A DNA stretch of 64,000 nucleotides from Thermoprotei archaeon (GTDB lineage Archaea > Thermoproteota > Thermoprotei > Thermoproteales > B15-G16): the NCBI GenBank assembly GCA_003649205.1, contig QMRC01000004.1, positions 60,459 through 124,458 of the forward strand, given 5' to 3'. This document shows positions 1-64,000 of the stretch, piece by piece. How positions within the stretch are numbered: position 1 is the stretch's first letter; each line of letters opens with the position of its first letter. The notes beneath the pieces were generated by a model. That model did not search any database. It saw only the letters and a list, made by a program, of their open reading frames with translations, and had not been told where the DNA came from. Position numbers and translations under genes: made by a program.

Positions 1-1287
1 CAATACCATCAATGTTCTTACTAGTCCTCTCTTCACTTTTCTAAATCTCAACCATATGATGTTATCAGCTATTGCTGATACTGCTGGGTCCTTACCTGGT
101 TTCTCATCTGTTGTAAATATCGTGGTTATTCCGTAGGCCTTCAGTATCTTACATAGGTCACGTATTGTGTGTACGTACAGTTCTCTACCTATTACTCTCC
201 TTATGGATGATATACCGTCGAATATCACTAGGTCAGGTAGTGTATCTCTTCTAACGAACTTACTCACTATAGCACTTGGTGTTATGGACTTAGGATCTAC
301 GAACAGTATCTGTAGGTATGGTCTTAGCTTGTCTACTGGGTACGATAGGGTTTCTAGTGTTTGCTGAAGTTGTTCAGTAGGTTCTTCAAAACTTATGTAC
401 AGTACCTTCTTTCCCCTCATTGCGTTTTCAGCAGCTATTATTAGTGATAGTAATGTCTTTCCTGTCCCTACATGTCCCTGAAGTAGTGTTACAGAGCCCC
501 TGTAGAGTCCACCACCGAGGACTTCATCTAGCTCGCTTATGTACGTTTTAAGCAATTCCCTATAATCTACGTTTGCTCTAACTTCAAGAGGTACTGGATT
601 GAGTACAGTAAATCCTTCAGGTGGTCCAATTACGAATTGATACACAACTTGCTCTACTGGTCTACCTCTCATCTTCCTAATCTCCAAGTACCTTACTGGT
701 ATTGTCCAAGCTTTACCTCTTCTCTGGTATAGTACTACTACGGCATCAACCATGAATTCCTCTATTCCAAGACCTATGACCTGTGCTCCATAGGGTAGCT
801 CAGCTATTAGCAGTGTTACAGCACCTAAACCCTTCGATATCGTCTTAAGTACATTCCTTATCAGTGTTCTTGCTTTTGCCTCACCTAATTCCCTAATGAA
901 TGGTGTTATCGAATCTATGACAACTCTCTTCGCATTGAGAGATACAACTGCTTTAACTAGTTTATCAGCTAGAACATCAATTGATTCAGTACCCAGTGGT
1001 GGTAGTAGCTCTATGTACTTAAACACTCTTCTCTCCTCTAGCTCTCTGAAGTCCATTCCTAGATCCTTCATGTACATGTAGAACTCTTCTCTTGGCTCAT
1101 GGAGACTGATGTACACTCCTGGCTCACCAAATCTCTTCGCACCTTCATACACGAACTTAGCTGCAAACGTAGTCTTTCCAGAACCTGGATTACCCGCTAC
1201 GAGAACTACTGTTCCCGGTGTAAATCCTCCACCAATAGCTTCATCAAATCCGGGAATTCCCGTTGGTACTTTCTCCATCTTTCCCAT
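1..1287 (-). CDS. KaiC/RAD55-family double-domain RecA-superfamily ATPase (3' end outside window)
   Basis: Not in ORF track because it runs off the window edge. Hand translation from ATG at 1287: MGKMEKVPTGIPGFDEAIGGG...AGNPGSGKT, with a second Walker A (GHVGTGKT) near 460-480. Confidence 0.9.
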   Translation of the reverse strand, partial: MGKMEKVPTGIPGFDEAIGGGFTPGTVVLVAGNPGSGKTTFAAKFVYEGAKRFGEPGVYISLHEPREEFYMYMKDLGMDFRELEERRVFKYIELLPPLGTESIDVLADKLVKAVVSLNAKRVVIDSITPFIRELGEAKARTLIRNVLKTISKGLGAVTLLIAELPYGAQVIGLGIEEFMVDAVVVLYQRRGKAWTIPVRYLEIRKMRGRPVEQVVYQFVIGPPEGFTVLNPVPLEVRANVDYRELLKTYISELDEVLGGGLYRGSVTLLQGHVGTGKTLLSLIIAAENAMRGKKVLYISFEEPTEQLQQTLETLSYPVDKLRPYLQILFVDPKSITPSAIVSKFVRRDTLPDLVIFDGISSIRRVIGRELYVHTIRDLCKILKAYGITTIFTTDEKPGKDPAVSAIADNIIWLRFRKVKRGLVRTLMVL

Positions 1288-1303
1288 AGTCGATACCTCA
1301 CAT

Positions 1304-1357
1304 GCATCAGCCGGTGTTGGCCTCTTCATCAATCGTTCGTGAGACAGTCATCATCCT
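1304..1357 (-). ncRNA. box C/D guide sRNA
   Basis: ATGATGA-ctgtctcacga-ACGA..ATGAAGA-ggccaacaccgg-CTGA. First guide is complementary to conserved 23S TCGTGAGACAG. Confidence 0.75.
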
Positions 1358-1412
1358 TGCCTAACCGTTTCCATACCCCAATACTTATACCTTTCTCGTT
1401 ACCACAATAGAA

Positions 1413-3050
1413 CTAGCTCTGTCTTCTCTCTAGGTACTCAATTACTACTGTTCCATAGCTACTTGTGCTAGGTACCTCAAACAATCTGAATACTCTCGGA
1501 ATGTACTTCAGTAGATCTGTTGCAGTTATCCTACCTCCCATCTCTCTAACTGCTAAGTCACCTGCAAGTCCATTTATAAACGCCGCAACCGCTGCAGCTC
1601 TTACTGGTGTACTCCAGCACAGGAGTGCTGCTACTAGACCTGTAAGTACGTCACCTGTACCACCAACTGCCATTGCTTGATTACCCGTTGCGTTTATCTT
1701 CAATACCTTACCGTCTGTGACTATGTCCTGTGGTCCCTTGATGAGTAGCGTACATCCTAGCTTTCTTGCCCACTCAATAGCTACTTCACATCTCTCCTCT
1801 AGCTTATCTGGTGGAGGTAGTTCTTGACCTGTAAGTATTCGGAATTCTCCAGCATGTGGGGTCACCACAGCTTTTTCATAGAGTAGATCATGTCTTTCTC
1901 TAAGCACTTTAATGCCATCTGCATCGATAACCACACTTTTTCCCGATTCCTTTAAGTACTTCATCAGTTCTGTAACCGCATCGCGTACATCATCCACCGT
2001 AGTTAGTCCTGGACCTATAGCTACCACATCAGCCCTGTTTACTAGCTCTAGAAGTGTGGGTATGTGTCTTGGTGATACGTAGTCACCGGGTAGTGCTTTA
2101 ACTATGAGATTTGGTGAGTAAGACCTCACAACACTTGCTACGGTTGATGGTGTAGCTACTATGACTAAGTCGACTCCAGCACTTAATGCTGCTAGAGCTG
2201 TTAGCGCTGGTGCACCACTGTACTCAACTGAACCACCAATAACCAGTACCCTTCCTCTATCACCCTTCTTTACATAAGGACTCCACTTCGGTAGTGTATA
2301 CCTCGCATCACCGGGACCTACGAGTAATTCAGCTTCCGGTGGTATACCTATGTCAACTACAATCACGTCACCACTGTACTCCTTAGCTTTCAGTAGACCT
2401 TCCTTAACCTTGTGAAAGGTAACGGTTACAGTAGCTTTGATAGCTTGTCCAAGTACTTCACCTGTATCTGCACTTAATCCACTAGGTACATCAACAGATA
2501 CGATAGGTATCTTCCTCTCCTCTCGAATGCTATTGATTAACTCAATGCATTTAGCGTAGATACCACGTACAGTACCTCTCACACCTATACCGAGAATAGC
2601 ATCTACCACGCAGTCAGTACTCATCAGGAGAGACCTCAGCACCTGTAGATCATCCACCTCCTTGATAACTACCTTTTCGATACAGTTCATTAGCTGGAGA
2701 GTAGACCAATTTCTCCTAGCTTCGTCAGTCCTTATGTCCTTTGGATCTCCAAGAAGAGCAACTGAGACATCATACCCTCTACAGCTGAGGTACCTTGCAG
2801 CTACAAACCCATCACCACCATTATTACCTAAGCCGCACACAACAACTACCCTCTTTCCACACCCAACGTACTTAGTAACTACATCAGCTACAGACCTACC
2901 AGCTACCTCCATCATCTGTAGACTGGATATCCCAAGTGCTCTAGCATTTTCCTCAGCAATGTACATGTCACGAACTTTAATGACTTGAGGAAGGTACTTC
3001 AGGAGCTTTCTCACGTACTCACCTCCGTAGAGCGCATGGAGGTACCTCAA
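1413..3050 (-). CDS. nnr: bifunctional NAD(P)HX epimerase/dehydratase (YjeF/Nnr)
   Basis: CGLGNNGGDG, VDVPSG, GGSVEYSGAP, TPHAGEF and GGTGDVL motifs. True start is probably about 25 codons downstream. Confidence 0.95.
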   Translation of the reverse strand: MRYLHALYGGEYVRKLLKYLPQVIKVRDMYIAEENARALGISSLQMMEVAGRSVADVVTKYVGCGKRVVVVCGLGNNGGDGFVAARYLSCRGYDVSVALLGDPKDIRTDEARRNWSTLQLMNCIEKVVIKEVDDLQVLRSLLMSTDCVVDAILGIGVRGTVRGIYAKCIELINSIREERKIPIVSVDVPSGLSADTGEVLGQAIKATVTVTFHKVKEGLLKAKEYSGDVIVVDIGIPPEAELLVGPGDARYTLPKWSPYVKKGDRGRVLVIGGSVEYSGAPALTALAALSAGVDLVIVATPSTVASVVRSYSPNLIVKALPGDYVSPRHIPTLLELVNRADVVAIGPGLTTVDDVRDAVTELMKYLKESGKSVVIDADGIKVLRERHDLLYEKAVVTPHAGEFRILTGQELPPPDKLEERCEVAIEWARKLGCTLLIKGPQDIVTDGKVLKINATGNQAMAVGGTGDVLTGLVAALLCWSTPVRAAAVAAFINGLAGDLAVREMGGRITATDLLKYIPRVFRLFEVPSTSSYGTVVIEYLERRQS

Positions 3051-3101
3051 GCTCTAAGGTACTTAGGTAAGTTTTTAAGTTGTATTAACGGACTCTACTC
3101 C

Positions 3102-3156
3102 TGGATGATGTAGGAGGTGATCTCGGATAGGTGAAGAGGATAGCAGATGCTGACTC
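3102..3156 (+). ncRNA. box C/D guide sRNA
   Basis: ATGATGT-aggaggtgatct-CGGA..GTGAAGA-ggatagcagatg-CTGA. AGGAGGTGATC is complementary to the 16S 3' end GATCACCTCCT. Confidence 0.65.
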
Positions 3157-3166
3157 TCAACTACTG

Positions 3167-3225
3167 GTAGCGATGAGGAGGAGGCCAGTGGGCTGATCTC
3201 TGATGAACGGCAAAAGCTCTGAGCT
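3167..3225 (+). ncRNA. box C/D guide sRNA
   Basis: GCGATGA/ATGAGGA-ggaggccagtggg-CTGA..TGATGA-acggcaaaagct-CTGA. Confidence 0.65.
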
Positions 3226-3341
3226 ATGATCTCTCTCGAGTATACCTGGATGAAATACATGGGATATTCAGATAGGTGAAGAAGCTCGGGCAATATCAAT
3301 TGATTAATTCCGAGCTATTTTCGAGGAAAAATAAGGGGTTT

Positions 3342-4292
3342 TTACTTAACCTCCTCCAGTACCTTCTTCAGCTCTCCTAGACTCTTCTCTAGCTTAGAGA
3401 CGTAGCTCCTCAACTTATCCAGCTCATTTTTAAGTGAGTCATTTTCCTTAGTTAATTCCTCAACTCTTCTCCTAAGTTCATCTCTTTCCTCTGTTACTTT
3501 CTTCAGCTCCTCTCTCAATCTCTCTGCTTCTGATCTAGCTTCTTCAAGTTGCTTACTCAATTCATCCATCTTCGTCTTTAGCTCACTTGCTTCTGCACCT
3601 CTAGCTATGTAGTCGGCTAATTGACTTCGAAGCTCAGAGTTCTCTCTCATCAACTCCTCAATCTTCCTCTTCAACTCGCTGTTCTCTGCTTCAAGCTCCC
3701 TAACTCTAGTACTTAGCTCCTCTACCTTCCTACGTAGCTCCCCTACTTCTGTAGGTGGTGCAGCGCCTTTCTTCAACTCTTCGAGAACTTCCTGTAGCTT
3801 ATCACTTCTAATCCAGTAAATTACCTCGCTCCTATCTCTAAACCACGTTAACTTACCTGTTGTGAGATCCAGCTCTAGGTCTGTCACTATGACGAATATG
3901 TCACCTGGCTCAATCTTGTACTTAGGTACTATCTCGTTGAAGAACCAGCTCTTCATCTCATCAAATACCTGTCTAACTGAGGTCTTGTACTCTGGCTTAT
4001 CCCTTAGCTCAGAGAATATCTTCTCACTCTCTTCAGGACCGAAATGCTCTCTCAAGCTACCAGCTATAGCACCGAAGAGCAATCTGAAGAAGTCTGGTCT
4101 ACCCTCTCTACCATACCTACCGAAGAACCTACCAGCTGAGGTCTTACCCGTTACCCACCTAATTCTCAAGATCTTCCTACCATCTTCAGTCACAGTTAGT
4201 ATGGATCTCGTGATACCTGCTTCAACAGCTCTCTCCTTCTCCTCCTCGGGAATACCTAGTCTCCTCTCAATCTCTTCCCTCCTCTTCGACAT
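3342..4292 (-). CDS. ThermoDBP-type (Ttx1576-like) single-stranded DNA-binding protein with long C-terminal coiled coil
   Basis: IRWVTGKTSAGRFFGRYGREGRPDFFRLLFGAIAGSLRE...GDIF...IYWIR matches, from memory, Thermoproteus ThermoDBP. Heptad-rich tail of about 150 aa. Confidence 0.85.
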   Translation of the reverse strand: MSKRREEIERRLGIPEEEKERAVEAGITRSILTVTEDGRKILRIRWVTGKTSAGRFFGRYGREGRPDFFRLLFGAIAGSLREHFGPEESEKIFSELRDKPEYKTSVRQVFDEMKSWFFNEIVPKYKIEPGDIFVIVTDLELDLTTGKLTWFRDRSEVIYWIRSDKLQEVLEELKKGAAPPTEVGELRRKVEELSTRVRELEAENSELKRKIEELMRENSELRSQLADYIARGAEASELKTKMDELSKQLEEARSEAERLREELKKVTEERDELRRRVEELTKENDSLKNELDKLRSYVSKLEKSLGELKKVLEEVK

Positions 4293-4365
4293 GAGTGCAA
4301 CCTCAGTAGTAACACCGTAGCACTACGTAATAAAGCTTGTTATTATAATCAAGGTCTACCTAGCT

Positions 4366-4419
4366 AAGTCAGCTAACAGCTCACTCATCACCAATCAAGG
4401 GCCGTAGGTTCATCACCTA
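4366..4419 (-). ncRNA. box C/D guide sRNA
   Basis: GTGATGA-acctacggccc-TTGA..GTGATGA-gtgagctgttag-CTGA. D guide is complementary to 23S TAACAGCTCAC. Confidence 0.8.
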
Positions 4420-4446
4420 GAGTAGGTACAGTTGACTAGACCCTAA

Positions 4447-4914
4447 TTAAGTTCCTGACTTACTCCTCGATGTTGGTACAGGTACTTGCTTCGGTATCCT
4501 GAATACACGTCCTCTATCATCTAGCTTCTCTCCACCCAACTTCTTGGTTAGTAACCACGCGATGTACTTATAGTACTCAGGATCTAGTGAACTAGTTATC
4601 TCAACCCTATACGTACTACCCTCATCCCTAAAACTTAGAACAGTGAGTAAGCTAGCAGCTCTATCACTACCAAACCTCCTCTCTAAGCTACGGAACACGA
4701 CCTTCTTCGAATCAACAAGCTTTTGCTTCACTGCCTGAGGAGTTTCAGTAGGTTTTGCTGTAGCAGTAACTTCAGGTTGTACCTGCTGAGGTACTTGTAC
4801 ATGGACGTGAATTACGATCTGTATATTCTCAATGGACACCGTTCTACCACAATACGGGCAAGTAAATACGATGTACGCCTCTGCTGGTTTCTCCTTCTCA
4901 CTTCCAGAACTCAC
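4447..4914 (-). CDS. hypothetical protein (N-terminal CPYC, Q/P/T-rich linker)
   Basis: ORF with upstream GAGGTGA RBS. No family recognised. Confidence 0.6.
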   Translation of the reverse strand: MSSGSEKEKPAEAYIVFTCPYCGRTVSIENIQIVIHVHVQVPQQVQPEVTATAKPTETPQAVKQKLVDSKKVVFRSLERRFGSDRAASLLTVLSFRDEGSTYRVEITSSLDPEYYKYIAWLLTKKLGGEKLDDRGRVFRIPKQVPVPTSRSKSGT

Positions 4915-4995
4915 GTAATCACCTCTACTGGAAGTAACCTATGTACTTAGGAGTACTTAAACAATGCCCCTCCACCTGACTATCTAATGGTACGG

Positions 4996-5052
4996 GGGTC
5001 AGAGCCTGGAGTCATCCTCACTCAATCGGTCTCAAGTTCGTCAATCATCCCC
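4996..5052 (-). ncRNA. box C/D guide sRNA (degenerate C box overlapping the nfeD stop)
   Basis: ATGATTG..CCGA..GTGAGGA-tgactccaggct-CTGA. Confidence 0.5.
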
Positions 5053-5425
5053 TAACCTTAACAAGCAACTTATTACCGGATACACCTGTAACAACGATCT
5101 CTGTACCCTCCTTAATGAGACCACTTATAGATATCGCTCTCCATAGAACACCCTCAATGGACACTAAACCTTCAGGAGAGAGATCTGTAATTGCTCTACC
5201 GATCTTACCAATCATGGCTTCAGGGCCAAACTTCGTAGGTCCTTTTTGGGATCTGTACATCAGATAGCTCATTACACCAGAGATAAGCCATAGAAAGGTT
5301 GATAGCAGGATTATGGCGTTTAAATTGAGGATGTTTGTGAAGTATAGATAGGTCATTACTAGCGTAGGTACGAGAGCAATCAATAGAATGATGCAGATGA
5401 TACCGACTAATACCTCATGCCTCAA
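5045..5425 (-). CDS. NfeD-family membrane protein (OB-fold C-terminus)
   Basis: Two TM helices followed by GPEAMIGKIGRAITDLSPEGLVSIEGVLWRA. Confidence 0.85.
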   Translation of the reverse strand: MRHEVLVGIICIILLIALVPTLVMTYLYFTNILNLNAIILLSTFLWLISGVMSYLMYRSQKGPTKFGPEAMIGKIGRAITDLSPEGLVSIEGVLWRAISISGLIKEGTEIVVTGVSGNKLLVKVRG

Positions 5426-5489
5426 CTACACCACCGATAACTTTAGAGAGTAGCGGGTACCTAAGTACTTTAGTTCATACATTCTACCA

Positions 5490-6128
5490 CTACGCCCAGC
5501 TAACAATTATCGTAGGTACATCCCTCATCACAACATGTGATCTCGTAGGTTCTCTTCCAAGTAGTTGAAGTGATATACCTGTAATAAACCCACGAACAAA
5601 GTGAGTAAGGACACCATTTGCACCAGTGAACCTAATTATGACCTCACGATCACTAAGAGTGATATCCATTGAACCAAAACCCTGTGCACTAAGGTACTTC
5701 AGACAGAGAGAAACTACATCCTGTATCCTACCAAGTACTAACGATACCTTTTTCCTAAGGTACTCACCGAGAGAGATACCGTACTCAAGACCTATGTAGT
5801 ACAGAATAGCATCTGCTCCAGTACCCGCTCTCCTCCTCAACCTATGAAAAGCATTAATCAGTACCTTAGCAGGAAATCTAATGACTCGAGACCTAGTAAC
5901 TCTCCTACCAGATAGGTACCTATAGCAACCCCTCAAGGACCTCTCAACAGCATCTGGATGTGAGAGTACAGAGACGATGTAGTAGTTCCTCTCCTTTTCA
6001 ATACAGAGGTAAGGTAGTTCAGACACACTAGTGAGCAAGTTAATGATGAAGGTACGTACATCAGAGAAGCTACTGAAGAACAGGGTCACACACCTAAGAT
6101 TACTCTCCAAGGTACTCACCAATACCAA
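5490..6128 (-). CDS. V4R-like domain protein
   Basis: ILYYIGLEYG...AQGFG...HFVRGFITG pattern. Overlaps the upstream wHTH gene. Confidence 0.6.
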   Translation of the reverse strand: MVLVSTLESNLRCVTLFFSSFSDVRTFIINLLTSVSELPYLCIEKERNYYIVSVLSHPDAVERSLRGCYRYLSGRRVTRSRVIRFPAKVLINAFHRLRRRAGTGADAILYYIGLEYGISLGEYLRKKVSLVLGRIQDVVSLCLKYLSAQGFGSMDITLSDREVIIRFTGANGVLTHFVRGFITGISLQLLGREPTRSHVVMRDVPTIIVSWA

Positions 6129-6378
6129 GCATCTTCACTAACTTCCTGAACTCACTTAGGAAAGCAAGACCACGTTCAGTAGGTCTAAAGATCCTAAGTC
6201 TACCACTATCAATCTCCCTAAGAAGACCTAGCTTCAGCAGGTAATTCACGTACTCTCTAGTCCTCGAAAATGGTAAACCAACATAGTACTGAATTCGAGT
6301 AATCGTTGGCTTATCGAGAACAGCAGCCGCCTCAACTACCTTAGCCATTATAACTAAGGAATCACGCCTCTGCCTCAT
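6100..6378 (-). CDS. small winged-helix DNA-binding protein
   Basis: TRIQYYVGL...YVNYLLKLGLL...FRPTERG. Confidence 0.8.
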   Translation of the reverse strand: MRQRRDSLVIMAKVVEAAAVLDKPTITRIQYYVGLPFSRTREYVNYLLKLGLLREIDSGRLRIFRPTERGLAFLSEFRKLVKMLGIGEYLGE

Positions 6379-6977
6379 AAACCCTCAACACCTCCAATAA
6401 CGACGTATGCTCTCCACCATGGTATAGTGCTTTCATATTTGACACCTAGCAGACGGTAGCCAAGTATTGAAAATACTTGGTGTTCAACTACGAATTCGAG
6501 GTCTTCTAATCTAATGCCCCCTCTACCGTAGCACCTTAGTCTAGGGAGTAGAACCTTGGCTTTCTCCTTAATGTGATCGTATACGTTCTGTGTCATTTCA
6601 ACAAATTTACTAATCTCTTCCTCAAGTTCTAGCTCGATCATCTTCACTTCATCGCTCGTTATGAATGGTATTGCTAAATCGTACTTTTTCTCAACTCTAA
6701 AGCTACTGAGCTGTGTTACTAATTCTCTTACAACACCATGTTCCTTCAACACCTTGAGGTGCTTGTACACGGTAGGTGGTGTGAGGTTAAGTGTATCAGC
6801 TATCTCCCTTAAGGTTAATGGCCCATAGAGAGCCAGGAGCGCAATTATTGCCTTCTTAGTTCCCAGAGTGAAGTCATGCCTAAACGGTGTTTTGTGTTCT
6901 GGTGTAAATGAGCCTGTACCACGTATTGATACTAGTACCTTGTTGAAATCAATAGGTATTCGAGACCTCGAAACCAT
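6375..6977 (-). CDS. ArsR-like winged-helix transcriptional regulator
   Basis: GPLTLREIADTLNLTPPTVYKHLKVLKEHGVV. Confidence 0.85.
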   Translation of the reverse strand: MVSRSRIPIDFNKVLVSIRGTGSFTPEHKTPFRHDFTLGTKKAIIALLALYGPLTLREIADTLNLTPPTVYKHLKVLKEHGVVRELVTQLSSFRVEKKYDLAIPFITSDEVKMIELELEEEISKFVEMTQNVYDHIKEKAKVLLPRLRCYGRGGIRLEDLEFVVEHQVFSILGYRLLGVKYESTIPWWRAYVVIGGVEGL

Positions 6978-7146
6978 ACGAATCCCCAGTTAACCTCCAA
7001 GTTAACAAAGTTAGCCTTTAAGTTAATAACTTTTTCTGAATATTCCTAAATACTATACTTACATTATATTCGCATCCATTTGCTCTATGTCCCTACCTGT
7101 GATCCTGTTTCAATTGAGTGATCTAGTGTCTTAGTGGGTGTAGTAC

Positions 7147-7221
7147 ATGAAGGTGAGGGTTCGTAAGGTGAAGAAGTACAGGTCCTGTGCAAACATATTC
7201 TGCACAATAGTCTGGGTATAA
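7147..7221 (+). CDS. 24-aa peptide MKVRVRKVKKYRSCANIFCTIVWV, candidate RiPP precursor
   Basis: ATG 7147 to TAA 7221, with GGGTG upstream, 14 bp before a radical SAM/SPASM gene. Basic leader-like N-terminus and CxxxxC core. Confidence 0.65.
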   Translation: MKVRVRKVKKYRSCANIFCTIVWV

Positions 7222-7235
7222 GCTAGGGTGACTGC

Positions 7236-8471
7236 GTGATGCATGTCGCTCCTTGGTGTTTAACTACTTCTCTTTCTTCATCCATGGTCATCATCTATAA
7301 TATGTTGAGTGGTGATTATGCTCTTGTTGAGGGGGATTTTCTTGAGAAGGTCCTTTGTGATGAGGTTTCTCCTGATGATAGCGATCTGAGGATGTTGATT
7401 GATGGTGGTTTTGTTGTTTCTGATTTCTCTTCCTCACCGCCTAGAGGTGTTCGTGAGTTCTCTGTGTTTGTTTCTGTTACTTCGCGATGTAATTTGAGGT
7501 GTGTGTACTGCTATGAGTCTTTTAGGTCTGGTGTTGATATGTCTCTTGATGTTGCTTCTAAGGTACTTGATTGGTTGTCCAGTGTGCTCTCTGGAGGTGG
7601 TTATGAGAGGTTAGTCTTTGTTCACTATGGTGGTGAACCTCTTTTAAATCCTGGTGTCATTACTTACCTTGGTCGTGAAGTTAGGAAATTGTGCTCTAGA
7701 TTAGGTGTTGAGTGTGTTGAGTGTTTAGTTACCAATGGTACTCTACTTAGTGGGTTCTCTAGTACTGCTCGTGAGTTTATTGATTTTGTTCAGGTAACTA
7801 TTGATGGTGTTGGTTTGGTACACGATGTTAGGAGACCGTATGTCGATGGTAGGGGGAGTTTTTGTGATGTTATTAGTGGTCTCTTGTCTGCTCTTGATCA
7901 TGGATTGAGGGGATGCATTAGGGTTAATGTCGATAGAGGGAATGTAGATCGTGTACCTGAGCTACTTCACTACCTAAGAGATCTGGGTGTTTACAGGAAG
8001 ATCAACTACATTGGTTTCTCCCCGGTATATCCTCCTCAAGCTACTTCCACGTACTCTCAAGCGTTATCGCTTGATGAGTGGTGTACTCACTTCCTAAAGC
8101 TACTGAGATGCGCTGTTGATCTTGGTTTTCGTATTCAGCCTCCACCTGCAGGTGGTGGTTGTACATTTGGTTCAGGTGCGGCTATTGATGAGAGAGGTAG
8201 TGTCTATCCATGTCCTGGATTCCTTGGTATTGAAGCTATGTGCTTGGGTAGGATTAGTGGTTATTGGTGTCTTCCCAGAGTTGAAGTTAAGGCTTGTGAA
8301 GACTGTAGGTTTAAGTGGATTTGTGAAGGTGGTTGTAGGTACCTAGCATATGTCACTGGTCGTGGTTTGAATGAGAGGTACTGCCTAAAGCCATATTACG
8401 AGCGAGTTTTGGAGGAGCATGTTAGGTTATTCGTTAAGTCTGTTGAGGGGTCTGAAGGTGGGAGTTGTTAA
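7236..8471 (+). CDS. radical SAM/SPASM domain protein (peptide-maturase type)
   Basis: CNLRCVYC, YGGEPLL, TNGTLL, QVTIDG. SPASM Cys set GGC..G..YPC..CEDC...ICEGGC...C. About 70-aa N-terminal RRE-like region. Confidence 0.9.
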   Translation: MMHVAPWCLTTSLSSSMVIIYNMLSGDYALVEGDFLEKVLCDEVSPDDSDLRMLIDGGFVVSDFSSSPPRGVREFSVFVSVTSRCNLRCVYCYESFRSGVDMSLDVASKVLDWLSSVLSGGGYERLVFVHYGGEPLLNPGVITYLGREVRKLCSRLGVECVECLVTNGTLLSGFSSTAREFIDFVQVTIDGVGLVHDVRRPYVDGRGSFCDVISGLLSALDHGLRGCIRVNVDRGNVDRVPELLHYLRDLGVYRKINYIGFSPVYPPQATSTYSQALSLDEWCTHFLKLLRCAVDLGFRIQPPPAGGGCTFGSGAAIDERGSVYPCPGFLGIEAMCLGRISGYWCLPRVEVKACEDCRFKWICEGGCRYLAYVTGRGLNERYCLKPYYERVLEEHVRLFVKSVEGSEGGSC

Positions 8472-8530
8472 CGCGCCCGACGGAGATCCCCTCATCGCTG
8501 GGAACAATGCCCCTCTCAGGGATCTCTACT
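8466..8530 (-). ncRNA. H/ACA-like guide RNA (single hairpin with K-turn)
   Basis: GAGATCCC/GGGATCTC stem enclosing CTGA...GATGA, 3' arm ending in ACA. AAAGGTATTAAA promoter-like element upstream. Confidence 0.5.
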
Positions 8531-8558
8531 TGGTGTCTAGCTGCCGTGTTTAATACCT

Positions 8559-9281
8559 TTACTCAATTCCTAGGGTTTTCTTAATGAACTTTCTCATAGC
8601 TTCCTTCCCCTCAGTTGTTAGTACCTCAAGTAGCTTAGCTATAGGTACTTCGTTCAGTACCTTGAAGAATGTCTTTGTGGCTAGGTACCTACCATCTGTC
8701 TCTACCTCTATGTCTCGACAGACGTTCCATAGCTTATCCTGTATGCTTGACATGAAGTTTGCATCTATGCTGTCAGCTAGGTGAACTATCTCTGATTCAA
8801 TCATTGTGAAGGGTACTGTACCGTGTACTTCAGCTAGACACCTAACTAATCTCTCTGGTGCACCTCTGTGTGCTAGTTCAGCAATTATGGTGAATTCATG
8901 GCTTAGGTACCAGTCATCTCTTGGTCTGTAACCACCTGTGACTGGGTCTCTCTCATATTGGTAGTACTTGAAGATGTCGTGTAGTATTGCTGTTGCTATT
9001 GTTAGGTCTAGGTCAACACTTATTGAGTACACATTGCGGTATATCTTCGCTATGGATTCGCTGATTAGGACTACGCTTAGTGTGTGGTCGATTAGTCCAC
9101 CAGGGTATGCGTGGTGTTTTCTTGGTGCTGCTGGTGATTCCTCGAGTGTTATCTTTGGTTGTACGTTGCAGAATGTTATTCTCGGGTTTGTTAGTATGCT
9201 TATGACTACGTCTCTTATAGCTGGATCTCGTACTTCATGAGCTTTCTCGAGTAGGTGCTTGAGCTTACTCCTCGTGTCCAT
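8559..9281 (-). CDS. HD-domain phosphohydrolase (YhaM-like)
   Basis: SPAAPRKHHAYPGGLIDHT, AILHDIFK, HLAD. Confidence 0.9.
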   Translation of the reverse strand: MDTRSKLKHLLEKAHEVRDPAIRDVVISILTNPRITFCNVQPKITLEESPAAPRKHHAYPGGLIDHTLSVVLISESIAKIYRNVYSISVDLDLTIATAILHDIFKYYQYERDPVTGGYRPRDDWYLSHEFTIIAELAHRGAPERLVRCLAEVHGTVPFTMIESEIVHLADSIDANFMSSIQDKLWNVCRDIEVETDGRYLATKTFFKVLNEVPIAKLLEVLTTEGKEAMRKFIKKTLGIE

Positions 9282-9333
9282 GGTCTCGATTTACCTTAGT
9301 CTTAATACTGTGTGGTAATTAGGTTTTTGGTGT

Positions 9334-10155
9334 ATGTGTTGTGTGATGGTTGATGTTGTTTTGCTTACGAAGAATTCTCTATCTAGTGTTGGTGAGCGTA
9401 TTCTGAAGCTTTGTTTACGTTCTCTGTACCTAAATGTTCCTGTTCATAGGTTAATTGTTGTTGATGGTGGATCTACTGATGGTACTGTTGAGTTCGTATC
9501 TAGGTACCCTAGGGTTGAGGTTGTCTATGACTACGGTACTAGGGCTACAGCTAGGTGCTTGGGTCTAAGGTTGTGTGATTGTGAGTACGTTCTTTTTCTT
9601 GACTGCGATGTGGTGTTGTGTAGGGATTGGTTTCGTAGAGCTTTTCGCTACTTCTCTAATTCTCGTGTTGGTGCTGTTGAGGGTTATCCACTACACATCG
9701 TTTCGAGTGGTGAGTATAGATTTGCTGTTGCTAGGTCTAGGTTCAGAGGTATTTTCCGTAGTGAGTTGGTAGAGGGTAAGAGGGCGTTTACAGGGGATAC
9801 CCTGATTAGGAAGGTTGCTGTTGAGGGTATCTCTATTCCGAGCTATCTCCACGTATATGAGGATGAGTACATTAGGTGCTGGGTTGAGTCGAGAGGCTTC
9901 CTCTGGTTGAAGGTTCGTGACCCATATTGCTACCACTTTACACAGTACTATCGACCCATAGATGGCTACTACTCAGGTTACGTACTAGCTAAGAGACGTG
10001 GGGTAAGTGCGATATCACTTTTAAGAAGTACTGTACTCGACATACTACTCTCACCAGCAGCTCTTAGTCTAAGGGATATGAGTAGGATTCTACGGTACGA
10101 TATTGAGAAGCTTCGTGGCGTTCTCTACGCTAAACTTAAAGAGCGTAGTAGCTAG
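9334..10155 (+). CDS. glycosyltransferase family 2
   Basis: IVVDGGSTDGT, LFLDCD, YED. Confidence 0.9.
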   Translation: MCCVMVDVVLLTKNSLSSVGERILKLCLRSLYLNVPVHRLIVVDGGSTDGTVEFVSRYPRVEVVYDYGTRATARCLGLRLCDCEYVLFLDCDVVLCRDWFRRAFRYFSNSRVGAVEGYPLHIVSSGEYRFAVARSRFRGIFRSELVEGKRAFTGDTLIRKVAVEGISIPSYLHVYEDEYIRCWVESRGFLWLKVRDPYCYHFTQYYRPIDGYYSGYVLAKRRGVSAISLLRSTVLDILLSPAALSLRDMSRILRYDIEKLRGVLYAKLKERSS

Positions 10156-10160
10156 GTTCT

Positions 10161-10221
10161 CTCAGTGATGAGAAGAGGGTCAACAGATGAGGTAAGTGAA
10201 GAGAACTTACCAGACTGATTA
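10161..10221 (+). ncRNA. box C/D guide sRNA
   Basis: GTGATGA-gaagagggtcaa-CAGA..GTGAAGA-gaacttaccaga-CTGA. Guides are complementary to 23S TGACCCTCTT and GGTAAGTTC (helix 69-71 region). Confidence 0.8.
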
Positions 10222-11382
10222 CAGCTCAGTAACCTCCATCTCTCGTACGAGAAGCTCAACCAAGTTCTCAATACCAAAGTCCTCAAGTACTTTACGATCC
10301 TTCTCCTTAGCGTGTGTAATGGGGTACTTAGGAACAAGCTTACAAGCAATCACATCCCTAGCGGCTATATCGTAGACACCAATCCTACGTGCCAGTGCGC
10401 CAATCTCATTCTTATCCATAGCCACTACAGGTCTTATAACTGGCATTCGTATACTTGTAGATAGGAAGTAAAGGTTATCGAGGGTTTGTGAAGCTACTTG
10501 ACCAATGCTCTCTCCGGTAACGATAGCTTTAGCTCTCTCACGTCTAGCTACTTCCTCAGCTACTCTATACATGAGTACCTTACACAGTAAGCACCTGTAC
10601 CTACCTGCATTCGGTACTTTCTCATGTGCTCTACCCAGAGGAACTACGTAGAGTCTCCACCTATCTTGAGGAACCCATTCACGCAACCACTGAAGCACTC
10701 TCCTCGCTCGCTCTCTAGCTTCTTCACTAGTGTATGGAGTGAGATCACAGTAGATAGGTATAACCTCACAACCTCTCTTCATGACTAACCACGTTGCAAC
10801 TGCACTATCGACACCACCTGAAATCAATGACACAACCCTACCCTCAACACCATACGGTAAACCACCGGGCCCCTCATGGAAGTCCTTAAATACATAGGCA
10901 TACCTATCCCTGATCTCGACATAAATCGTGACATCAGGTCTCTCTAGATCAACCTTAAGACCCTTAACGTAGCTGAGTACATCACTACCCAAGATCTTCT
11001 TCAACTCAAGACTAGTGTACGGAAACCTCTTATTAGCTCTATTCACCTCAATAGCAAATCTCATACCAGGAGCTAAAACTGTCTGAGCTAACTTGATGAC
11101 GGTATCACGTATGCTATCTAGAGACAGATCAGTTCTCACAGCGGGACTAACCGAAGTCACACCAAAACATCTACATGCAACCCTACAAACATCATCTACA
11201 TGAGGTGTATAGATGATAATTCTCCCCCACTCACGATCTAGGACAGTACTCCCAATACCACACCTCTTGAGCATATGCAGTAGGTTGTCAATTAGCTTAT
11301 CTTCCATCCTCCTCCTAACTACAGGTGACTTAACTGCAATTTCACCAAATCTCACTAAAACAGTATCGAACCTAAGAGTCAC
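10219..11382 (-). CDS. thiI: tRNA 4-thiouridine synthase ThiI (THUMP + PP-loop, no rhodanese domain)
   Basis: VRFGEIAVKS, GPGGLPYG, LISGGVDS, TGESIGQVASQTL. Confidence 0.95.
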   Translation of the reverse strand: MTLRFDTVLVRFGEIAVKSPVVRRRMEDKLIDNLLHMLKRCGIGSTVLDREWGRIIIYTPHVDDVCRVACRCFGVTSVSPAVRTDLSLDSIRDTVIKLAQTVLAPGMRFAIEVNRANKRFPYTSLELKKILGSDVLSYVKGLKVDLERPDVTIYVEIRDRYAYVFKDFHEGPGGLPYGVEGRVVSLISGGVDSAVATWLVMKRGCEVIPIYCDLTPYTSEEARERARRVLQWLREWVPQDRWRLYVVPLGRAHEKVPNAGRYRCLLCKVLMYRVAEEVARRERAKAIVTGESIGQVASQTLDNLYFLSTSIRMPVIRPVVAMDKNEIGALARRIGVYDIAARDVIACKLVPKYPITHAKEKDRKVLEDFGIENLVELLVREMEVTEL

Positions 11383-11419
11383 AGAAAAACACCATCCACG
11401 AACTTAGGTATTTTTCAAA

Positions 11420-12223
11420 TCACTTCCTACTCTGTAGATCCTCTATAATTACCTCAGCTACCTTCCTACCTGATAGCAGCATACCACCGAATATCGGCCC
11501 CATCCTAGGTAAGCCATATAGCGTCGCAACAGCCATACCAGTTACGTAGAGACCAGGACACACTCTACCAGTGTACTCTACAACGAGCTTCTCAGCAACA
11601 GGTACATTCATTGATGAAAAGCCTTTTAACTCTAGCCTTAGCTTTGGTAACTTCTTCTTCGCTATAGCAATTACCTCAGCATCGTGACCAGTAGCATCTA
11701 CGACAGCACTTGATACTATACCAATTGGATCTACATGAAGACCTGATAGCTGTACAGCAGACCACTGGGCAACAACACCACACACCTTAATCTCATCGCC
11801 CTCCTCCCTATACACGAGATCCTCAACAGATACACCGAGTATGATCCTAGCTCCTGCATCTATAGCTGAAGCAGCTAGCTTAGCGATCATCTCAGCTGGA
11901 TCAACTACGTAAACTCCATCCTCAACCTCACTCAATCTACACCCAATCTCTCTCAAGATGCTGTCAGCAGGTGACTCAACAACGATCCTTGGGAACAGCA
12001 TACCTCCCCCACCAATACCACCGCCAAAGCTTAATCTCCTCTCAAACACTACAGTCTTTAGACCAGCCTTAGCTAGGTACCTAGCAGCGGTCAATCCTGA
12101 AGGTCCTGCACCAACTATAACAACGTCAACATCACTACACTCATAAAGAAGCTCTAGAGCTGACTTCAGTATGTGTCTAGTTACAGCTAACTCACTTACC
12201 TCCCTAATACTCATACCCAGCAC
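11420..12223 (-). CDS. thi4: sulfide-dependent thiazole synthase Thi4
   Basis: [25 protein letters not shown] (His variant), [14 protein letters not shown]. Confidence 0.95.
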
Positions 12224-12294
12224 CTCTCGTAAAAATGTAGGGGAAACTTTATAAGTTTTCTACAAATTGTTGAGTAAGACGTGAGTGAGAAATC

Positions 12295-12846
12295 ATGCAC
12301 AGAAAGCTAGTGCTAGATGACATCGATGAAGCACTAATCTCCGAACTCCAAAAAGATGGTAGACTGAGCCTTGTTGACCTTGGTCGTAGAGTTGGCCTTA
12401 GACACTCAAGCGTTAGATCCAGGTTAATTAAGTTAGTTAAGGAGAACCTCATAAAGGTAACAGCACTTCTCAACTACAAGAAGCTAGACCTCAAGCTAGC
12501 TCTTGTAGGTCTCTCTGTGAGAAATCTTGAGAAGAACATGAGTAAGCTACGTAATCTCTGCCAGTGTCATCACGTTGTTTACCTCTTTCAACTCGTTGGT
12601 GGCAAGTACAACGTACTTCTTCTCTTCGTGTACAGGAATGAGAGCAAGCTCAGAGCATTTATCGAGAAGAGAATTCGAACAATTCCTGATATTGATGATA
12701 TAGAGGTTACTCTAGTTGATACAGCAGTACCGATATTCCTACCAATTAGGTTGGGTGCACTAAAGGAAGCACCTATCTGTAGTCAGGAGTGCACTACCTG
12801 TGGTTTAAGAGAGGTTATCTGTACTGGCTGTGATGTAGGTAGGTGA
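12295..12846 (+). CDS. Lrp/AsnC regulator with C-terminal Cys cluster
   Basis: LDDIDEALISELQKDGRLS HTH. Tail CSQECTTC...CTGC. Confidence 0.85.
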   Translation: MHRKLVLDDIDEALISELQKDGRLSLVDLGRRVGLRHSSVRSRLIKLVKENLIKVTALLNYKKLDLKLALVGLSVRNLEKNMSKLRNLCQCHHVVYLFQLVGGKYNVLLLFVYRNESKLRAFIEKRIRTIPDIDDIEVTLVDTAVPIFLPIRLGALKEAPICSQECTTCGLREVICTGCDVGR

Positions 12847-13574
12847 TTACCTTGTTACTTGAGCTACGTAGAGTAACCGTTAGTGTGGCAGGTAGGGTAG
12901 TACTCAAGGAGATTAACATGGAGATTGGTAGAAGGGAAGTTCACGTACTGCTTGGTCCTAACGGTGCAGGTAAGTCAACTCTTCTGAAGGCTATCATGGG
13001 TTTACCTGATTATGATGTTGTTGAAGGGGAAATGTACTTTGAGGATGTAAATCTCCTCAATCTAAAACCCTATGAGAGAGCTAAGCTCGGTATTGCTCTA
13101 TCCCATCAGAATCCTCCAAAGCTAAGTATACGAACAAGCTACTTCTTCACTAAATTAATTGAGAAGTACGGTGGTAATTTCAAGGAGTTCATTGACTACT
13201 GCAGGAAGCTTAATATAGAGCACTTAATTGATAGAGAGCTCTTCAGGGGCTTTAGTGGTGGTGAGATTAAGAGAGTTGAGTTATTGACGGTGCTCAGTCA
13301 GAGACCTAAGTTAGCTCTTCTTGATGAACCAGATAGCGGAGTCGATATCGATAGTATTGTTCTCGTAGGTTCTCTAATAAACGACTTAGTTGATAGAGGA
13401 GCTAGCATCCTCCTCGTAACTCATACAGGTACCATACTCAAGTATCTCAGGAAAATCGATGTTGTTCACGTACTAATTGGTGGGAAGTTGATATACAGTG
13501 GTGATCCAGGTATACTACCTAAGCTCTTTGCTCTAGGTTATGAGAGGTTCCTCAATTACATAAGTACCTGCTAA
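12843..13574 (+). CDS. sufC: SufC-like ABC ATPase
   Basis: LGPNGAGKST, ERAKLGI, GFSGGEIKRVE, LDEPDSGVD. Confidence 0.8.
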   Translation: MITLLLELRRVTVSVAGRVVLKEINMEIGRREVHVLLGPNGAGKSTLLKAIMGLPDYDVVEGEMYFEDVNLLNLKPYERAKLGIALSHQNPPKLSIRTSYFFTKLIEKYGGNFKEFIDYCRKLNIEHLIDRELFRGFSGGEIKRVELLTVLSQRPKLALLDEPDSGVDIDSIVLVGSLINDLVDRGASILLVTHTGTILKYLRKIDVVHVLIGGKLIYSGDPGILPKLFALGYERFLNYISTC

Positions 13575-13741
13575 GTTCGTTGAAAGAGATGACCAAATGC
13601 GAGAACTAGCGAGCCCCCACAGGTACTGTACCTGTACAGCGATCAATTATCAATCTAAAATGGTTAGTACGGTCATACCTAACTAGATCGTATCGGTACT
13701 AGATGATGTCTAATTCATTAGCTGTAGATGCGACAACTATC

Positions 13742-14317
13742 TTAGGAAACTTCACTTGCTCTGGAGGTACCTAGCTCGAGAATCTTCAGAAGCTCGTGGA
13801 TACGCCTAGCAAGCTTCTCGAGATCTCTCATACCCTCAACATCATTTAGGACCTCTCCACTCTCAAATGCGTATAGGCAGACCCCTCTGAAACCAACTAT
13901 CATCTCGTGCTTTAGGAAGAATGAGATTACGGTGTTCACAGCTTGTTCATGTCCATACCTTCTACCTATAGCAACGACACCACCTACCTTATTCCTCAGC
14001 CTCCCTCTCAAACACCATGTCCTATCGATGAACGCTTTAAGGATAGAGGGTACGCTATTGAAGTACACTGGAGTAGCTATGACTATCGCTTTAGTGCGAA
14101 GGAGGTAATCTACGAGGATCCTCATATCGTCCTCAATGATACAGAACTCCTTCCTCAAACACTCTCTACATCCCCTACATGGCTGTATCCTGAAGCTCCT
14201 CAACATAACTGTAACAGGGTTCAGACCTAGTTCGCTAAACCTCTTCGTAAGGTATTCACATACGAGATCTGTATTCCCTCCAGGTCTAGGACTTGCACCT
14301 ACTACGAGTACGTCCAT
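13742..14317 (-). CDS. iron-sulfur flavoprotein / NADPH-dependent FMN reductase family
   Basis: ASPRPGGNT, CRGCRECLRKEFCIIEDD, ATPVYF, KAFIDR. Confidence 0.9.
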   Translation of the reverse strand: MDVLVVGASPRPGGNTDLVCEYLTKRFSELGLNPVTVMLRSFRIQPCRGCRECLRKEFCIIEDDMRILVDYLLRTKAIVIATPVYFNSVPSILKAFIDRTWCLRGRLRNKVGGVVAIGRRYGHEQAVNTVISFFLKHEMIVGFRGVCLYAFESGEVLNDVEGMRDLEKLARRIHELLKILELGTSRASEVS

Positions 14318-14349
14318 AGCCTATCACCAGTAAGACATAGATGTTACTT

Positions 14350-14580
14350 GGTGGAAACGTTTAACGGTTGAAGCTAAGCTCTTCTCAGCTAGGTGTAGTG
14401 TATGTAGAGCTTGCCACGCATGGAAAATGTATTATTGAGGGATCACTTACGATGCTGATGAGAATTCACCTGTCTTCACTACGTAGCTATAGACTTGTTC
14501 AATACTGTTGTTGCATCGTATAGCTGTGCTCTATCGGATGGGTGGAGAGGATATTGTTGTTAGGCTTGAGAACTACATAA
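14350..14580 (+). pseudogene. degraded remnant of a second iron-sulfur flavoprotein
   Basis: Frameshifted fragments CSVCRAC, GKCIIE, YDAD..SPVF and GGED appear in the family's order. Confidence 0.4.
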
Positions 14581-14657
14581 AGCTTTTAGAAGGAAAAGGG
14601 GTCTAGCTAAGTTTGTGAGTTTTTATTACTGGGCTCTCTAATTCTAATTCCTTGATC

Positions 14658-14714
14658 TAGGTGATGAGCTAGGGGTGTAACCGATCTGGTGATGTGAGGT
14701 AGTCTCGCTGAGGT
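14658..14714 (+). ncRNA. box C/D guide sRNA
   Basis: GTGATGA-gctaggggtgtaa-CCGA..GTGATGT-gaggtagtctcg-CTGA. Confidence 0.7.
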
Positions 14715-14715
14715 A

Positions 14716-15888
14716 TTGACCATGGGTAGGGTAGCTGTTGTACACCATAGATTGCAGGCACGTGGTGGAGGTGAGTTCCTAGCTGTAGCAACAATAAATG
14801 CACTCAAGAAGGCAGGTCATGAAGTATGGTTAATCAGTAACGATAGGTCTATCGATGAGGTAAATAGGTCTATTCAGGTAGCGTACGGTAGGAGTATTGA
14901 AGTTGATAGACATATCAAACCTCTCTACGGTCTCTTGAGCAGAGTGAAGAAGTTCTCACTATATCAGAGGATTCCTGTTCTCATAACAGCGAGAAACCTT
15001 CTTAAGAAAGGCCTTGTTGACCTAGTGATTAATGTTCATGGCGACATGGTACCCATATCCATGCCAGGTAAGTACATACTGTACTGTCACTACCCAACAA
15101 TAGTTGCTATACACGAGAGTCCAAGGTATCGGAGATTCCCTCTAAACATCTACGTGAAACCGTACCTATACCTACTCAAGAAGTGGAAACCAAGAAATGA
15201 GGTGGTGCTCTGCAATTCGAACTTCAGTAAGAAGGTCATAAAGCAGATTTGGGGTATTGATGCTAAGGTACTTTACCCACCTGTTCCCATAGATGACTTC
15301 TCGAGAGCTAGCTCACGTACTGATAGAGAACCCCTAGTGTGTTCACTTGGGAGATTTACTCGTGAGAAGAGGTATGAGGTAGTAATCAAGGCCTTGCCTA
15401 AGGTGATTAGCGAGGTACCAGAAGCTAGGTTGGTGCTCATTGGATCGGCACAAGCTGTTGACTCTCGTAGGTACTTAGCTGAACTTCGTCACCTAGCTGA
15501 GAAACTTGGTGTCAGTAAATTTGTTGAGTTCAGAGTAGATGCTCCATTTCGCGAAGTAGTTGATTTACTGGGTAGGTCTATGGTGTATGTACACGCTATG
15601 GTGAATGAGCACTTCGGTATATCAATTGTCGAGGCTATGGCTGCTGGTTGTGTACCTGTTGTTCACGCATCTGGTGGTCCTTACGAGGATATTGTGGAGT
15701 ACGGTAAGTGGGGTCTCTACTTCAGGAATGTTGATGAGTTGTCTGAACAGATTATCAAGCTCTTAACCAATAGAGATCTGTGGTTGAAGTATCACAATCT
15801 AGCTATAGAGCGTAGTAAGTGCTTCAGTGAAGAAAAGTTCATGACCGCTATTGTCGAGATTTCTGAGCAGCTACTCTACGGGGCTTGA
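14716..15888 (+). CDS. glycosyltransferase family 4 (ALG11-like)
   Basis: GGGE, YCHYP, CNSNFS, LYPP, GRFTREK, EHFGISIVEAMAAG. Confidence 0.92.
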   Translation: MTMGRVAVVHHRLQARGGGEFLAVATINALKKAGHEVWLISNDRSIDEVNRSIQVAYGRSIEVDRHIKPLYGLLSRVKKFSLYQRIPVLITARNLLKKGLVDLVINVHGDMVPISMPGKYILYCHYPTIVAIHESPRYRRFPLNIYVKPYLYLLKKWKPRNEVVLCNSNFSKKVIKQIWGIDAKVLYPPVPIDDFSRASSRTDREPLVCSLGRFTREKRYEVVIKALPKVISEVPEARLVLIGSAQAVDSRRYLAELRHLAEKLGVSKFVEFRVDAPFREVVDLLGRSMVYVHAMVNEHFGISIVEAMAAGCVPVVHASGGPYEDIVEYGKWGLYFRNVDELSEQIIKLLTNRDLWLKYHNLAIERSKCFSEEKFMTAIVEISEQLLYGA

Positions 15889-16783
15889 GTAGTGTACTGG
15901 TTAGTAAGCTACATAATCTACGTTGAACTGTAGGGAAGGGATCTAAGGTCTCAAGGACATAAGCTCCAAGAAGTTTACTAAGTCTAAGGTATTCTCTTCT
16001 AGCTAACTTGTAGTACCATAGAGGATGCTCCTTCCTCCTCTCGTATGATACCTCTGGAGGCACGTCGAATACGATGACTAGACTTGGCTTAGGAACTACG
16101 TAGTAGTATAGGTACTCTAGGAATTTTGGTACAGGGTAACCAAGGCACTTGAACCTAATGAAGTAGTCGTAGAAGTACCTATCAGCTATTACCCATCTAC
16201 CTCTAAGGAAGTTGAGTATGAGCTTACTACATATGTAGAGTACTAGGTCTACGTACTGAATGAATGGTCTTAATCTAGGTAATATGTGTCTCCTAATGTG
16301 TTGACGGAATTCAGGTGTATAGGTCATTACTTCACTTGGTCTTACCTCGACGACCTTACTCTTTAATTTTGAGAGTAGGGTTGTGAGTGGGTGTCTGAAG
16401 AAGTGTATGTGAATAGCGTCTATACCTAACTCCCTTAACCATTTAGCTGTCTCAATAGCGTGTGTAGATTTTCCAGAACCATCACATCCTGTGAATACGA
16501 TGAATCTCCATCTCCATATCTTCCTCAGGTACTCATCATTTAGCAAGATAGCAACGACAGCTAGTATGAGAGCGTATGCCATCTCTAGCAGTGGTATGGG
16601 TACTAGCAATGATATGCGAAAGGTATTTGCTCTATCTCTAGTCACATAGTAGAATACCGCTACTACCCCAGTGGCGATTACTAAGGTGACAATAGGTCCA
16701 AGTACTAGTCTCAGAAGTAGGTAAAGTGCGGTGAGTGTAAGTAGCAGTATCTTCATCTTCATGTAGCTCAACTCACTATACAC
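15848..16783 (-). CDS. thymidylate-kinase-like P-loop protein with N-terminal membrane segment
   Basis: Hydrophobic residues 10-80, then FTGCDGSGKST, IADRYFYD and PKPSLVIVFDVPPEVSYERR. Confidence 0.75.
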   Translation of the reverse strand: MYSELSYMKMKILLLTLTALYLLLRLVLGPIVTLVIATGVVAVFYYVTRDRANTFRISLLVPIPLLEMAYALILAVVAILLNDEYLRKIWRWRFIVFTGCDGSGKSTHAIETAKWLRELGIDAIHIHFFRHPLTTLLSKLKSKVVEVRPSEVMTYTPEFRQHIRRHILPRLRPFIQYVDLVLYICSKLILNFLRGRWVIADRYFYDYFIRFKCLGYPVPKFLEYLYYYVVPKPSLVIVFDVPPEVSYERRKEHPLWYYKLARREYLRLSKLLGAYVLETLDPFPTVQRRLCSLLTSTLLKPRRVAAQKSRQ

Positions 16784-16894
16784 TACGACAGGTAACTAGC
16801 TAAATCAATTCCTCCAATCCTCACCTAACTCGAGCTACTTGGTACTGAAGTAAATGAAGAGTAAGAGCTAAAGTCACTGATTGAGTTTTACTAG

Positions 16895-17659
16895 GTGGGA
16901 TTGTACTTGTCCCTACTTGAGTACCTTGGTGGTGCTGAGAGGATTAAGAAGTACGAGGTGTATACTGAGCCAGAGCTAGAGTTTGTAGCTAAGTTCCTGA
17001 ATACCTACAGGAGTACATACGTGATAGTTCTGTTTCTAGCATGTGAGGTGAATTACGAAGGTAGAGCAAGGGCATCACTCTCCTATGGTGATAGGTTGCT
17101 GATAACCAAGCCAGATGGTACATTACTCATCCATGAGAATAGAAAGAGAGAACCAACTATATGGAACCCACCAGGTTCAACACTTTACGCTACGGTTGAT
17201 AACAATATATTGGTGATCAAGAGTATACGTAGGAACCCACCAGAGACTGTAGTTGTTGAGTCACCCTGTGTGTACCTACTGCTTGGTGCTAGGTGTGTAG
17301 CGGGTGAGTTTAAGCTGTGGGGTTCTGAGAAGGATATGGTTGAGTACGTGTTTAGAAATCCATCTCTCATAGAGGAGGGGTTCAGACCACTTCACCGTGA
17401 GTTAAAGACCTTAGTTGGTGAGATAGATCTCGTAGGTGTGGATGCGAGAGGTAATCTAGTTGTGCTAGAGTTCAAGAGGAGTACAGCAGGACCTGAAGCA
17501 GCACACCAACTTCAACGCTATGTTGAGTACATTAAGCACGAACGTGGGGTAGAGAATGTGAGGGGTATTCTCGTTGCACCATCGATAACTCCTTCAGCAT
17601 ACAGACTACTGACTAAGTACGGTCTAGAGTACAGGAAATTGGAACCACCTAGGCACTAG
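16895..17659 (+). CDS. nucS: endonuclease NucS/EndoMS
   Basis: CEVNYEGRA, KPDGTLLIH, WNPPG, GEIDL...VVLEFKR, QLQRY. Confidence 0.95.
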   Translation: MGLYLSLLEYLGGAERIKKYEVYTEPELEFVAKFLNTYRSTYVIVLFLACEVNYEGRARASLSYGDRLLITKPDGTLLIHENRKREPTIWNPPGSTLYATVDNNILVIKSIRRNPPETVVVESPCVYLLLGARCVAGEFKLWGSEKDMVEYVFRNPSLIEEGFRPLHRELKTLVGEIDLVGVDARGNLVVLEFKRSTAGPEAAHQLQRYVEYIKHERGVENVRGILVAPSITPSAYRLLTKYGLEYRKLEPPRH

Positions 17660-17717
17660 CTAGCAAACCAGAGAAATCCTTATTTAATCAGTGATGTATC
17701 TGTGTGCGGTGCAGTAA

Positions 17718-19088
17718 ATGTCACAAGAGATATACGACGTAATCATAGTTGGTGCTGGTCTCTCCGGTTGCTACTTAGGTAAGTTAGTTGCTGAGAAGGG
17801 GTTCAACGTACTAATTATTGAGAGGCTTTCACGTGAGAGAATTGGGGATAAGGTCTGTGGTGATGGTATTGGTCTCCATCACTTCAAGAGATTAGGTATA
17901 CCTGAACCTACAGGTCCTGAACTCTGTATGAAGATAACTAAGTCAAGGGTCTATGCACCAGATGAGAAGTCGTTTATAGATGTTGAGGGTGAGGGGTTCA
18001 CAGTAAATCGCCTTTACCTTGGTCAGCGATTTCTGAGGGAAGCTGAGAAAGCGGGTGCTAAGTTACTCGATCAGCATCAAGCATATGCGCCGATTATTGA
18101 GGGTGACCAAGTAGTTGGCGTTAAGGTTCTCGACCTGAGAACAGGTTCTAGACGTGAGTTCAGGTGTCGTGTACTCGTTGATGCTAGTGGTGTCATTCCT
18201 GCAATTAGGTTAAAGCTACCACGTGAATGGTGGGTTGCTGAGGTACCTCATAGAGAGGACTACTGTATAGCATACCGTGAAATACGTGAGCTAGATGTGG
18301 AAGTAGATGACCCCTCAACCATAAGGATATACCTCAGTAGTGTGATTGCTCCTGGTGGTTACTGGTGGTTCTTCCCTAAGGGTAAGAACGTAGCTAACAT
18401 AGGTCTAGGTCTTCAGTGGAAGAGAGGTGCTCCTAATCCACTTCACCAATTCAGGAAGTATATTGAACCTAGATTTCCTGGAAGGGTAGTACATGGTGGT
18501 GGAGGAATAGTACCTACTAGGAGACCAATATGGTCATTTGTGTGGAATGGTTTTGTAGCTATTGGAGATGCTGCGTGTACAGCAAATCCAATTCACGGCG
18601 GTGGTATAGGTCCATCACTACTCTCGGCCTACTACGCAGCAGAAGCTATAGAGAAGGCTCTTGTTGAGAGACCATCAGTAGATGTCCTATGGATTCTCAA
18701 TGTTAGGTACATGAAGGACTACGGTGCCAAGCAAGCGTCATTGGATTTGCTCAGGAAATTCCTTCAGAAGCTAAGTGATGAGGAGCTAAACTTCTTGATT
18801 AAGAGTGGCGTGGTTACAGGAGCTGAAGTCTACGGTATGAGTTCAACCGGTACACTTACCGTGACACTAGTTAGCAGGATAATAAGCATTGTACGAGCAC
18901 TCAGGAAACCTAGCTTACTACTGAAGCTCAAGGTACTAGCTGACTACATGAGTAAGGTAAGGGAGCTGTACCTTAGATTCCCACTATCACCACGAGAATT
19001 CCCCAAGTGGAAGAGCGAGGTAGAACACATACTACTTCAAGCACACCATGACTTAGAACTTGAAACAGGCACCACACCACTAAGCTAA
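17718..19088 (+). CDS. digeranylgeranylglycerophospholipid (geranylgeranyl) reductase
   Basis: IVGAGLSG, KVCGDG, PGGYWWFFPK, GDAACTANPIHGGG. Confidence 0.92.
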   Translation: MSQEIYDVIIVGAGLSGCYLGKLVAEKGFNVLIIERLSRERIGDKVCGDGIGLHHFKRLGIPEPTGPELCMKITKSRVYAPDEKSFIDVEGEGFTVNRLYLGQRFLREAEKAGAKLLDQHQAYAPIIEGDQVVGVKVLDLRTGSRREFRCRVLVDASGVIPAIRLKLPREWWVAEVPHREDYCIAYREIRELDVEVDDPSTIRIYLSSVIAPGGYWWFFPKGKNVANIGLGLQWKRGAPNPLHQFRKYIEPRFPGRVVHGGGGIVPTRRPIWSFVWNGFVAIGDAACTANPIHGGGIGPSLLSAYYAAEAIEKALVERPSVDVLWILNVRYMKDYGAKQASLDLLRKFLQKLSDEELNFLIKSGVVTGAEVYGMSSTGTLTVTLVSRIISIVRALRKPSLLLKLKVLADYMSKVRELYLRFPLSPREFPKWKSEVEHILLQAHHDLELETGTTPLS

Positions 19089-19137
19089 GTACACTCACGT
19101 AGCAAGGATTTTTTCTCACTCCTCTAAGTGAGTGTCT

Positions 19138-19198
19138 TGAGTGATGAAGGTGCCGCAGCCACCGAGCTTGTGAGGAGCAGGCGAGGGCTAACTGACAA
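19138..19198 (+). ncRNA. box C/D guide sRNA
   Basis: GTGATGA-aggtgccgcagcca-CCGA..GTGAGGA-gcaggcgagggctaa-CTGA. Confidence 0.7.
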
Positions 19199-19237
19199 CT
19201 ATAGCAACTCAACAGCTTGGAAGCAGCTTGCTTCACT

Positions 19238-19293
19238 CAATCAGCAACGCGCACCGATCATCACTACTCAAGTGAGAGGAGGTTCATCATCTT
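19238..19293 (-). ncRNA. box C/D guide sRNA
   Basis: ATGATGA-acctcctctcac-TTGA..GTGATGA-tcggtgcgcgttg-CTGA. First guide is complementary to 16S GAGAGGAGGT. Confidence 0.8.
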
Positions 19294-19308
19294 GAGAATA
19301 CGCTACGG

Positions 19309-19740
19309 TTACACTATCATCGTCGCTATGTTAGCTATCTTAGGCCACCTCTCAGCAGCTTCCTTAGCTACAGGTCCAAAGATCTCCGATGCCTTTGGAT
19401 CACCTTCCGGTGTACAGAGGACAACAGCATTATCCTCAAAGCAAATCCATTCACCTGTTGGTCTTCTATAGGGCTTTCTCTGCCTAATCACTATGGCTCT
19501 CATGATTTGCTTACGTAGCTCAGGTTTACCCTCTCTAACGGATACAACAACCATATCACCAACACTTGCTCCAGGTATTCTCCTCCAAACAGTCTTAGCT
19601 CCCTGACCAACAACACCTATAACTCTAACTAACCTAGCACCACTGTTATCGGCTACAGGAACTAATGAGTTTATGAATATTGCTGGTGGTATGTGGAACT
19701 TGTAACCTACACCGGTAACCTTAGCTCCTCTCTTAGCCAT
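19309..19740 (-). CDS. rpl14: 50S ribosomal protein uL14
   Basis: [47 protein letters not shown]. Confidence 0.97.
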
Positions 19741-19760
19741 AGTGATCGCCTAGGTAGGTG

Positions 19761-20351
19761 CTACATTGTGTCTAAATAAGATTTTCCTTCATCACTCTTA
19801 CTTTGTAAATTGTCTCTCCGTAGCTTCCTTAACACGTTATTAATTTCTTCACCATTCATGAGTAGTAGGTCGGGGTTCACTAGGTAGCAGAATAGTACCT
19901 CATAAGGTCTAGGAGGTACGTGAATTAGTACTCCAGTTCTGAACCACTGCTCAATAACCTTAATGAAGCACCTACCCGCTTGGTATACAAGTCTAGAGTA
20001 TAGGTAAGGTCTACAGCTCCTATAGTCGAGATCTGTTATTTCCTTGAGGAAGGTATTCACAACTTTACTCTTTGGAAAGTACTTCAACAACTTTCTACAT
20101 AGCTTTGCTAGTGTTGACGTATCAGCACTTACATGATTATTAACTTCCTCACCTAGGGTAATTAGTACAGCACTCAACCCTACACATGCTAAGCTCAGAA
20201 CGTTTAAGTACTCAATGCTGTTTTTCAGGAATCTATATAGCGAATCTAACTCAATTCTCCATACCTTATCCCTGTGTTGCTCTAGGTACTCAATACCTCT
20301 CTTTAGGTGTCTTTCATTGATTTTAGCTATGTACACCAATTCAGTGATCAA
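19761..20351 (-). CDS. hypothetical protein
   Basis: 196-aa ORF with GGGTGA RBS. No family recognised. Confidence 0.6.
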   Translation of the reverse strand: MITELVYIAKINERHLKRGIEYLEQHRDKVWRIELDSLYRFLKNSIEYLNVLSLACVGLSAVLITLGEEVNNHVSADTSTLAKLCRKLLKYFPKSKVVNTFLKEITDLDYRSCRPYLYSRLVYQAGRCFIKVIEQWFRTGVLIHVPPRPYEVLFCYLVNPDLLLMNGEEINNVLRKLRRDNLQSKSDEGKSYLDTM

Positions 20352-20379
20352 GAAATCACCCTCAGGTACCTATTTGAGG

Positions 20380-20437
20380 TGATCAGTAAGGGGGTCAAAG
20401 GTCATCGAATTCCCTCGGGGAGTTATGTCATCATCGT
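20380..20437 (-). ncRNA. box C/D guide sRNA
   Basis: ATGATGA-cataactcc-CCGA..CGATGA-cctttgaccccctta-CTGA. Confidence 0.65.
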
Positions 20438-20484
20438 GTATGTGCTACATGGAAATACCTAAAAACTCTACTCTCGAGACTGAG

Positions 20485-20539
20485 TTTGTGATGAGGCTAG
20501 ACCATTCAGAGAGGTGAAGAAAAAGGCCGCCGCTGAATT
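20485..20539 (+). ncRNA. box C/D guide sRNA
   Basis: GTGATGA-ggctagaccatt-CAGA..GTGAAGA-aaaaggccgccg-CTGA. Confidence 0.75.
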
Positions 20540-20544
20540 AGTTA

Positions 20545-21690
20545 ATGCAGGTAATTTCTATGACATGCATTAGGAAGCTGATTGGTGGTTCCATCCTCTA
20601 TGGTGATGACCTACCTACTGGGTGTAGGTTATGTCTTAGAGGTAGGAAGTCTGTCATCTTCATCACGGGTCTCTGTAATGTTAAGTGCTTTTACTGTCCT
20701 ATTGACGAGTCTAGGTTTGGTGTTGATGTAGTTGCTGTGAATGATGTTCCTGTTCCTCTCGGTAATGAAGATGAGATGTTGGAGTGCATTGCTCGTGAAT
20801 GTGAGGTGTGTTGTAGTTATGGTGTTGGTATTACTGGTGGTGAGCCATCTCTAGTAATTGATCGAGTTGCTAAGGTAGTTACGTACCTGAGAAATTGCTT
20901 TGGTGAAGATTTTCACGTACATATATACGTTCACGCAAGAGGAATTGATTCTGAAGTTGCGAAGCACCTAGTTACTCTATGTGATGAGGTTAGAGTGCAC
21001 TCACTCTCTTGTGATGAGATTCGTAGAGCATTGAGATATCTTGAAGTTGTGCGTAAGGCTGAAGCCTCGCGAGCAGTGTTAGGGATTGAGGTCCCTGTGA
21101 TCCCAGGTCAGGTTCAGCATTATGTTGACCTGGTACGTGTAGCTCGTGAGTGTGGTGCCTCGTTCGTTAACCTAAATGAGTTAGAGATGACTGGTGTTGG
21201 TGAGCTTAAGCTTCGTGAGCTAGGTTACAGGATTAGAGCTAACTCACTTACAGCTGTGTTAGGGAGCTATGAGACAGGTGTCAGAGTTATTGAGGAGATT
21301 TCCCGTAGAGGTCTCGACATTACCGTACATCTGTGTACAGCTGAAGCTAAGGATAGTGTTCAGTTGAGGACTAGACTCTACATGAAGTCCACGGTAACTA
21401 CGATGCCCCATGAAGAGGTTACGGATGAAGGTACTATCAGGAAGGTATTGATTTCCTCCAACCCTAATCATATTGACGAGTTGATTGAAGTAATTACGAA
21501 ATTCATACCGAGCAACCTCATTGTACGAGTTAATGAGCAAACACTTGAGGTACCTGTATTCGTGCTCAAGATACCTCAGCTTAGTAAGGTACTCAAGGAG
21601 AGAGCTAGCTACCTAGCTATTGTCGAAGAAGTTATTCGTGGTAGTGAACGAGTTGTAGTGAGTAGGCTCAGCTTAGGGGGTTCTCAGTAA
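20545..21690 (+). CDS. conserved archaeal radical SAM protein (COG2108-like)
   Basis: LPTGCRLCLRGRK, ITGLCNVKCFYCP, GITGGEP, NLNELE, HLCTAEAKDSVQ. Confidence 0.88.
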   Translation: MQVISMTCIRKLIGGSILYGDDLPTGCRLCLRGRKSVIFITGLCNVKCFYCPIDESRFGVDVVAVNDVPVPLGNEDEMLECIARECEVCCSYGVGITGGEPSLVIDRVAKVVTYLRNCFGEDFHVHIYVHARGIDSEVAKHLVTLCDEVRVHSLSCDEIRRALRYLEVVRKAEASRAVLGIEVPVIPGQVQHYVDLVRVARECGASFVNLNELEMTGVGELKLRELGYRIRANSLTAVLGSYETGVRVIEEISRRGLDITVHLCTAEAKDSVQLRTRLYMKSTVTTMPHEEVTDEGTIRKVLISSNPNHIDELIEVITKFIPSNLIVRVNEQTLEVPVFVLKIPQLSKVLKERASYLAIVEEVIRGSERVVVSRLSLGGSQ

Positions 21691-21720
21691 GAGAGTTTAA
21701 GGTGTCTACCTTGTGATGTA

Positions 21721-22971
21721 TTGGGGATTACTGTGATCAGAAGGAGTAAGGTAGCACTTGAACCATATCAGTTAGAGTCTGGTCCTGTTCCTGAAGAGAT
21801 ATACCACGGAATTCACCTTCCCGAAACATTTCACGAGAAGGAGTATCGACTTGTCGATCTCTCATACATACTCTATGCTGCACAAGGTGTTAGAGAGAAG
21901 AGATGGGGGATAAGATTTCGAACAGTTCCCTCTGCTGGTGCTACCTATCCACTGGAGGTGTACGTGGTTGCTCGAGCTGTTGAGGGTTTAAGTCCTGGTA
22001 TCTACCACTACGTTGCTGAAAGTGTGACAGAGCACTATCTAGAGCGAGTATCTGACCTCGATGCGGTACCCGAGCTAGAAAAACTCATGGGTAAGGTACC
22101 CTGTTCACTGATCATTTCATCCATATATGAGAGGACTACAGCTAGGTACGGTCATAGGGGGATTAGATACGTTCACCTAGAGGTTGGTCATTTACTACAG
22201 AATGTGTGGCTTATGGCTACCCTCCTTATGTCTGACATAGAGCCTATCCCTATTCCACAGGAACTAGAGGAGAGATTGAGGAATATTGTGAGTGGGAGAC
22301 CTCATATGCTAATTCACGTAGGTTATGGTAGTGGTGTTAGGAGTATCGCTCCTAAAGATGAGTTTACAGAAATCCCAATTCTTAAAGAGGTTGAAGTTCT
22401 TGAGTTTGAAAGGAGTTCCCTACCTCTTGCTATCGCTGTTAGAGAGCGGAGATCCGTTAGAGAGTTCAGTAAGGGTGAAGTGCTGAAGTTTAGTTCGTTA
22501 TGTAGGTTGTTAGTTGCTGGTTCAGGTTACGGTAAGTATGGTTACAGGACATATATACCGCTGAACTTCAGTGAGTATACTTGCGAACTATTTGTAGTTG
22601 TGAGGTCTGTTAATGGTATTGAGCCTGGTGTCTACCGCTACAATCCTCTACGCGGTGTACTGGAGCTAGTTAGGAAAGGAGCTGTCTATGCTGAGTTAGC
22701 TGATGCGTGTCTAGGTCAGGAATGGGTTGAGAATGCTCAAGTAAACTTCGTGATCCTCGCACGTAAGACATCACTTAAGAGAGTAGGTACGTACGTAGCA
22801 GAGATTGAGGCTGGTCAAATGTGTCAGAACATTTGTCTACAAGCTACAGCACTTGAGCTAGGTAGTGTACCCATCGGTGCATTCTATGATTTTGAGGTAC
22901 TGAGAGTTCTAGGTGTACCGCTTGAGGTGTATGAACCTCTGTACGTGTGCTCGGTAGGTGTTAGGTGGTGA
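21721..22971 (+). CDS. tandem SagB/ThcOx-type nitroreductase domain protein
   Basis: RTVPSAGATYPLE, RYGHRGIRY..LEVGH. Second domain RRSVREF..EAGQMCQN..GAF. Confidence 0.88.
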   Translation: MGITVIRRSKVALEPYQLESGPVPEEIYHGIHLPETFHEKEYRLVDLSYILYAAQGVREKRWGIRFRTVPSAGATYPLEVYVVARAVEGLSPGIYHYVAESVTEHYLERVSDLDAVPELEKLMGKVPCSLIISSIYERTTARYGHRGIRYVHLEVGHLLQNVWLMATLLMSDIEPIPIPQELEERLRNIVSGRPHMLIHVGYGSGVRSIAPKDEFTEIPILKEVEVLEFERSSLPLAIAVRERRSVREFSKGEVLKFSSLCRLLVAGSGYGKYGYRTYIPLNFSEYTCELFVVVRSVNGIEPGVYRYNPLRGVLELVRKGAVYAELADACLGQEWVENAQVNFVILARKTSLKRVGTYVAEIEAGQMCQNICLQATALELGSVPIGAFYDFEVLRVLGVPLEVYEPLYVCSVGVRW

Positions 22972-22974
22972 GAT

Positions 22975-23298
22975 GTGGTGAAGAGATCTAATGAGCTAGA
23001 TGTTGTAGATAAGGTACTTAGCAAGGCTGAGCGCCTAATCAATGAGGGTAGAGTAGTTAGAGTTAGCGATCGCTTATTCTATGTCATTGGTGATCACATG
23101 AAGTACTTCGTCCGTGTAGGACCTGAAGGACCTCACTGTATGTGTGAGGGCTTTAAGAAGAGAGGTTTTTGTTCGCACTCTATAGCTGTTATGATGGTTC
23201 TACTAGGTAGGTATGATGTTAAGGTACTTGAGGAGAAGGTTAGGGAGAGGTTACTGAGAGATAGGCAATTATTAGGTAGGGGCAGGAAAATGAGGTAA
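22975..23298 (+). CDS. SWIM zinc-finger protein
   Basis: CMCEGF....FCSH. Confidence 0.8.
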   Translation: MVKRSNELDVVDKVLSKAERLINEGRVVRVSDRLFYVIGDHMKYFVRVGPEGPHCMCEGFKKRGFCSHSIAVMMVLLGRYDVKVLEEKVRERLLRDRQLLGRGRKMR

Positions 23299-23307
23299 CT
23301 TAGAGTA

Positions 23308-24024
23308 TTGGTGAAAAATCAAATTACTCTCCACTACTCACTTGTGAGCACGGTGAACTACTTGGATGTCAAGAGTACTCTAGTGTTTCTCGTTAAGTCC
23401 TATGGATTACTAGGTATATTCCTCATATCATTTATTGGTAACGCTATACCATACATCACAATACCCTACCTAGTCGTAGTAATGACGTACGTTGGTACGG
23501 TTAAGGTAAATCCTCTAGTAGTTGGTATTATTAGTGGTATTGGTGCAGCCTTGGGAAAGGTTGTAGTTTACCTTCTAGGTAGATTAGCTGGTAAGTTTGT
23601 CTCAGAGGAGAGGAAGGAGCATTTAATTAAGTTCGTGCTAAAGTTCGAGAAGGAAATTTTCCTAGCTATCCTAATTCTTGCTGCCACACCATCCCCAGAC
23701 GATGTAATTTACATACCTGTTGGAGCATCTAGGTACCCACTTTTGAAGTTCTTTATAGCGTGTGCACTGGGTAAGGTTGTGATATCATCATTAACAGCGT
23801 CTTTCGGCTGGTTCCTTGGATCAGGTCTTGAACTACTTGGTATACCTTGGTACCTACAGTTTATAGCACTACTAGCTCTTTCGCTCTACCTACTATACCT
23901 AGCTCTAGCCATTAAGTGGGACCTAGTTCTGAGTGCCTTCGAAGAGAACTGGATTAAGGGCTTACTCACACTACTCAAGGAGGTAAGGTCTAAAGCTCTT
24001 CCAAGACCTAGAGTTAGTAGGTGA
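23308..24024 (+). CDS. DedA/VTT (SNARE-associated) membrane protein
   Basis: FIGNAIPY..IPY, GAALGK..Y.LGR, ATPSPDD. Confidence 0.85.
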   Translation: MVKNQITLHYSLVSTVNYLDVKSTLVFLVKSYGLLGIFLISFIGNAIPYITIPYLVVVMTYVGTVKVNPLVVGIISGIGAALGKVVVYLLGRLAGKFVSEERKEHLIKFVLKFEKEIFLAILILAATPSPDDVIYIPVGASRYPLLKFFIACALGKVVISSLTASFGWFLGSGLELLGIPWYLQFIALLALSLYLLYLALAIKWDLVLSAFEENWIKGLLTLLKEVRSKALPRPRVSR

Positions 24025-24078
24025 TGAGGGCACTCGGGACTGAGATGTGTTGTGATGTATTTTCCGCATTGCTGATGA
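24018..24078 (+). ncRNA. box C/D guide sRNA
   Basis: GTGATGA-gggcactcggga-CTGA..GTGATGT-attttccgcattg-CTGA. Guides are complementary to adjacent 16S segments CCCGAGTGCC and CAATGCGG. Confidence 0.8.
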
Positions 24079-24120
24079 TGTACTAGGAAAACTTATTACT
24101 AATACATCGATTCCCTACTC

Positions 24121-24179
24121 TGGATGAAGAAGACCTCGGATTCTGAATTAGTGATGATGCTTCCCCACGTTTCAGATAT
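24121..24179 (+). ncRNA. box C/D guide sRNA
   Basis: ATGAAGA-agacctcggatt-CTGA..GTGATGA-tgcttccccacgttt-CAGA. Confidence 0.6.
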
Positions 24180-24229
24180 TCAGCTAGTAGCGGCTTCCTC
24201 ACCTATCAGAACCCCTCCTTCATCACCAG
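24177..24229 (-). ncRNA. box C/D guide sRNA
   Basis: GTGATGA-aggaggggtt-CTGA..GTGAGGA-agccgctactag-CTGA. D guide is complementary to 23S AGTAGCGGC. Confidence 0.75.
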
Positions 24230-24241
24230 GTTAATAGAGAT

Positions 24242-25303
24242 GTGAGAGTTTATATACCTCAGATTTTAAGCTTGTATCCGTTAGTCATGAGAGGTAGATC
24301 AGTTAGACAGAGGAGAGTAATTCATCCAGTAATTGCCTTACTCGAGGAGTACGGTAGGGGTATAGAGGATCTACTCTACGCTAATTTACCGAAGGACTTG
24401 ATCACCGCGAAGGAAGGTGTTAGGTATAGGTACAGTCTATTGAGTACAAGTGAATCCCTACGTAAGTTCATTGATGAGTACCGTAGTGTTGCTCATGTTG
24501 ATGAGCTATATAGGTATGTACTCTTCATGGCAACTACCTTGTCTGCTGTTGGTAGAGGTCACGTAGTTATGGAGCCTCTTTACAGATCAATTAGGGATCT
24601 GTACGATAGTGGTGAGTTTAGGGATGTAGTGACTGGTTCTGTACGTGAGTTCACTAAAGTTAGGGATGTAGCTGAGGAGTTCATTAGGATGTATGGTGAG
24701 TACTCTGGTCGTTCACTATCAGTATCGGTTGAGGAGCTAACTAAGGTTTGGATAAGGACTGCACGGAGGATTGAGTGGATCTGTAGGGTTAAAGCTGATG
24801 ACTTAATCTCGTACCTAGCGCGTTTCACATCAGTTCGTAGATTCATGGTGGAATTGATGCGAGATTTCGTCTACTATGTGGTGAAGGGAGGTAAGGTATC
24901 AAAGAGTATAAGATTACTGACTAAGTGGTCTTGTCACCCGAAGATAACTGCTCCACTAGCTATCGAAATATGTAGAAGAGGGAAGTACGTTGAGTACGTT
25001 GCTCCAATAGACATGTACACAGCTACCGTTGTCTTTAGGTCAGGTCTCTTCACGTTAATTAGCGGTGAGAAGGTCAATGTATTACTAGCTAAGTTGGAGA
25101 GAGCTAAGGAAAGAGGTAGTACTGTCATCTTAAAACTGAGTAAGTGGGATGATGTTGTTCAGAAGCTTCTCCACATAGGTCAAGACCCTATAGCTCTTGA
25201 AAATGCTCTATTTAACATAGGGTACAGATTCTGTCGTACATCTACGTGCGATAAGTGTCCTCTAGCTAACTACTGTAGGAACTACCCGGTAAAGGTGAAA
25301 TAG
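24242..25303 (+). CDS. divergent HhH-GPD/endonuclease III superfamily protein with C-terminal 4Fe-4S motif
   Basis: K...LLTKW, APIDMYTATVVFRSG, IGYRFCRTSTCDKCPLANYC. Confidence 0.55.
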   Translation: MRVYIPQILSLYPLVMRGRSVRQRRVIHPVIALLEEYGRGIEDLLYANLPKDLITAKEGVRYRYSLLSTSESLRKFIDEYRSVAHVDELYRYVLFMATTLSAVGRGHVVMEPLYRSIRDLYDSGEFRDVVTGSVREFTKVRDVAEEFIRMYGEYSGRSLSVSVEELTKVWIRTARRIEWICRVKADDLISYLARFTSVRRFMVELMRDFVYYVVKGGKVSKSIRLLTKWSCHPKITAPLAIEICRRGKYVEYVAPIDMYTATVVFRSGLFTLISGEKVNVLLAKLERAKERGSTVILKLSKWDDVVQKLLHIGQDPIALENALFNIGYRFCRTSTCDKCPLANYCRNYPVKVK

Positions 25304-25330
25304 CTTTAAATCAGTTAAGTAAGCAACATA

Positions 25331-25385
25331 GTGGTGATGAGCTCTTGCCCGTCTGAGCTATGACGATAAACTGCGGGACTGAGCT
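25331..25385 (+). ncRNA. box C/D guide sRNA
   Basis: GTGATGA-gctcttgcccgt-CTGA..ATGACGA-taaactgcggga-CTGA. Confidence 0.8.
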
Positions 25386-25451
25386 CAGTGCACATCACCA
25401 ATGCGAGTAATTTAAGGTGGAATTAATCAATAACAAATAGATGTCTTCTCT

Positions 25452-25508
25452 GGGATGAGGAATCTTCGGCGGCGATTGAGAGGTGACGAGTGAGGGAGTC
25501 ACCGACCG
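25452..25508 (+). ncRNA. box C/D guide sRNA
   Basis: ATGAGGA-atcttcggcggcga-TTGA..GTGACGA-gtgagggagtca-CCGA. First guide is complementary to 23S CGCCGAAGAT. Confidence 0.55.
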
Positions 25509-26110
25509 CAATCTACTACCTTCTCTAACCTATGAACCTTTAGACCGCACCCTGTACACATGAGCATCCTCGTGTAGGCTAGTGAGTCCAGTATTGCCGA
25601 GTACACAACTCTCTCACGAACTAACCATAGGGTTGATGAGCATCGAGGACAGGAACCCATTTGTCTCAGTAATCTAGGTCTTACCCCCACGATCTCTACG
25701 AAGTAGTCCCTAATCAACCTCCTACACACAACACCCTCTAGATTAGCTAGTGTAGTCGGTAGTGAGTGTACGTGGAGTACGGAAGGTATTATGTCAGGTA
25801 ACCTCCATAGTTCGCCACTATCTTTCAACCACCTCACAACTCTAATGTAGATAGTTGTCGAATAGGGTGCTAGAAGTAGAGTAGGTTCCTTAGGTCTAAT
25901 CACACCATTGAGTACAAACCGCAGGAATCTATAGGGTGCTTCCTTGTATTCAGGTACAGGGTACACCCACACCTTAAATTTCAGTGAACCCCATGTACAC
26001 GTGAGAAGACCATACTCACCCTCAAGTTCAACAATACCATCTACCCAATACTTCAAATACTGCTTAACAGCCCTAACCCAATTCCTCAGCTCAGTACCCA
26101 AAGAAGTCAC
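25499..26110 (-). CDS. hypothetical protein with C-terminal zinc ribbon
   Basis: CPRC...CTGC. Confidence 0.65.
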   Translation of the reverse strand: MTSLGTELRNWVRAVKQYLKYWVDGIVELEGEYGLLTCTWGSLKFKVWVYPVPEYKEAPYRFLRFVLNGVIRPKEPTLLLAPYSTTIYIRVVRWLKDSGELWRLPDIIPSVLHVHSLPTTLANLEGVVCRRLIRDYFVEIVGVRPRLLRQMGSCPRCSSTLWLVRERVVYSAILDSLAYTRMLMCTGCGLKVHRLEKVVDCGR

Positions 26111-26150
26111 CTAACGAAGTACTTATTAGGGGAGACACAGTACGGTATCT

Positions 26151-26210
26151 ACGGTGATGAAGCACCTCGGCAATGTGATGAGTTGTGATTAGGCGGGCAG
26201 CAACTGACTC
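26151..26210 (+). ncRNA. box C/D guide sRNA
   Basis: GTGATGA-agcacctcggcaat-GTGA..GTGATTA-ggcgggcagcaa-CTGA. Confidence 0.6.
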
Positions 26211-26236
26211 TCTCACTTCAATAGCTCTCCGATGAG

Positions 26237-26294
26237 GCTGTGATGAGTGTTGGGGCCGAGACAGATTAGTGAAGAGACCCCCAATCGCTGAGTT
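26237..26294 (+). ncRNA. box C/D guide sRNA
   Basis: GTGATGA-gtgttggggccgaga-CAGA..GTGAAGA-gacccccaatcg-CTGA. Confidence 0.75.
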
Positions 26295-26296
26295 CA

Positions 26297-26950
26297 TCAC
26301 ACCTTAACTACCTCCCTAATGGCTTCTGGAGGTACGTAATCAGTAACATATATGTGATCCGTAGCTCTGTACACTCTATGACCTAACCTCCTCAGCAACT
26401 CAACATCTATAACCAGAACTGCAGGTCTACCCTTCCTCTTACCAACTACAACAGCGTCCTCAAATCTATCGGTTAGGTGAACCCACATCCTCTTCATAGG
26501 CTTTAGCCCCTCCTTCAGTATCCTAGGTACATTCTCAACAGCTGTACCGTGGTACAGTATTTTCACTTCCCGATCCTCAATATAGCTTATCTTGACCCTG
26601 ATGCTATGTCCGTACCTAGCTCTTATCTTGTTACCAATAATCTCGAACCTACCCTTGGGATCTAGCTGAGCTACAGCAATTACGTGCTCTTTAGTAACCC
26701 ACTGGTAGAGATGTCTATTACGCCACTTCTTACGAATAGCTTCAACCAGTTCATCAATATCAACAAACCCTTCATCATCTAATTTCAACCCTACAACCTG
26801 AGGAAAGTGCCTGAGTAATCCTGACATGAGTTTACTCAACATCTCACGTCTACTACCCGATAAGAATATCCTAGTAGGTTTCCCACAGTGTACCTCGTCT
26901 TCAGTAAAGGCACCACAGACAGTACACCTACGTATATCTGGCATCACCAT
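26297..26950 (-). CDS. kptA: RNA 2'-phosphotransferase Tpt1/KptA
   Basis: SKLMSGLLRHFP, DPKGRFE, IRARYGHS, LYHGT, R.WVHLT. Confidence 0.95.
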   Translation of the reverse strand: MVMPDIRRCTVCGAFTEDEVHCGKPTRIFLSGSRREMLSKLMSGLLRHFPQVVGLKLDDEGFVDIDELVEAIRKKWRNRHLYQWVTKEHVIAVAQLDPKGRFEIIGNKIRARYGHSIRVKISYIEDREVKILYHGTAVENVPRILKEGLKPMKRMWVHLTDRFEDAVVVGKRKGRPAVLVIDVELLRRLGHRVYRATDHIYVTDYVPPEAIREVVKV

Positions 26951-26971
26951 GATCTCACCAATAGCGCTATA

Positions 26972-27029
26972 GCCTCAGTCTGCCCAAGCTCGATCACTGA
27001 TCTCACGCTGGCGTAAGGCACATCATCGG
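26972..27029 (-). ncRNA. box C/D guide sRNA overlapping the DHH gene stop
   Basis: ATGATGT-gccttacgccagc-GTGA..GTGATCG-agcttgggcaga-CTGA. Confidence 0.5.
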
Positions 27030-28246
27030 CTAAGTAGGGCATCATCTACCCTACTGATGAACTCCTCCTCACGTCCACGCAAGATAACACCAGAAGCAGC
27101 AAATGCATGACCATCACCGACACCACCAAACTCAGAGCATAACCTAATTACCTCTGATAGAGGTTTAGCTTTACCCTCACTAACTAACTTCTCGAGTAGA
27201 TTAGTAACTCGGAACGACACCTTAGTGTAGTCGTGCTCTAACTCACCAAGTCCCGGTACTTCTCTCCTCATGTACATCATACCTGCGATGTACTTATCCT
27301 CCTTAATCAAGTCCTTCCTTCTATACCTAAGGTAAGACGTGAAAAGACCAATAACCTTAACACCAAGACCATCAAAGAGATTACCTACATGAAACCATTG
27401 AACAGATCTAAGTACCCTAAGCTCCTTCTCAACAAGTTCCTGTGCTTCTCTAAACTTAGTGTCTCTTAGCTTCTGCAGCTTCTCAACCATATCGAGAGCA
27501 AGATCGTGAAGGCCATGGATGCAGATGTCAATAGCCATCTCTGGTCCTCGCTGGTAGTAGCCAATAGCTGCTAAGGTAGTTAACTTAGCTGAGAGCGACC
27601 TGTAGCTATCTCTATATCCGTGAAAATCAATGAAGTAATCCTCCCTACCTCTGTACTTCCTAACAACAACGGTCCTCCTATTGAAGCACTCACGCAAGAT
27701 CTCTCTACCCAAAGCACTCAACCAAAGGTTACCAGTTATCTCAGCTGCACCGACTACAGGTAGGTACGAGAACGCAGAGACTTCACTACTTATAGCACGA
27801 GCTAGGTAGTACGTAACTATGGAAGCAGAAGCATCCTTCTCACCAGAGAACTCAAATAGCTCTGGATTTAGGTGAAGAACGTGACCAAGCTCAGCAACTC
27901 TACACTCTTCAGGAAAATCGTGGTGATCAACTACAACAACTAAGTTATCTCGACCAATTCTCCTAGAAACCTCGTGGATCTTCACTAAGTGAGGTGAACC
28001 AAGATCAACATACATGACAAAACCCTTACTCACGCTATGTACCTTCTCAATAATTTCAGGAAGGACCTTCTCAACACAAATAGTCTTAACCCTAAACCCT
28101 CTTGTCTCAAGTGCTAACTTCATTAACGCAGCCGATACGACACCATCTGCATCATCGTGGTGAATTAACAAGCAATCACTAACACCTACCTTAAGTATTG
28201 TTGAAGCTATCTTCTCGACATGCTCCTTGAAACGCTCAAGAGACAA
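27023..28246 (-). CDS. DHH/DHHA1 phosphoesterase (RecJ/Cdc45-like)
   Basis: HHDDADG, VDLGS, VDHHD, LNP, KVSFR, GDGHAFAASG. Confidence 0.9.
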   Translation of the reverse strand: MSLERFKEHVEKIASTILKVGVSDCLLIHHDDADGVVSAALMKLALETRGFRVKTICVEKVLPEIIEKVHSVSKGFVMYVDLGSPHLVKIHEVSRRIGRDNLVVVVDHHDFPEECRVAELGHVLHLNPELFEFSGEKDASASIVTYYLARAISSEVSAFSYLPVVGAAEITGNLWLSALGREILRECFNRRTVVVRKYRGREDYFIDFHGYRDSYRSLSAKLTTLAAIGYYQRGPEMAIDICIHGLHDLALDMVEKLQKLRDTKFREAQELVEKELRVLRSVQWFHVGNLFDGLGVKVIGLFTSYLRYRRKDLIKEDKYIAGMMYMRREVPGLGELEHDYTKVSFRVTNLLEKLVSEGKAKPLSEVIRLCSEFGGVGDGHAFAASGVILRGREEEFISRVDDALLSR

Positions 28247-28349
28247 AATATCTACACCTCACAGTACTTACTAGAGCTCTACAACTAAGGCTCCCTAAGT
28301 AGTTAATTAATTACTCTGTCATCGTAAACATGAACTTAGGTGTTTTCTC

Positions 28350-28757
28350 ATGAAGTGTGAGATCTGTGGTGAGAGAGAAGCTACGTACGTATGTTCTAGG
28401 TGTAGGAGGTTAGTGTGTAGTCAGTGCTTCAATGAGATGAATTACCTCTGTAATCACTGTAGTAGGTACCTCGATACCCTTAGACAGGACTACGTGGTGT
28501 ACCTAAGTCATGTGCAGAAGCTATGTAATGAACTCAAAGTACGTATGTCAACTCCACAGTGTAGGCTATGTCCGATAGCTCTTGAGCTAGCTCTAACATT
28601 GCTGAAGGGTGTTCGTGATGTGAAGAGAGCCTCAGAAGTACATAGGTTTGATGATGTGACTAAGATAGCTGATACTGTGGAGAAGGAATTGACTACAATA
28701 GCTATGTATTTTCTGGTTTCTCGCAACCTAAGGAGCCTAAGGGAGAGAGTTGAGTGA
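28350..28757 (+). CDS. zinc-finger protein
   Basis: CEIC..ATYVCSRCRRLVCSQC..LCNHC. Confidence 0.8.
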   Translation: MKCEICGEREATYVCSRCRRLVCSQCFNEMNYLCNHCSRYLDTLRQDYVVYLSHVQKLCNELKVRMSTPQCRLCPIALELALTLLKGVRDVKRASEVHRFDDVTKIADTVEKELTTIAMYFLVSRNLRSLRERVE

Positions 28758-28801
28758 AAGTGTCACCCCCTTAAAAACACATTAAGGTACTTTACTAGTG
28801 G

Positions 28802-29149
28802 GTGTTGTCTCTGCTAGCTAGAGAACTACTTGAAGAGCTTAGTGTCGAGGTACTTGATGTAGAGCTTGAGGAAACCCGTGGTTACTTAGCTATAACGTAC
28901 CTACTCGAGCTATCGGAGGGTGTTGCAGTACCTATTTCTGAATTTCACACAACTGACTTCTGGGTGTTGATTGTTCCACTGAATTTACTTGGTTTAGTAG
29001 CATCGTACTTAGTGCTTAGATCGAGATTGAGCGAGATCAGTGATTTCTCCTTAATTGCTATTGTTGTGAGTGGTCTCTATGTGGAGTTCATCTTCGTTCG
29101 CTGTAGTGGTTTTGCTGTGTATCCAGCGAAATCTTTACTATCTCTCTAA
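28802..29149 (+). CDS. hypothetical protein
   Basis: ORF co-oriented with its neighbours. No motif. Confidence 0.45.
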   Translation: MLSLLARELLEELSVEVLDVELEETRGYLAITYLLELSEGVAVPISEFHTTDFWVLIVPLNLLGLVASYLVLRSRLSEISDFSLIAIVVSGLYVEFIFVRCSGFAVYPAKSLLSL

Positions 29150-29168
29150 ACCTTAGTTATGCACTGTT

Positions 29169-29900
29169 ATGGGTATTAGGGTTCTCGTAACTGATGTTGA
29201 TGGTGTTTTAACGGATTCGAAGGGAAGACTTGATTTGAGAGCTATTTCTCTTCTCCGTACTCTCGAGGAGAAAGGTATCTCGGTAATCCTTGCATCTGGT
29301 GCTTCTCTTCCAACTCTTCTCTCTCTACGTAGGTACCTAGGTACTTCAGGTCCTGTAATTGCTGAGAACGGTGGAGTCATCTACATTAACGGTATGGTTG
29401 AGGTATTAGCTAAGAGAGATCCCGTTCTTGAGGCATGGAGTGAATTACGTAATGTACTACGTGACCTAGTTATCGAGAGTGCGACTTCTTTTGCTCGGTT
29501 AACAGATGTTGTGTTTAGACCTAGATCTAAGTCCTTAGTCGATTATGTATTACTTAGGTCGAGGAGTGTCCTCGAGAAGTACCCAGATCTCGAGCTGGTT
29601 TACTCAGGTTTCTCCTTTCACCTCAAACCAAGGTCTACTAGTAAGTACAGGGCGCTTCTCCTCGTGTTGGAGAGACTTGGTCTACACCTAGATGATGTTC
29701 TTGCAGTTGGTGATAGCGAAGTGGATTTAGAAATGCTAAGGTATAGTCCGTACAGTGGTGTGCCTGCTCATGCACCGGAATGCGTTAAGAGCGTTGCTAA
29801 GTACGTATCTCAGCATCCCTACGCTATGGGTTTCATAGATGTGGTGCTTCACTACCTCGGTAAGGAACTAGCTCCTTCTTCACCTACATTCTCACCATAG
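29169..29900 (+). CDS. HAD phosphatase (phosphoglycolate phosphatase/SPP-like)
   Basis: TDVDGVLT, ASG, IAENG, SK, VGDSEVD. Confidence 0.9.
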   Translation: MGIRVLVTDVDGVLTDSKGRLDLRAISLLRTLEEKGISVILASGASLPTLLSLRRYLGTSGPVIAENGGVIYINGMVEVLAKRDPVLEAWSELRNVLRDLVIESATSFARLTDVVFRPRSKSLVDYVLLRSRSVLEKYPDLELVYSGFSFHLKPRSTSKYRALLLVLERLGLHLDDVLAVGDSEVDLEMLRYSPYSGVPAHAPECVKSVAKYVSQHPYAMGFIDVVLHYLGKELAPSSPTFSP

Positions 29901-30358
29901 TACCTCCCTCTATAGAGCTTATGTGGTTTCTCAACTAGCTTAATCAACACTAACTGAGCTACTCTAGCACCTACCTCAATCTCGATACCATTCGGATTCA
30001 GTACCAGTAGCATCGCTTCTCCTCTACCTACGTAACCTGGATCCCAAACAGCTAAGTTGATAGAAGCACCCATACGAAGTAAACTAGACCTCGGAAAGGC
30101 AATACCAACACAGTCCTCAGGGATAGACACAACCTCTCTAAACCTAATCTTGTACACTCCTGGCTCAAGTACGTAGATACCTCCTCTAGGCTCAACCTCC
30201 TCACAATGAGGTAGCTCTACACCACTCCTCCGAATAGCTCCTCTACCACAAAATACAAAGACTCTCTCGAGAGTTAAGTCAATACCAGCAGGCTGTATCT
30301 GCTCCACAGATACTGACTCGATAAACTTAGACACCAAGATCCCAGGTAGAGCACACAT
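29852..30358 (-). CDS. dUTPase / dCTP deaminase family
   Basis: QIQPAGIDL, PRSSLLRMG, WDPGYVG, RVAQL, YRGRY. Confidence 0.9.
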   Translation of the reverse strand: MCALPGILVSKFIESVSVEQIQPAGIDLTLERVFVFCGRGAIRRSGVELPHCEEVEPRGGIYVLEPGVYKIRFREVVSIPEDCVGIAFPRSSLLRMGASINLAVWDPGYVGRGEAMLLVLNPNGIEIEVGARVAQLVLIKLVEKPHKLYRGRYYGENVGEEGASSLPR

Positions 30359-30359
30359 A

Positions 30360-31094
30360 CTAATCCACCTTCTCTACAACCACTATCATTCTCCAACACC
30401 TACAATCTCTAGATAACCTACACGAAGTATCGTAATCACCAAAGCACTCAAATACCTTAAATCCGAGTAACTCCAGTATAGTGAGTAATTCCTGTGGAAA
30501 GAATACCCTAAGCTTTAGAGTACCAACATCAACCCACGAACTACCATACCTAACCCTTAACCTCCAGACCTCAAGTTGATTCACGTAATCGACATCAAGA
30601 AGCTCAAGATCATAGCGATCACATACAGATTCTGGAATTGTGTAGGTATCTAGGAAGTAACCCCTAGGATTCGCTACATCGATAATGTAGAGACCACCAA
30701 CCCTCAACACCCTCCAAACCTCCCTTAAATGGGACACAACATCGTACCTAGAGACTAAGTGTCTAAAGGTATCGAAGAGACAGGTACACACATCAAAAAA
30801 GTCCGCCCTAAACGGCAGACACCTCATATCACCACAAATACCAGAACCAAGAGCCAACCTCCCTCTATTCCTCGCATAGTACAGCATATCCCTACTCAAG
30901 TCAATACCATAAACCTCATACCCACACCTGGCAAGCTTGTGGACATGAGTACAGGTACCACAACCCAAGTCAAGAACTCTACGAACACGAACACCAGCTA
31001 GCTCAAAGACATCAATCAAGAACTCTACCTCCCTATCAACATCAAGACGTGAAAAAGCAACCTCATACAGTTCAGGTCTAAGGTATATACTCAA
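30360..31094 (-). CDS. class I SAM-dependent methyltransferase
   Basis: VLDLGCGT, GIDLSRDML, GDMRCLPF, LRVGGLYIID. Confidence 0.9.
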   Translation of the reverse strand: MSIYLRPELYEVAFSRLDVDREVEFLIDVFELAGVRVRRVLDLGCGTCTHVHKLARCGYEVYGIDLSRDMLYYARNRGRLALGSGICGDMRCLPFRADFFDVCTCLFDTFRHLVSRYDVVSHLREVWRVLRVGGLYIIDVANPRGYFLDTYTIPESVCDRYDLELLDVDYVNQLEVWRLRVRYGSSWVDVGTLKLRVFFPQELLTILELLGFKVFECFGDYDTSCRLSRDCRCWRMIVVVEKVD

Positions 31095-31102
31095 GGAACT
31101 TC

Positions 31103-31156
31103 ACCTCAGCTTAGGTCCAGTTCATCATTTCTCAGAAGGCGGTAGTTCATCACAGA
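31103..31156 (-). ncRNA. box C/D guide sRNA
   Basis: GTGATGA-actaccgcctt-CTGA..ATGATGA-actggacctaag-CTGA (all four boxes canonical). Confidence 0.85.
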
Positions 31157-31227
31157 GAGAAAACCCTAACACATAGAGAAGAAAAGTATTGAGAAAACAT
31201 TAACTTACTCTCTACACAATCTCTAAC

Positions 31228-31842
31228 TCACCTCACTAATCCCCAATCTCTTAATCCACTGTAAATCATCTCAGCAGCAAAAGCAGCTATGACAATAGAG
31301 GTCAACCTACTCACAGCAACAACACCACTTCTACCAAGTAACTTCATGAGTGATCGAGAGAATCTCAGGACTAGGTAGGTCACTAAGGTAGCAAGTACAA
31401 TAGCTATCAACGTAGCAGCAAAACCATACCTATACGGTAGAACAAGTAGGAGAGTTATGGTTCCAGGACCTACCAGTAGTGGTGTGGCTATGGGGACAAC
31501 AGGTACATCCTCACGATACGCAACCTTAGTCCTAGGTAAACCACTGAGAGCATCGATAGCTATAGCCATGAGCAAAACACCACCACCAACCTTGAGAGCA
31601 GCAACCGAAACACCTAGTAGGAGTAACCAGAGTCTACCACCGAGACTTATAGCTAGTGAGAGAATAAAGACAAAGAGCGCTATTGTCCTCGTTACCCTAC
31701 TAAAAACCTCTCGAGAGTAGGAACCAACGTACGTTAGGTATATTGGTACAACAGCTACAGGATCTAGGATAGCAACTAACTGCACAGTACATGAAATCAC
31801 TGCGAAGATCAAGTCCTCAATGGCCATGAGTATAGTATCCAC
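31228..31842 (-). CDS. MarC family membrane protein
   Basis: AILDP..VVPIY, GGVLL, VVPIATPLLVGPGTIT. Confidence 0.92.
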   Translation of the reverse strand: MDTILMAIEDLIFAVISCTVQLVAILDPVAVVPIYLTYVGSYSREVFSRVTRTIALFVFILSLAISLGGRLWLLLLGVSVAALKVGGGVLLMAIAIDALSGLPRTKVAYREDVPVVPIATPLLVGPGTITLLLVLPYRYGFAATLIAIVLATLVTYLVLRFSRSLMKLLGRSGVVAVSRLTSIVIAAFAAEMIYSGLRDWGLVR

Positions 31843-31866
31843 AACCTAGAAAATAAGATTACTTCG

Positions 31867-32859
31867 TTACCTCTTCACATATAGCCAACACTTCACGTAG
31901 TGACTTGGAGCTATTTCAACAACAGGTGGTTCCTCTCTCTTACACCTATCATTTGCGTATGGACATCTTGGATGGAATCTACAGCCAGGTGGTGGGTTAA
32001 TGAGACTAGGTGGTTCTCCAGGTATCACCTTCCTCTCACTAAACCTATTCCTAGGGTCAGGATCCGGTATCGCCTCCATGAGTGCACAGGTATAGGGATG
32101 CTGTGGATTCTTAACGACATCTAGGAATGGCCCTAGCTCGACTATCTTACCAGCGTACATGACGGCTACTCTATGAGCGAAGTACTTTGCTGTTGCCATG
32201 TCGTGAGTTATGTAGAGGAACGCGATGTTCTCCCTCTCTTGAAGCTCTCTAAGAAGCATCAGTATTTCAACCCTAACCGAAGCATCTAGCATTGATACAG
32301 GTTCATCAGCGACAATGAACTCAGGTTCTAGGATCAATGCTCTAGCTATGGCAACTCTCTGTCTCTGACCACCGCTCAACATGTGTGGATACTTACCTAG
32401 GAAGTCTTCAGGTGGTGTCAACTTAACCTTCTCAAGTACCTTACAAACTCTCTCTAATCTCTCCCGCTTATCACCAATACCGTGGACTATGAGTGGCTCC
32501 TCCAGGATGTACCTAATGGGATGAACAGGACTAAGGCTAGAGTACGGATCCTGGAAGATTATCTGAGCTCTACGTCTAAACCACTTAAGCTTCTTCTCAG
32601 GTAGATCCGTAATATCAACACCATCAAAGATTATCCTACCTGACGTGGGTTTAATTAACCTCAGTACTGTCCTACCAAGTGTTGTCTTACCACACCCTGA
32701 CTCACCGACTACAGCTAGAGTCTCACCACAATCAATAGTGAATGAAACACCATCAACAGCCTTAACGTAGTATGTCTTGCTCCTGAATAGACCAACCTTC
32801 ACAGGAAACCAAGTCCTTAAATCCTTAACCTCTAGAAGCGCCATCGCTACAGTCTGCAC
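31867..32859 (-). CDS. oligopeptide/dipeptide ABC transporter ATPase (OppF-like)
   Basis: [36 protein letters not shown]. Confidence 0.95.
31925..31971 (-). repeat. 47-bp exact repeat shared in inverted orientation with 39613-39659
   Basis: CCAAGATGTCCATACGCAAATGATAGGTGTAAGAGAGAGGAACCACC in the 3' ends of both ABC ATPase genes. Confidence 0.85.
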
Positions 32860-33011
32860 AAATCACTAAATAAAGTTTTCCTCACAGAATTGTCTCAGAG
32901 GTACGTGATACTTACCATATGTCAACTCGTCCATGACACAGTGACCTACCCACTATAGACACTAGGTAAAATCGATACTGTATCTTAAGCTAACTTTTAT
33001 ATTTTGGTACT

Positions 33012-35651
33012 ATGTCACATCTCAAGTACAGATACCCATCAGGTGATATTATGAGTAGTAGGTACCTCGCCCTCACGCTAGTCATAGCAATACTCCTCGC
33101 ATCAGTAATCTACCTCACAGTACCCATATCAGCTGAGGAAGTACCCTACGGACCATGGCTAGACGAAGTAGTGTTCATGGAGGAGAGATCAACAGCAAAA
33201 GCTGTTGAGATGCTAGATAAGGGAGACATACAGATGTACTTATGGTACCTAACAGGTGAGAACCTAGAGAAGGCACTTAAGTCACCAAATATCGAGGTAG
33301 TACCATCCTATGCAGGTATGTTCGATCTCTTCGTAAATCCAATCGATACGAGGAACTACACAGGTGAATTCAACCCATTCTGTATTAGAGAGGTGAGAGA
33401 AGCACTCAACTACATAATTGATAGAGAGTACATCGTTAGAGAGATACTGAAGGGTAGAGGAGTACCGATGGTAACAGTATTTAGACCAAACACACCAGAC
33501 TACGTTAGAAATATAGAGTTCATGAAGGCAATGGAATCTAAGTACAAGTACGACTTCGATAAGGGTAAGGCAATAATCTTCGACGCACTTTACAAGGCAG
33601 GTTGCGAGTTTAAGGAAGGTAAGTGGTACTATAAGGGTAAGCCAATCAAGATCAGGATATTCATAAGGATTGAAGACGAGAGGAAGCTCATTGGTGAGTA
33701 CGTAGCATCAGTCCTAGAGAAGCTAGGATTTGAAGTCGAGAGGATCTACGGCCCCGCAATGAAGGCTTGGGAAGTAGTCTACGGTGGAGATCCAAGAAAG
33801 GGTCAATGGCACTTATATACAGAGGGTTGGTCATTCACAGCAATAACAGCCTACGATGATGACCTACCATACTACATGTACTGCTCAGAGTGGACAGGTA
33901 CAGTCTTCGAGTACTACAAGCCATCACCAGTACTAGTAGACTTAGCAACGAAGCTACTAAACGCCAAGTACAAGTCAATGGAGGAGAGAAATGAGTGGGT
34001 AAGGAAGCTAACTGAGCTATGTCTAAAGGACTCAACAAGAGTATGGCTAGCTCTACAGGAAACACCATTCCCATACTCAGCAAAGTTAAGGGCACCAGCA
34101 TATGACCTAATAGGTGGCTTCTACACGATATTCAGCATAAGAACAGCTAAGTACAAGGAGAAGGTCGGTGGTAGCATTAAGGTAGCACAGAGGAGAATGT
34201 TCGTAAGCGCCTTTAACCCAGTAGGTGGAATAAAGTGGATCTATGAGTCCGTAATATGGGTACAGGTAGTGGATCCAGGAGTATACCCACATCCACACAC
34301 AGGTGAGTACATACCAGTTAGAGCAAAGTTCACGGTGGAGACAGCTGGTCCAGAAGGTAAGCTACCAGTACCACCAGACGCACTCAAGTTCGATCCAGCA
34401 ACCAAGAAGTGGGTTAAGGTAGGTCCAGGTGTAAACGCCACAAGCAAGGTAACGTTCGAATACGTCATGGGCAAGTGGCACCACGGACAACCAATAACAA
34501 TTGCTGATGTAATGATGGCTATTGCAGAAGCCTTTAGAATAACCTACGAGAAGGACCCACTCTACGATCCAGCATCAATAACGCCAGCAATGCAGACATT
34601 TGTTAAGACGTTCAAGGGATTAAGGATTCTTGGTCCAAACAAGATAGAGATTTACCTGGACTACTGGCATGTCGATGACACCTATATAGCGTACATGGCT
34701 GATGTATGGCCATCAGTACCATGGGAGGTCTACACATTGATGAACAAGGCTGTTGAGGATAGGAAGCTAGCATTCTCAGATTCAAGAGCAGGGGATTGGG
34801 GTGTTGAGTGGTTAGATCTATGGAAGGGACCAAGCATACCAATACTCAAGGAGTACCTAGACAAGCTAAAGGCAGAGAACTACATACCTGAGGAGATTAA
34901 GGAGTGGGTAAAGCCTGAAGAGGCTAAGGCGAGATGGGAAGCACTTGCTAAGTGGTACGAGAAGTACGGTCACTTCCTAGTAAGTAATGGACCATTCATA
35001 GCGTACAAGGCAGATCCAGCAGCTAAGATGGCAGTACTGAAGGCATTTAGAGAGTACCCATTCAAGGCAGATTACTGGGATTGGTTGCTAAAGCCAAGAG
35101 TACCAGAGGTTAAGGTTGCTAAGATGCCAGATATCGTACCAGGTATGGAGGCGAGGATAGAGCTAACATCGACTTTCGAAGGTAAGCCATACGACAAGGT
35201 GAAGATCAAGGTATCACTAGTAGGTCCAGCAGGTGTAGCAGTGCTTACAAAGGATGCTAAGAGAGTAGGTCCAGGTAAGTTCGAGGTACTACTCACACCA
35301 GAGGATACGGGTAAGTTAACACCAGGCGTTTACACGGTTGAGGTAATTGCTGTTGGTGAGGAAGCAGCGTTACCGAAGATAGTATCGACATCAGCTAAGG
35401 TAATTCCACAGATCATGTACTTCGAGACCAGAGTTAAGGAGCTTGAGACGAGATTAGGCGGTGAAATCGAGGATATCAGAGGATCCATATCAAAGCTAGA
35501 GGACACAATATCTGACCTAAGTGCATCAATATCAGGTATATCAGCACAATTATCAACAGCAATGTCACTAGCAATAGTTGCTATAGTGCTATCAATCATC
35601 GCAATAGCACTAGCCGTAGTACTAGCAAGGAGAAAACCAGCAAGCAAGTAA
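33012..35651 (+). CDS. family 5 ABC substrate-binding protein with C-terminal membrane anchor
   Basis: Signal peptide, FNPF.IREVREALNYIIDR, WHHGQPITIADV, SNGPF, coiled coil and C-terminal TM. Start is probably ATG near 33051. Confidence 0.92.
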   Translation: MSHLKYRYPSGDIMSSRYLALTLVIAILLASVIYLTVPISAEEVPYGPWLDEVVFMEERSTAKAVEMLDKGDIQMYLWYLTGENLEKALKSPNIEVVPSYAGMFDLFVNPIDTRNYTGEFNPFCIREVREALNYIIDREYIVREILKGRGVPMVTVFRPNTPDYVRNIEFMKAMESKYKYDFDKGKAIIFDALYKAGCEFKEGKWYYKGKPIKIRIFIRIEDERKLIGEYVASVLEKLGFEVERIYGPAMKAWEVVYGGDPRKGQWHLYTEGWSFTAITAYDDDLPYYMYCSEWTGTVFEYYKPSPVLVDLATKLLNAKYKSMEERNEWVRKLTELCLKDSTRVWLALQETPFPYSAKLRAPAYDLIGGFYTIFSIRTAKYKEKVGGSIKVAQRRMFVSAFNPVGGIKWIYESVIWVQVVDPGVYPHPHTGEYIPVRAKFTVETAGPEGKLPVPPDALKFDPATKKWVKVGPGVNATSKVTFEYVMGKWHHGQPITIADVMMAIAEAFRITYEKDPLYDPASITPAMQTFVKTFKGLRILGPNKIEIYLDYWHVDDTYIAYMADVWPSVPWEVYTLMNKAVEDRKLAFSDSRAGDWGVEWLDLWKGPSIPILKEYLDKLKAENYIPEEIKEWVKPEEAKARWEALAKWYEKYGHFLVSNGPFIAYKADPAAKMAVLKAFREYPFKADYWDWLLKPRVPEVKVAKMPDIVPGMEARIELTSTFEGKPYDKVKIKVSLVGPAGVAVLTKDAKRVGPGKFEVLLTPEDTGKLTPGVYTVEVIAVGEEAALPKIVSTSAKVIPQIMYFETRVKELETRLGGEIEDIRGSISKLEDTISDLSASISGISAQLSTAMSLAIVAIVLSIIAIALAVVLARRKPASK

Positions 35652-35659
35652 CCTTAATC

Positions 35660-35700
35660 TAGCTCTTTTCCCTAATTTCCTTTTTTCTGTACTTGCTTTC
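35660..35700 (+). terminator. pyrimidine/oligo-T tract after the SBP gene
   Basis: CTCTTTTCCCTAATTTCCTTTTTTCT right after the stop, between convergent genes. Confidence 0.45.
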
Positions 35701-35714
35701 TCCATAAATTCCAT

Positions 35715-36197
35715 CTACTCTACTCTCCATTGTCTTGTCATCAACCACCTAGCTAGTAACCATACTCCAACTATCGTTACTACGTACGACGGTATTGCTA
35801 GTAGTGCATAAGGTTTAGTAACTGTGTACACATCATACCTTACCTCTACAGTGACTACCTTACTCCTTTCACTAATCGCTACAATGTACTCTGGATTCTG
35901 TACATACAACGTGCTTTCCTCTGTAGTTACGTATGTCTTCGGTAACTTCCCTTCCCTCATGTATATAAGGTATTGGACTTCTGTGAGGAAGTACAGAGTA
36001 ACCCCTCTCGGCACCTCTGCTCTAATCTCAACTAATCCAGCTACACTAAATCTCTTAACCGATGTACCAGGTGGTACCTCTACTATGAGTACGCCACTAC
36101 GGGTCTTCTCCATGTACGCTACGTTCGATAGTGTGACTAGTACGAATCCTATTGACATTAAGACTATTGACAGTATGATCAAGGACTTAGATCTCAC
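35715..36197 (-). CDS. hypothetical two-TM membrane protein
   Basis: N- and C-terminal hydrophobic helices around a beta-rich domain. Confidence 0.7.
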   Translation of the reverse strand: MRSKSLIILSIVLMSIGFVLVTLSNVAYMEKTRSGVLIVEVPPGTSVKRFSVAGLVEIRAEVPRGVTLYFLTEVQYLIYMREGKLPKTYVTTEESTLYVQNPEYIVAISERSKVVTVEVRYDVYTVTKPYALLAIPSYVVTIVGVWLLARWLMTRQWRVE

Positions 36198-36275
36198 GAG
36201 CTATTTGTAGAAAAACTAAAATATATAACTACACTTCAGTGTTTCTGACCACATTACATTGATTGAGGTGACTAC

Positions 36276-37346
36276 TTGTTGAGAATCCCTGGGTATGTGA
36301 AGTACCTGGGGAAGAGAGTTCTAGTGCTAGGTCTAACACTCATCATAGCTACCTACATAACCATTGTCATAGCGAACTTCGGTGGGTACATAGATAAGAT
36401 CTTGAAGGAGCAAATTGAGTTCGAAGTGTCTCAGCAATTAGCTAGGAACCCTGCCTTTAGAGCACTACCTGAACCTGTGAAGGAGAAGTATCGGAAGGAG
36501 CTTATTGAGCAGAGGATTAAGGCTATGGGTCTTGATAAGCCATTTATCCAACGATCATTCATATACTTAGTTCAAGCCCTTACGCTTGACTTAGGTAGAG
36601 CTATGCACCTTAGGAGTGCTGCTGGTTCAAGTAAGGTTAGGGACATAATACTTGAGAGGTTACCTTGGTCTGTACTTCTCTTCACACTAGGTACTATTCT
36701 CGAAGCTATCCTCGGCATCTACTTGGGTCTTCACATGGCTAGGAGAGCACTATCCTTCTTCGATAGAGCTATGACCATATTCGCCATCATAACCTACGTG
36801 ATTCCACCATGGTTCTTCGGTATGATCTTCATACTACTGTTCTCATTCTACCTCAGGATATTCCCACCAGGTGGATTAGTTAGTAGACCTCACGAAGATC
36901 CTTGGTCCTTCACAGCTGATCTACTGTACCACCTAGCACTACCACTATTCACATGGGTTTTCGCATTCTTTGGTTACTGGGCATACATAACGAGGAACCT
37001 CGTTGTCGGTATATTCCAGGAAGATTACGTCACTGCAGCTAGAGCTAAGGGATTACCTGAGAACCTCGTCATGAGGAGGTATGTACTTAGACCAGCTGCA
37101 CCTCCAATCGTGACTATGGTTGCTATAGCTCTTGCTAGTTCGTGGACAGGTGCTATCGTTACAGAGACCGTATTCTCGTGGCCTGGTCTAGGTAGTCTGT
37201 ATTGGGAGGCTATTTGGAGTATGGATGCTCCCGTCATAATCGGTTTAACGGTTATGTACGCGTACCTCTTCGTGATCACGATATTCATCCTGGACATCCT
37301 CTACGCATTTCTTGATCCAAGAGTTAGAGTTGGAGGGGTGAGGTAG
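36276..37346 (+). CDS. ABC transporter permease (OppB-like)
   Basis: GLDKP, ILERLP, EDYVTAARAKGL, ETVFSWPGLG. Confidence 0.95.
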   Translation: MLRIPGYVKYLGKRVLVLGLTLIIATYITIVIANFGGYIDKILKEQIEFEVSQQLARNPAFRALPEPVKEKYRKELIEQRIKAMGLDKPFIQRSFIYLVQALTLDLGRAMHLRSAAGSSKVRDIILERLPWSVLLFTLGTILEAILGIYLGLHMARRALSFFDRAMTIFAIITYVIPPWFFGMIFILLFSFYLRIFPPGGLVSRPHEDPWSFTADLLYHLALPLFTWVFAFFGYWAYITRNLVVGIFQEDYVTAARAKGLPENLVMRRYVLRPAAPPIVTMVAIALASSWTGAIVTETVFSWPGLGSLYWEAIWSMDAPVIIGLTVMYAYLFVITIFILDILYAFLDPRVRVGGVR

Positions 37347-37347
37347 T

Positions 37348-38748
37348 GTGAGTGCTCCTCCTACTGGTGTCAAGGCTGTTCTAAAGGAGGTTCTTAGGAC
37401 TAAGAGTGGTGTTGTAGCATTTGCACTGTTGATATTCATAGCGTCGTTAGCAATACTTGTACCCATATGGGCACCTTATGATGTGGTTAAGAAGTGGAAT
37501 GATCAGAGAGCATGGATTGAGAATCCTCGAGTTGCTGCTCCTGAGTGGGTTGAGTTCTTTGTAGGTAAGAAGCTTCCTAAGACTATCAAGCTGTATCCCG
37601 ATGACTTTAAGAAGAGGAGCTTCGTAGTTACGTACAAGAACCTTACGATGAAAAAGATATACCTATCAACTAGCTTCAGGTACAAGTACGATGACTTTCC
37701 CTCAGAGTTTAGGTTCTTCCTCTTTGTGAGATCTAAGGGTAAGGTCGAGGTAACAGTAAGGTTTATTCGACCTGATAGATCGGAAATTGTGATTAGTGGT
37801 CTAACACTTGAGAATGGTACTAAGGTAATTGATTCAACAGATGAGCTAGTACTTGAGAAGACAACTGAGTTCGTTAAATCTATTACCGGTCGTGAACCAG
37901 TTGTTGTAGCACCTGAAGTCTACTTCTTTGCTGTGAAGAGTCCAGATATGTACGATATCTCTAAGGTCAAGGTACTTAAGGGAACATATAGAGTAGATAT
38001 CGAGGTTACTGGATTTAGTGAGGAAGATGATGTAGATGTCAAGCTCATTATCTACGGTAAGGTGTACGGTCTAGCTGGTACAGATGACATGAGGAGAGAC
38101 CTCATGATTGGGATTCTCTGGGGTGCTCCAGTAGCTCTAGCCTTTGGCTTAATAACCGCTATCTGTGTAACACTGCTGCAGACAATATTTGGGATCATCA
38201 GTGGTTTCTATGGTGGTAAAGTTGATGAGATTATCCAGAGGATAACAGATGTTATGATGATAATTCCACTACTACCAATCCTCATACTAATATCGTTCTT
38301 CTACAGACCAGGTATCTTCTCACTAATTCTCGTCTTGATAGCCTTTGGCTTCGTAGGGACAACGACTAAGGTTGTGCGAAGTATGGTGCTTCAGATCAGA
38401 GAGGAACCATGTATTGAAGCTGCAAAGTCGTACGGTGCATCGAATTGGAGAATAATACTTCGACACATATTCCCAAGAGTACTACCCTACACATTCTCCA
38501 TAATATCGATCAGCGTACCAGTCTACATATTCACTGAGGCAGCGCTTAGCTTCCTAGGTCTCGGTGATCCAGTACTACCGACATGGGGTAAGATACTTGG
38601 TGATGCGGAAGCTGCTGGAGCACCAATACATGGATACTGGTGGTGGGTCCTCATACCTGCAGGCTTCATATCCCTAACAGCTGCAGCCTTTGCACTTCTC
38701 GGATACGCATTTGACAAGGTTGTTAACCCAAGATTAAGAGAGATGTGA
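37348..38748 (+). CDS. ABC transporter permease (OppC-like) with large extracellular insert
   Basis: GTDDMRRD, IEAAKSYGAS, EAALSFLGLGDP, WGKIL, NPRLR. Confidence 0.95.
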   Translation: MSAPPTGVKAVLKEVLRTKSGVVAFALLIFIASLAILVPIWAPYDVVKKWNDQRAWIENPRVAAPEWVEFFVGKKLPKTIKLYPDDFKKRSFVVTYKNLTMKKIYLSTSFRYKYDDFPSEFRFFLFVRSKGKVEVTVRFIRPDRSEIVISGLTLENGTKVIDSTDELVLEKTTEFVKSITGREPVVVAPEVYFFAVKSPDMYDISKVKVLKGTYRVDIEVTGFSEEDDVDVKLIIYGKVYGLAGTDDMRRDLMIGILWGAPVALAFGLITAICVTLLQTIFGIISGFYGGKVDEIIQRITDVMMIIPLLPILILISFFYRPGIFSLILVLIAFGFVGTTTKVVRSMVLQIREEPCIEAAKSYGASNWRIILRHIFPRVLPYTFSIISISVPVYIFTEAALSFLGLGDPVLPTWGKILGDAEAAGAPIHGYWWWVLIPAGFISLTAAAFALLGYAFDKVVNPRLREM

Positions 38749-38757
38749 GGGTTCGTT

Positions 38758-39711
38758 ATGGTTCTCCTAAAGGTTACTGATCTAAGGCTATACTACAGAA
38801 CAACTAGAGGAATAGTCAGGGCTGTTGACGGAGTTAGCTTTGATGTGAGAGAAGGTGAAGCACTTGCTTTAGTTGGTGAATCTGGCTGTGGTAAGACATC
38901 CATAGGTATCTCAATAATGAGGTTACTGCCTAGGAACGTACACACCTACGATGGTAGTATAGTATTTGAGGGTATTGAGTTGATGAAGTTAAGTGATGAG
39001 GAGTTGAATAGGAAGATTAGGTGGAGAAAGATATCGATGGTATTTCAAGGAGCAATGAATGCTCTCAACCCGGTGCTACAGGTAGGTTATCAAGTTGCTG
39101 AGCCTCTCATCGTGCATGAGGGGATGAACAAGAAGGAAGCTCTCAAGAAGGCCATGGATACTCTCGAGAGGGTGGGTCTTCCCAGAGAAGTTGCATTTAG
39201 GTATCCTCACGAACTCTCTGGTGGTATGAAGCAGAGAGTTGTCATAGCAATGGCCTTGATAATGAATCCAAAGCTAGTAATACTCGATGAGCCTACATCA
39301 GCACTAGACGTGGTAACGCAAGCCAACATCATGAATCTGCTGAAGAGACTTAAGAGGCAGCACAACCTCTCATACATATTCATAACTCACGATCTTGCAC
39401 TTGCAAGCGAGTTAGCTGATAGGATAGCTGTGATGTATGCAGGTAAGCTAGTTGAGATAGGTACTGCAGAGCAGATATACCTCTCACCAAAACACCCCTA
39501 CACACAGAAGCTCATAGGAGCAGTCCCCACACTAAGAGAGACTAAGAAGCTAGAGTTCATACCAGGTGAAGTACCTAGCTTAATCAACCCACCTCCAGGC
39601 TGTAGATTTCACCCAAGATGTCCATACGCAAATGATAGGTGTAAGAGAGAGGAACCACCGATGGTAGAGGTTGAGCCGGAGCACTATGTCAGGTGCTGGC
39701 TATACGTGTAG
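38758..39711 (+). CDS. oligopeptide/dipeptide ABC transporter ATPase (OppD-like)
   Basis: [30 protein letters not shown]. Confidence 0.95.
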   Translation: MVLLKVTDLRLYYRTTRGIVRAVDGVSFDVREGEALALVGESGCGKTSIGISIMRLLPRNVHTYDGSIVFEGIELMKLSDEELNRKIRWRKISMVFQGAMNALNPVLQVGYQVAEPLIVHEGMNKKEALKKAMDTLERVGLPREVAFRYPHELSGGMKQRVVIAMALIMNPKLVILDEPTSALDVVTQANIMNLLKRLKRQHNLSYIFITHDLALASELADRIAVMYAGKLVEIGTAEQIYLSPKHPYTQKLIGAVPTLRETKKLEFIPGEVPSLINPPPGCRFHPRCPYANDRCKREEPPMVEVEPEHYVRCWLYV

Positions 39712-39763
39712 TCAGCCATCGGCTAATTCTTCATCCATCTGTACACAGCGGTTTCATCACCTA
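39709..39763 (-). ncRNA. box C/D guide sRNA
   Basis: GTGATGA-aaccgctgtgta-CAGA..ATGAAGA-attagccgatgg-CTGA. Confidence 0.75.
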
Positions 39764-39815
39764 GACGTTAGGTGATGGGGTAGAGGACTTAAATCTTAGA
39801 GTCATGGTATTGAGT

Positions 39816-39871
39816 TAGATGATGTACTCAGGCGGCACCGATTGGTGAGGATAAGGTAGAGATGCTGATTC
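39816..39871 (+). ncRNA. box C/D guide sRNA
   Basis: ATGATGT-actcaggcggca-CCGA..GTGAGGA-taaggtagagatg-CTGA. Confidence 0.65.
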
Positions 39872-39886
39872 TCAAGACTTACCAGT

Positions 39887-41578
39887 CTAAGTGAGCACTT
39901 CACGTACACTGCTGTACTTTCTCATTAATTTTGTCAAGTCTATCTCCATGACCTCAACAGGTACAGGTATGTCGAAGTTCGTAAGGACCTCTGGATGTAC
40001 TTCACCGACAATGCCTATGACCTCATCATCTACCAGTACTTCAGCACACCTACCTGGTATAAATGAGGGGTGCTCTACCTCTCTAAATCTGTACTCTAGT
40101 CCTAGTGTCGTCATTAATGCTCTCAACACGACTAGTACATCTGTTATCGTTGCCTTGGGATCAGCTATGGTGCATGCCAGGTGCCTCTCAGTCCTTGCTC
40201 TATTGTCAACAGCCTCATCTACAATAACCACATCCCCCACCTCGAATACCTTAATTGGGTACCCAGCTACCTTATTGTAGGCTACTACTTCGAGAAGCCC
40301 CGGTACTAGCCAATTCCTTAAACATGTGTACTTCTCACTCTTTGGATTCTCAACCTCAACTAGTGGTTGAGGTGGTAACCTCATTTTCCTGAGTAGCGTA
40401 TCTGGATTGCTCATCATGTAGTTAGCTACTTCCTGAAACCCGAGTCCAATCATCACATTTCTTACAGCTCTAGAGAAGACTTCGATTGGTGCTTCACGAC
40501 CACTGACGTACGGTTGTTCAGGTAGTTCAGGTGGTATGTTGTCGTACCCTAGTGCCATCGCAACATCCTCAACGAGGTCTATTACGTGTAGTACATCTAG
40601 TCTGTAAGGTGCTACCTCTACCTCAAGTACTTCTGAACTCAGTTCTCTCGCGTCATGTCTCATCTTGAGTAAACACTTCGTAACCTCTTCTCTACTGAGT
40701 TCAATACCTAGGTTCTCATTCACGTACCTAACCTCTAGATTCCAGCGGAGTGGTGTAAGTTGCGGTGTTAATATCTCTCTATCTCTGTACTTCACCATCA
40801 CTAGCTCTATGATTTCAGGTTTTCCTCTCTCAGCTATGTTACATACCATTACGTTCAACATGTCGAGTACAGTCTTTAGATCTGTACCAGTTACGTCAAT
40901 GAATACATCTTTAGTCTTCTCAGTTACCTTAGTATCCTCGCTATTGACTATTGGTGGCATTGATAGTACTGTACCTTCACTATCAATTAGTAGTGGGTAC
41001 TTATCGTAGTTCGCTATTATATACCCGTACTCTCTACCCTGTTCGGTGTACTTCAGTATCTCGTACCCATTCATGGGCTGTGTGTGGCCTAGTGGTGTGA
41101 ACTTTATGTCATCTGGTCTAACCAAGGTGTACCTGATCGGTGGTCTTATTGTTGATAGGTCGTACACTCCTATGGATGCTTTTCTCCTACCTCTACAGTA
41201 CGTTATGTGGAGTTTTTCCTGTAGATTCATCATCTGTCTAATAGCTTCATCACTTAGCTCTAGATTACGAACTATTGCGCATGCTATGTATGGTCTGTAG
41301 TGTACGTTTTCAACCTCTACAATAGCTATAGGTCTCTCCTGAAGTCTGAACCTCCGTAATCCAAGCTCCAGCTCTAGTAAGCCTTTCATTGCTCTTGCTA
41401 GTCCCTCTACTGAGAAGAGGTCAGGTCTATCGTGAGTTGCCTCGTACCTTACTACATCGTCCTCAATAGACTCTACCTCACACTTGAGTCTCAGTAGTAA
41501 ATCCTCAAGTTCTTCTCCCGTAAGTGATTTACCAAGTAACTTCTCTAGATCTCTCCAAGATACGTCTACAACTGGCAT
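39887..41578 (-). CDS. pheT: phenylalanyl-tRNA synthetase beta subunit
   Basis: DRPDLFSVEGLAR, QEKLH..R.R...IGVYD, SMPPIVNS, APYRLDVLH.IDLVED. Confidence 0.97.
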   Translation of the reverse strand: MPVVDVSWRDLEKLLGKSLTGEELEDLLLRLKCEVESIEDDVVRYEATHDRPDLFSVEGLARAMKGLLELELGLRRFRLQERPIAIVEVENVHYRPYIACAIVRNLELSDEAIRQMMNLQEKLHITYCRGRRKASIGVYDLSTIRPPIRYTLVRPDDIKFTPLGHTQPMNGYEILKYTEQGREYGYIIANYDKYPLLIDSEGTVLSMPPIVNSEDTKVTEKTKDVFIDVTGTDLKTVLDMLNVMVCNIAERGKPEIIELVMVKYRDREILTPQLTPLRWNLEVRYVNENLGIELSREEVTKCLLKMRHDARELSSEVLEVEVAPYRLDVLHVIDLVEDVAMALGYDNIPPELPEQPYVSGREAPIEVFSRAVRNVMIGLGFQEVANYMMSNPDTLLRKMRLPPQPLVEVENPKSEKYTCLRNWLVPGLLEVVAYNKVAGYPIKVFEVGDVVIVDEAVDNRARTERHLACTIADPKATITDVLVVLRALMTTLGLEYRFREVEHPSFIPGRCAEVLVDDEVIGIVGEVHPEVLTNFDIPVPVEVMEIDLTKLMRKYSSVREVLT

Positions 41579-41582
41579 GCAA

Positions 41583-43169
41583 TCACCTCAGTAAGCTAGG
41601 TATTAGAGGTAGCGGTTTTCTACGTAGGAATGTGAGGTCTTTGGAGAAGAGATCACGAATATCGTCTATACCCAGTACTGTCATAGCTATTCTATCAATA
41701 CCTATACCCCATGCAGCTACTCTACAGTTCTTGATACCGAGTGGTAGTAGTACCTCTGGTCTAAACATACCACCTGGTAGTACCTCAATCCAACCTAGCT
41801 TGGGGTGATGTATGAAACCTTCAACACTTGGTTCTGTGAATGGGAAGTATGCTGGTTTGAACTTTGGTCTACCTAGACCTAGTTTCCTGCAGAACTCAAC
41901 GAAGAATCCGAGTAGATGTTTGAAGGATATCTTCCTACCTACTATTATCCCCTCTAGCTGATAGAACTCCATTGAGTGCTTTGGATCTAGCGTCTCTGGT
42001 CTAAAGACTCTATCAAGAGCAAAGCACCTGTACTCACCTTCACCTCTCTCATATAGTGTTCTCATGGATACAGCTGTCGTCTGGGTTCTCAGGACTAGCC
42101 TCAGTGCTCTACGTGGATCCCATCTGTAGCCCCAACCACGTGATCCAGTTACCCAACCATTCTCGTGAACTGCAGCTACTCTCTTCATCAACTCCTCATC
42201 CCTGACAATACCTTCTCTAGGGTACTTGAGGAAGTACGTATCGTGAACTTCTCTAGCTGGGTGATCCTGTGCTTGGAATAGGATGTCGAAGTTCCAGAAT
42301 TCTAGCTCGACATGGGGTCCCTTCATCTCCTCAAAACCCATCGATATCAGTAGCTCACGGACATAATCTAGGAACTCCATGTATGGATGCTTCCTTCCAG
42401 GATGCACTACAGGAACAGGGATGCTGAAGTCTATCTTCTTAAACTCAACCTCTCTCCACTTACCTGAAGTAATTAGTTCCGGCGTTAATCTCGTAACCAG
42501 TGGTTTTACCTTGAGAAGCCCCTTATTCAGATACTCTCTACACCTCTCCGTTAACTCTAACGTGAAGTAAGTCCTTACTTTTTCCCTAACTAGCTTTCTC
42601 CTCTTGAGAGTAGCAATTAAATCTTCACCAAATACTTCAACAACTTTACTCTTCAATCCCTGTTCCTCAGCTAGCTTGAGAGCAGCCCTCAATCTACTAC
42701 AACTCTCGAGAAACCTCTTCACAGATTCCTCATCACTAGCAATCTTAATGATACCGCGTTCAATAGAACACACACCAGCTCTAACCAGGTACTGAATACC
42801 GATCTTAACCTCTTCACTAGATACCTCGATACCGCGTTCACGACATAGCTTAGGTAACTCACTAACCTCAATACCTTCTCTTGCTCTACTACACTCAAGG
42901 AGTATCTTGAGAACTCTCTCCTCAGGTAAACCTAGAGTAATGTACCTTCTACCCTCCTCAGTGACCTCTAGGTACTTGACATCCTTCCTAGTAACCTTCA
43001 CCAACCCTCTACTCTCTAAGCCAGCTAGATCCCTCATTAGAGCAGACTTATCAAGACCTAGCTCACTAGCCACCTTATCTAGATCCTTGATACCCCTACC
43101 AATGAGGTTTATGATCTTGTACTCACGCTCACTTAGAGTTACCTCACCACATGAAACAATGAGCCACAC
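41583..43169 (-). CDS. pheS: phenylalanyl-tRNA synthetase alpha subunit
   Basis: FWNFDILFQAQDHPARE, LRTQTT, VFRPE, PAYFPFTEPS, AWGIGIDR. Confidence 0.97.
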   Translation of the reverse strand: MWLIVSCGEVTLSEREYKIINLIGRGIKDLDKVASELGLDKSALMRDLAGLESRGLVKVTRKDVKYLEVTEEGRRYITLGLPEERVLKILLECSRAREGIEVSELPKLCRERGIEVSSEEVKIGIQYLVRAGVCSIERGIIKIASDEESVKRFLESCSRLRAALKLAEEQGLKSKVVEVFGEDLIATLKRRKLVREKVRTYFTLELTERCREYLNKGLLKVKPLVTRLTPELITSGKWREVEFKKIDFSIPVPVVHPGRKHPYMEFLDYVRELLISMGFEEMKGPHVELEFWNFDILFQAQDHPAREVHDTYFLKYPREGIVRDEELMKRVAAVHENGWVTGSRGWGYRWDPRRALRLVLRTQTTAVSMRTLYERGEGEYRCFALDRVFRPETLDPKHSMEFYQLEGIIVGRKISFKHLLGFFVEFCRKLGLGRPKFKPAYFPFTEPSVEGFIHHPKLGWIEVLPGGMFRPEVLLPLGIKNCRVAAWGIGIDRIAMTVLGIDDIRDLFSKDLTFLRRKPLPLIPSLLR

Positions 43170-43252
43170 CCCAAATGCTGTTGTCGTACTGAACTACATA
43201 GGGGAAATAATAAGAGTTACCTCGTACTTGCTCACTAACTCGGTGTACATAC

Positions 43253-43591
43253 ATGAGTAGCAACTACATTACGTTAGAGGACTTCTCTAAGCTAGATATC
43301 AGGATTGGTAAGGTACTTAAGGCTGAGCAGATACCTGGTTCAAGGAAATTGATTAGACTTGAGGTTGATATCGGTGGTGAAGTAAGGCAGTTAGTTGCTG
43401 GTATTGGTGATAGGTATAGACCTGATGAACTGGTTGGAAAGAAGGTAGTAGTACTGACGAACATACAGCCTAAGAGAATATTTGGAGTCCTCTCACAAGG
43501 AATGCTACTAGCCGCTGATGTAGATGGTAAACCCTACCTACTAACCGTTGATACACCAGATGAAGTTCCTGTAGGAGCTAAGGTTAGGTAG
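43253..43591 (+). CDS. tRNA-binding OB-fold protein (Trbp111/MetRS C-terminal-like)
   Basis: DFSKLDIRIGKV, RQLVAGI, SQGMLLAA. Confidence 0.92.
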   Translation: MSSNYITLEDFSKLDIRIGKVLKAEQIPGSRKLIRLEVDIGGEVRQLVAGIGDRYRPDELVGKKVVVLTNIQPKRIFGVLSQGMLLAADVDGKPYLLTVDTPDEVPVGAKVR

Positions 43592-43695
43592 TTCAGGGGA
43601 ATGGTAGATTGGATGACTTAAAGAGAAAAAGAGTGTTAGTTATTTCAACCTACGAATCTCAGGATAGGTATAATCTGGAGGTAGTATGTTTACGT

Positions 43696-43893
43696 TTACG
43701 CCTTAATTCTATACTTACCTTCGGGTGTCTTCTCTACAATACCTTGCTTCACCATTCTCGTGAGTAGTGCCTTAACTATGTTTATCTTGTCATAGTTTAT
43801 TTTGACTGCAATCTCCTCTGGTGCTAGTGGTCCCTCTGTCTTCAGTACCTGTAGTATCTTCTCCTTTAACTCACCCTTTCTCCTCTCAGCCAC
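43696..43893 (-). CDS. small basic winged-helix protein (65 aa)
   Basis: LKEKILQVLK.EGPL...EIA...LLTRMVKQGIVEK..GKY. GAGGTGA RBS. Confidence 0.8.
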   Translation of the reverse strand: MAERRKGELKEKILQVLKTEGPLAPEEIAVKINYDKINIVKALLTRMVKQGIVEKTPEGKYRIKA

Positions 43894-44175
43894 TTACTTC
43901 ACCTCTGTGTGTCTCGGTGTTGAGAAGACTTAATAAGATTTTCGATTAAAACAATAGCACCCCTAGTCTTTCTTTACAATATATTACATCAGCAATAGTG
44001 TAAGTATTTTCACATTATGTACTCCGTATTTAGGAGTAAACATTGAGTATAGATATTCTTGTGCTATCGTAATGTAGTGAGTTTATAGAGTGGAAAGATG
44101 TTGTTTTCAGTAATTTCTATACTAGTATACGTTCGTAAGAGGGAAAAGTATTTGTGTTAGGGTACAGGGGATTAG

Positions 44176-44231
44176 TTGGTGATGAAGGTCTTGCGCATCT
44201 GAGAAGGGATGAATTGAACCCGGTCTGATTA
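44176..44231 (+). ncRNA. box C/D guide sRNA, probably tRNA-targeting
   Basis: GTGATGA-aggtcttgcgcat-CTGA..GGATGA-attgaacccggt-CTGA. D guide is complementary to tRNA T-arm CCGGGTTCAA. Confidence 0.75.
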
Positions 44232-45377
44232 CCTAGTTATTCTCCCCTCTAGTAGCTCTCTCATTTCGGTGATTAGCTTCTGACCTTCACCACTACTAAA
44301 CCACCTGTGTAGTGGTTCTAGTAGCTTGTTCAGCTCATTGACTACAGCATTCTTCAGGTCTAGTGGATGTAGCTTGCCCTCAATGTATATCTTCTCAAGT
44401 TCTTCATATGACCAGACCTCTATTGTTCCACCGTACTTAGGTGGTCTCTCTATGATGAGTGGTTCTCTTCTATCTCTGAAGAGTAGTGTCTTCGCTATGT
44501 CCATAACCGGGTTGTAGGTTATCTCTCTTGGTGGGCAGAATGCCTTTAGTATCTTCTTCTTCACTACATCTGGTGTGTCGTGAAGGAATATACAGGATTC
44601 TGGTTTACTCTTACTCATCTTGTACTCTATCAACTCCTCCTTGCTCTCAGGTATCTTGGTTAGTGAGAGCCCTGTAAGTAGGTGGTGGTGTAGTGCTATT
44701 GGTTTTACTCTCTCACCGTCGAGAATTAGGGGTTTGAATTTTAGGTATGGTGCTACCTCCCTTGCTATTACATGAGCTTTCCTCTGATCGATACCTGCAT
44801 GAGCTATATGTACACCGAGTGCGAAGATATCTGCAACCTGCATTATCGGGTATATCAACCATGCAAATGGTACTCCTTCACCCATCTTACGACCGAGTAT
44901 CGTTATCGATCTCTGGACTCTAGCTAGGTTGACGTTCTTAGCCACGTCGAGTACAGTCATCCAGTACTCATCGTTATTGTGGTAGAGCTCTGATCCGAGT
45001 ACGAACTTAACTCTATCAGGATCACCACCAAGAACCTCAATACACTTCTTCAGTGTCTTGACGTAGTACTTAACAGCTACCTCCCTTATCAGGTCTAGAT
45101 CACCACCTAACTTCTCATTAATCCAGGAGTGTATGTCAGCTAGGAAGATAGTGCACTCAATACCTGCTCGCTGTAGATCAACTACCTTACTCATACACAC
45201 GAGACCAGTACCTATGTGTATCCAACCTGAAATCTCAAATCCTATGTAGTGTCTCAACTTGAAACCACGCTCTAGATATGACTTAAGCTCTTTCTCGGTC
45301 AGTATCTCCTCTGTTGGTGCTCTCTTAATTAACTTGAGTCTCTCCTCGATGTCCAATACAAGATCCCTCCACCACAA
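44229..45377 (-). CDS. tyrS: tyrosyl-tRNA synthetase
   Basis: HYIGFEISGWIHIG, LADIHSWIN, IYPIMQVADIF, GIDQRKAH, KMSKS. Confidence 0.97.
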   Translation of the reverse strand: MWWRDLVLDIEERLKLIKRAPTEEILTEKELKSYLERGFKLRHYIGFEISGWIHIGTGLVCMSKVVDLQRAGIECTIFLADIHSWINEKLGGDLDLIREVAVKYYVKTLKKCIEVLGGDPDRVKFVLGSELYHNNDEYWMTVLDVAKNVNLARVQRSITILGRKMGEGVPFAWLIYPIMQVADIFALGVHIAHAGIDQRKAHVIAREVAPYLKFKPLILDGERVKPIALHHHLLTGLSLTKIPESKEELIEYKMSKSKPESCIFLHDTPDVVKKKILKAFCPPREITYNPVMDIAKTLLFRDRREPLIIERPPKYGGTIEVWSYEELEKIYIEGKLHPLDLKNAVVNELNKLLEPLHRWFSSGEGQKLITEMRELLEGRITR

Positions 45378-45420
45378 TCAAAGACGCAGTACATAAACCC
45401 TATTTTAAGGTATTACCGAG

Positions 45421-46155
45421 CTACTTAACGTAGACTACAGCGATTATGTGTGCATGAGCGTACATTACAGTGTTCACTACAGGTTCAGGCCTAAGTACTT
45501 CAAGCAGTACTTCCCTTGGTACCGAGTTTGTTCTCAGTACATCAACCAGTGTCGATAACTTAAAGATCTTTCTGAGTAAGTACATTACAGCGCCTACCGG
45601 TATACCCAACTTACTTAAAGCTGCTAGAAATCTATTCACCAGCACCTGTCCAAGTACTTGTTTCACGGTGAAGTACTTGCTCAGTAATGTCAGTAAGGTA
45701 CCTAATCTGTACTCTCTAACATGGTGTGGGTTTCTTCTGGTAACATCTGCATTAGGTGTTGAGAACACAGCAATACCACCTACCTTACACACTCTCTTTA
45801 TCTCAGTGAGTAAGTCATGTACCTGTGCTACATGCTCTATTAGGTCCATCACTAGTACAGTATCGAAGATTTGCTTCCTCAGCGGTAATTTCTCAGCTAC
45901 ACAGCATACGGTACTGAGATTGAGGTACTTCTCACTCAGTATTTTAGTTACCGTACGTAGTACGTACCTGTCTCTATCTATGGCGAGTACGTACCTAGCT
46001 ACATCACACACGTACTTAAGTCCTATACAGTACCCACATCCGAGGTCTAGTACGGCTCTCTTCCTGCAAAACTTTGAAGCATAGAGATACCTCGCTTCCG
46101 TTAGTACCTCATCGAGTACGTCTATACCTGGTACAACTCTACTCAGATACCTCAT
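45421..46155 (-). CDS. class I SAM-dependent methyltransferase
   Basis: VLDLGCG, FDTV...LIEHV, GG....STPN, NPHHVREY. Confidence 0.88.
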   Translation of the reverse strand: MRYLSRVVPGIDVLDEVLTEARYLYASKFCRKRAVLDLGCGYCIGLKYVCDVARYVLAIDRDRYVLRTVTKILSEKYLNLSTVCCVAEKLPLRKQIFDTVLVMDLIEHVAQVHDLLTEIKRVCKVGGIAVFSTPNADVTRRNPHHVREYRLGTLLTLLSKYFTVKQVLGQVLVNRFLAALSKLGIPVGAVMYLLRKIFKLSTLVDVLRTNSVPREVLLEVLRPEPVVNTVMYAHAHIIAVVYVK

Positions 46156-48116
46156 TGCCTCTTCTCTTCACTGACTAATCCTAGTTCACGTAGTATTTCT
46201 TCCCCTCTCTTGACTATGACTGATCCATAGCCAACGTACAGTACCTTATCTGGATTCAAAGTCTTGATAACCTCAGGTCTATTAGTTGAGACTACCAATG
46301 TTATACCTGCTCTCCTACATACCTCAGCTATCTTCCTAGCTATTCTCTGAGCAGTAACGCTATCTAGGTGAGCAGTGAACTCATCAATAACTACTAGATT
46401 AGGTCTCTCAGCAAGTAGTGAAGCTATCTTTGCTCTTTCCTTCTGTCCTGTTGATAATTCTGAGAACTTAGCTCTGTAGAAGACGGCATCAGAGAGACCG
46501 CAGATATTCAGTACCTCTACAGCAAGTACCTCATCCTTTGTCTTACCGTAGAGGTGCTCTAGTAGACTTTCTTCACCGAACTTAGGCTCTAGTTCTCCAG
46601 GTATGAGTGCTGCTAACTTAGTGTTCTCAGGTACCTTAACAATTCCTGAAGTTGGTTGGTATCTCTCATCCTGGAGCTTGAGAGCACTACCAACGATCAT
46701 TCTGAGTAGTGTTGTCTTACCTGCACCTGATAGACCGATGACAACAACAATCTCTCCAGGGTAAATCTCTAGATTTACATCACGAAGAACGTACTTCTGT
46801 ACAATTCTCCTCTCAACGCCAAATGACTTAAGCACATCCTGTAGCTCCTTAGGTAGCTTACTCATGTCAAGGACATTGCTGTAGACCTTAGTGATGTTAC
46901 TGAACACTATCGGTCCCTTAAGCTTCTCAACAGCTGTGAACTTAGGTCTATACAGCACACCACCATGCTTTTTAGCGTATTCATCACTTGCTAGGAACCT
47001 ATCGAGGTATTCCTTACCTAGTGGTGTAAGTGGGTAGTAGAGTACTGGTCTACCTGAAGCAGTTTCCCAAACGAACTTGAAACCAGCTTTCTCGAAGAAT
47101 GGATTGTACCTAGCCATCTGAGCAATTGTCTCTATGAGGTGTTTCTCACGTTTCATCTCAGGTACTCTCCTCTCTCTAACCCACTCAATACAGGCCTTAA
47201 CAGCTAGAACACCTAGTCCATCACCTCTGTAGTCAGGGTGGATAACAACTCTAGCTATTCTCGCAGCTGCTGTATTGCACCTAGCAATAGCGAGCTTCCT
47301 AACCATATCACTGAGCATAGCTCTAGCTAATCTCCTACCGTACTTAGCAGCTAGCTGCTTCAATCTCCTCCTCAATCTCTTCAATAGGTACTCAGGCCAG
47401 AACGTCGGTACGAACCAGTCTTCTGGAAAGACCTTCTCTCTTATGTGTCTCTCAACAACGACCTTACCATCGGGAGTAACTACTCTACGTGACATCAGTG
47501 GTATTGGTGGATCAATCCTAACATACCCAAGCACTCTAGGTTCAAAGGGTTGTCTATCTAGTAGCTCGAGAATTAGGAATCTAGATGCAGGTAGTGAACC
47601 CTTTATCCACGTCAATGTCATCTCCACACCACACTTATCGCATTTAGGAGGTACGTTTGACTCCTTGTACGAACCGCACTTAGGGCATCTCCAAATAGCG
47701 ACAACCTCTTTCTTCGACGCGTAGTGGTACTGCTCAAGCTCGACAATAGCCTCGTAATCCTCCTTAGTTATAGCCTCTCTAGCTAGTACACGGTACCTGT
47801 AGACAACCCTACCCGTAAGTGGGTCGTGACGAGGTAGTTCATAGACCTTTGAGAACACTGGCCAAACCTTAATCCACTCACCACCGTACCTACGATACAG
47901 CTCAAACGAGTCATCTCTCGTAAATAAATCCTTTAGCTCACTGGTGACAACGAGCTTAACCTCCTCACCTCTCTTCAACCACTGAATAATTGATCCAGGG
48001 ATCTCAACCTTAACAACCCTACCATCACTGGAAATTAGCTCAAGACAACCCTCCCAACGATAAGTCAACCTCGGGACAAACTTCTTATGAACACGAAAAA
48101 CGTACTCACTCACCAC
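46152..48116 (-). CDS. GNAT acetyltransferase-ABC ATPase fusion (COG2401-like)
   Basis: ELEQYHY, zinc knuckle CPKC..CDKC, RIARVVIHPDYRGDGLG, NPFFEKAGF, GLSGAGKTT, LSTGQKER, IDEF. Confidence 0.9.
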   Translation of the reverse strand: MVSEYVFRVHKKFVPRLTYRWEGCLELISSDGRVVKVEIPGSIIQWLKRGEEVKLVVTSELKDLFTRDDSFELYRRYGGEWIKVWPVFSKVYELPRHDPLTGRVVYRYRVLAREAITKEDYEAIVELEQYHYASKKEVVAIWRCPKCGSYKESNVPPKCDKCGVEMTLTWIKGSLPASRFLILELLDRQPFEPRVLGYVRIDPPIPLMSRRVVTPDGKVVVERHIREKVFPEDWFVPTFWPEYLLKRLRRRLKQLAAKYGRRLARAMLSDMVRKLAIARCNTAAARIARVVIHPDYRGDGLGVLAVKACIEWVRERRVPEMKREKHLIETIAQMARYNPFFEKAGFKFVWETASGRPVLYYPLTPLGKEYLDRFLASDEYAKKHGGVLYRPKFTAVEKLKGPIVFSNITKVYSNVLDMSKLPKELQDVLKSFGVERRIVQKYVLRDVNLEIYPGEIVVVIGLSGAGKTTLLRMIVGSALKLQDERYQPTSGIVKVPENTKLAALIPGELEPKFGEESLLEHLYGKTKDEVLAVEVLNICGLSDAVFYRAKFSELSTGQKERAKIASLLAERPNLVVIDEFTAHLDSVTAQRIARKIAEVCRRAGITLVVSTNRPEVIKTLNPDKVLYVGYGSVIVKRGEEILRELGLVSEEKRQ

Positions 48117-48510
48117 AGATCTCCCTCACAACCCTATCAACAACCTCCCTAGGTAACCTAACCCACACCTGAGCACCTCTAGGAAAATCGAAGTAAATAG
48201 GTTTACTCAACCTTCGAGGTCTAGCCAGAACCCAAACATAGAGCTCACCCCTACCACCAGCATACCGATACAGCTCATCAGGAGGAACACAGTGCTTATC
48301 AACGTGCTCAATCAAATCATCAACACCCATCTTAAAGACATCGATGAGATCTACAAGACCAACAACAGCTCTATCACAGATAAGAGCAATAGTACCCCTA
48401 ATCCTCGTGTAGGTCCTCCTCAACTCCCAAACCTTAGCACCACTGAGAATCAGGTCAACGTAAGGTCTCTTCACAATCAATCCACGTAGATACCTAATGG
48501 ACATAGTCAC
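48106..48510 (-). CDS. ASCH domain protein
   Basis: GLIVKRPYVDLILSGAKVWELR (GxKxxExR), YVWVL, GAQVWV. Confidence 0.9.
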   Translation of the reverse strand: MTMSIRYLRGLIVKRPYVDLILSGAKVWELRRTYTRIRGTIALICDRAVVGLVDLIDVFKMGVDDLIEHVDKHCVPPDELYRYAGGRGELYVWVLARPRRLSKPIYFDFPRGAQVWVRLPREVVDRVVREICGE

Positions 48511-48609
48511 GAAACAGAGTTAAGGTGAAGATATATTACCCTAACTCTAGACCACAACCACACTACAGAGAAGAAGGAAAGTACATTAGATCAGGTCAAG
48601 TGGTGGAGA

Positions 48610-48665
48610 TGAGTGATGAAGACTTCGGCTACCTGATAGATGACGAGTGTCACCCTCTCTGATGC
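48610..48665 (+). ncRNA. box C/D guide sRNA
   Basis: GTGATGA-agacttcggctac-CTGA..ATGACGA-gtgtcaccctct-CTGA. D guide is complementary to 23S AGAGGGTGA. Confidence 0.8.
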
Positions 48666-48903
48666 TCCAAACTCTTGAACTCACCCTCACTGATTCATAA
48701 CTCATGCCATCACTGAAGTCAAGCACAAAGCTCTACACAGGATAATTAAGTGTCGTAGATTCAGCATCTGAGTATAGCGACTTCCTAACTGTAGGTGAAC
48801 TCTACGAGAGTACAAGAGAACTAGCATCTAGGTACGGTGGTCAAGTGAGTTAGCAAAGAACTCGAGTAACTACTAAAGGAAGTAGATCAGAAGCTCGAGT
48901 TAA

Positions 48904-49464
48904 ATGAGCGATATGTTCAAGTACTACACACAAAGTTCGGTAGTAGAGAATACAAAAAAAGATAGCGATAACGATATTGACCACGTTCAAGAACATTACC
49001 ACTGGGGAACGTACTTGAAGACACCAACAGTAAACATCTTCGGCATACCAGTACCAGCACTACCACTAGCACTAACCTTCATACTCGTAATTACAGCCAT
49101 AACACTAGCCATAGCACTAGCGAGTAGAGGACGAAGAACACAGAACACACTCACCCTACTTAACACAACCCCAGAACTTCAGAACATAGTTCAGAAAGTA
49201 CGTGAATTACTCGATGAGTTGAAGAAGTACGACAAGTACATCGATAGAGCACATGAGAAGTACAGGAGAGGGGAGATAAGTGAGAAAACCTACAACAAGC
49301 TACTCGAGCTATATGAGAAGAAGAGAGGTGAGATAATAGCTAGAATAGACATGTTAAGGTCAAGAGCTATGGAGCTAGGAGTAAAAATCTGTCCACTCTG
49401 CGGTGCAGTAAATAACCTAAGTGACAAGAGATGTAGGTACTGTGGAGCGAGATTAAGCCTGTGA
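48904..49464 (+). CDS. single-TM protein with coiled coil and C-terminal zinc ribbon
   Basis: TM at residues 50-72, GEISEKTY helix, CPLC..CRYC. Confidence 0.65.
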   Translation: MSDMFKYYTQSSVVENTKKDSDNDIDHVQEHYHWGTYLKTPTVNIFGIPVPALPLALTFILVITAITLAIALASRGRRTQNTLTLLNTTPELQNIVQKVRELLDELKKYDKYIDRAHEKYRRGEISEKTYNKLLELYEKKRGEIIARIDMLRSRAMELGVKICPLCGAVNNLSDKRCRYCGARLSL

Positions 49465-49488
49465 ATTAACAACTAAGGAGACAGCTAC

Positions 49489-49971
49489 CTAGAGAACCTC
49501 CTCCTTAACTGTGTAGAGGACTATAGCGGGACAAACCCTCTTCACACCGGGTCTCCTAGCTAACTCACCATGAATACGAGCAAGCTCATCACTACTCCTA
49601 GCCCATATAGTAGCCATAACAGAGTGATCACCAGATGTAACGGCAAGAAACTTAACACAATTCAATTCCTTTAAGTACTCAACAACCTCAAAGAGGTGCT
49701 CAGGCTCAACATCAACACCAGTAATAGAGATCAAGGAGTAGCCCAGTTTCTTCGGATCAACAACAACCCTATACCCCTGAATAACACCAAGCTGCTCCAA
49801 CCTCCTAACCCTCTTCAAAACAGCTACATCACTCAAACCCAAAACCCTACCAATCTCAGCAAAGGAAACCCTAGCATTCCTCGCCAATAACCTCAAAATA
49901 GCAAGATCCCTATCATCAAGAACAACACCACCAGACATACCACAACCCCACAACCAATAACCTATCACCAA
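49489..49971 (-). CDS. Lrp/AsnC family regulator
   Basis: LDDRDLAILRLLARNAR..EIGR..RVRRLEQLGVI, TSGDH, VCPAI. Start is probably the second Met. Confidence 0.92.
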   Translation of the reverse strand: MVIGYWLWGCGMSGGVVLDDRDLAILRLLARNARVSFAEIGRVLGLSDVAVLKRVRRLEQLGVIQGYRVVVDPKKLGYSLISITGVDVEPEHLFEVVEYLKELNCVKFLAVTSGDHSVMATIWARSSDELARIHGELARRPGVKRVCPAIVLYTVKEEVL

Positions 49972-50002
49972 TCCCTAAAAACAAATCGACCACCAAACAA
50001 TA

Positions 50003-50017
50003 GTTAGGAATCCTAAC
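50003..50017. promoter_or_regulatory. inverted repeat GTTAGGA-A-TCCTAAC, candidate operator
   Basis: 7-1-7 palindrome between the divergent Lrp and rubrerythrin-like genes, upstream of TTATAAA. Confidence 0.45.
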
Positions 50018-50070
50018 CATTTAAGTTAGAACAAAAAACCTTATAAATTAGATAATCCACAACGTACTCG

Positions 50071-50439
50071 GTGAGAGATATGAAACTAGAGGAATACCTA
50101 GATAAGTGGATCAAAGGGGAATCTGAAGAAGTGACCTGGTACCTAGCTGCTGCAGTAGTAGCTGAGGAAAGAGGATTAATAGAGGTTGCTCAAGCACTAA
50201 AGACAATAGCTATGGAGGAAGCCATGCACGGAGCAAGAGCATTGATACAGGCAGGTAAGATACCTGACTTAAGGAAGTTCATCGAGGTGAGGATCGAAGC
50301 AGAGAAGAAAGCAGCAGAGGAGAGACACGAAGAAGCAAAACACCACGATGAACCATGGAAAACGCTCTTCGAATACACGGCAAGAGATGAAGAGAGACAT
50401 GCAAAGATGCTAGATAGAATACTTAAGAGAATACAGTAG
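50071..50439 (+). CDS. rubrerythrin/ferritin-like di-iron protein
   Basis: GESEE..WY, EEAMH, DEERH. Confidence 0.88.
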   Translation: MRDMKLEEYLDKWIKGESEEVTWYLAAAVVAEERGLIEVAQALKTIAMEEAMHGARALIQAGKIPDLRKFIEVRIEAEKKAAEERHEEAKHHDEPWKTLFEYTARDEERHAKMLDRILKRIQ

Positions 50440-50485
50440 CAAACTCACCCTTCAACCCCTATCTTTCTCTCTCATCCTCATTAAC

Positions 50486-51517
50486 TCAATACACTTCAAC
50501 ACCGAGTTCACTAAGTAGACGTTTTCTATTCCCAAGAACCTCTCTACTACCATCAATGAGATACTTATTCCAGGTAGCTTGAATCCAGCACTCTCTAAGT
50601 TCATTAAAGCTACGAATATCCCTGAGAACTACTCTCTCAACACCCTTACTAAGTAGTAAGTCCCTAACATTCACAGGATATAGATTACCATCATCCGAGA
50701 TCACGTAGAGCTGATAACCAATACCATGAATGACAAGGAGACTAATGAAATTCCTTAGAGTCTGTACCTCAGAGGATATACTCTCCAATCGTCCTAAAGT
50801 ACCCTCAGTCACTAGATGAATGATGTACACATAGTCAAATCCTTGACGAAGAAAGTCGAGAACAACATCAAGAACCTCAAGACTAATTACTGAAAATCCT
50901 GGAATAAACCTCACACAACCAACAGATACAGGTACAGACTTCCTACCCCCACAGAGAGGACCCCAAACAATAGCTCTAGTGAAGTAACGTACAGGAAAAT
51001 CTCTAACCTCAAACCATAGATGGAATCTCGCAAAGAACTCACAAAGACACTTAAGGTACTTCTCACCTGACAACTGCGTTAGCAAATTCATGTGGTAACC
51101 ACGAAAGAAATCAGCTGTTAAAGCATAAAACGCCAAGACCGGACGATGATGCACTTCCTCTCCTACCTCAATTCTCGGCAATTGAGGTAAAAGTGAAGAG
51201 AGTACAGAACGAAGCACATCTCTAAATGCAGATTTAGCATCTTCAGTTGCAGACCAAAGATATACCCTACCCACCTTCTCAGACCTAACGTAACCACCTT
51301 CCTCAAGAGCCTTCAATCTCCTCACAACTCTCTTCCAATCACTATCAGAGACCTCCTTACTGGGAACAGATAGGCCTAACTTCTCGAGAATTTCTCGCGT
51401 AGAAAGTGCTCTACCCTCTCTAATCAATAAATCAAGTATTCTCAATGACAATTCATCAAGTAAAATACCCTTCCTAACTTTCTCTCCAACCTTCACCTCC
51501 TTACCTCCAAGTGACAA
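50486..51517 (-). CDS. winged-helix protein fused to an unknown C-terminal domain
   Basis: N-terminal LSTREIL..VVRRLKALEEGGYV..K.GR..LW wHTH. Confidence 0.65.
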   Translation of the reverse strand: MSLGGKEVKVGEKVRKGILLDELSLRILDLLIREGRALSTREILEKLGLSVPSKEVSDSDWKRVVRRLKALEEGGYVRSEKVGRVYLWSATEDAKSAFRDVLRSVLSSLLPQLPRIEVGEEVHHRPVLAFYALTADFFRGYHMNLLTQLSGEKYLKCLCEFFARFHLWFEVRDFPVRYFTRAIVWGPLCGGRKSVPVSVGCVRFIPGFSVISLEVLDVVLDFLRQGFDYVYIIHLVTEGTLGRLESISSEVQTLRNFISLLVIHGIGYQLYVISDDGNLYPVNVRDLLLSKGVERVVLRDIRSFNELRECWIQATWNKYLIDGSREVLGNRKRLLSELGVEVY

Positions 51518-51567
51518 GGCACCAAGCTAGAATATAAACACTTAACGCTGAGACCCACGAAATTCAC

Positions 51568-51585
51568 TTCGACTCATGAGTCGAA
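51568..51585. promoter_or_regulatory. perfect 18-bp palindrome TTCGACTCATGAGTCGAA, candidate operator
   Basis: Lies between the divergent wHTH gene and the AAA+ gene. Confidence 0.55.
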
Positions 51586-51631
51586 AAGTAGCCACAAATG
51601 GCGAAAGTGTAATAAAGGGAACTACATAGTA

Positions 51632-53077
51632 GTGATCTCGATGTTACTTCAAGACATAGAATCTAGAAGAAGGAAGTTCGTGTTTGAGGAGGAGATGCAG
51701 GTAGGTGAGGTAACGGAGAGAGATATCATTGGGATAGACAGGGAGTTAGTGAATAAGCTATTGATCATGATCCTGAACTGCATGAAGCTCTTTGTAGGGG
51801 CTCTCGGAGTACTAATTGAGGGGAGACCAGGAATAGGAAAGACAACACTTGTCAAGTACATAGCAACACAATTGAGGAAATTAGGTATTAGAGTCATAGA
51901 CGCTACGAAATTCCCTAAACCACATAGCTACTGGACACCTGATGACGTGAGGGAACTGTTTAAACTAGCTAGGGAGTACGTAGCTAGATCAGGAACACCA
52001 ATAGTGATAGTGTGGGAAGACGTAGACACAGTATTCAGGAAGAGAAGGTACTTAAGCATCCACGAAGCACAGGTACTAACAACACTACTAAATGAGCTAG
52101 AGGGGTTAACAGATAGTAACCGAGGTATAGTACTCATAGCGACAGCAGTGAATAGCCTTGAAATGGATGAAGCACTGTTGAGACCAGGTAGACTAGGTAC
52201 CTTGAGGATCAAGCTAAGTGAGCCGAGTCCAGAAGTCAAGGTACAGATACTGAAGAGGTACGTAGAGGACTACCCGCATGACCCCGACATAGACTACGAG
52301 GCACTGAAACCACTATTGGATAAGGTAGTGGAGACACCAGCAGACATAAAGAACCTGGTTGAGAAGACCTGGATAGCTGAGAGGGTGAGAGCAGTAGCTG
52401 AGCACCGTGAACCAAGGATAACGTTCACCACATTAGTCGAAACAATGCTAGGTAAGGAGTACATGGAAGCATACGTACGAGAGAAGAGAAGCACACTACC
52501 AGCAGCACTGCACACAGCAGCAGAGCTCATAATAGCACACGAAGTAGGAGTACCAGTAGAGCTGGTGGTAGTACGTGAAGACACAACATCCACATACCTA
52601 GGTAGAGAAGAGAGCACACCACAGCATGAGTACACGAGAAAACTCATCATGATAGAGCTAGGTAAGTACATAGTTGAGGAGATAACAGGAATACACACGA
52701 CAAATAGCACACACCACCTAAGACGAGCAACAGAGCTAGCACTCAAGTACCTCCTAGAGCAGGGGAAACTACGAGGTTACGAGCACGTAGCACTGAGAGA
52801 ACTCATTCAAGATGATCTATGGCGCTTAACAACATCCCTACATCAGTACACCACCTGTAAGTACCAACCATCTGAAGAACTTAAGAAACAGATAGAACAG
52901 GAGCTAAGAAAGCTAGTACAGGAAAGCTACGTAGAGACAAGGAAAATACTTGAGCAATATGGGAGAGACAACATAATCAACCTAGCAAAGGAAATTCTCA
53001 AGAGGAAATACATACCAAGACACGAAATACAGCAACTAGTAGAGAAATACAGGAGAAAACAAACAACAGTAGTGTAA
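51632..53077 (+). CDS. soluble FtsH-like AAA+ ATPase with degenerate peptidase M41 domain
   Basis: GRPGIGKT, altered Walker B IVWEDVD, LLNELEG, MDEALLRPGR, ADIKNLV. HTAAE sits where HEXXH is expected. No TM. Confidence 0.75.
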   Translation: MISMLLQDIESRRRKFVFEEEMQVGEVTERDIIGIDRELVNKLLIMILNCMKLFVGALGVLIEGRPGIGKTTLVKYIATQLRKLGIRVIDATKFPKPHSYWTPDDVRELFKLAREYVARSGTPIVIVWEDVDTVFRKRRYLSIHEAQVLTTLLNELEGLTDSNRGIVLIATAVNSLEMDEALLRPGRLGTLRIKLSEPSPEVKVQILKRYVEDYPHDPDIDYEALKPLLDKVVETPADIKNLVEKTWIAERVRAVAEHREPRITFTTLVETMLGKEYMEAYVREKRSTLPAALHTAAELIIAHEVGVPVELVVVREDTTSTYLGREESTPQHEYTRKLIMIELGKYIVEEITGIHTTNSTHHLRRATELALKYLLEQGKLRGYEHVALRELIQDDLWRLTTSLHQYTTCKYQPSEELKKQIEQELRKLVQESYVETRKILEQYGRDNIINLAKEILKRKYIPRHEIQQLVEKYRRKQTTVV

Positions 53078-53204
53078 CCTCACCAACTCAATCTCCTCCC
53101 TACTAACTTCCCTCCTCTTTAAGATACTAGAACACTAACCATCCTTAGAGAGGAGAGAAACAGCACACAGTCTTATATATCACGTAACCACTGAAATACA
53201 TGAA

Positions 53205-53837
53205 ATGCAGATCACACCAATAATTGAGAACCTAGTACAGCAAGCACCACTAATAGGACTCATAGCACTAATCCTAGTACTATACATGAGGTACGAAACA
53301 ACTAAATTAAGGAGTGAGTTCAGAAATGAAATCATCAAACTAAGAACTGAGTTTAGAACCGAAATCACTTCACTGAGAAGTGAAGTAGCAACACTAAGAA
53401 CAGAAATGCAAAGTAACTTCAAAGACCTAAGAAAAGAACTACAGACACTAAGACACAGCTTCACAACATTCGCAAATGCACTAACAGAATTCCTAACAGC
53501 AAAAGACATCATAACAAAATCCGAGGAAGCACTACTAAAAGCACTAATCAAAACAATGATACCTCCAGCAATGAGCAAGTACTACACAGAGGAAGTTAGG
53601 AAGAAGCTAATTCAACTACTCGAGAAGAACACCGAAGACTACACCTGGGAAGACCTAGAAGAAATGAAGAAAATAGCCAAGCTACTAGAGAAGGAGTACA
53701 TAGAGTCAGAAACTGAGAGAGAAGACATACTCGAGTTCCTAAGCAGATTCAGGATATACATAGCAATCGTAGAGGGACTACTAGTTAAGTGGGGAAAACT
53801 ACCACAACAACTAAGACAACAAAGGGAGATGAAGTAA
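53205..53837 (+). CDS. paREP15-like TM/coiled-coil protein
   Basis: N-terminal TM, 11-residue coiled-coil repeats, EFL..K.II...E, SKYYTEEV..KL..LL. Confidence 0.65.
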   Translation: MQITPIIENLVQQAPLIGLIALILVLYMRYETTKLRSEFRNEIIKLRTEFRTEITSLRSEVATLRTEMQSNFKDLRKELQTLRHSFTTFANALTEFLTAKDIITKSEEALLKALIKTMIPPAMSKYYTEEVRKKLIQLLEKNTEDYTWEDLEEMKKIAKLLEKEYIESETEREDILEFLSRFRIYIAIVEGLLVKWGKLPQQLRQQREMK

Positions 53838-53838
53838 C

Positions 53839-54978
53839 TTACTCACGAACAAACCTAAACGGTACAGAGAGCACGTACTGACCACAACCAGCAGAAGCAA
53901 GCTGACCAACACCCACGTACTGACCAACGAGAAGCAACTTCATAGCTAGCTCAGCTAAGTCCCTACGAGACCAAAACTCAGGATCAAACTCATAGACGAA
54001 CCTACCCAAGACAAAGCTACCTAAGTCACGAACCTGCCTAGTCTTGAGACTAAACTTCCTCAACCCAACCCTCCTAAACCTAGAGAAAACCAACTTCACT
54101 CGATCCCTAACCCAATCCCTAAGCTCACGAGCAACATCAGTAGGAATAGGATCACCAACACCATGGAAGACAGCTAACAAGCTATACCTCCTAGCGAGAT
54201 TCATGACAATAGCAACAAGAGGAAACTCCTCAACAACCACACCACCATACCTCACCTGAGTCGGTGTGAGGAACCTCACCTCAACAAACCTAGGTCTAAG
54301 ATCGAGAAGAGAATCAGCACTAACCCTATCAAGTAAATTAACCTTAACACAGTCAGGAAGAGGTTGAGGAACATAACCATCCTCATCACTATACACAACC
54401 TGCCTAAGACCAGAGAGAGGATCCTCACGAACAACCTCAACAACCCTAAACCTCCTACGAACATGCCTAACAGGATCAACACCAAGACCAAGAAAACCCA
54501 TCTTAAGAAAAGAAGAGATGAACATGAACTCGTACTCAAGGTACTTAGGAGCAATAATCACAACACCAAACTCAAGATCCCTACCACAACACCTAACAGG
54601 AAGAACTACGTAAGGCCTAGCAACACCCCTCGCAGCACCCCTCCTAGCAAACCTCACACCAGGAAAATCAACACTCCTAAGCTCAAACAAGAGATAGTAA
54701 ACACAACTCAACCTGTACTCACAACCCCTACAACTAGTCTCCCCACCACGAACACAAGCAAGATCCCTAAGAGCAACACCAAAAGCACCACGAACAGCAA
54801 AACCAGTAAAACCAACAAAAGGAAAGTAATCACAATCAAAAACACCAAAAACCCTATACAGAATCAAGGCAGGAAAACCCCCAGAAAACAACCAGCAAAC
54901 AAACATAAAAACATGAAATAAAACACAGAACAAACACAGCAAAAGAAGTAGAACAAACACCACCATTAAGGAAAGCAA
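53839..54978 (-). CDS. cas6: CRISPR pre-crRNA processing endoribonuclease Cas6
   Basis: RGAFG.AL, CxxC...C.Y..LFE, ARPYV, VRFLTPT, C-terminal Gly loop GVGQLASAGCG. Start is probably about 25-35 codons in. Confidence 0.88.
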   Translation of the reverse strand: MLSLMVVFVLLLLLCLFCVLFHVFMFVCWLFSGGFPALILYRVFGVFDCDYFPFVGFTGFAVRGAFGVALRDLACVRGGETSCRGCEYRLSCVYYLLFELRSVDFPGVRFARRGAARGVARPYVVLPVRCCGRDLEFGVVIIAPKYLEYEFMFISSFLKMGFLGLGVDPVRHVRRRFRVVEVVREDPLSGLRQVVYSDEDGYVPQPLPDCVKVNLLDRVSADSLLDLRPRFVEVRFLTPTQVRYGGVVVEEFPLVAIVMNLARRYSLLAVFHGVGDPIPTDVARELRDWVRDRVKLVFSRFRRVGLRKFSLKTRQVRDLGSFVLGRFVYEFDPEFWSRRDLAELAMKLLLVGQYVGVGQLASAGCGQYVLSVPFRFVRE

Positions 54979-55014
54979 TTAAAGAACCTCAACAAGGTAG
55001 AGAAGAGAGAACAC

Positions 55015-55589
55015 ATAACAGAACAACTAATATACCTCATCAGCACCCTAGCAACAGTAATCACCTCAATAGCATCACTAGCGTATTGGTTAGGAAGAAA
55101 ACTCACAAAGTTAGAATCAAGAATTACATTACTCGAAGAAAGAATGAGCAACCTAGAGAGAAGCATCAAAACCACAGCAAAACACTCACAGTAGCCTCAC
55201 AGAAGCACACAATAGTAGCCGACTTCACCTCACTTAAAGGACTAATAGCAGCAGAAGAAGCTGAATTCCTAAGAAAGAGAATAACAGGAATATTCTCAGT
55301 ATACACAAGCTACAGCAAAGCAAACCCACTAACAAAAGAAGAGCTAGAATTCATACTAAAAACCTTCAGCAAACCACTAGATGAGATAACCATAGAGGAA
55401 ATGGATAGAGCATACGAAATAGGATGGAGATTATTCGTAGAAGATCCAGAACACGACCCAAGAGGATTCATACTAGCAATAGCAGCAGCATACATAAGAG
55501 CATACCTAAGACAAAAACAAAAGAGAGAACAAAAAGAAAAACACAACCTAACCAAAAAGAGAACCACGCCACATACCTTACCACTATGA
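55015..55589 (+). pseudogene. frameshifted paREP15-like gene
   Basis: Frame from 55015 gives ITEQLIYL...SLAYWLGRK...; a -1 shift at AAAA 55179-55182 continues into the 55086 ORF frame (..KGLI..EEAEFL..NPLTKEEL). Start codon is ATA. Confidence 0.65.
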
Positions 55590-55648
55590 GAAGAGGTGTA
55601 TGAAATAAGTGAGATTGTTGTGATAACTAATGAAGGTGAATCTGTAAT

Positions 55649-55987
55649 ATGCCTAATAGAAAGGAAGAAGAGATGTGGGCTTGGGCAGTACCAGTTGCTT
55701 ATGAAATGGCTATGGAGGAGAAGGAGCGTGAGCTAGAGTTCATGAGAGAATTAGATAGGTTAAGGGTAGGGCAAGGAAAACAACCTAAAGAAGATATCGA
55801 TGAGTTAACTAATCAATTTATAGCTCTTATACCTACTACTATCATAATGCTCATACTAGCTATATTTGTACCATTTATAGTTCTACCACTATGCCCACTA
55901 CTATTCTTCTTAATCTATGGACTATTCTACAAACCAAGTAAGAAACATAGTATAGAGGAGTATAAAGAGAAGTTGAAGAGAATTTAA
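55649..55987 (+). CDS. small hypothetical membrane protein
   Basis: 112 aa, two hydrophobic helices, AAGGTGA RBS. Confidence 0.65.
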   Translation: MPNRKEEEMWAWAVPVAYEMAMEEKERELEFMRELDRLRVGQGKQPKEDIDELTNQFIALIPTTIIMLILAIFVPFIVLPLCPLLFFLIYGLFYKPSKKHSIEEYKEKLKRI

Positions 55988-56153
55988 AGAAAGAGGGGTA
56001 GTGCACTACTTAGTACTTCTTGCTCAGTTTTAGTGCTTTAGATAGCCTACTAGCTAACCCATGATCTATACAACAAAACACATACTCCCACACAGTTATC
56101 TACGTGCTCATCTGTGCTCTCTAGTTTTGCCTCTAGTCCACCTTCAATAACTT

Positions 56154-59100
56154 CTTTCAATGTTTGTTTCGGATGAAGGATATGCCGTGTTACTACTGAT
56201 TAGGGCCAAGGCTTTCAATGTTTGTTTCTGAATTGAAAAAGCAACTGATGGAGAGGCTAAAGCAAATTCACTTTCAATGTTTGTTTCGAGCATTGCTAGT
56301 ATTGCTTCTGTTAATCCAGCTGGTACCCACTTCAGGTACTTTCAATGTTTGTTTCCTACTCTACTACGCCGACTACGTACCAATTGAAGAGCGGTTCCTA
56401 CAGAAGACTTTCAATGTTTGTTTCTTTGCCGTCAGAGAGGGGAGCGAAACTACACACAACCAAGGGAGCGATCTTAAACACCTTTCAATGTTTGTTTCAG
56501 CACTGCTGGTTAATGTCCATGTCGTTTTATTGATTCTACCTTTCAATGTTTGTTTCAGAGTGGGTGACAGGGAAGCTCGCTGTACTAGGTAAGAAGCTCT
56601 TTCAATGTTTGTTTCAATTAGATGAGCTTGTTCGGGAAGGGAGGTTTAGGAATCGATCGGCTTTCAATGTTTGTTTCTTGAGAATGTCACTGAAAGCAGC
56701 CATTGTCGATAATGGCTGGTTCTTTCAATGTTTGTTTCACCTAAACGAGGCAAAAGCAAAGAACAGAGGCAACACACTGTACTTACGTCCTCTTTCAATG
56801 TTTGTTTCATTTTAGGCGGTATGATAGTGGGCGTCGCTTTTCCGCTCTCCTTTCAATGTTTGTTTCACACCATTCACCTAACAAAAGAGGAGTGGTATAG
56901 TGATTTCTTTCAATGTTTGTTTCGTAATTCAGCTTTTTGCACCAAGACCTCTCTATCCTCGCTACTTTCAATGTTTGTTTCAAGGAATTGATAAAGAGTG
57001 CCCTTGAGAACCTTCAGTACACTTTCAATGTTTGTTTCATCGAAGACTATAAGAACGGTATCAAGAACCCTAGGAGAGACCCAATTCTTTCAATGTTTGT
57101 TTCAAAAGACTTCTGGGCAGTAACATTAGCTTCGTCTATCTTTTTCTTTTCATTCTTTCAATGTTTGTTTCTAGTAAGTGTAGAGGAGCACAGCGGTTCA
57201 GGGTGGCACGGTTCGTGGTACACTTTCAATGTTTGTTTCTTTGCCGTAACGAAGAGGAAAGAAAGAAACTTGAAGATATCGCATATGCGTTAATTGTCTT
57301 TCAATGTTTGTTTCACGAGCTGATCGAGACCGAGAGGTACACTCCAAAAACAGTGCTTTCAATGTTTGTTTCTGTGGGACTTCTTGAACGACGGTGATAC
57401 ATGTACGCTAGCTTTCAATGTTTGTTTCAGAAAAGTAGACGTGTTTGTAAAGGCTGTCGAAGTTGTGACTTTCAATGTTTGTTTCACCTCTGGCACAGGT
57501 ACAGAACAGATAAGGGAACAGTGCTGTCACTCTATCCTCTCCTTTCAATGTTTGTTTCAACCAGCACTTACCTGGTTGTAACATTGAAATGAGATACATT
57601 GTAAGACCAGAGGACACGGTCTTTCAATGTTTGTTTCCCTAGTGAGCGAGATAGGTGCTTTCTTCCACACAAACTCCACGAATAGGCTTTCAATGTTTGT
57701 TTCGAGTTCCTGAGAGTGGAAGACGTCGAGGTGTACGAAGTTACTGAGGCTTTCAATGTTTGTTTCAAAGAAAAAAGTAATTGACTTACAAAAGGATATA
57801 AAAACTAAGCTTTCAATGTTTGTTTCTAGACGTGAACTAATACGTTGCTTTGTAGAGGTGCTAGAACCAAACTTTCAATGTTTGTTTCACGGAAAAATTT
57901 ACATTGCTGTAAAAGGTCATATGATTATCTTCCCAGCTTTCAATGTTTGTTTCGCGGTTACGTAATTCACTTTCTACGCTCACAGACAAAGCTGTTACTT
58001 GATACTTTCAATGTTTGTTTCAAGAATATCCAACTAAATGTACTCATTGACACAGAAACAGCAAACACTTTCAATGTTTGTTTCATCTGAAGAGAAGGTC
58101 ACTTATGAAGAAGATATTCCGAAGTTCGTTATCTTTCAATGTTTGTTTCAAGAGTTCAACGAAGTAGAAGGAATCTATGCATCAATGAAGTCCTTTCAAC
58201 TTTCAATGTTTGTTTCACCGTCGTCATTAGCCTCTCCCCAAGCTATATGAATGTTTTCTTTCAATGTTTGTTTCGCGATAAGGCACCTAATCCTGCTCGA
58301 GAACGGAAAGAAACACATGTTCATAGGCTTTCAATGTTTGTTTCCTGAGTAGTTTTCTTTTCTTTTTCTTTTTGTTTTTGTTTGTTGTTTCAACTTTCAA
58401 TGTTTGTTTCCCGAAACCGAAAAATTCTATGACGGTCTGGGAGAGATTCTTTCAATGTTTGTTTCACGAACTTGGCTTCAGACTAGCATCAGAGCTTCCT
58501 GACACATTCTTTCAATGTTTGTTTCCATCGAGGAGAAAACAGTGAAACGTAGTCTGAAGTATATCTTTCAATGTTTGTTTCACGACTACATCACTGTGTG
58601 TAGGGACTGCCTCATGACCGAGATCTTTCAATGTTTGTTTCGAGGATTAACCTAGCTTTCCCAACTGGCTTGCTCATCTGTCCTTTCAATGTTTGTTTCT
58701 CGTATTAGGAGCCAGCAGGTGGAGAGTTATCGGAGCCCTAACACTGACTTTCAATGTTTGTTTCGAGACTAGGGAAGGAAAACTCGCGCCACCACTCTAC
58801 CTGAACTTACCCTTTCAATGTTTGTTTCTTGAAACCACGTGGCGGTTACGTGGTTCACTTCATCAGGTCTCACTTTCAATGTTTGTTTCTTGAGGCTGAG
58901 GAGAAGTGAGCAACCTAAACCTCGTTAAAAAATCCAAATTTCTTCTTTCAATGTTTGTTTCGGGAAGATGGGGAGAAGAGAATCGTAATCACGCTCAGGA
59001 TCCTTTCAATGTTTGTTTCAAATTCTCGTGGGAGCTCAGTGAAGAGGAAATCCTTGACTTTCAATGTTTGTTTCGTGGAATATAAATTATATGAAGAAGA

Positions 59101-60661
59101 GATTCCTGAATTCGACCTTTCAATGTTTGTTTCAACAAAAGTACTCATTGAAAGCACAGCTCACAATTCTCTTTACTTTCAATGTTTGTTTCTGAGGGAT
59201 CTAAAGACGGGCAAGGTACTGATGATCACGCTGTTCAGCTTTCAATGTTTGTTTCAATTTTGGGCTCCTCCGAAATTTGTGGTACAAAACATGAGAAAGA
59301 CAGTAAGCTTTCAATGTTTGTTTCATGGCAACCATTGCGGAGTTTTGCTTTATTGTATCGTTTATGTTCTCTTTCAATGTTTGTTTCTTTGCCGTTAGAG
59401 TTCAGATACAACAAGTTTGGTGCACTGAGAGACGTGTTCTTTCAATGTTTGTTTCAGTACGTGAACTAGTTGATACATTCGACATATACACTGATGAAGT
59501 GATGCACTTTCAATGTTTGTTTCGAGGTATCGAGAAAAGTACACAGTGTACGAATTCGAACTAGAGCTTTCAATGTTTGTTTCTGAAGAAGAAACACTTC
59601 TACGTGAACTACAAGACCTAGTCAACTTTCAATGTTTGTTTCTTCTTTCAATGTTTGTTTCATGAGCGAGTTGTGGCATGGTGGGTTCCGCACGTAGAGA
59701 AGCTTTCAATGTTTGTTTCACCTGGTGGTAGGTACGTTGCGAACCTACCTTCAGGTGCTCTAACCCTGCTTTCAATGTTTGTTTCGTTAATGACTTAGTT
59801 TATTCAATTATTACAAAACCAAGAGCATATACTTTCAATGTTTGTTTCGGAACAAACAAAATTTTACGACGGTTTGGATGAGGAAATTCACCTTTCAATG
59901 TTTGTTTCGCACTTAGAAGATTAGCTGATGAACTAGAGAAGAAAACTTTCAATGTTTGTTTCACTCAAAGAGAAAGTTGTGTATCACGCAATGATCAGAG
60001 TCTTTCAATGTTTGTTTCGATAGAAGCTCTACTCCTAGGATTGCTGAGTGGTGAACCAGCAATCCTAGTATCCCCTTTCAATGTTTGTTTCGAGAGAGTA
60101 CTAACCTGTAGAGAAAGTAGAGAGAAACCAAATTACTACGTGTGTGCTTTCAATGTTTGTTTCTTTCTATGCTGCTGCGGGGTCATTAGTTGTAGGGCTT
60201 TGTGTCTTTCAATGTTTGTTTCAGAGAGATATTGAGCACTACGTCAATGACTACGTAGGTGCCTTTCAATGTTTGTTTCTTTGCCGTAAGACAACGACCA
60301 TCCAGCACGGAGACAATATGTGCGACTTTCAATGTTTGTTTCCAGAAAGGGTGTACCCAGTGTATGAAAAGTGTAGAAGTGGCTTTCAATGTTTGTTTCG
60401 AGAAACTCATAAATGTCACTGTGCCTGACCCAAGTGCTTACCACACTTTCAATGTTTGTTTCTCGTAGTGTTATCGCTAAGTCAAATCCATGGATTAAAG
60501 ACTTCTTTCAATGTTTGTTTCAAGCTGTTGGTGGGAGAGCACCAATGTGATCACCTTCAACTAGCTTTCAATGTTTGTTTCTAGAGAAATACCTATCGAC
60601 ATGTTTGAGAGGTACGTACTGTCACAAGTCACCTACCTTTCAATGTTTGTTTCTTTGCCGT
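56154..60661 (-). CRISPR. CRISPR array, about 73 repeats GAAACAAACATTGAAAG (17 bp; five copies extended to 25 bp) and about 72 spacers
   Basis: Invariant + strand CTTTCAATGTTTGTTTC from 56154 to 60653, mean period about 62 bp, unique spacers 37-62 nt. ATTGAAAG 3' handle and a leader on the right set minus-strand orientation. Flanked by cas6, cas2 and cas1. Confidence 0.97.
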
Positions 60662-60800
60662 AGACCATGACTGGTTCCTGTGTTCTACTTGTTTTGCTTG
60701 TTTTTGTGGTTTTCTCATGATTGTTTGCTCTCTTGCAATATTTTACCTTTGTCAAATGTGCTTCTGCCCGATATGTCCTATATTTAAACCTTACCTATTG
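60662..60800 (-). promoter_or_regulatory. CRISPR leader with TATA box
   Basis: Non-coding AT-rich segment next to the terminal repeat. TTTAAATA on the minus strand at 60781-60788. Confidence 0.7.
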
Positions 60801-60827
60801 TTCCTGTGATGGTTCTGGTATTTAAGC

Positions 60828-61643
60828 TTGTCTCTGGATTTATTTTTGTTTGGGTTGGTGTTTATTTGGGTTGAGTTGTCTGTGTTTGTGGGGGTTGGTT
60901 TTTCCTTGGTTTCTGTTAGGTGGTTTCCTGGTTTGGTTTTGTTATCTTATCTTGGTGGTCTTGATGTTGGTGATGGTGTGAGGTTGTTTGGTGGTGGTTT
61001 TAGGTCTGTTGTTGGTGAGTGGTGTGGTTGTGGTTTGTGTTGGGTTGATGGTGATTGGGTTTTTGCTACTGGTCTCTGTAGGTCTCTTTATCGTGTTGGT
61101 TTGCCGAGTTGGTTGAGGGGTGGTGGTAGGGTTTGGGTTGTTTGTGTTGGTGTTGGTGATGTGTTGTCTAGGGTTGGTTTTGTTGATGTTGGTGGTGTTT
61201 GGTTGTGTCTCTATAATTGGTTGTTGGTGAGGTTTCTTGTTGGGGGTGGTTTTGTGGATTTTGTTGGTGTTGGTAGGGTTTCTCGTTGTTTCTCGAGTGT
61301 TTGGGTTGGTCGTTGGTTGGTTTGTTGGCCTAGGACTTTTCTTAGGTTTGGTGTTTGGTGGTTGGGTGAGTGTTGTCGTAGGTTTAGGGGTGGTGATTGG
61401 TGGGGTGGTGTTCGTGGTCTTCGTTCCTGTATTCGTTACCTTGCTTACTGTTGTGAGGGTGTTGGTGCTCGTGATCTCGTTGCTGAGCTCCGTAGGTTAC
61501 ATGGGTGTGTGAGGTATCTCTCTCCTGGTTCTGAGGTTGCTCATGTGTTGGGTAGGGTTTCCTCAATTTGTGAGTACTTGTGTGAGGTGCTTGGTCTTGG
61601 TCGTGAGGTTCTTCGTGATGTACGATCTCTCTTCTCTCGATGA
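60828..61643 (+). CDS. hypothetical protein upstream of and overlapping cas2 (C-terminal helical, possibly HEPN/PaREP1-like)
   Basis: 271-aa ORF with extreme G/T bias. TATTTAAG at about 60819. C-terminus G-D-W...LA...LRRLH..LSP..V. Start uncertain. Confidence 0.5.
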   Translation: MSLDLFLFGLVFIWVELSVFVGVGFSLVSVRWFPGLVLLSYLGGLDVGDGVRLFGGGFRSVVGEWCGCGLCWVDGDWVFATGLCRSLYRVGLPSWLRGGGRVWVVCVGVGDVLSRVGFVDVGGVWLCLYNWLLVRFLVGGGFVDFVGVGRVSRCFSSVWVGRWLVCWPRTFLRFGVWWLGECCRRFRGGDWWGGVRGLRSCIRYLAYCCEGVGARDLVAELRRLHGCVRYLSPGSEVAHVLGRVSSICEYLCEVLGLGREVLRDVRSLFSR

Positions 61644-61893
61644 GGGTAGGAGGCGTAGGGTTTTGAGGTTGTTTAGGGATTTTGGTGGTGTTAGAAGGCA
61701 GCTCTCTGTTTGGGAGTTTGCTCTTCCTGATGATCCTAGAGTTGTTGGGAAGTTCATTCGTCGTCTTAGGTACTTTGCTAGGGTTTACAGGGTTCGGTTT
61801 AGGGTTGTTTACCTATGTGAGAGGTGTTACAGGTCTATTATTGAGATTGGTTTACCTATGTGGAGTGAGGAGGTTGGTGAGGAGGTTCTCTAG
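61603..61893 (+). CDS. cas2: CRISPR-associated endonuclease Cas2
   Basis: From GTG 61603: MRFFVMYDL...RRRRVLRLFRDFGGVRRQLSVWE...YLCERC....IG. Confidence 0.9.
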   Translation: MRFFVMYDLSSLDEGRRRRVLRLFRDFGGVRRQLSVWEFALPDDPRVVGKFIRRLRYFARVYRVRFRVVYLCERCYRSIIEIGLPMWSEEVGEEVL

Positions 61894-62817
61894 CTTTGGT
61901 ACGTAGGGTCTCTTCTCCTGTATGCAGTTCTTTAGTTCTTGAATTTCCTCCTGTATCCACTTCTCTAGCTCTATTCCTCCAATTGGTCTTGTTAGGTGGT
62001 ACCTCAGTAGCTTCATTAGTCTCTGCTTCGTGTAGTTGCTTAGCTTTACTGCTCCTGTACTCTCAACTTCGTAATCATCCTCTCTAATCTCTCTTGTCTT
62101 TGCTAGTTGTGTTGCTAAGTACTCTGTCGTTATTGGTTTGAAGAGTTCTGCTATGTCTAGACTTAGGCTTGGTCTCTTCCTGTATAGTCTATGGAGGTAG
62201 CCTACCTGTGGATTGAGTTTGCTTGCTGCTATGTATGTGGTTAGTAGTTTGTAGAGTAGTGTGTTGAGGTAGCTTATTACTGCGTTTACCGGGTCTCTTG
62301 GCGGTCTTCTTGTTCTTCCTCTGAAGTTGTAGGTGCTTGGTACTACTTGTCTTAGGTATTGGAAGTATGTCTTAGCTATTTTAGCCTCTACTTGACGTAC
62401 TTTCTGTACTGTGTCTACGGTCCATAGCTTCTCTACGTACTTGCTCACATCACCTAGGTACTGTTGCTGTAGTTCTCTGCTGTGGTATCGTAGGTGTAGT
62501 GTTTTTGCTAGGTGTGATGTGTGGACTATGTGTTTTGCTGTTTCGAGTCTCCACCTCTGGTCTAGGTACGTCTCTAGTTGATGCTTTAGCCACTTTACTT
62601 CGTCTATTGTTGGTATTGCTGCTACTCCTTTACTGCTCTTGAACAGTATCTTTACTCCGCTTCTGTAGAGGTTTCCTAGTGTTGCTAGGTCTATGAGTCC
62701 TTCACCTACGATCTCTATGACTGTGTACTGTCTCGGATCCACTACCTCTCCTGTCTCTAGTCTCAGTACGTTGTTTGCTAGTTTGTAGCCGTATGTCTTT
62801 AGGACTAGTACCCTCAT
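61852..62817 (-). CDS. cas1: CRISPR-associated integrase Cas1
   Basis: EAKIAKTYF, FRGRTRRPPRDPVNAVISY, GYLH, SLSLDIAELFKP. Catalytic E/H/E intact; N-terminal domain divergent. Confidence 0.95.
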   Translation of the reverse strand: MRVLVLKTYGYKLANNVLRLETGEVVDPRQYTVIEIVGEGLIDLATLGNLYRSGVKILFKSSKGVAAIPTIDEVKWLKHQLETYLDQRWRLETAKHIVHTSHLAKTLHLRYHSRELQQQYLGDVSKYVEKLWTVDTVQKVRQVEAKIAKTYFQYLRQVVPSTYNFRGRTRRPPRDPVNAVISYLNTLLYKLLTTYIAASKLNPQVGYLHRLYRKRPSLSLDIAELFKPITTEYLATQLAKTREIREDDYEVESTGAVKLSNYTKQRLMKLLRYHLTRPIGGIELEKWIQEEIQELKNCIQEKRPYVPKLENLLTNLLTPHR

Positions 62818-63971
62818 GTTGGGTGTACCTCTAGTGGTGTTGGTACTGGTGTGAAGTTTAGCTCTACATCACCTAGGTGTACTGGATTTACTTCACTTGC
62901 GAAGTTCTTCAGTACCTCACTATATAGCTCAGCCGTTACGTGTAGTTGTTTTAGTAGGTTGCTGTAACCCATCTTCTTGAGCTCTGTCGTAGTTAGTACC
63001 TTCCTAAGGTTTTTCAGTTGTACCTCCACTACTCTACCTCTCCTATCCCTTACGGTTGCAACCTCTCTATCAGGTGATACCTCCAGTACTGTCACTAGAG
63101 TTCCTGTTGTTAGTCCTAGTGTAGCTACTTGTCCTCTTAGTTCATGTACATCTGTACCTCTCTCGATTAAAGTATCTAACGTTTCGTTGCTAACTACTCT
63201 GTGCTTGAGCACTATGGATATGCATGGTCTCATCTCCTCTATGAAGTATGTGTGTAGCCAGTACATTCTATGTACTGTGACGTGTTCGTCCTGGTATATC
63301 GGTACTGGGTGTAGTGCTCTTGTACCTCTAACTACGTAACCTAGTTCTCTCAGTCTACGTCTAATACCTTCGTACACTATTTTTCTCAGTGCTCTCTCCA
63401 TGTCTATGTCGTGACTTGGTTTCTGTGAGTATAGGTACTCTAGACCGTAGTCACGCTGTATGCTTGGTGGTATTCTGCAGTAGGTTACTACTATGTTGCT
63501 TCTGTAGTGTGTTACTGGTGCCTGTAGGGTGTTCGTTAGCTCTCTACATAGCTTAGCTACTTCACTGAGTTGCTGTGTGGTTAGTGGTGGTTTGTAGTTA
63601 ACTAGTTTGTAGTGGTGAAGTGGGTACTGACTGAGATCTTCATCTGCTACTAAGGTACTGAGTACAGGTACTACGTAACCTATCTTCGTAACTAGTTCAC
63701 TAACTATGTTCTCAAGTACTTGCTGTATGTGACCTACGTACCTGTCCTCTACCTGAAGCTCAATACATAGCTTAGTCCTACTCTCCTCCTCATCTACTCG
63801 ATAGATTGCCTCTACCTTAGCTACATCTCCTACCTCCTTCACGAATCTACTCATCATCTCCTGTATTAGCTCGGTACTTCGTTCTCTCGGTAAGTACTTT
63901 CTCAATGTAGCTAGGTCTACCTCGATAGTTAGTGTTTTACCTACCTTCCTTATCCTGTAGTACCTAACCAT
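62814..63971 (-). CDS. putative stand-alone Argonaute N-terminal lobe (N-L1-PAZ*-L2) with an extra ~100-aa N-terminal domain
   Basis: HYKL..., APV..., ERALRKIVYEGI...LGYVV, VTVHRMY, PCISIVLKHRVVSNETLDTLI, LKNLRKVLTTTEL, LNFTPVP resemble pAgo N/L1/L2 segments (TtAgo from memory: ..DPAHRILCEMSLEAWL..LLVPVLTLEDL). Ends with no MID/PIWI. Confidence 0.55.
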   Translation of the reverse strand: MVRYYRIRKVGKTLTIEVDLATLRKYLPRERSTELIQEMMSRFVKEVGDVAKVEAIYRVDEEESRTKLCIELQVEDRYVGHIQQVLENIVSELVTKIGYVVPVLSTLVADEDLSQYPLHHYKLVNYKPPLTTQQLSEVAKLCRELTNTLQAPVTHYRSNIVVTYCRIPPSIQRDYGLEYLYSQKPSHDIDMERALRKIVYEGIRRRLRELGYVVRGTRALHPVPIYQDEHVTVHRMYWLHTYFIEEMRPCISIVLKHRVVSNETLDTLIERGTDVHELRGQVATLGLTTGTLVTVLEVSPDREVATVRDRRGRVVEVQLKNLRKVLTTTELKKMGYSNLLKQLHVTAELYSEVLKNFASEVNPVHLGDVELNFTPVPTPLEVHPT

Positions 63972-64000
63972 CGCTACTGAGATTTACTTAAAGATATATC

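Follow-up and report, generated by a model that had tools for sequence, protein, structure and literature searches.

CRISPR arrays with a 17-bp duplicated repeat and an occasional, leader-derived 8-bp extension in a Thermoprotei archaeon

The closest described counterparts of the locus analysed here are the crenarchaeal type I-A and III-B CRISPR arrays. Repeat family I of Pyrobaculum, as tabulated in the accessible part of PMC3396285 (Table 1), consists of repeats of 24–25 nt with a 5′ motif, a short stem-loop and the end ATTGAAAG. The accessible text of PMC4869251 puts the length of the shortest verified repeat above 20 nt and asks for at least 23 nt before an array is scored as ‘good’. Anchor-and-ruler control of repeat duplication is described in the accessible parts of studies on Haloarcula hispanica (PMC4872114), E. 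coli type I-E (PMC5039180) and Pyrococcus furiosus (PMC6698737); there, the cuts are set by the leader-repeat junction, mid-repeat motifs and fixed distances, and changed spacing in engineered mutants resulted in aberrant duplications (e.g. 29–33 bp).

The window analysed in this study (the whole 64,000-nt stretch of contig QMRC01000004.1, Thermoprotei archaeon assembly GCA_003649205.1) contains a CRISPR array, hereafter array A, which has the ATTGAAAG end and a repeat of only 17 bp.

Array structure and length of the repeat unit

Array A and its leader comprise the following elements:

56154..60653, minus strand: CRISPR array A, 73 exact 17-bp repeats and 72 intervals; the repeat reads GAAACAAACATTGAAAG in the presumed direction of transcription
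58193..58199, minus strand: CTTTCAA, a partial repeat immediately preceding repeat 33
59643..59644, minus strand: aberrant unit, a 2-nt ‘spacer’ TT between two full repeats (repeat-TT-repeat, 59626-59661)
60654..60661, minus strand: terminal 8 bp of the leader (plus strand TTTGCCGT, as transcribed ACGGCAAA), sometimes co-duplicated
60662..60830, minus strand: leader, supported by its alignment to the array B leader
60666-60683, given as plus strand: conserved leader block CATGACTGGTTCCTGTGT
60777-60788, read on the minus strand: TATA-like TTTAAATATAGG in the leader, a putative promoter element

Searching the window for CTTTCAATGTTTGTTTC with up to two mismatches returned 73 matches, all exact and all on the plus strand (56154-60653), where 0.02 matches would be expected in shuffled sequence. 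A first-pass annotation, made from the letters alone, had reported about 68 plain copies and five extended ones (at 56408, 57223, 59371, 60263 and, closest to the leader, 60637), each of the latter continuing with TTTGCCGT; these counts and positions were confirmed, and the leader side, from 60662 onward, had been placed correctly. All five plus-strand occurrences of TTTGCCGT in the window directly abut a repeat, and 24 occurrences were counted on both strands of the whole 2.07-Mb genome. Intervals between the 17-mers were 37–62 nt long and all different, barring the single 2-nt interval, and the array thus displays the identical direct repeats and unique spacers of similar length that characterise CRISPR loci in general. 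Array A is probably transcribed on the minus strand, as suggested by the ATTGAAAG 3′ end of the repeat, by conservation of its leader with that of array B and by a gradient in spacer matches, protospacer matches being perfect for leader-near spacers and mismatched for those at the far end.

A scan of the genome identified only four arrays, two with 17-bp repeats and two, both on contig C1, with 25-bp repeats. The second 17-bp array (array B) is located on contig C11, which overlaps the window's contig end to end by 123 nt, and contains 64 exact copies of the same repeat; all 137 repeats of arrays A and B are identical. The two leaders share conservation upon alignment, including the TATA-like box. 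Array B also has an irregular unit, a 13-nt partial repeat directly abutting a full one. Additionally, a 1-kb metagenome contig (L036) carries 17 exact repeats, 16 other spacers and two copies followed by TTTGCCGT; the family is known from this contig and the one genome. The spacer of a mini-array on contig C15 had no target in the assembly, and open reading frames around this mini-array and on contig C26 gave no informative Pfam family.

The duplicated repeat unit is 17 bp long, because the next 8 nt lack a consensus, protospacer borders coincide with the 17-bp border and spacers have the expected length. In 142 non-extended units pooled from the three arrays, the eight positions next to the repeat carried at most 0.19 bit each, and positions upstream of the repeat at most 0.11 bit each; a degenerate consensus across 25 positions, set out beforehand as the observation that would speak against a 17-bp unit, was not seen in these units. 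The assembly was searched with 134 spacers from the 17-bp arrays; six had long matches (41–52 nt) on other contigs, and a 47-nt spacer of L036 had an exact, full-length match on contig C8, which shows a foreign or mobile origin of spacers. All five matches belonging to non-extended units started at the first base past the 17-bp repeat, which identifies the ‘8-nt zone’ as foreign DNA. Four of these covered the whole interval (52/52 nt aligned with six mismatches, 42/42 with one, 43/43 with one and 41/41 with none), and the fifth was identical at 47/51 positions. Spacers averaged 45.3 nt in one 17-bp array and 44.3 nt in the other, compared to 45.5 nt in the 25-bp arrays.

These data bear directly on the view that the repeat is truly 25 bp, with its leader-side 8 nt mutated away in most copies. 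Repeats of 24–25 bp do occur in related archaea (accessible parts of PMC6636876 and PMC3396285, Table 1), and five copies in array A have the 25-bp form. However, this would imply spacers of ~37 nt as opposed to the 45.5 nt of true 25-bp arrays, and heavy decay immediately beside 17 nt that are identical in 154 copies; the supposedly decayed zone carries almost no information in the 142 units and lies within the foreign match in 5/5 protospacers as well as in the 47-nt spacer of L036. Refuted by the protospacer borders, a degenerate 25-bp repeat is hardly conceivable.

An artefact of short-read assembly in a repetitive region is very unlikely, even though the genome is a 31-contig draft and the Logan assembly splits the array into at least eight pieces. 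Two arrays on different contigs, L036 and Logan's own assembly are concordant, and exact spacer matches running up to the repeat border are not something an assembler could invent. Logan contigs of run X1 reproduced array A without differences (record 1 covers 55900-58495), and separate Logan contigs matched single spacers, ending within 0–2 nt of the 17-bp borders. The run was read as contigs and may be the source sample of the genome, in which case it amounts to a second assembly, not to second data.

Origin of the 8-bp extension

Internal copies of the leader 8-mer in array A are positioned as follows:

56425..56432, minus strand: after repeat 5, rank 69 from the leader
57240..57247, minus strand: after repeat 18, rank 56 from the leader
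59388..59395, minus strand: after repeat 52, rank 22 from the leader
60280..60287, minus strand: after repeat 67, rank 7 from the leader

Nine of the 150 internal units in the three arrays were extended, by exactly 8 bp each time. In arrays A and B the extension was the array's own leader end, TTTGCCGT in array A and TTTGCTTT in array B, where it recurs at three internal copies, with no swaps between the two. Prefix matches to the leader after repeats were either 0–3 nt or 8–9 nt long, with none of 4–7 nt. Intervals following extended copies were significantly longer than the others (mean 54.3 nt, n = 9, vs 44.7 nt, n = 141; p = 1.6e-5 in Mann-Whitney U test), corresponding to a spacer of normal length plus 8 nt. 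In the single extended unit that could be tested, that of array B spacer 63, the protospacer match spanned nt 9–51 (43/43 identical), while the 8-mer agreed with the protospacer flank at only 2/8 positions and thus lies outside the match. Array-specific leader 8-mers, together with this exclusion of the 8-mer from the protospacer match, indicate that the extension is leader DNA co-duplicated with the repeat. By eye, the leader 8-mers showed no convincing similarity to the 5′ part of relatives' 24-bp repeats; they differ from one array to the other and have the properties of leader sequence.

The proposal that Cas1-Cas2 attacks at two leader-side positions 8 bp apart gains indirect support from the array-specific 8-mers, the lack of matches of 4–7 nt and the intervals of normal spacer length plus 8 nt. 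Cut positions are deduced here from the products of duplication, and a second leader-side cut, placed exactly 8 bp upstream, is the best account of the 25-bp form. Alternatively, the internal 8-mers could have arisen by recombination, gene conversion or repair synthesis with the leader-proximal unit, the 17-bp unit itself being real. CRISPR arrays do recombine, and both of these contain irregular units (59626-59661 and the 7-nt partial repeat at 58193 in array A, the 13-nt partial repeat in array B). Conversion, however, keeps the length of the interval, yet the intervals here are 8–10 nt longer; a full 43-nt protospacer match is retained beside the 8-mer; the leader and the spacer upstream of the 8-mer have no homology to support exchange; and the length is exactly 8 nt in 9/9 internal cases, across three arrays and two different 8-mers. 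Such an origin therefore seems unlikely, and co-duplication from a second cut site is the reading we prefer.

It had further been suggested that array A documents a shortening of its repeat from 25 to 17 bp. This part did not hold: extended units were scattered, with ranks from the leader of 7, 22, 56 and 69 of 73 in array A and 2, 13 and 51 of 64 in array B, and the newest spacer of array B belongs to an extended unit. Given this distribution, the extension is a steady minor outcome (~6%, about one unit in seventeen) with no historical trend.

Neighbouring genes, targeting and a proposed mechanism

The following genes and open frames adjoin array A:

53839..54978, minus strand: long Cas6-like endoribonuclease, open frame of 379 aa (Pfam PF10040, E 1.9e-9), on the trailer side of the array
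60828..61643, plus strand: open frame of 271 aa (P0021) on an extremely G+T-rich strand, leader side, doubtful as a gene
61537..61893, plus strand: Cas2 (Pfam PF09827, E 1.3e-6, 29 bits with a cut-off of 23.8; TIGR01573, E 6.7e-6)
61852..62817, minus strand: Cas1 integrase, very divergent (Pfam PF01867, E 1.1e-51; TIGR00287)
62814..63971, minus strand: 385-aa gene (P0004) of no known family, in operon-like overlap upstream of cas1

Array A is thus accompanied by a leader and by genes for Cas6, Cas2 and Cas1 within 1.2 kb of its ends. The conserved part of the Cas6-like protein begins near 54867; a paralogue on C11 shares 49% identity with the protein, and homologues were detected in 8/119 other genomes of the class. 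Convergent with cas1, cas2 overlaps it. Cas1 shares only 26% identity with the other Cas1 of the genome, which belongs to the 25-bp arrays, and its best outside match had 37% identity over 49% of the query. Weak homologues of P0004 occupy the same place beside Cas1 homologues in two other genomes. An Argonaute-type assignment of P0004 was considered, but the resemblance (TM about 0.4, obtained with an Atlas model whose pLDDT was 0.53) is too weak for any claim to be made. For P0021, no Pfam or NCBIfam match was obtained, and the sole homologue was this same sequence called as a 236-aa gene; its single-sequence model had a pLDDT of 55.7, a fold search of the PDB gave no match at E ≤ 0.001, and no similarity was seen to the second Cas1-like proteins occupying the same position in genomes G084 and G088.

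On C11, genes for Cmr2/Cas10, Cmr3, Cmr5 and RAMP proteins adjoin array B on its trailer side; an array of the same repeat is thereby associated with a type III-B module. Spacers in crRNA orientation were predominantly pyrimidine-rich (96 vs 31 purine-rich, p = 6e-9), and 87% of long ORFs were purine-rich. A clear ORF was present at five protospacers; for four of them the crRNA would run antisense to this ORF, and for the fifth it would not pair with the mRNA. A CCA motif was present beside protospacers of the 25-bp arrays (3/3) and absent for those of the 17-bp arrays; C was found at position -2 in 7/9 protospacer flanks, a sample too small to speak for or against a strict PAM. Comparison of the whole array with a phage collection in distant mode yielded six matches, all with E ≥ 0.1 and all to phages of bacteria.

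Taken together, we hold with good confidence that this is a genuine, probably active array with a 17-bp duplicated unit and two leader-side cut registers. Transcription would run along the minus strand, starting from the leader (60662 onward). Cas6 would cleave 8 nt short of the repeat's 3′ end, giving crRNAs that bear the usual handle, ATTGAAAG, at the 5′ end and would be loaded into the adjoining type III-B (Cmr) complex. New spacers would be inserted at the leader-proximal repeat by the divergent Cas1-Cas2, with the spacer-side cut fixed after ATTGAAAG and the leader-side cut normally placed between A and GAAAC, duplicating 17 bp. In ~6% of events the leader-side cut would fall 8 bp deeper in the leader, and the leader end would be duplicated along with the repeat to give the 25-bp form. 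The crRNA would then carry the extra 8 nt at its 3′ end, and because type III complexes trim this end, the slip should be harmless. That Cas6 recognises only the 9 nt upstream of its cut, in a repeat with no hairpin, is an assumption of this scheme: RNA folding gave 0 kcal/mol and no pairs for both the 17-nt and the 25-nt form, compared to a 4-bp stem in the genome's own 25-nt repeat.

Both apparent cut positions lie 4 nt 5′ of CAAA (GAAA-CAAA for one, ACGG-CAAA or AAAG-CAAA for the other), and the minor site may either mimic the major one in sequence or result from a 25-bp measuring distance. More tentatively, and with doubt prevailing, this could be a natural Cas1-Cas2 with a 17-bp target whose leader-side site is picked by a short CAAA anchor, present twice 8 bp apart and 4 nt downstream of the cut; under such an arrangement, P0004 may form part of an unusual integrase complex.

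The very skewed composition of Cas2, Cas6 and the leader-side frame might indicate that the arrays are relics, no longer acquiring spacers or guiding interference. This is quite improbable, however, given that the 137 repeats are identical, that the newest and fifth-newest spacers of array B match co-assembled contigs (43/43 and 41/41), that the E, H and D/E positions of Cas1 are as in the genome's other Cas1 (alignment inspected by eye) and that the orientation bias of the spacers points to selection for RNA targeting.

Comparison with known systems

The exact 17-bp repeat was found in 0/60 relatives, and at up to three mismatches the counts in these genomes equalled those of a reversed-pattern control. 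A two-repeat pattern gave no matches in the genome_contigs collection, where a looser 11-nt core returned 52 loci, by title bacterial plus one Woesearchaeota and none titled as a relative; in viral_contigs, 21 single matches were obtained. A genome of the same genus (G001, 71% complete) had no assembled ATTGAAAG-type array. In the openly searchable literature, no description of an array with a 17-bp repeat was found.

By consensus, protospacer borders and spacer length alike, the repeat falls below the usual length, and the lower bound of CRISPR repeat length moves to 17 bp, on the direct sequence evidence of protospacer borders. Under the practice set out in the accessible text of PMC4869251, 17-bp arrays would rank as questionable or escape detection; with detection thresholds above 20 nt, similar systems may therefore be under-counted. 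Two questions are raised, namely how Cas6 recognises an unstructured 17-nt repeat with 9 fixed nt upstream of the cut, and how Cas1-Cas2 spans the 17 bp between its two sites when it inserts spacers of ~45 bp.

Adaptation modules of the same class but other families (genomes G084 and G088) consist of an unknown gene, cas1, a convergent cas2 and a second Cas1-like gene, with Piwi, Cas4 and APE2256 genes close by. Shared with the window are homologous Cas1 (28–34% identity in tblastn, 28–37% in a further search), the long Cas6 (33–36%), the convergent cas2 and the 385-aa gene next to cas1. The repeats in these genomes, by contrast, are 24 bp long, or at least 21 bp at a contig end, and end in GAGAATTGAGAG, while the window's gene at the position of the second Cas1-like protein bears no similarity to it. 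Homologous Cas6 and Cas1 in other genomes thus accompany 24-bp repeats.

The likeness to crenarchaeal I-A and III-B arrays extends to the same 8-nt 3′ end ATTGAAAG acting as crRNA 5′ handle, spacers of ~45 nt, a one-sided leader, spacers against co-occurring elements, and cas6, cas1 and cas2 with a Cmr module nearby. The difference lies in the repeat, 17 bp here compared to 24–25 bp there: it shares the end of the ATTGAAAG-handle family of Thermoprotei but not its 5′ motif, its stem-loop or its length of 24–25 nt, and absence of the 5′ motif and first hairpin arm leaves the 17-nt repeat RNA unstructured.

Unlike the engineered mutants in the accessible parts of the anchor-and-ruler studies, this is a wild array with registers of 17 and 25 bp at a steady ~16:1, and 17 bp is far below any repeat studied there. 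The arrays constitute a natural record of integrase site choice, with two registers 8 bp apart and different leader ends, and arrays A and B offer a ready-made pair of substrates for anchor and ruler models. If a CAAA anchor does pick the leader-side site, the 17-bp target would be well below the 24–37 bp of the systems in the literature compared; repeat length would then not be set by the size of the integrase and could be reset by moving the anchor, and a repeat could lose its 5′ portion along with the Cas6 hairpin arm and the system still be active.

Structure of the short-repeat array

The source genome (G000) is a 2.07-Mb draft of 31 contigs, and the window was taken from contig C4 (positions 60459–124458). 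A search tolerating two mismatches returned 73 matches to CTTTCAATGTTTGTTTC between positions 56154 and 60653, all on the plus strand and all exact (0.02 matches expected in shuffled sequence). Intervals between the 17-mers of this array, hereafter array A, were 37–62 nt long, bar one of 2 nt. The 8-mer TTTGCCGT occurred on the plus strand of the window in five places only, each directly after a repeat copy (56408, 57223, 59371, 60263 and 60637, the last copy). The first-pass annotation, which had described short repeats, five 25-bp copies and unrelated flanks, was correct on all of these points. Alignment of the flanks, a check it had proposed, revealed no 25-position consensus, with at most 0.19 bit per position across 142 pooled units lacking the extension. 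Three irregular units suggest occasional faulty integration or slippage:

59626–59661: two full repeats separated by the aberrant 2-nt interval TT (59643–59644)
58193–58199: 7-nt partial repeat
G000:C11:40649-40661: 13-nt partial repeat abutting a full repeat

Three independent lines of sequence evidence agree that the duplicated unit is truly 17 bp. The 134 spacers of array A and of a sister array on contig C11 (array B, with 64 exact copies of the same 17-bp repeat) were searched against their own assembly, and six matched other contigs over long stretches (C8, C17, C20 and C26). When aligned with flanks, all five matches of ordinary units began at the first base past the 17-mer, so that what would be the absent third of a 25-bp repeat is foreign sequence; four of these covered the entire interval (52, 42, 43 and 41 nt), and the fifth was identical at 47 of 51 positions. 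The repeat family is known from this genome and one short metagenome contig separate from it (1079 bp, 17 exact repeat copies), whose 16 spacers include none in common with the G000 arrays; a 47-nt spacer of this contig matched C8 exactly, border to border. Assuming a 17-bp unit, mean spacer length was 45.3 nt in array A and 44.3 nt in array B, and it was 45.5 nt in the genome's two ordinary arrays on contig C1, which have the 25-bp repeat GAATCTTGATTAGAAGAATTGAAAG. An independent Logan assembly of one sequencing run reproduced array A with zero differences. In contigs of the same run that matched single spacers, similarity stopped within 0–2 nt of the 17-bp borders, and two of them had flanks identical to C17 protospacers. 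As this run is possibly the source sample and was seen as contigs, an artefact of assembly is excluded, but not one of sequencing.

The 8-nt extension and spacer integration

In array B, the leader-proximal copy was followed by TTTGCTTT rather than TTTGCCGT, as were three internal extended copies, and no copy in any array carried the 8-mer of the other array. The two leaders are homologous, both containing a TATA-like TTTAAATATAGG and the block ACACAGGAACCAGTCATG 12 nt ahead of the 17-mer, and their 8-mers differ at two positions. Since the extension in each array equals the 8-mer of its own leader, the 8-mer behaves as the leader end. The start of an interval agreed with the leader either over 0–3 nt (chance level) or over 8–9 nt, never over 4–7 nt. 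Extended units made up nine of 150 internal units (6%) when three arrays were pooled, and had a mean interval of 54.3 nt vs 44.7 nt in the rest (p = 1.6e-5), equal to a spacer of normal length with 8 nt added. In the sole extended unit with a known protospacer, a 43/43 match started past the 8-mer, which itself agreed with the target at two of eight positions.

The array had also been taken to record a repeat shrinking from 25 to 17 bp. Ranks of extended units, counted from the leader, were 7, 22, 56 and 69 of 73 in array A and 2, 13 and 51 of 64 in array B, where the newest spacer lies in an extended unit and has a perfect protospacer match. Such scattered ranks and an extended newest unit leave no record of shrinkage over time; judging from this order, extended units represent a constant minor outcome.

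In staggered integration, the sequence between two nicks is duplicated. The simplest reading, inferred from the products, is a fixed spacer-side nick and two leader-side positions: the former would fall after ATTGAAAG, the latter mostly between A and GAAAC and at times precisely 8 bp further upstream. The earlier proposal of two leader-side attack sites 8 bp apart fits the own-leader 8-mer and the exact 8-nt extension. CAAA lies 4 nt past both leader-side positions (GAAA-CAAA; ACGG-CAAA or AAAG-CAAA), which suggests a duplicated anchor; just as possible is a ruler of 25 bp retained from ordinary repeats. Were the second nick measured from the first, shifted 17-bp duplications without ATTGAAAG would be expected; none was seen, so the spacer-side site appears to be set independently.

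Spacers, crRNA and targets

The repeat RNA was unstructured in both its 17- and 25-nt forms; the 25-nt repeat of C1 folded with a 4-bp stem. The ATTGAAAG 3' end of the 17-bp repeat corresponds to the usual crRNA 5' handle in this group, as tabulated in Table 1 of PMC3396285. Cas6 would process the repeat, the crRNA would be loaded into Cmr, and the 8-nt extension would come to lie at the crRNA 3' end. Type III complexes trim this end, so the extension should cost nothing, which would explain its tolerance.

In crRNA orientation, pyrimidine-rich spacers of the 17-bp arrays outnumbered purine-rich ones by 96 to 31 (p = 6e-9; 30 against 21 in the 25-bp arrays), while 87% of long ORFs, taken for comparison, were purine-rich. 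Among five protospacers with a clear ORF, the crRNA would be antisense in four and of opposite orientation in one. Spacer orientation fits RNA targeting by a Cmr complex. CCA stood on the 5' side of all three protospacers of 25-bp arrays and was lacking in those of 17-bp arrays, where C at -2 in 7/9 flanks is a weak hint from a small sample.

Two spacers in the window (58411–58448 and 59849–59891) and one in array B (G000:C11:40241-40283) correspond to the same coding stretch (…KFYDG…) in three diverged elements, and their nearly identical border at one end suggests that uptake at this site is preferred. In array B, spacer 56 (G000:C11:43027-43068) includes the final 15 nt of the 25-bp repeat of this genome and then CTAA, as found after the terminal repeat of the first C1 array; the source of this spacer in a 17-bp array thus seems to have been a 25-bp array or a relative of one.

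A mini-array on contig C15 (G000:C15:41937-42001) has two 17-nt repeats, the second with one change, and a 31-nt spacer, without the 8-mer; the spacer had no target in the assembly, and surrounding ORFs gave no informative family. The 4.4-kb contig C26 carries a solitary repeat copy (G000:C26:75-91) near ORFs likewise without informative family, and is itself targeted by spacer 22 of array B. Repeats on C15 and C26 may be carried by mobile elements.

The probable cas island and its relatives

Genes before ~51 kb are housekeeping, e.g. Phe- and Trp/Tyr-tRNA synthetases. Beyond them lie:

53839–54978, minus strand: long Cas6-like gene (PF10040, E 1.9e-9)
Between the Cas6-like gene and array A: two small ORFs, no assigned function
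Beyond the leader of array A: 271-aa frame on an extremely G+T-rich strand
61537–61893, plus strand: Cas2
61852–62817, minus strand: Cas1 (PF01867, E 1.1e-51), convergent with Cas2
62814–63971: 385-aa gene overlapping the cas1 start, no family

Contig C4 ends 29 bp past the 385-aa gene, and its last 123 nt (window 63878–64000) recur, exactly and in reverse complement, as the last 123 nt of C11 (G000:C11:59846-59968). Both contigs encode the first 31 residues of the 385-aa gene. Because of this end-to-end overlap, arrays A and B probably flank one ~21-kb island with leaders inward and a single cas1. Its C11 part encodes a second long Cas6 (49% identical), Cas4, a Piwi protein, CARF and APE2256 proteins, HerA and a second Cas2; past array B, Cmr2/Cas10, Cmr3, Cmr5 and RAMPs make up a type III-B module. 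Cas1 is encoded only twice in the genome, the second time with Cas2 and Cas4 beside the C1 arrays, and the two proteins are 26% identical. Among 5.8 billion proteins, the closest relative of the window Cas1 reached 37% identity over 49% of its length, and five of 119 other genomes of the class had matches at E <=1e-20.

The genome contains islands of extreme strand bias (G+T 70–80% on one strand), including 53800–55000 and 60800–61900 of the window, with GC skew of +0.7 and AT skew of -0.75 at 60800–61400; genome-wide, ~6% of 500-bp windows had G+T >=65% or <=35%. The coding strands of Cas6, Cas2 and the 271-aa frame are G+T-rich, and the amino-acid composition of all three is high in V, G, F, R, L, C and W and low in K, N, I and T; the coding strand of the Cas4 beside the 25-bp arrays is A+C-rich.

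Homologues of the long Cas6, Cas1, the 385-aa gene (weak, in the same place; tblastn E 3e-8 and 8e-10) and convergent Cas2 also co-occur in G084 and G088, two genomes of the same class from other families. The repeats in their arrays are 24 bp long and end in GAGAATTGAGAG, in contrast to 17 bp here, so this module type is older than the short repeat. The sole structural hint for the 385-aa protein was a low-confidence likeness to Argonaute-type models. In both relatives (G084:C59 stretch, 2000–5162; G088:C1 stretch, 9204–11847) an unknown gene, cas1 and convergent cas2 are followed by a ~280-aa gene matching the N-terminal half of the Pfam Cas1 model (E 1.4e-7 and 6.2e-9), by this match a second, divergent Cas1-like protein of the adaptation module. 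Short Piwi proteins adjoin it. The 271-aa frame of the window holds the corresponding position but has no similarity to this second gene, and it returned no homologue and no fold match.

The 17-bp repeat was found neither in 60 relatives nor in the genome collection. In PMC6636876, the shortest repeats of any type I subtype are those of type I-A, at 24–25 nt, and PMC4869251 puts the shortest verified repeat above 20 nt and 'good' arrays at >=23 nt. Anchor motifs and rulers fix duplication size, and mutants give aberrant sizes, according to PMC4872114, PMC5039180 and PMC6698737. Our search of openly accessible papers, supplements apart, turned up neither a CRISPR array with 17-bp repeats nor a natural case of duplication in two registers. 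By its sequence features, the locus is a bona fide CRISPR-Cas system that fails the usual repeat-length criterion and does without the usual repeat hairpin.
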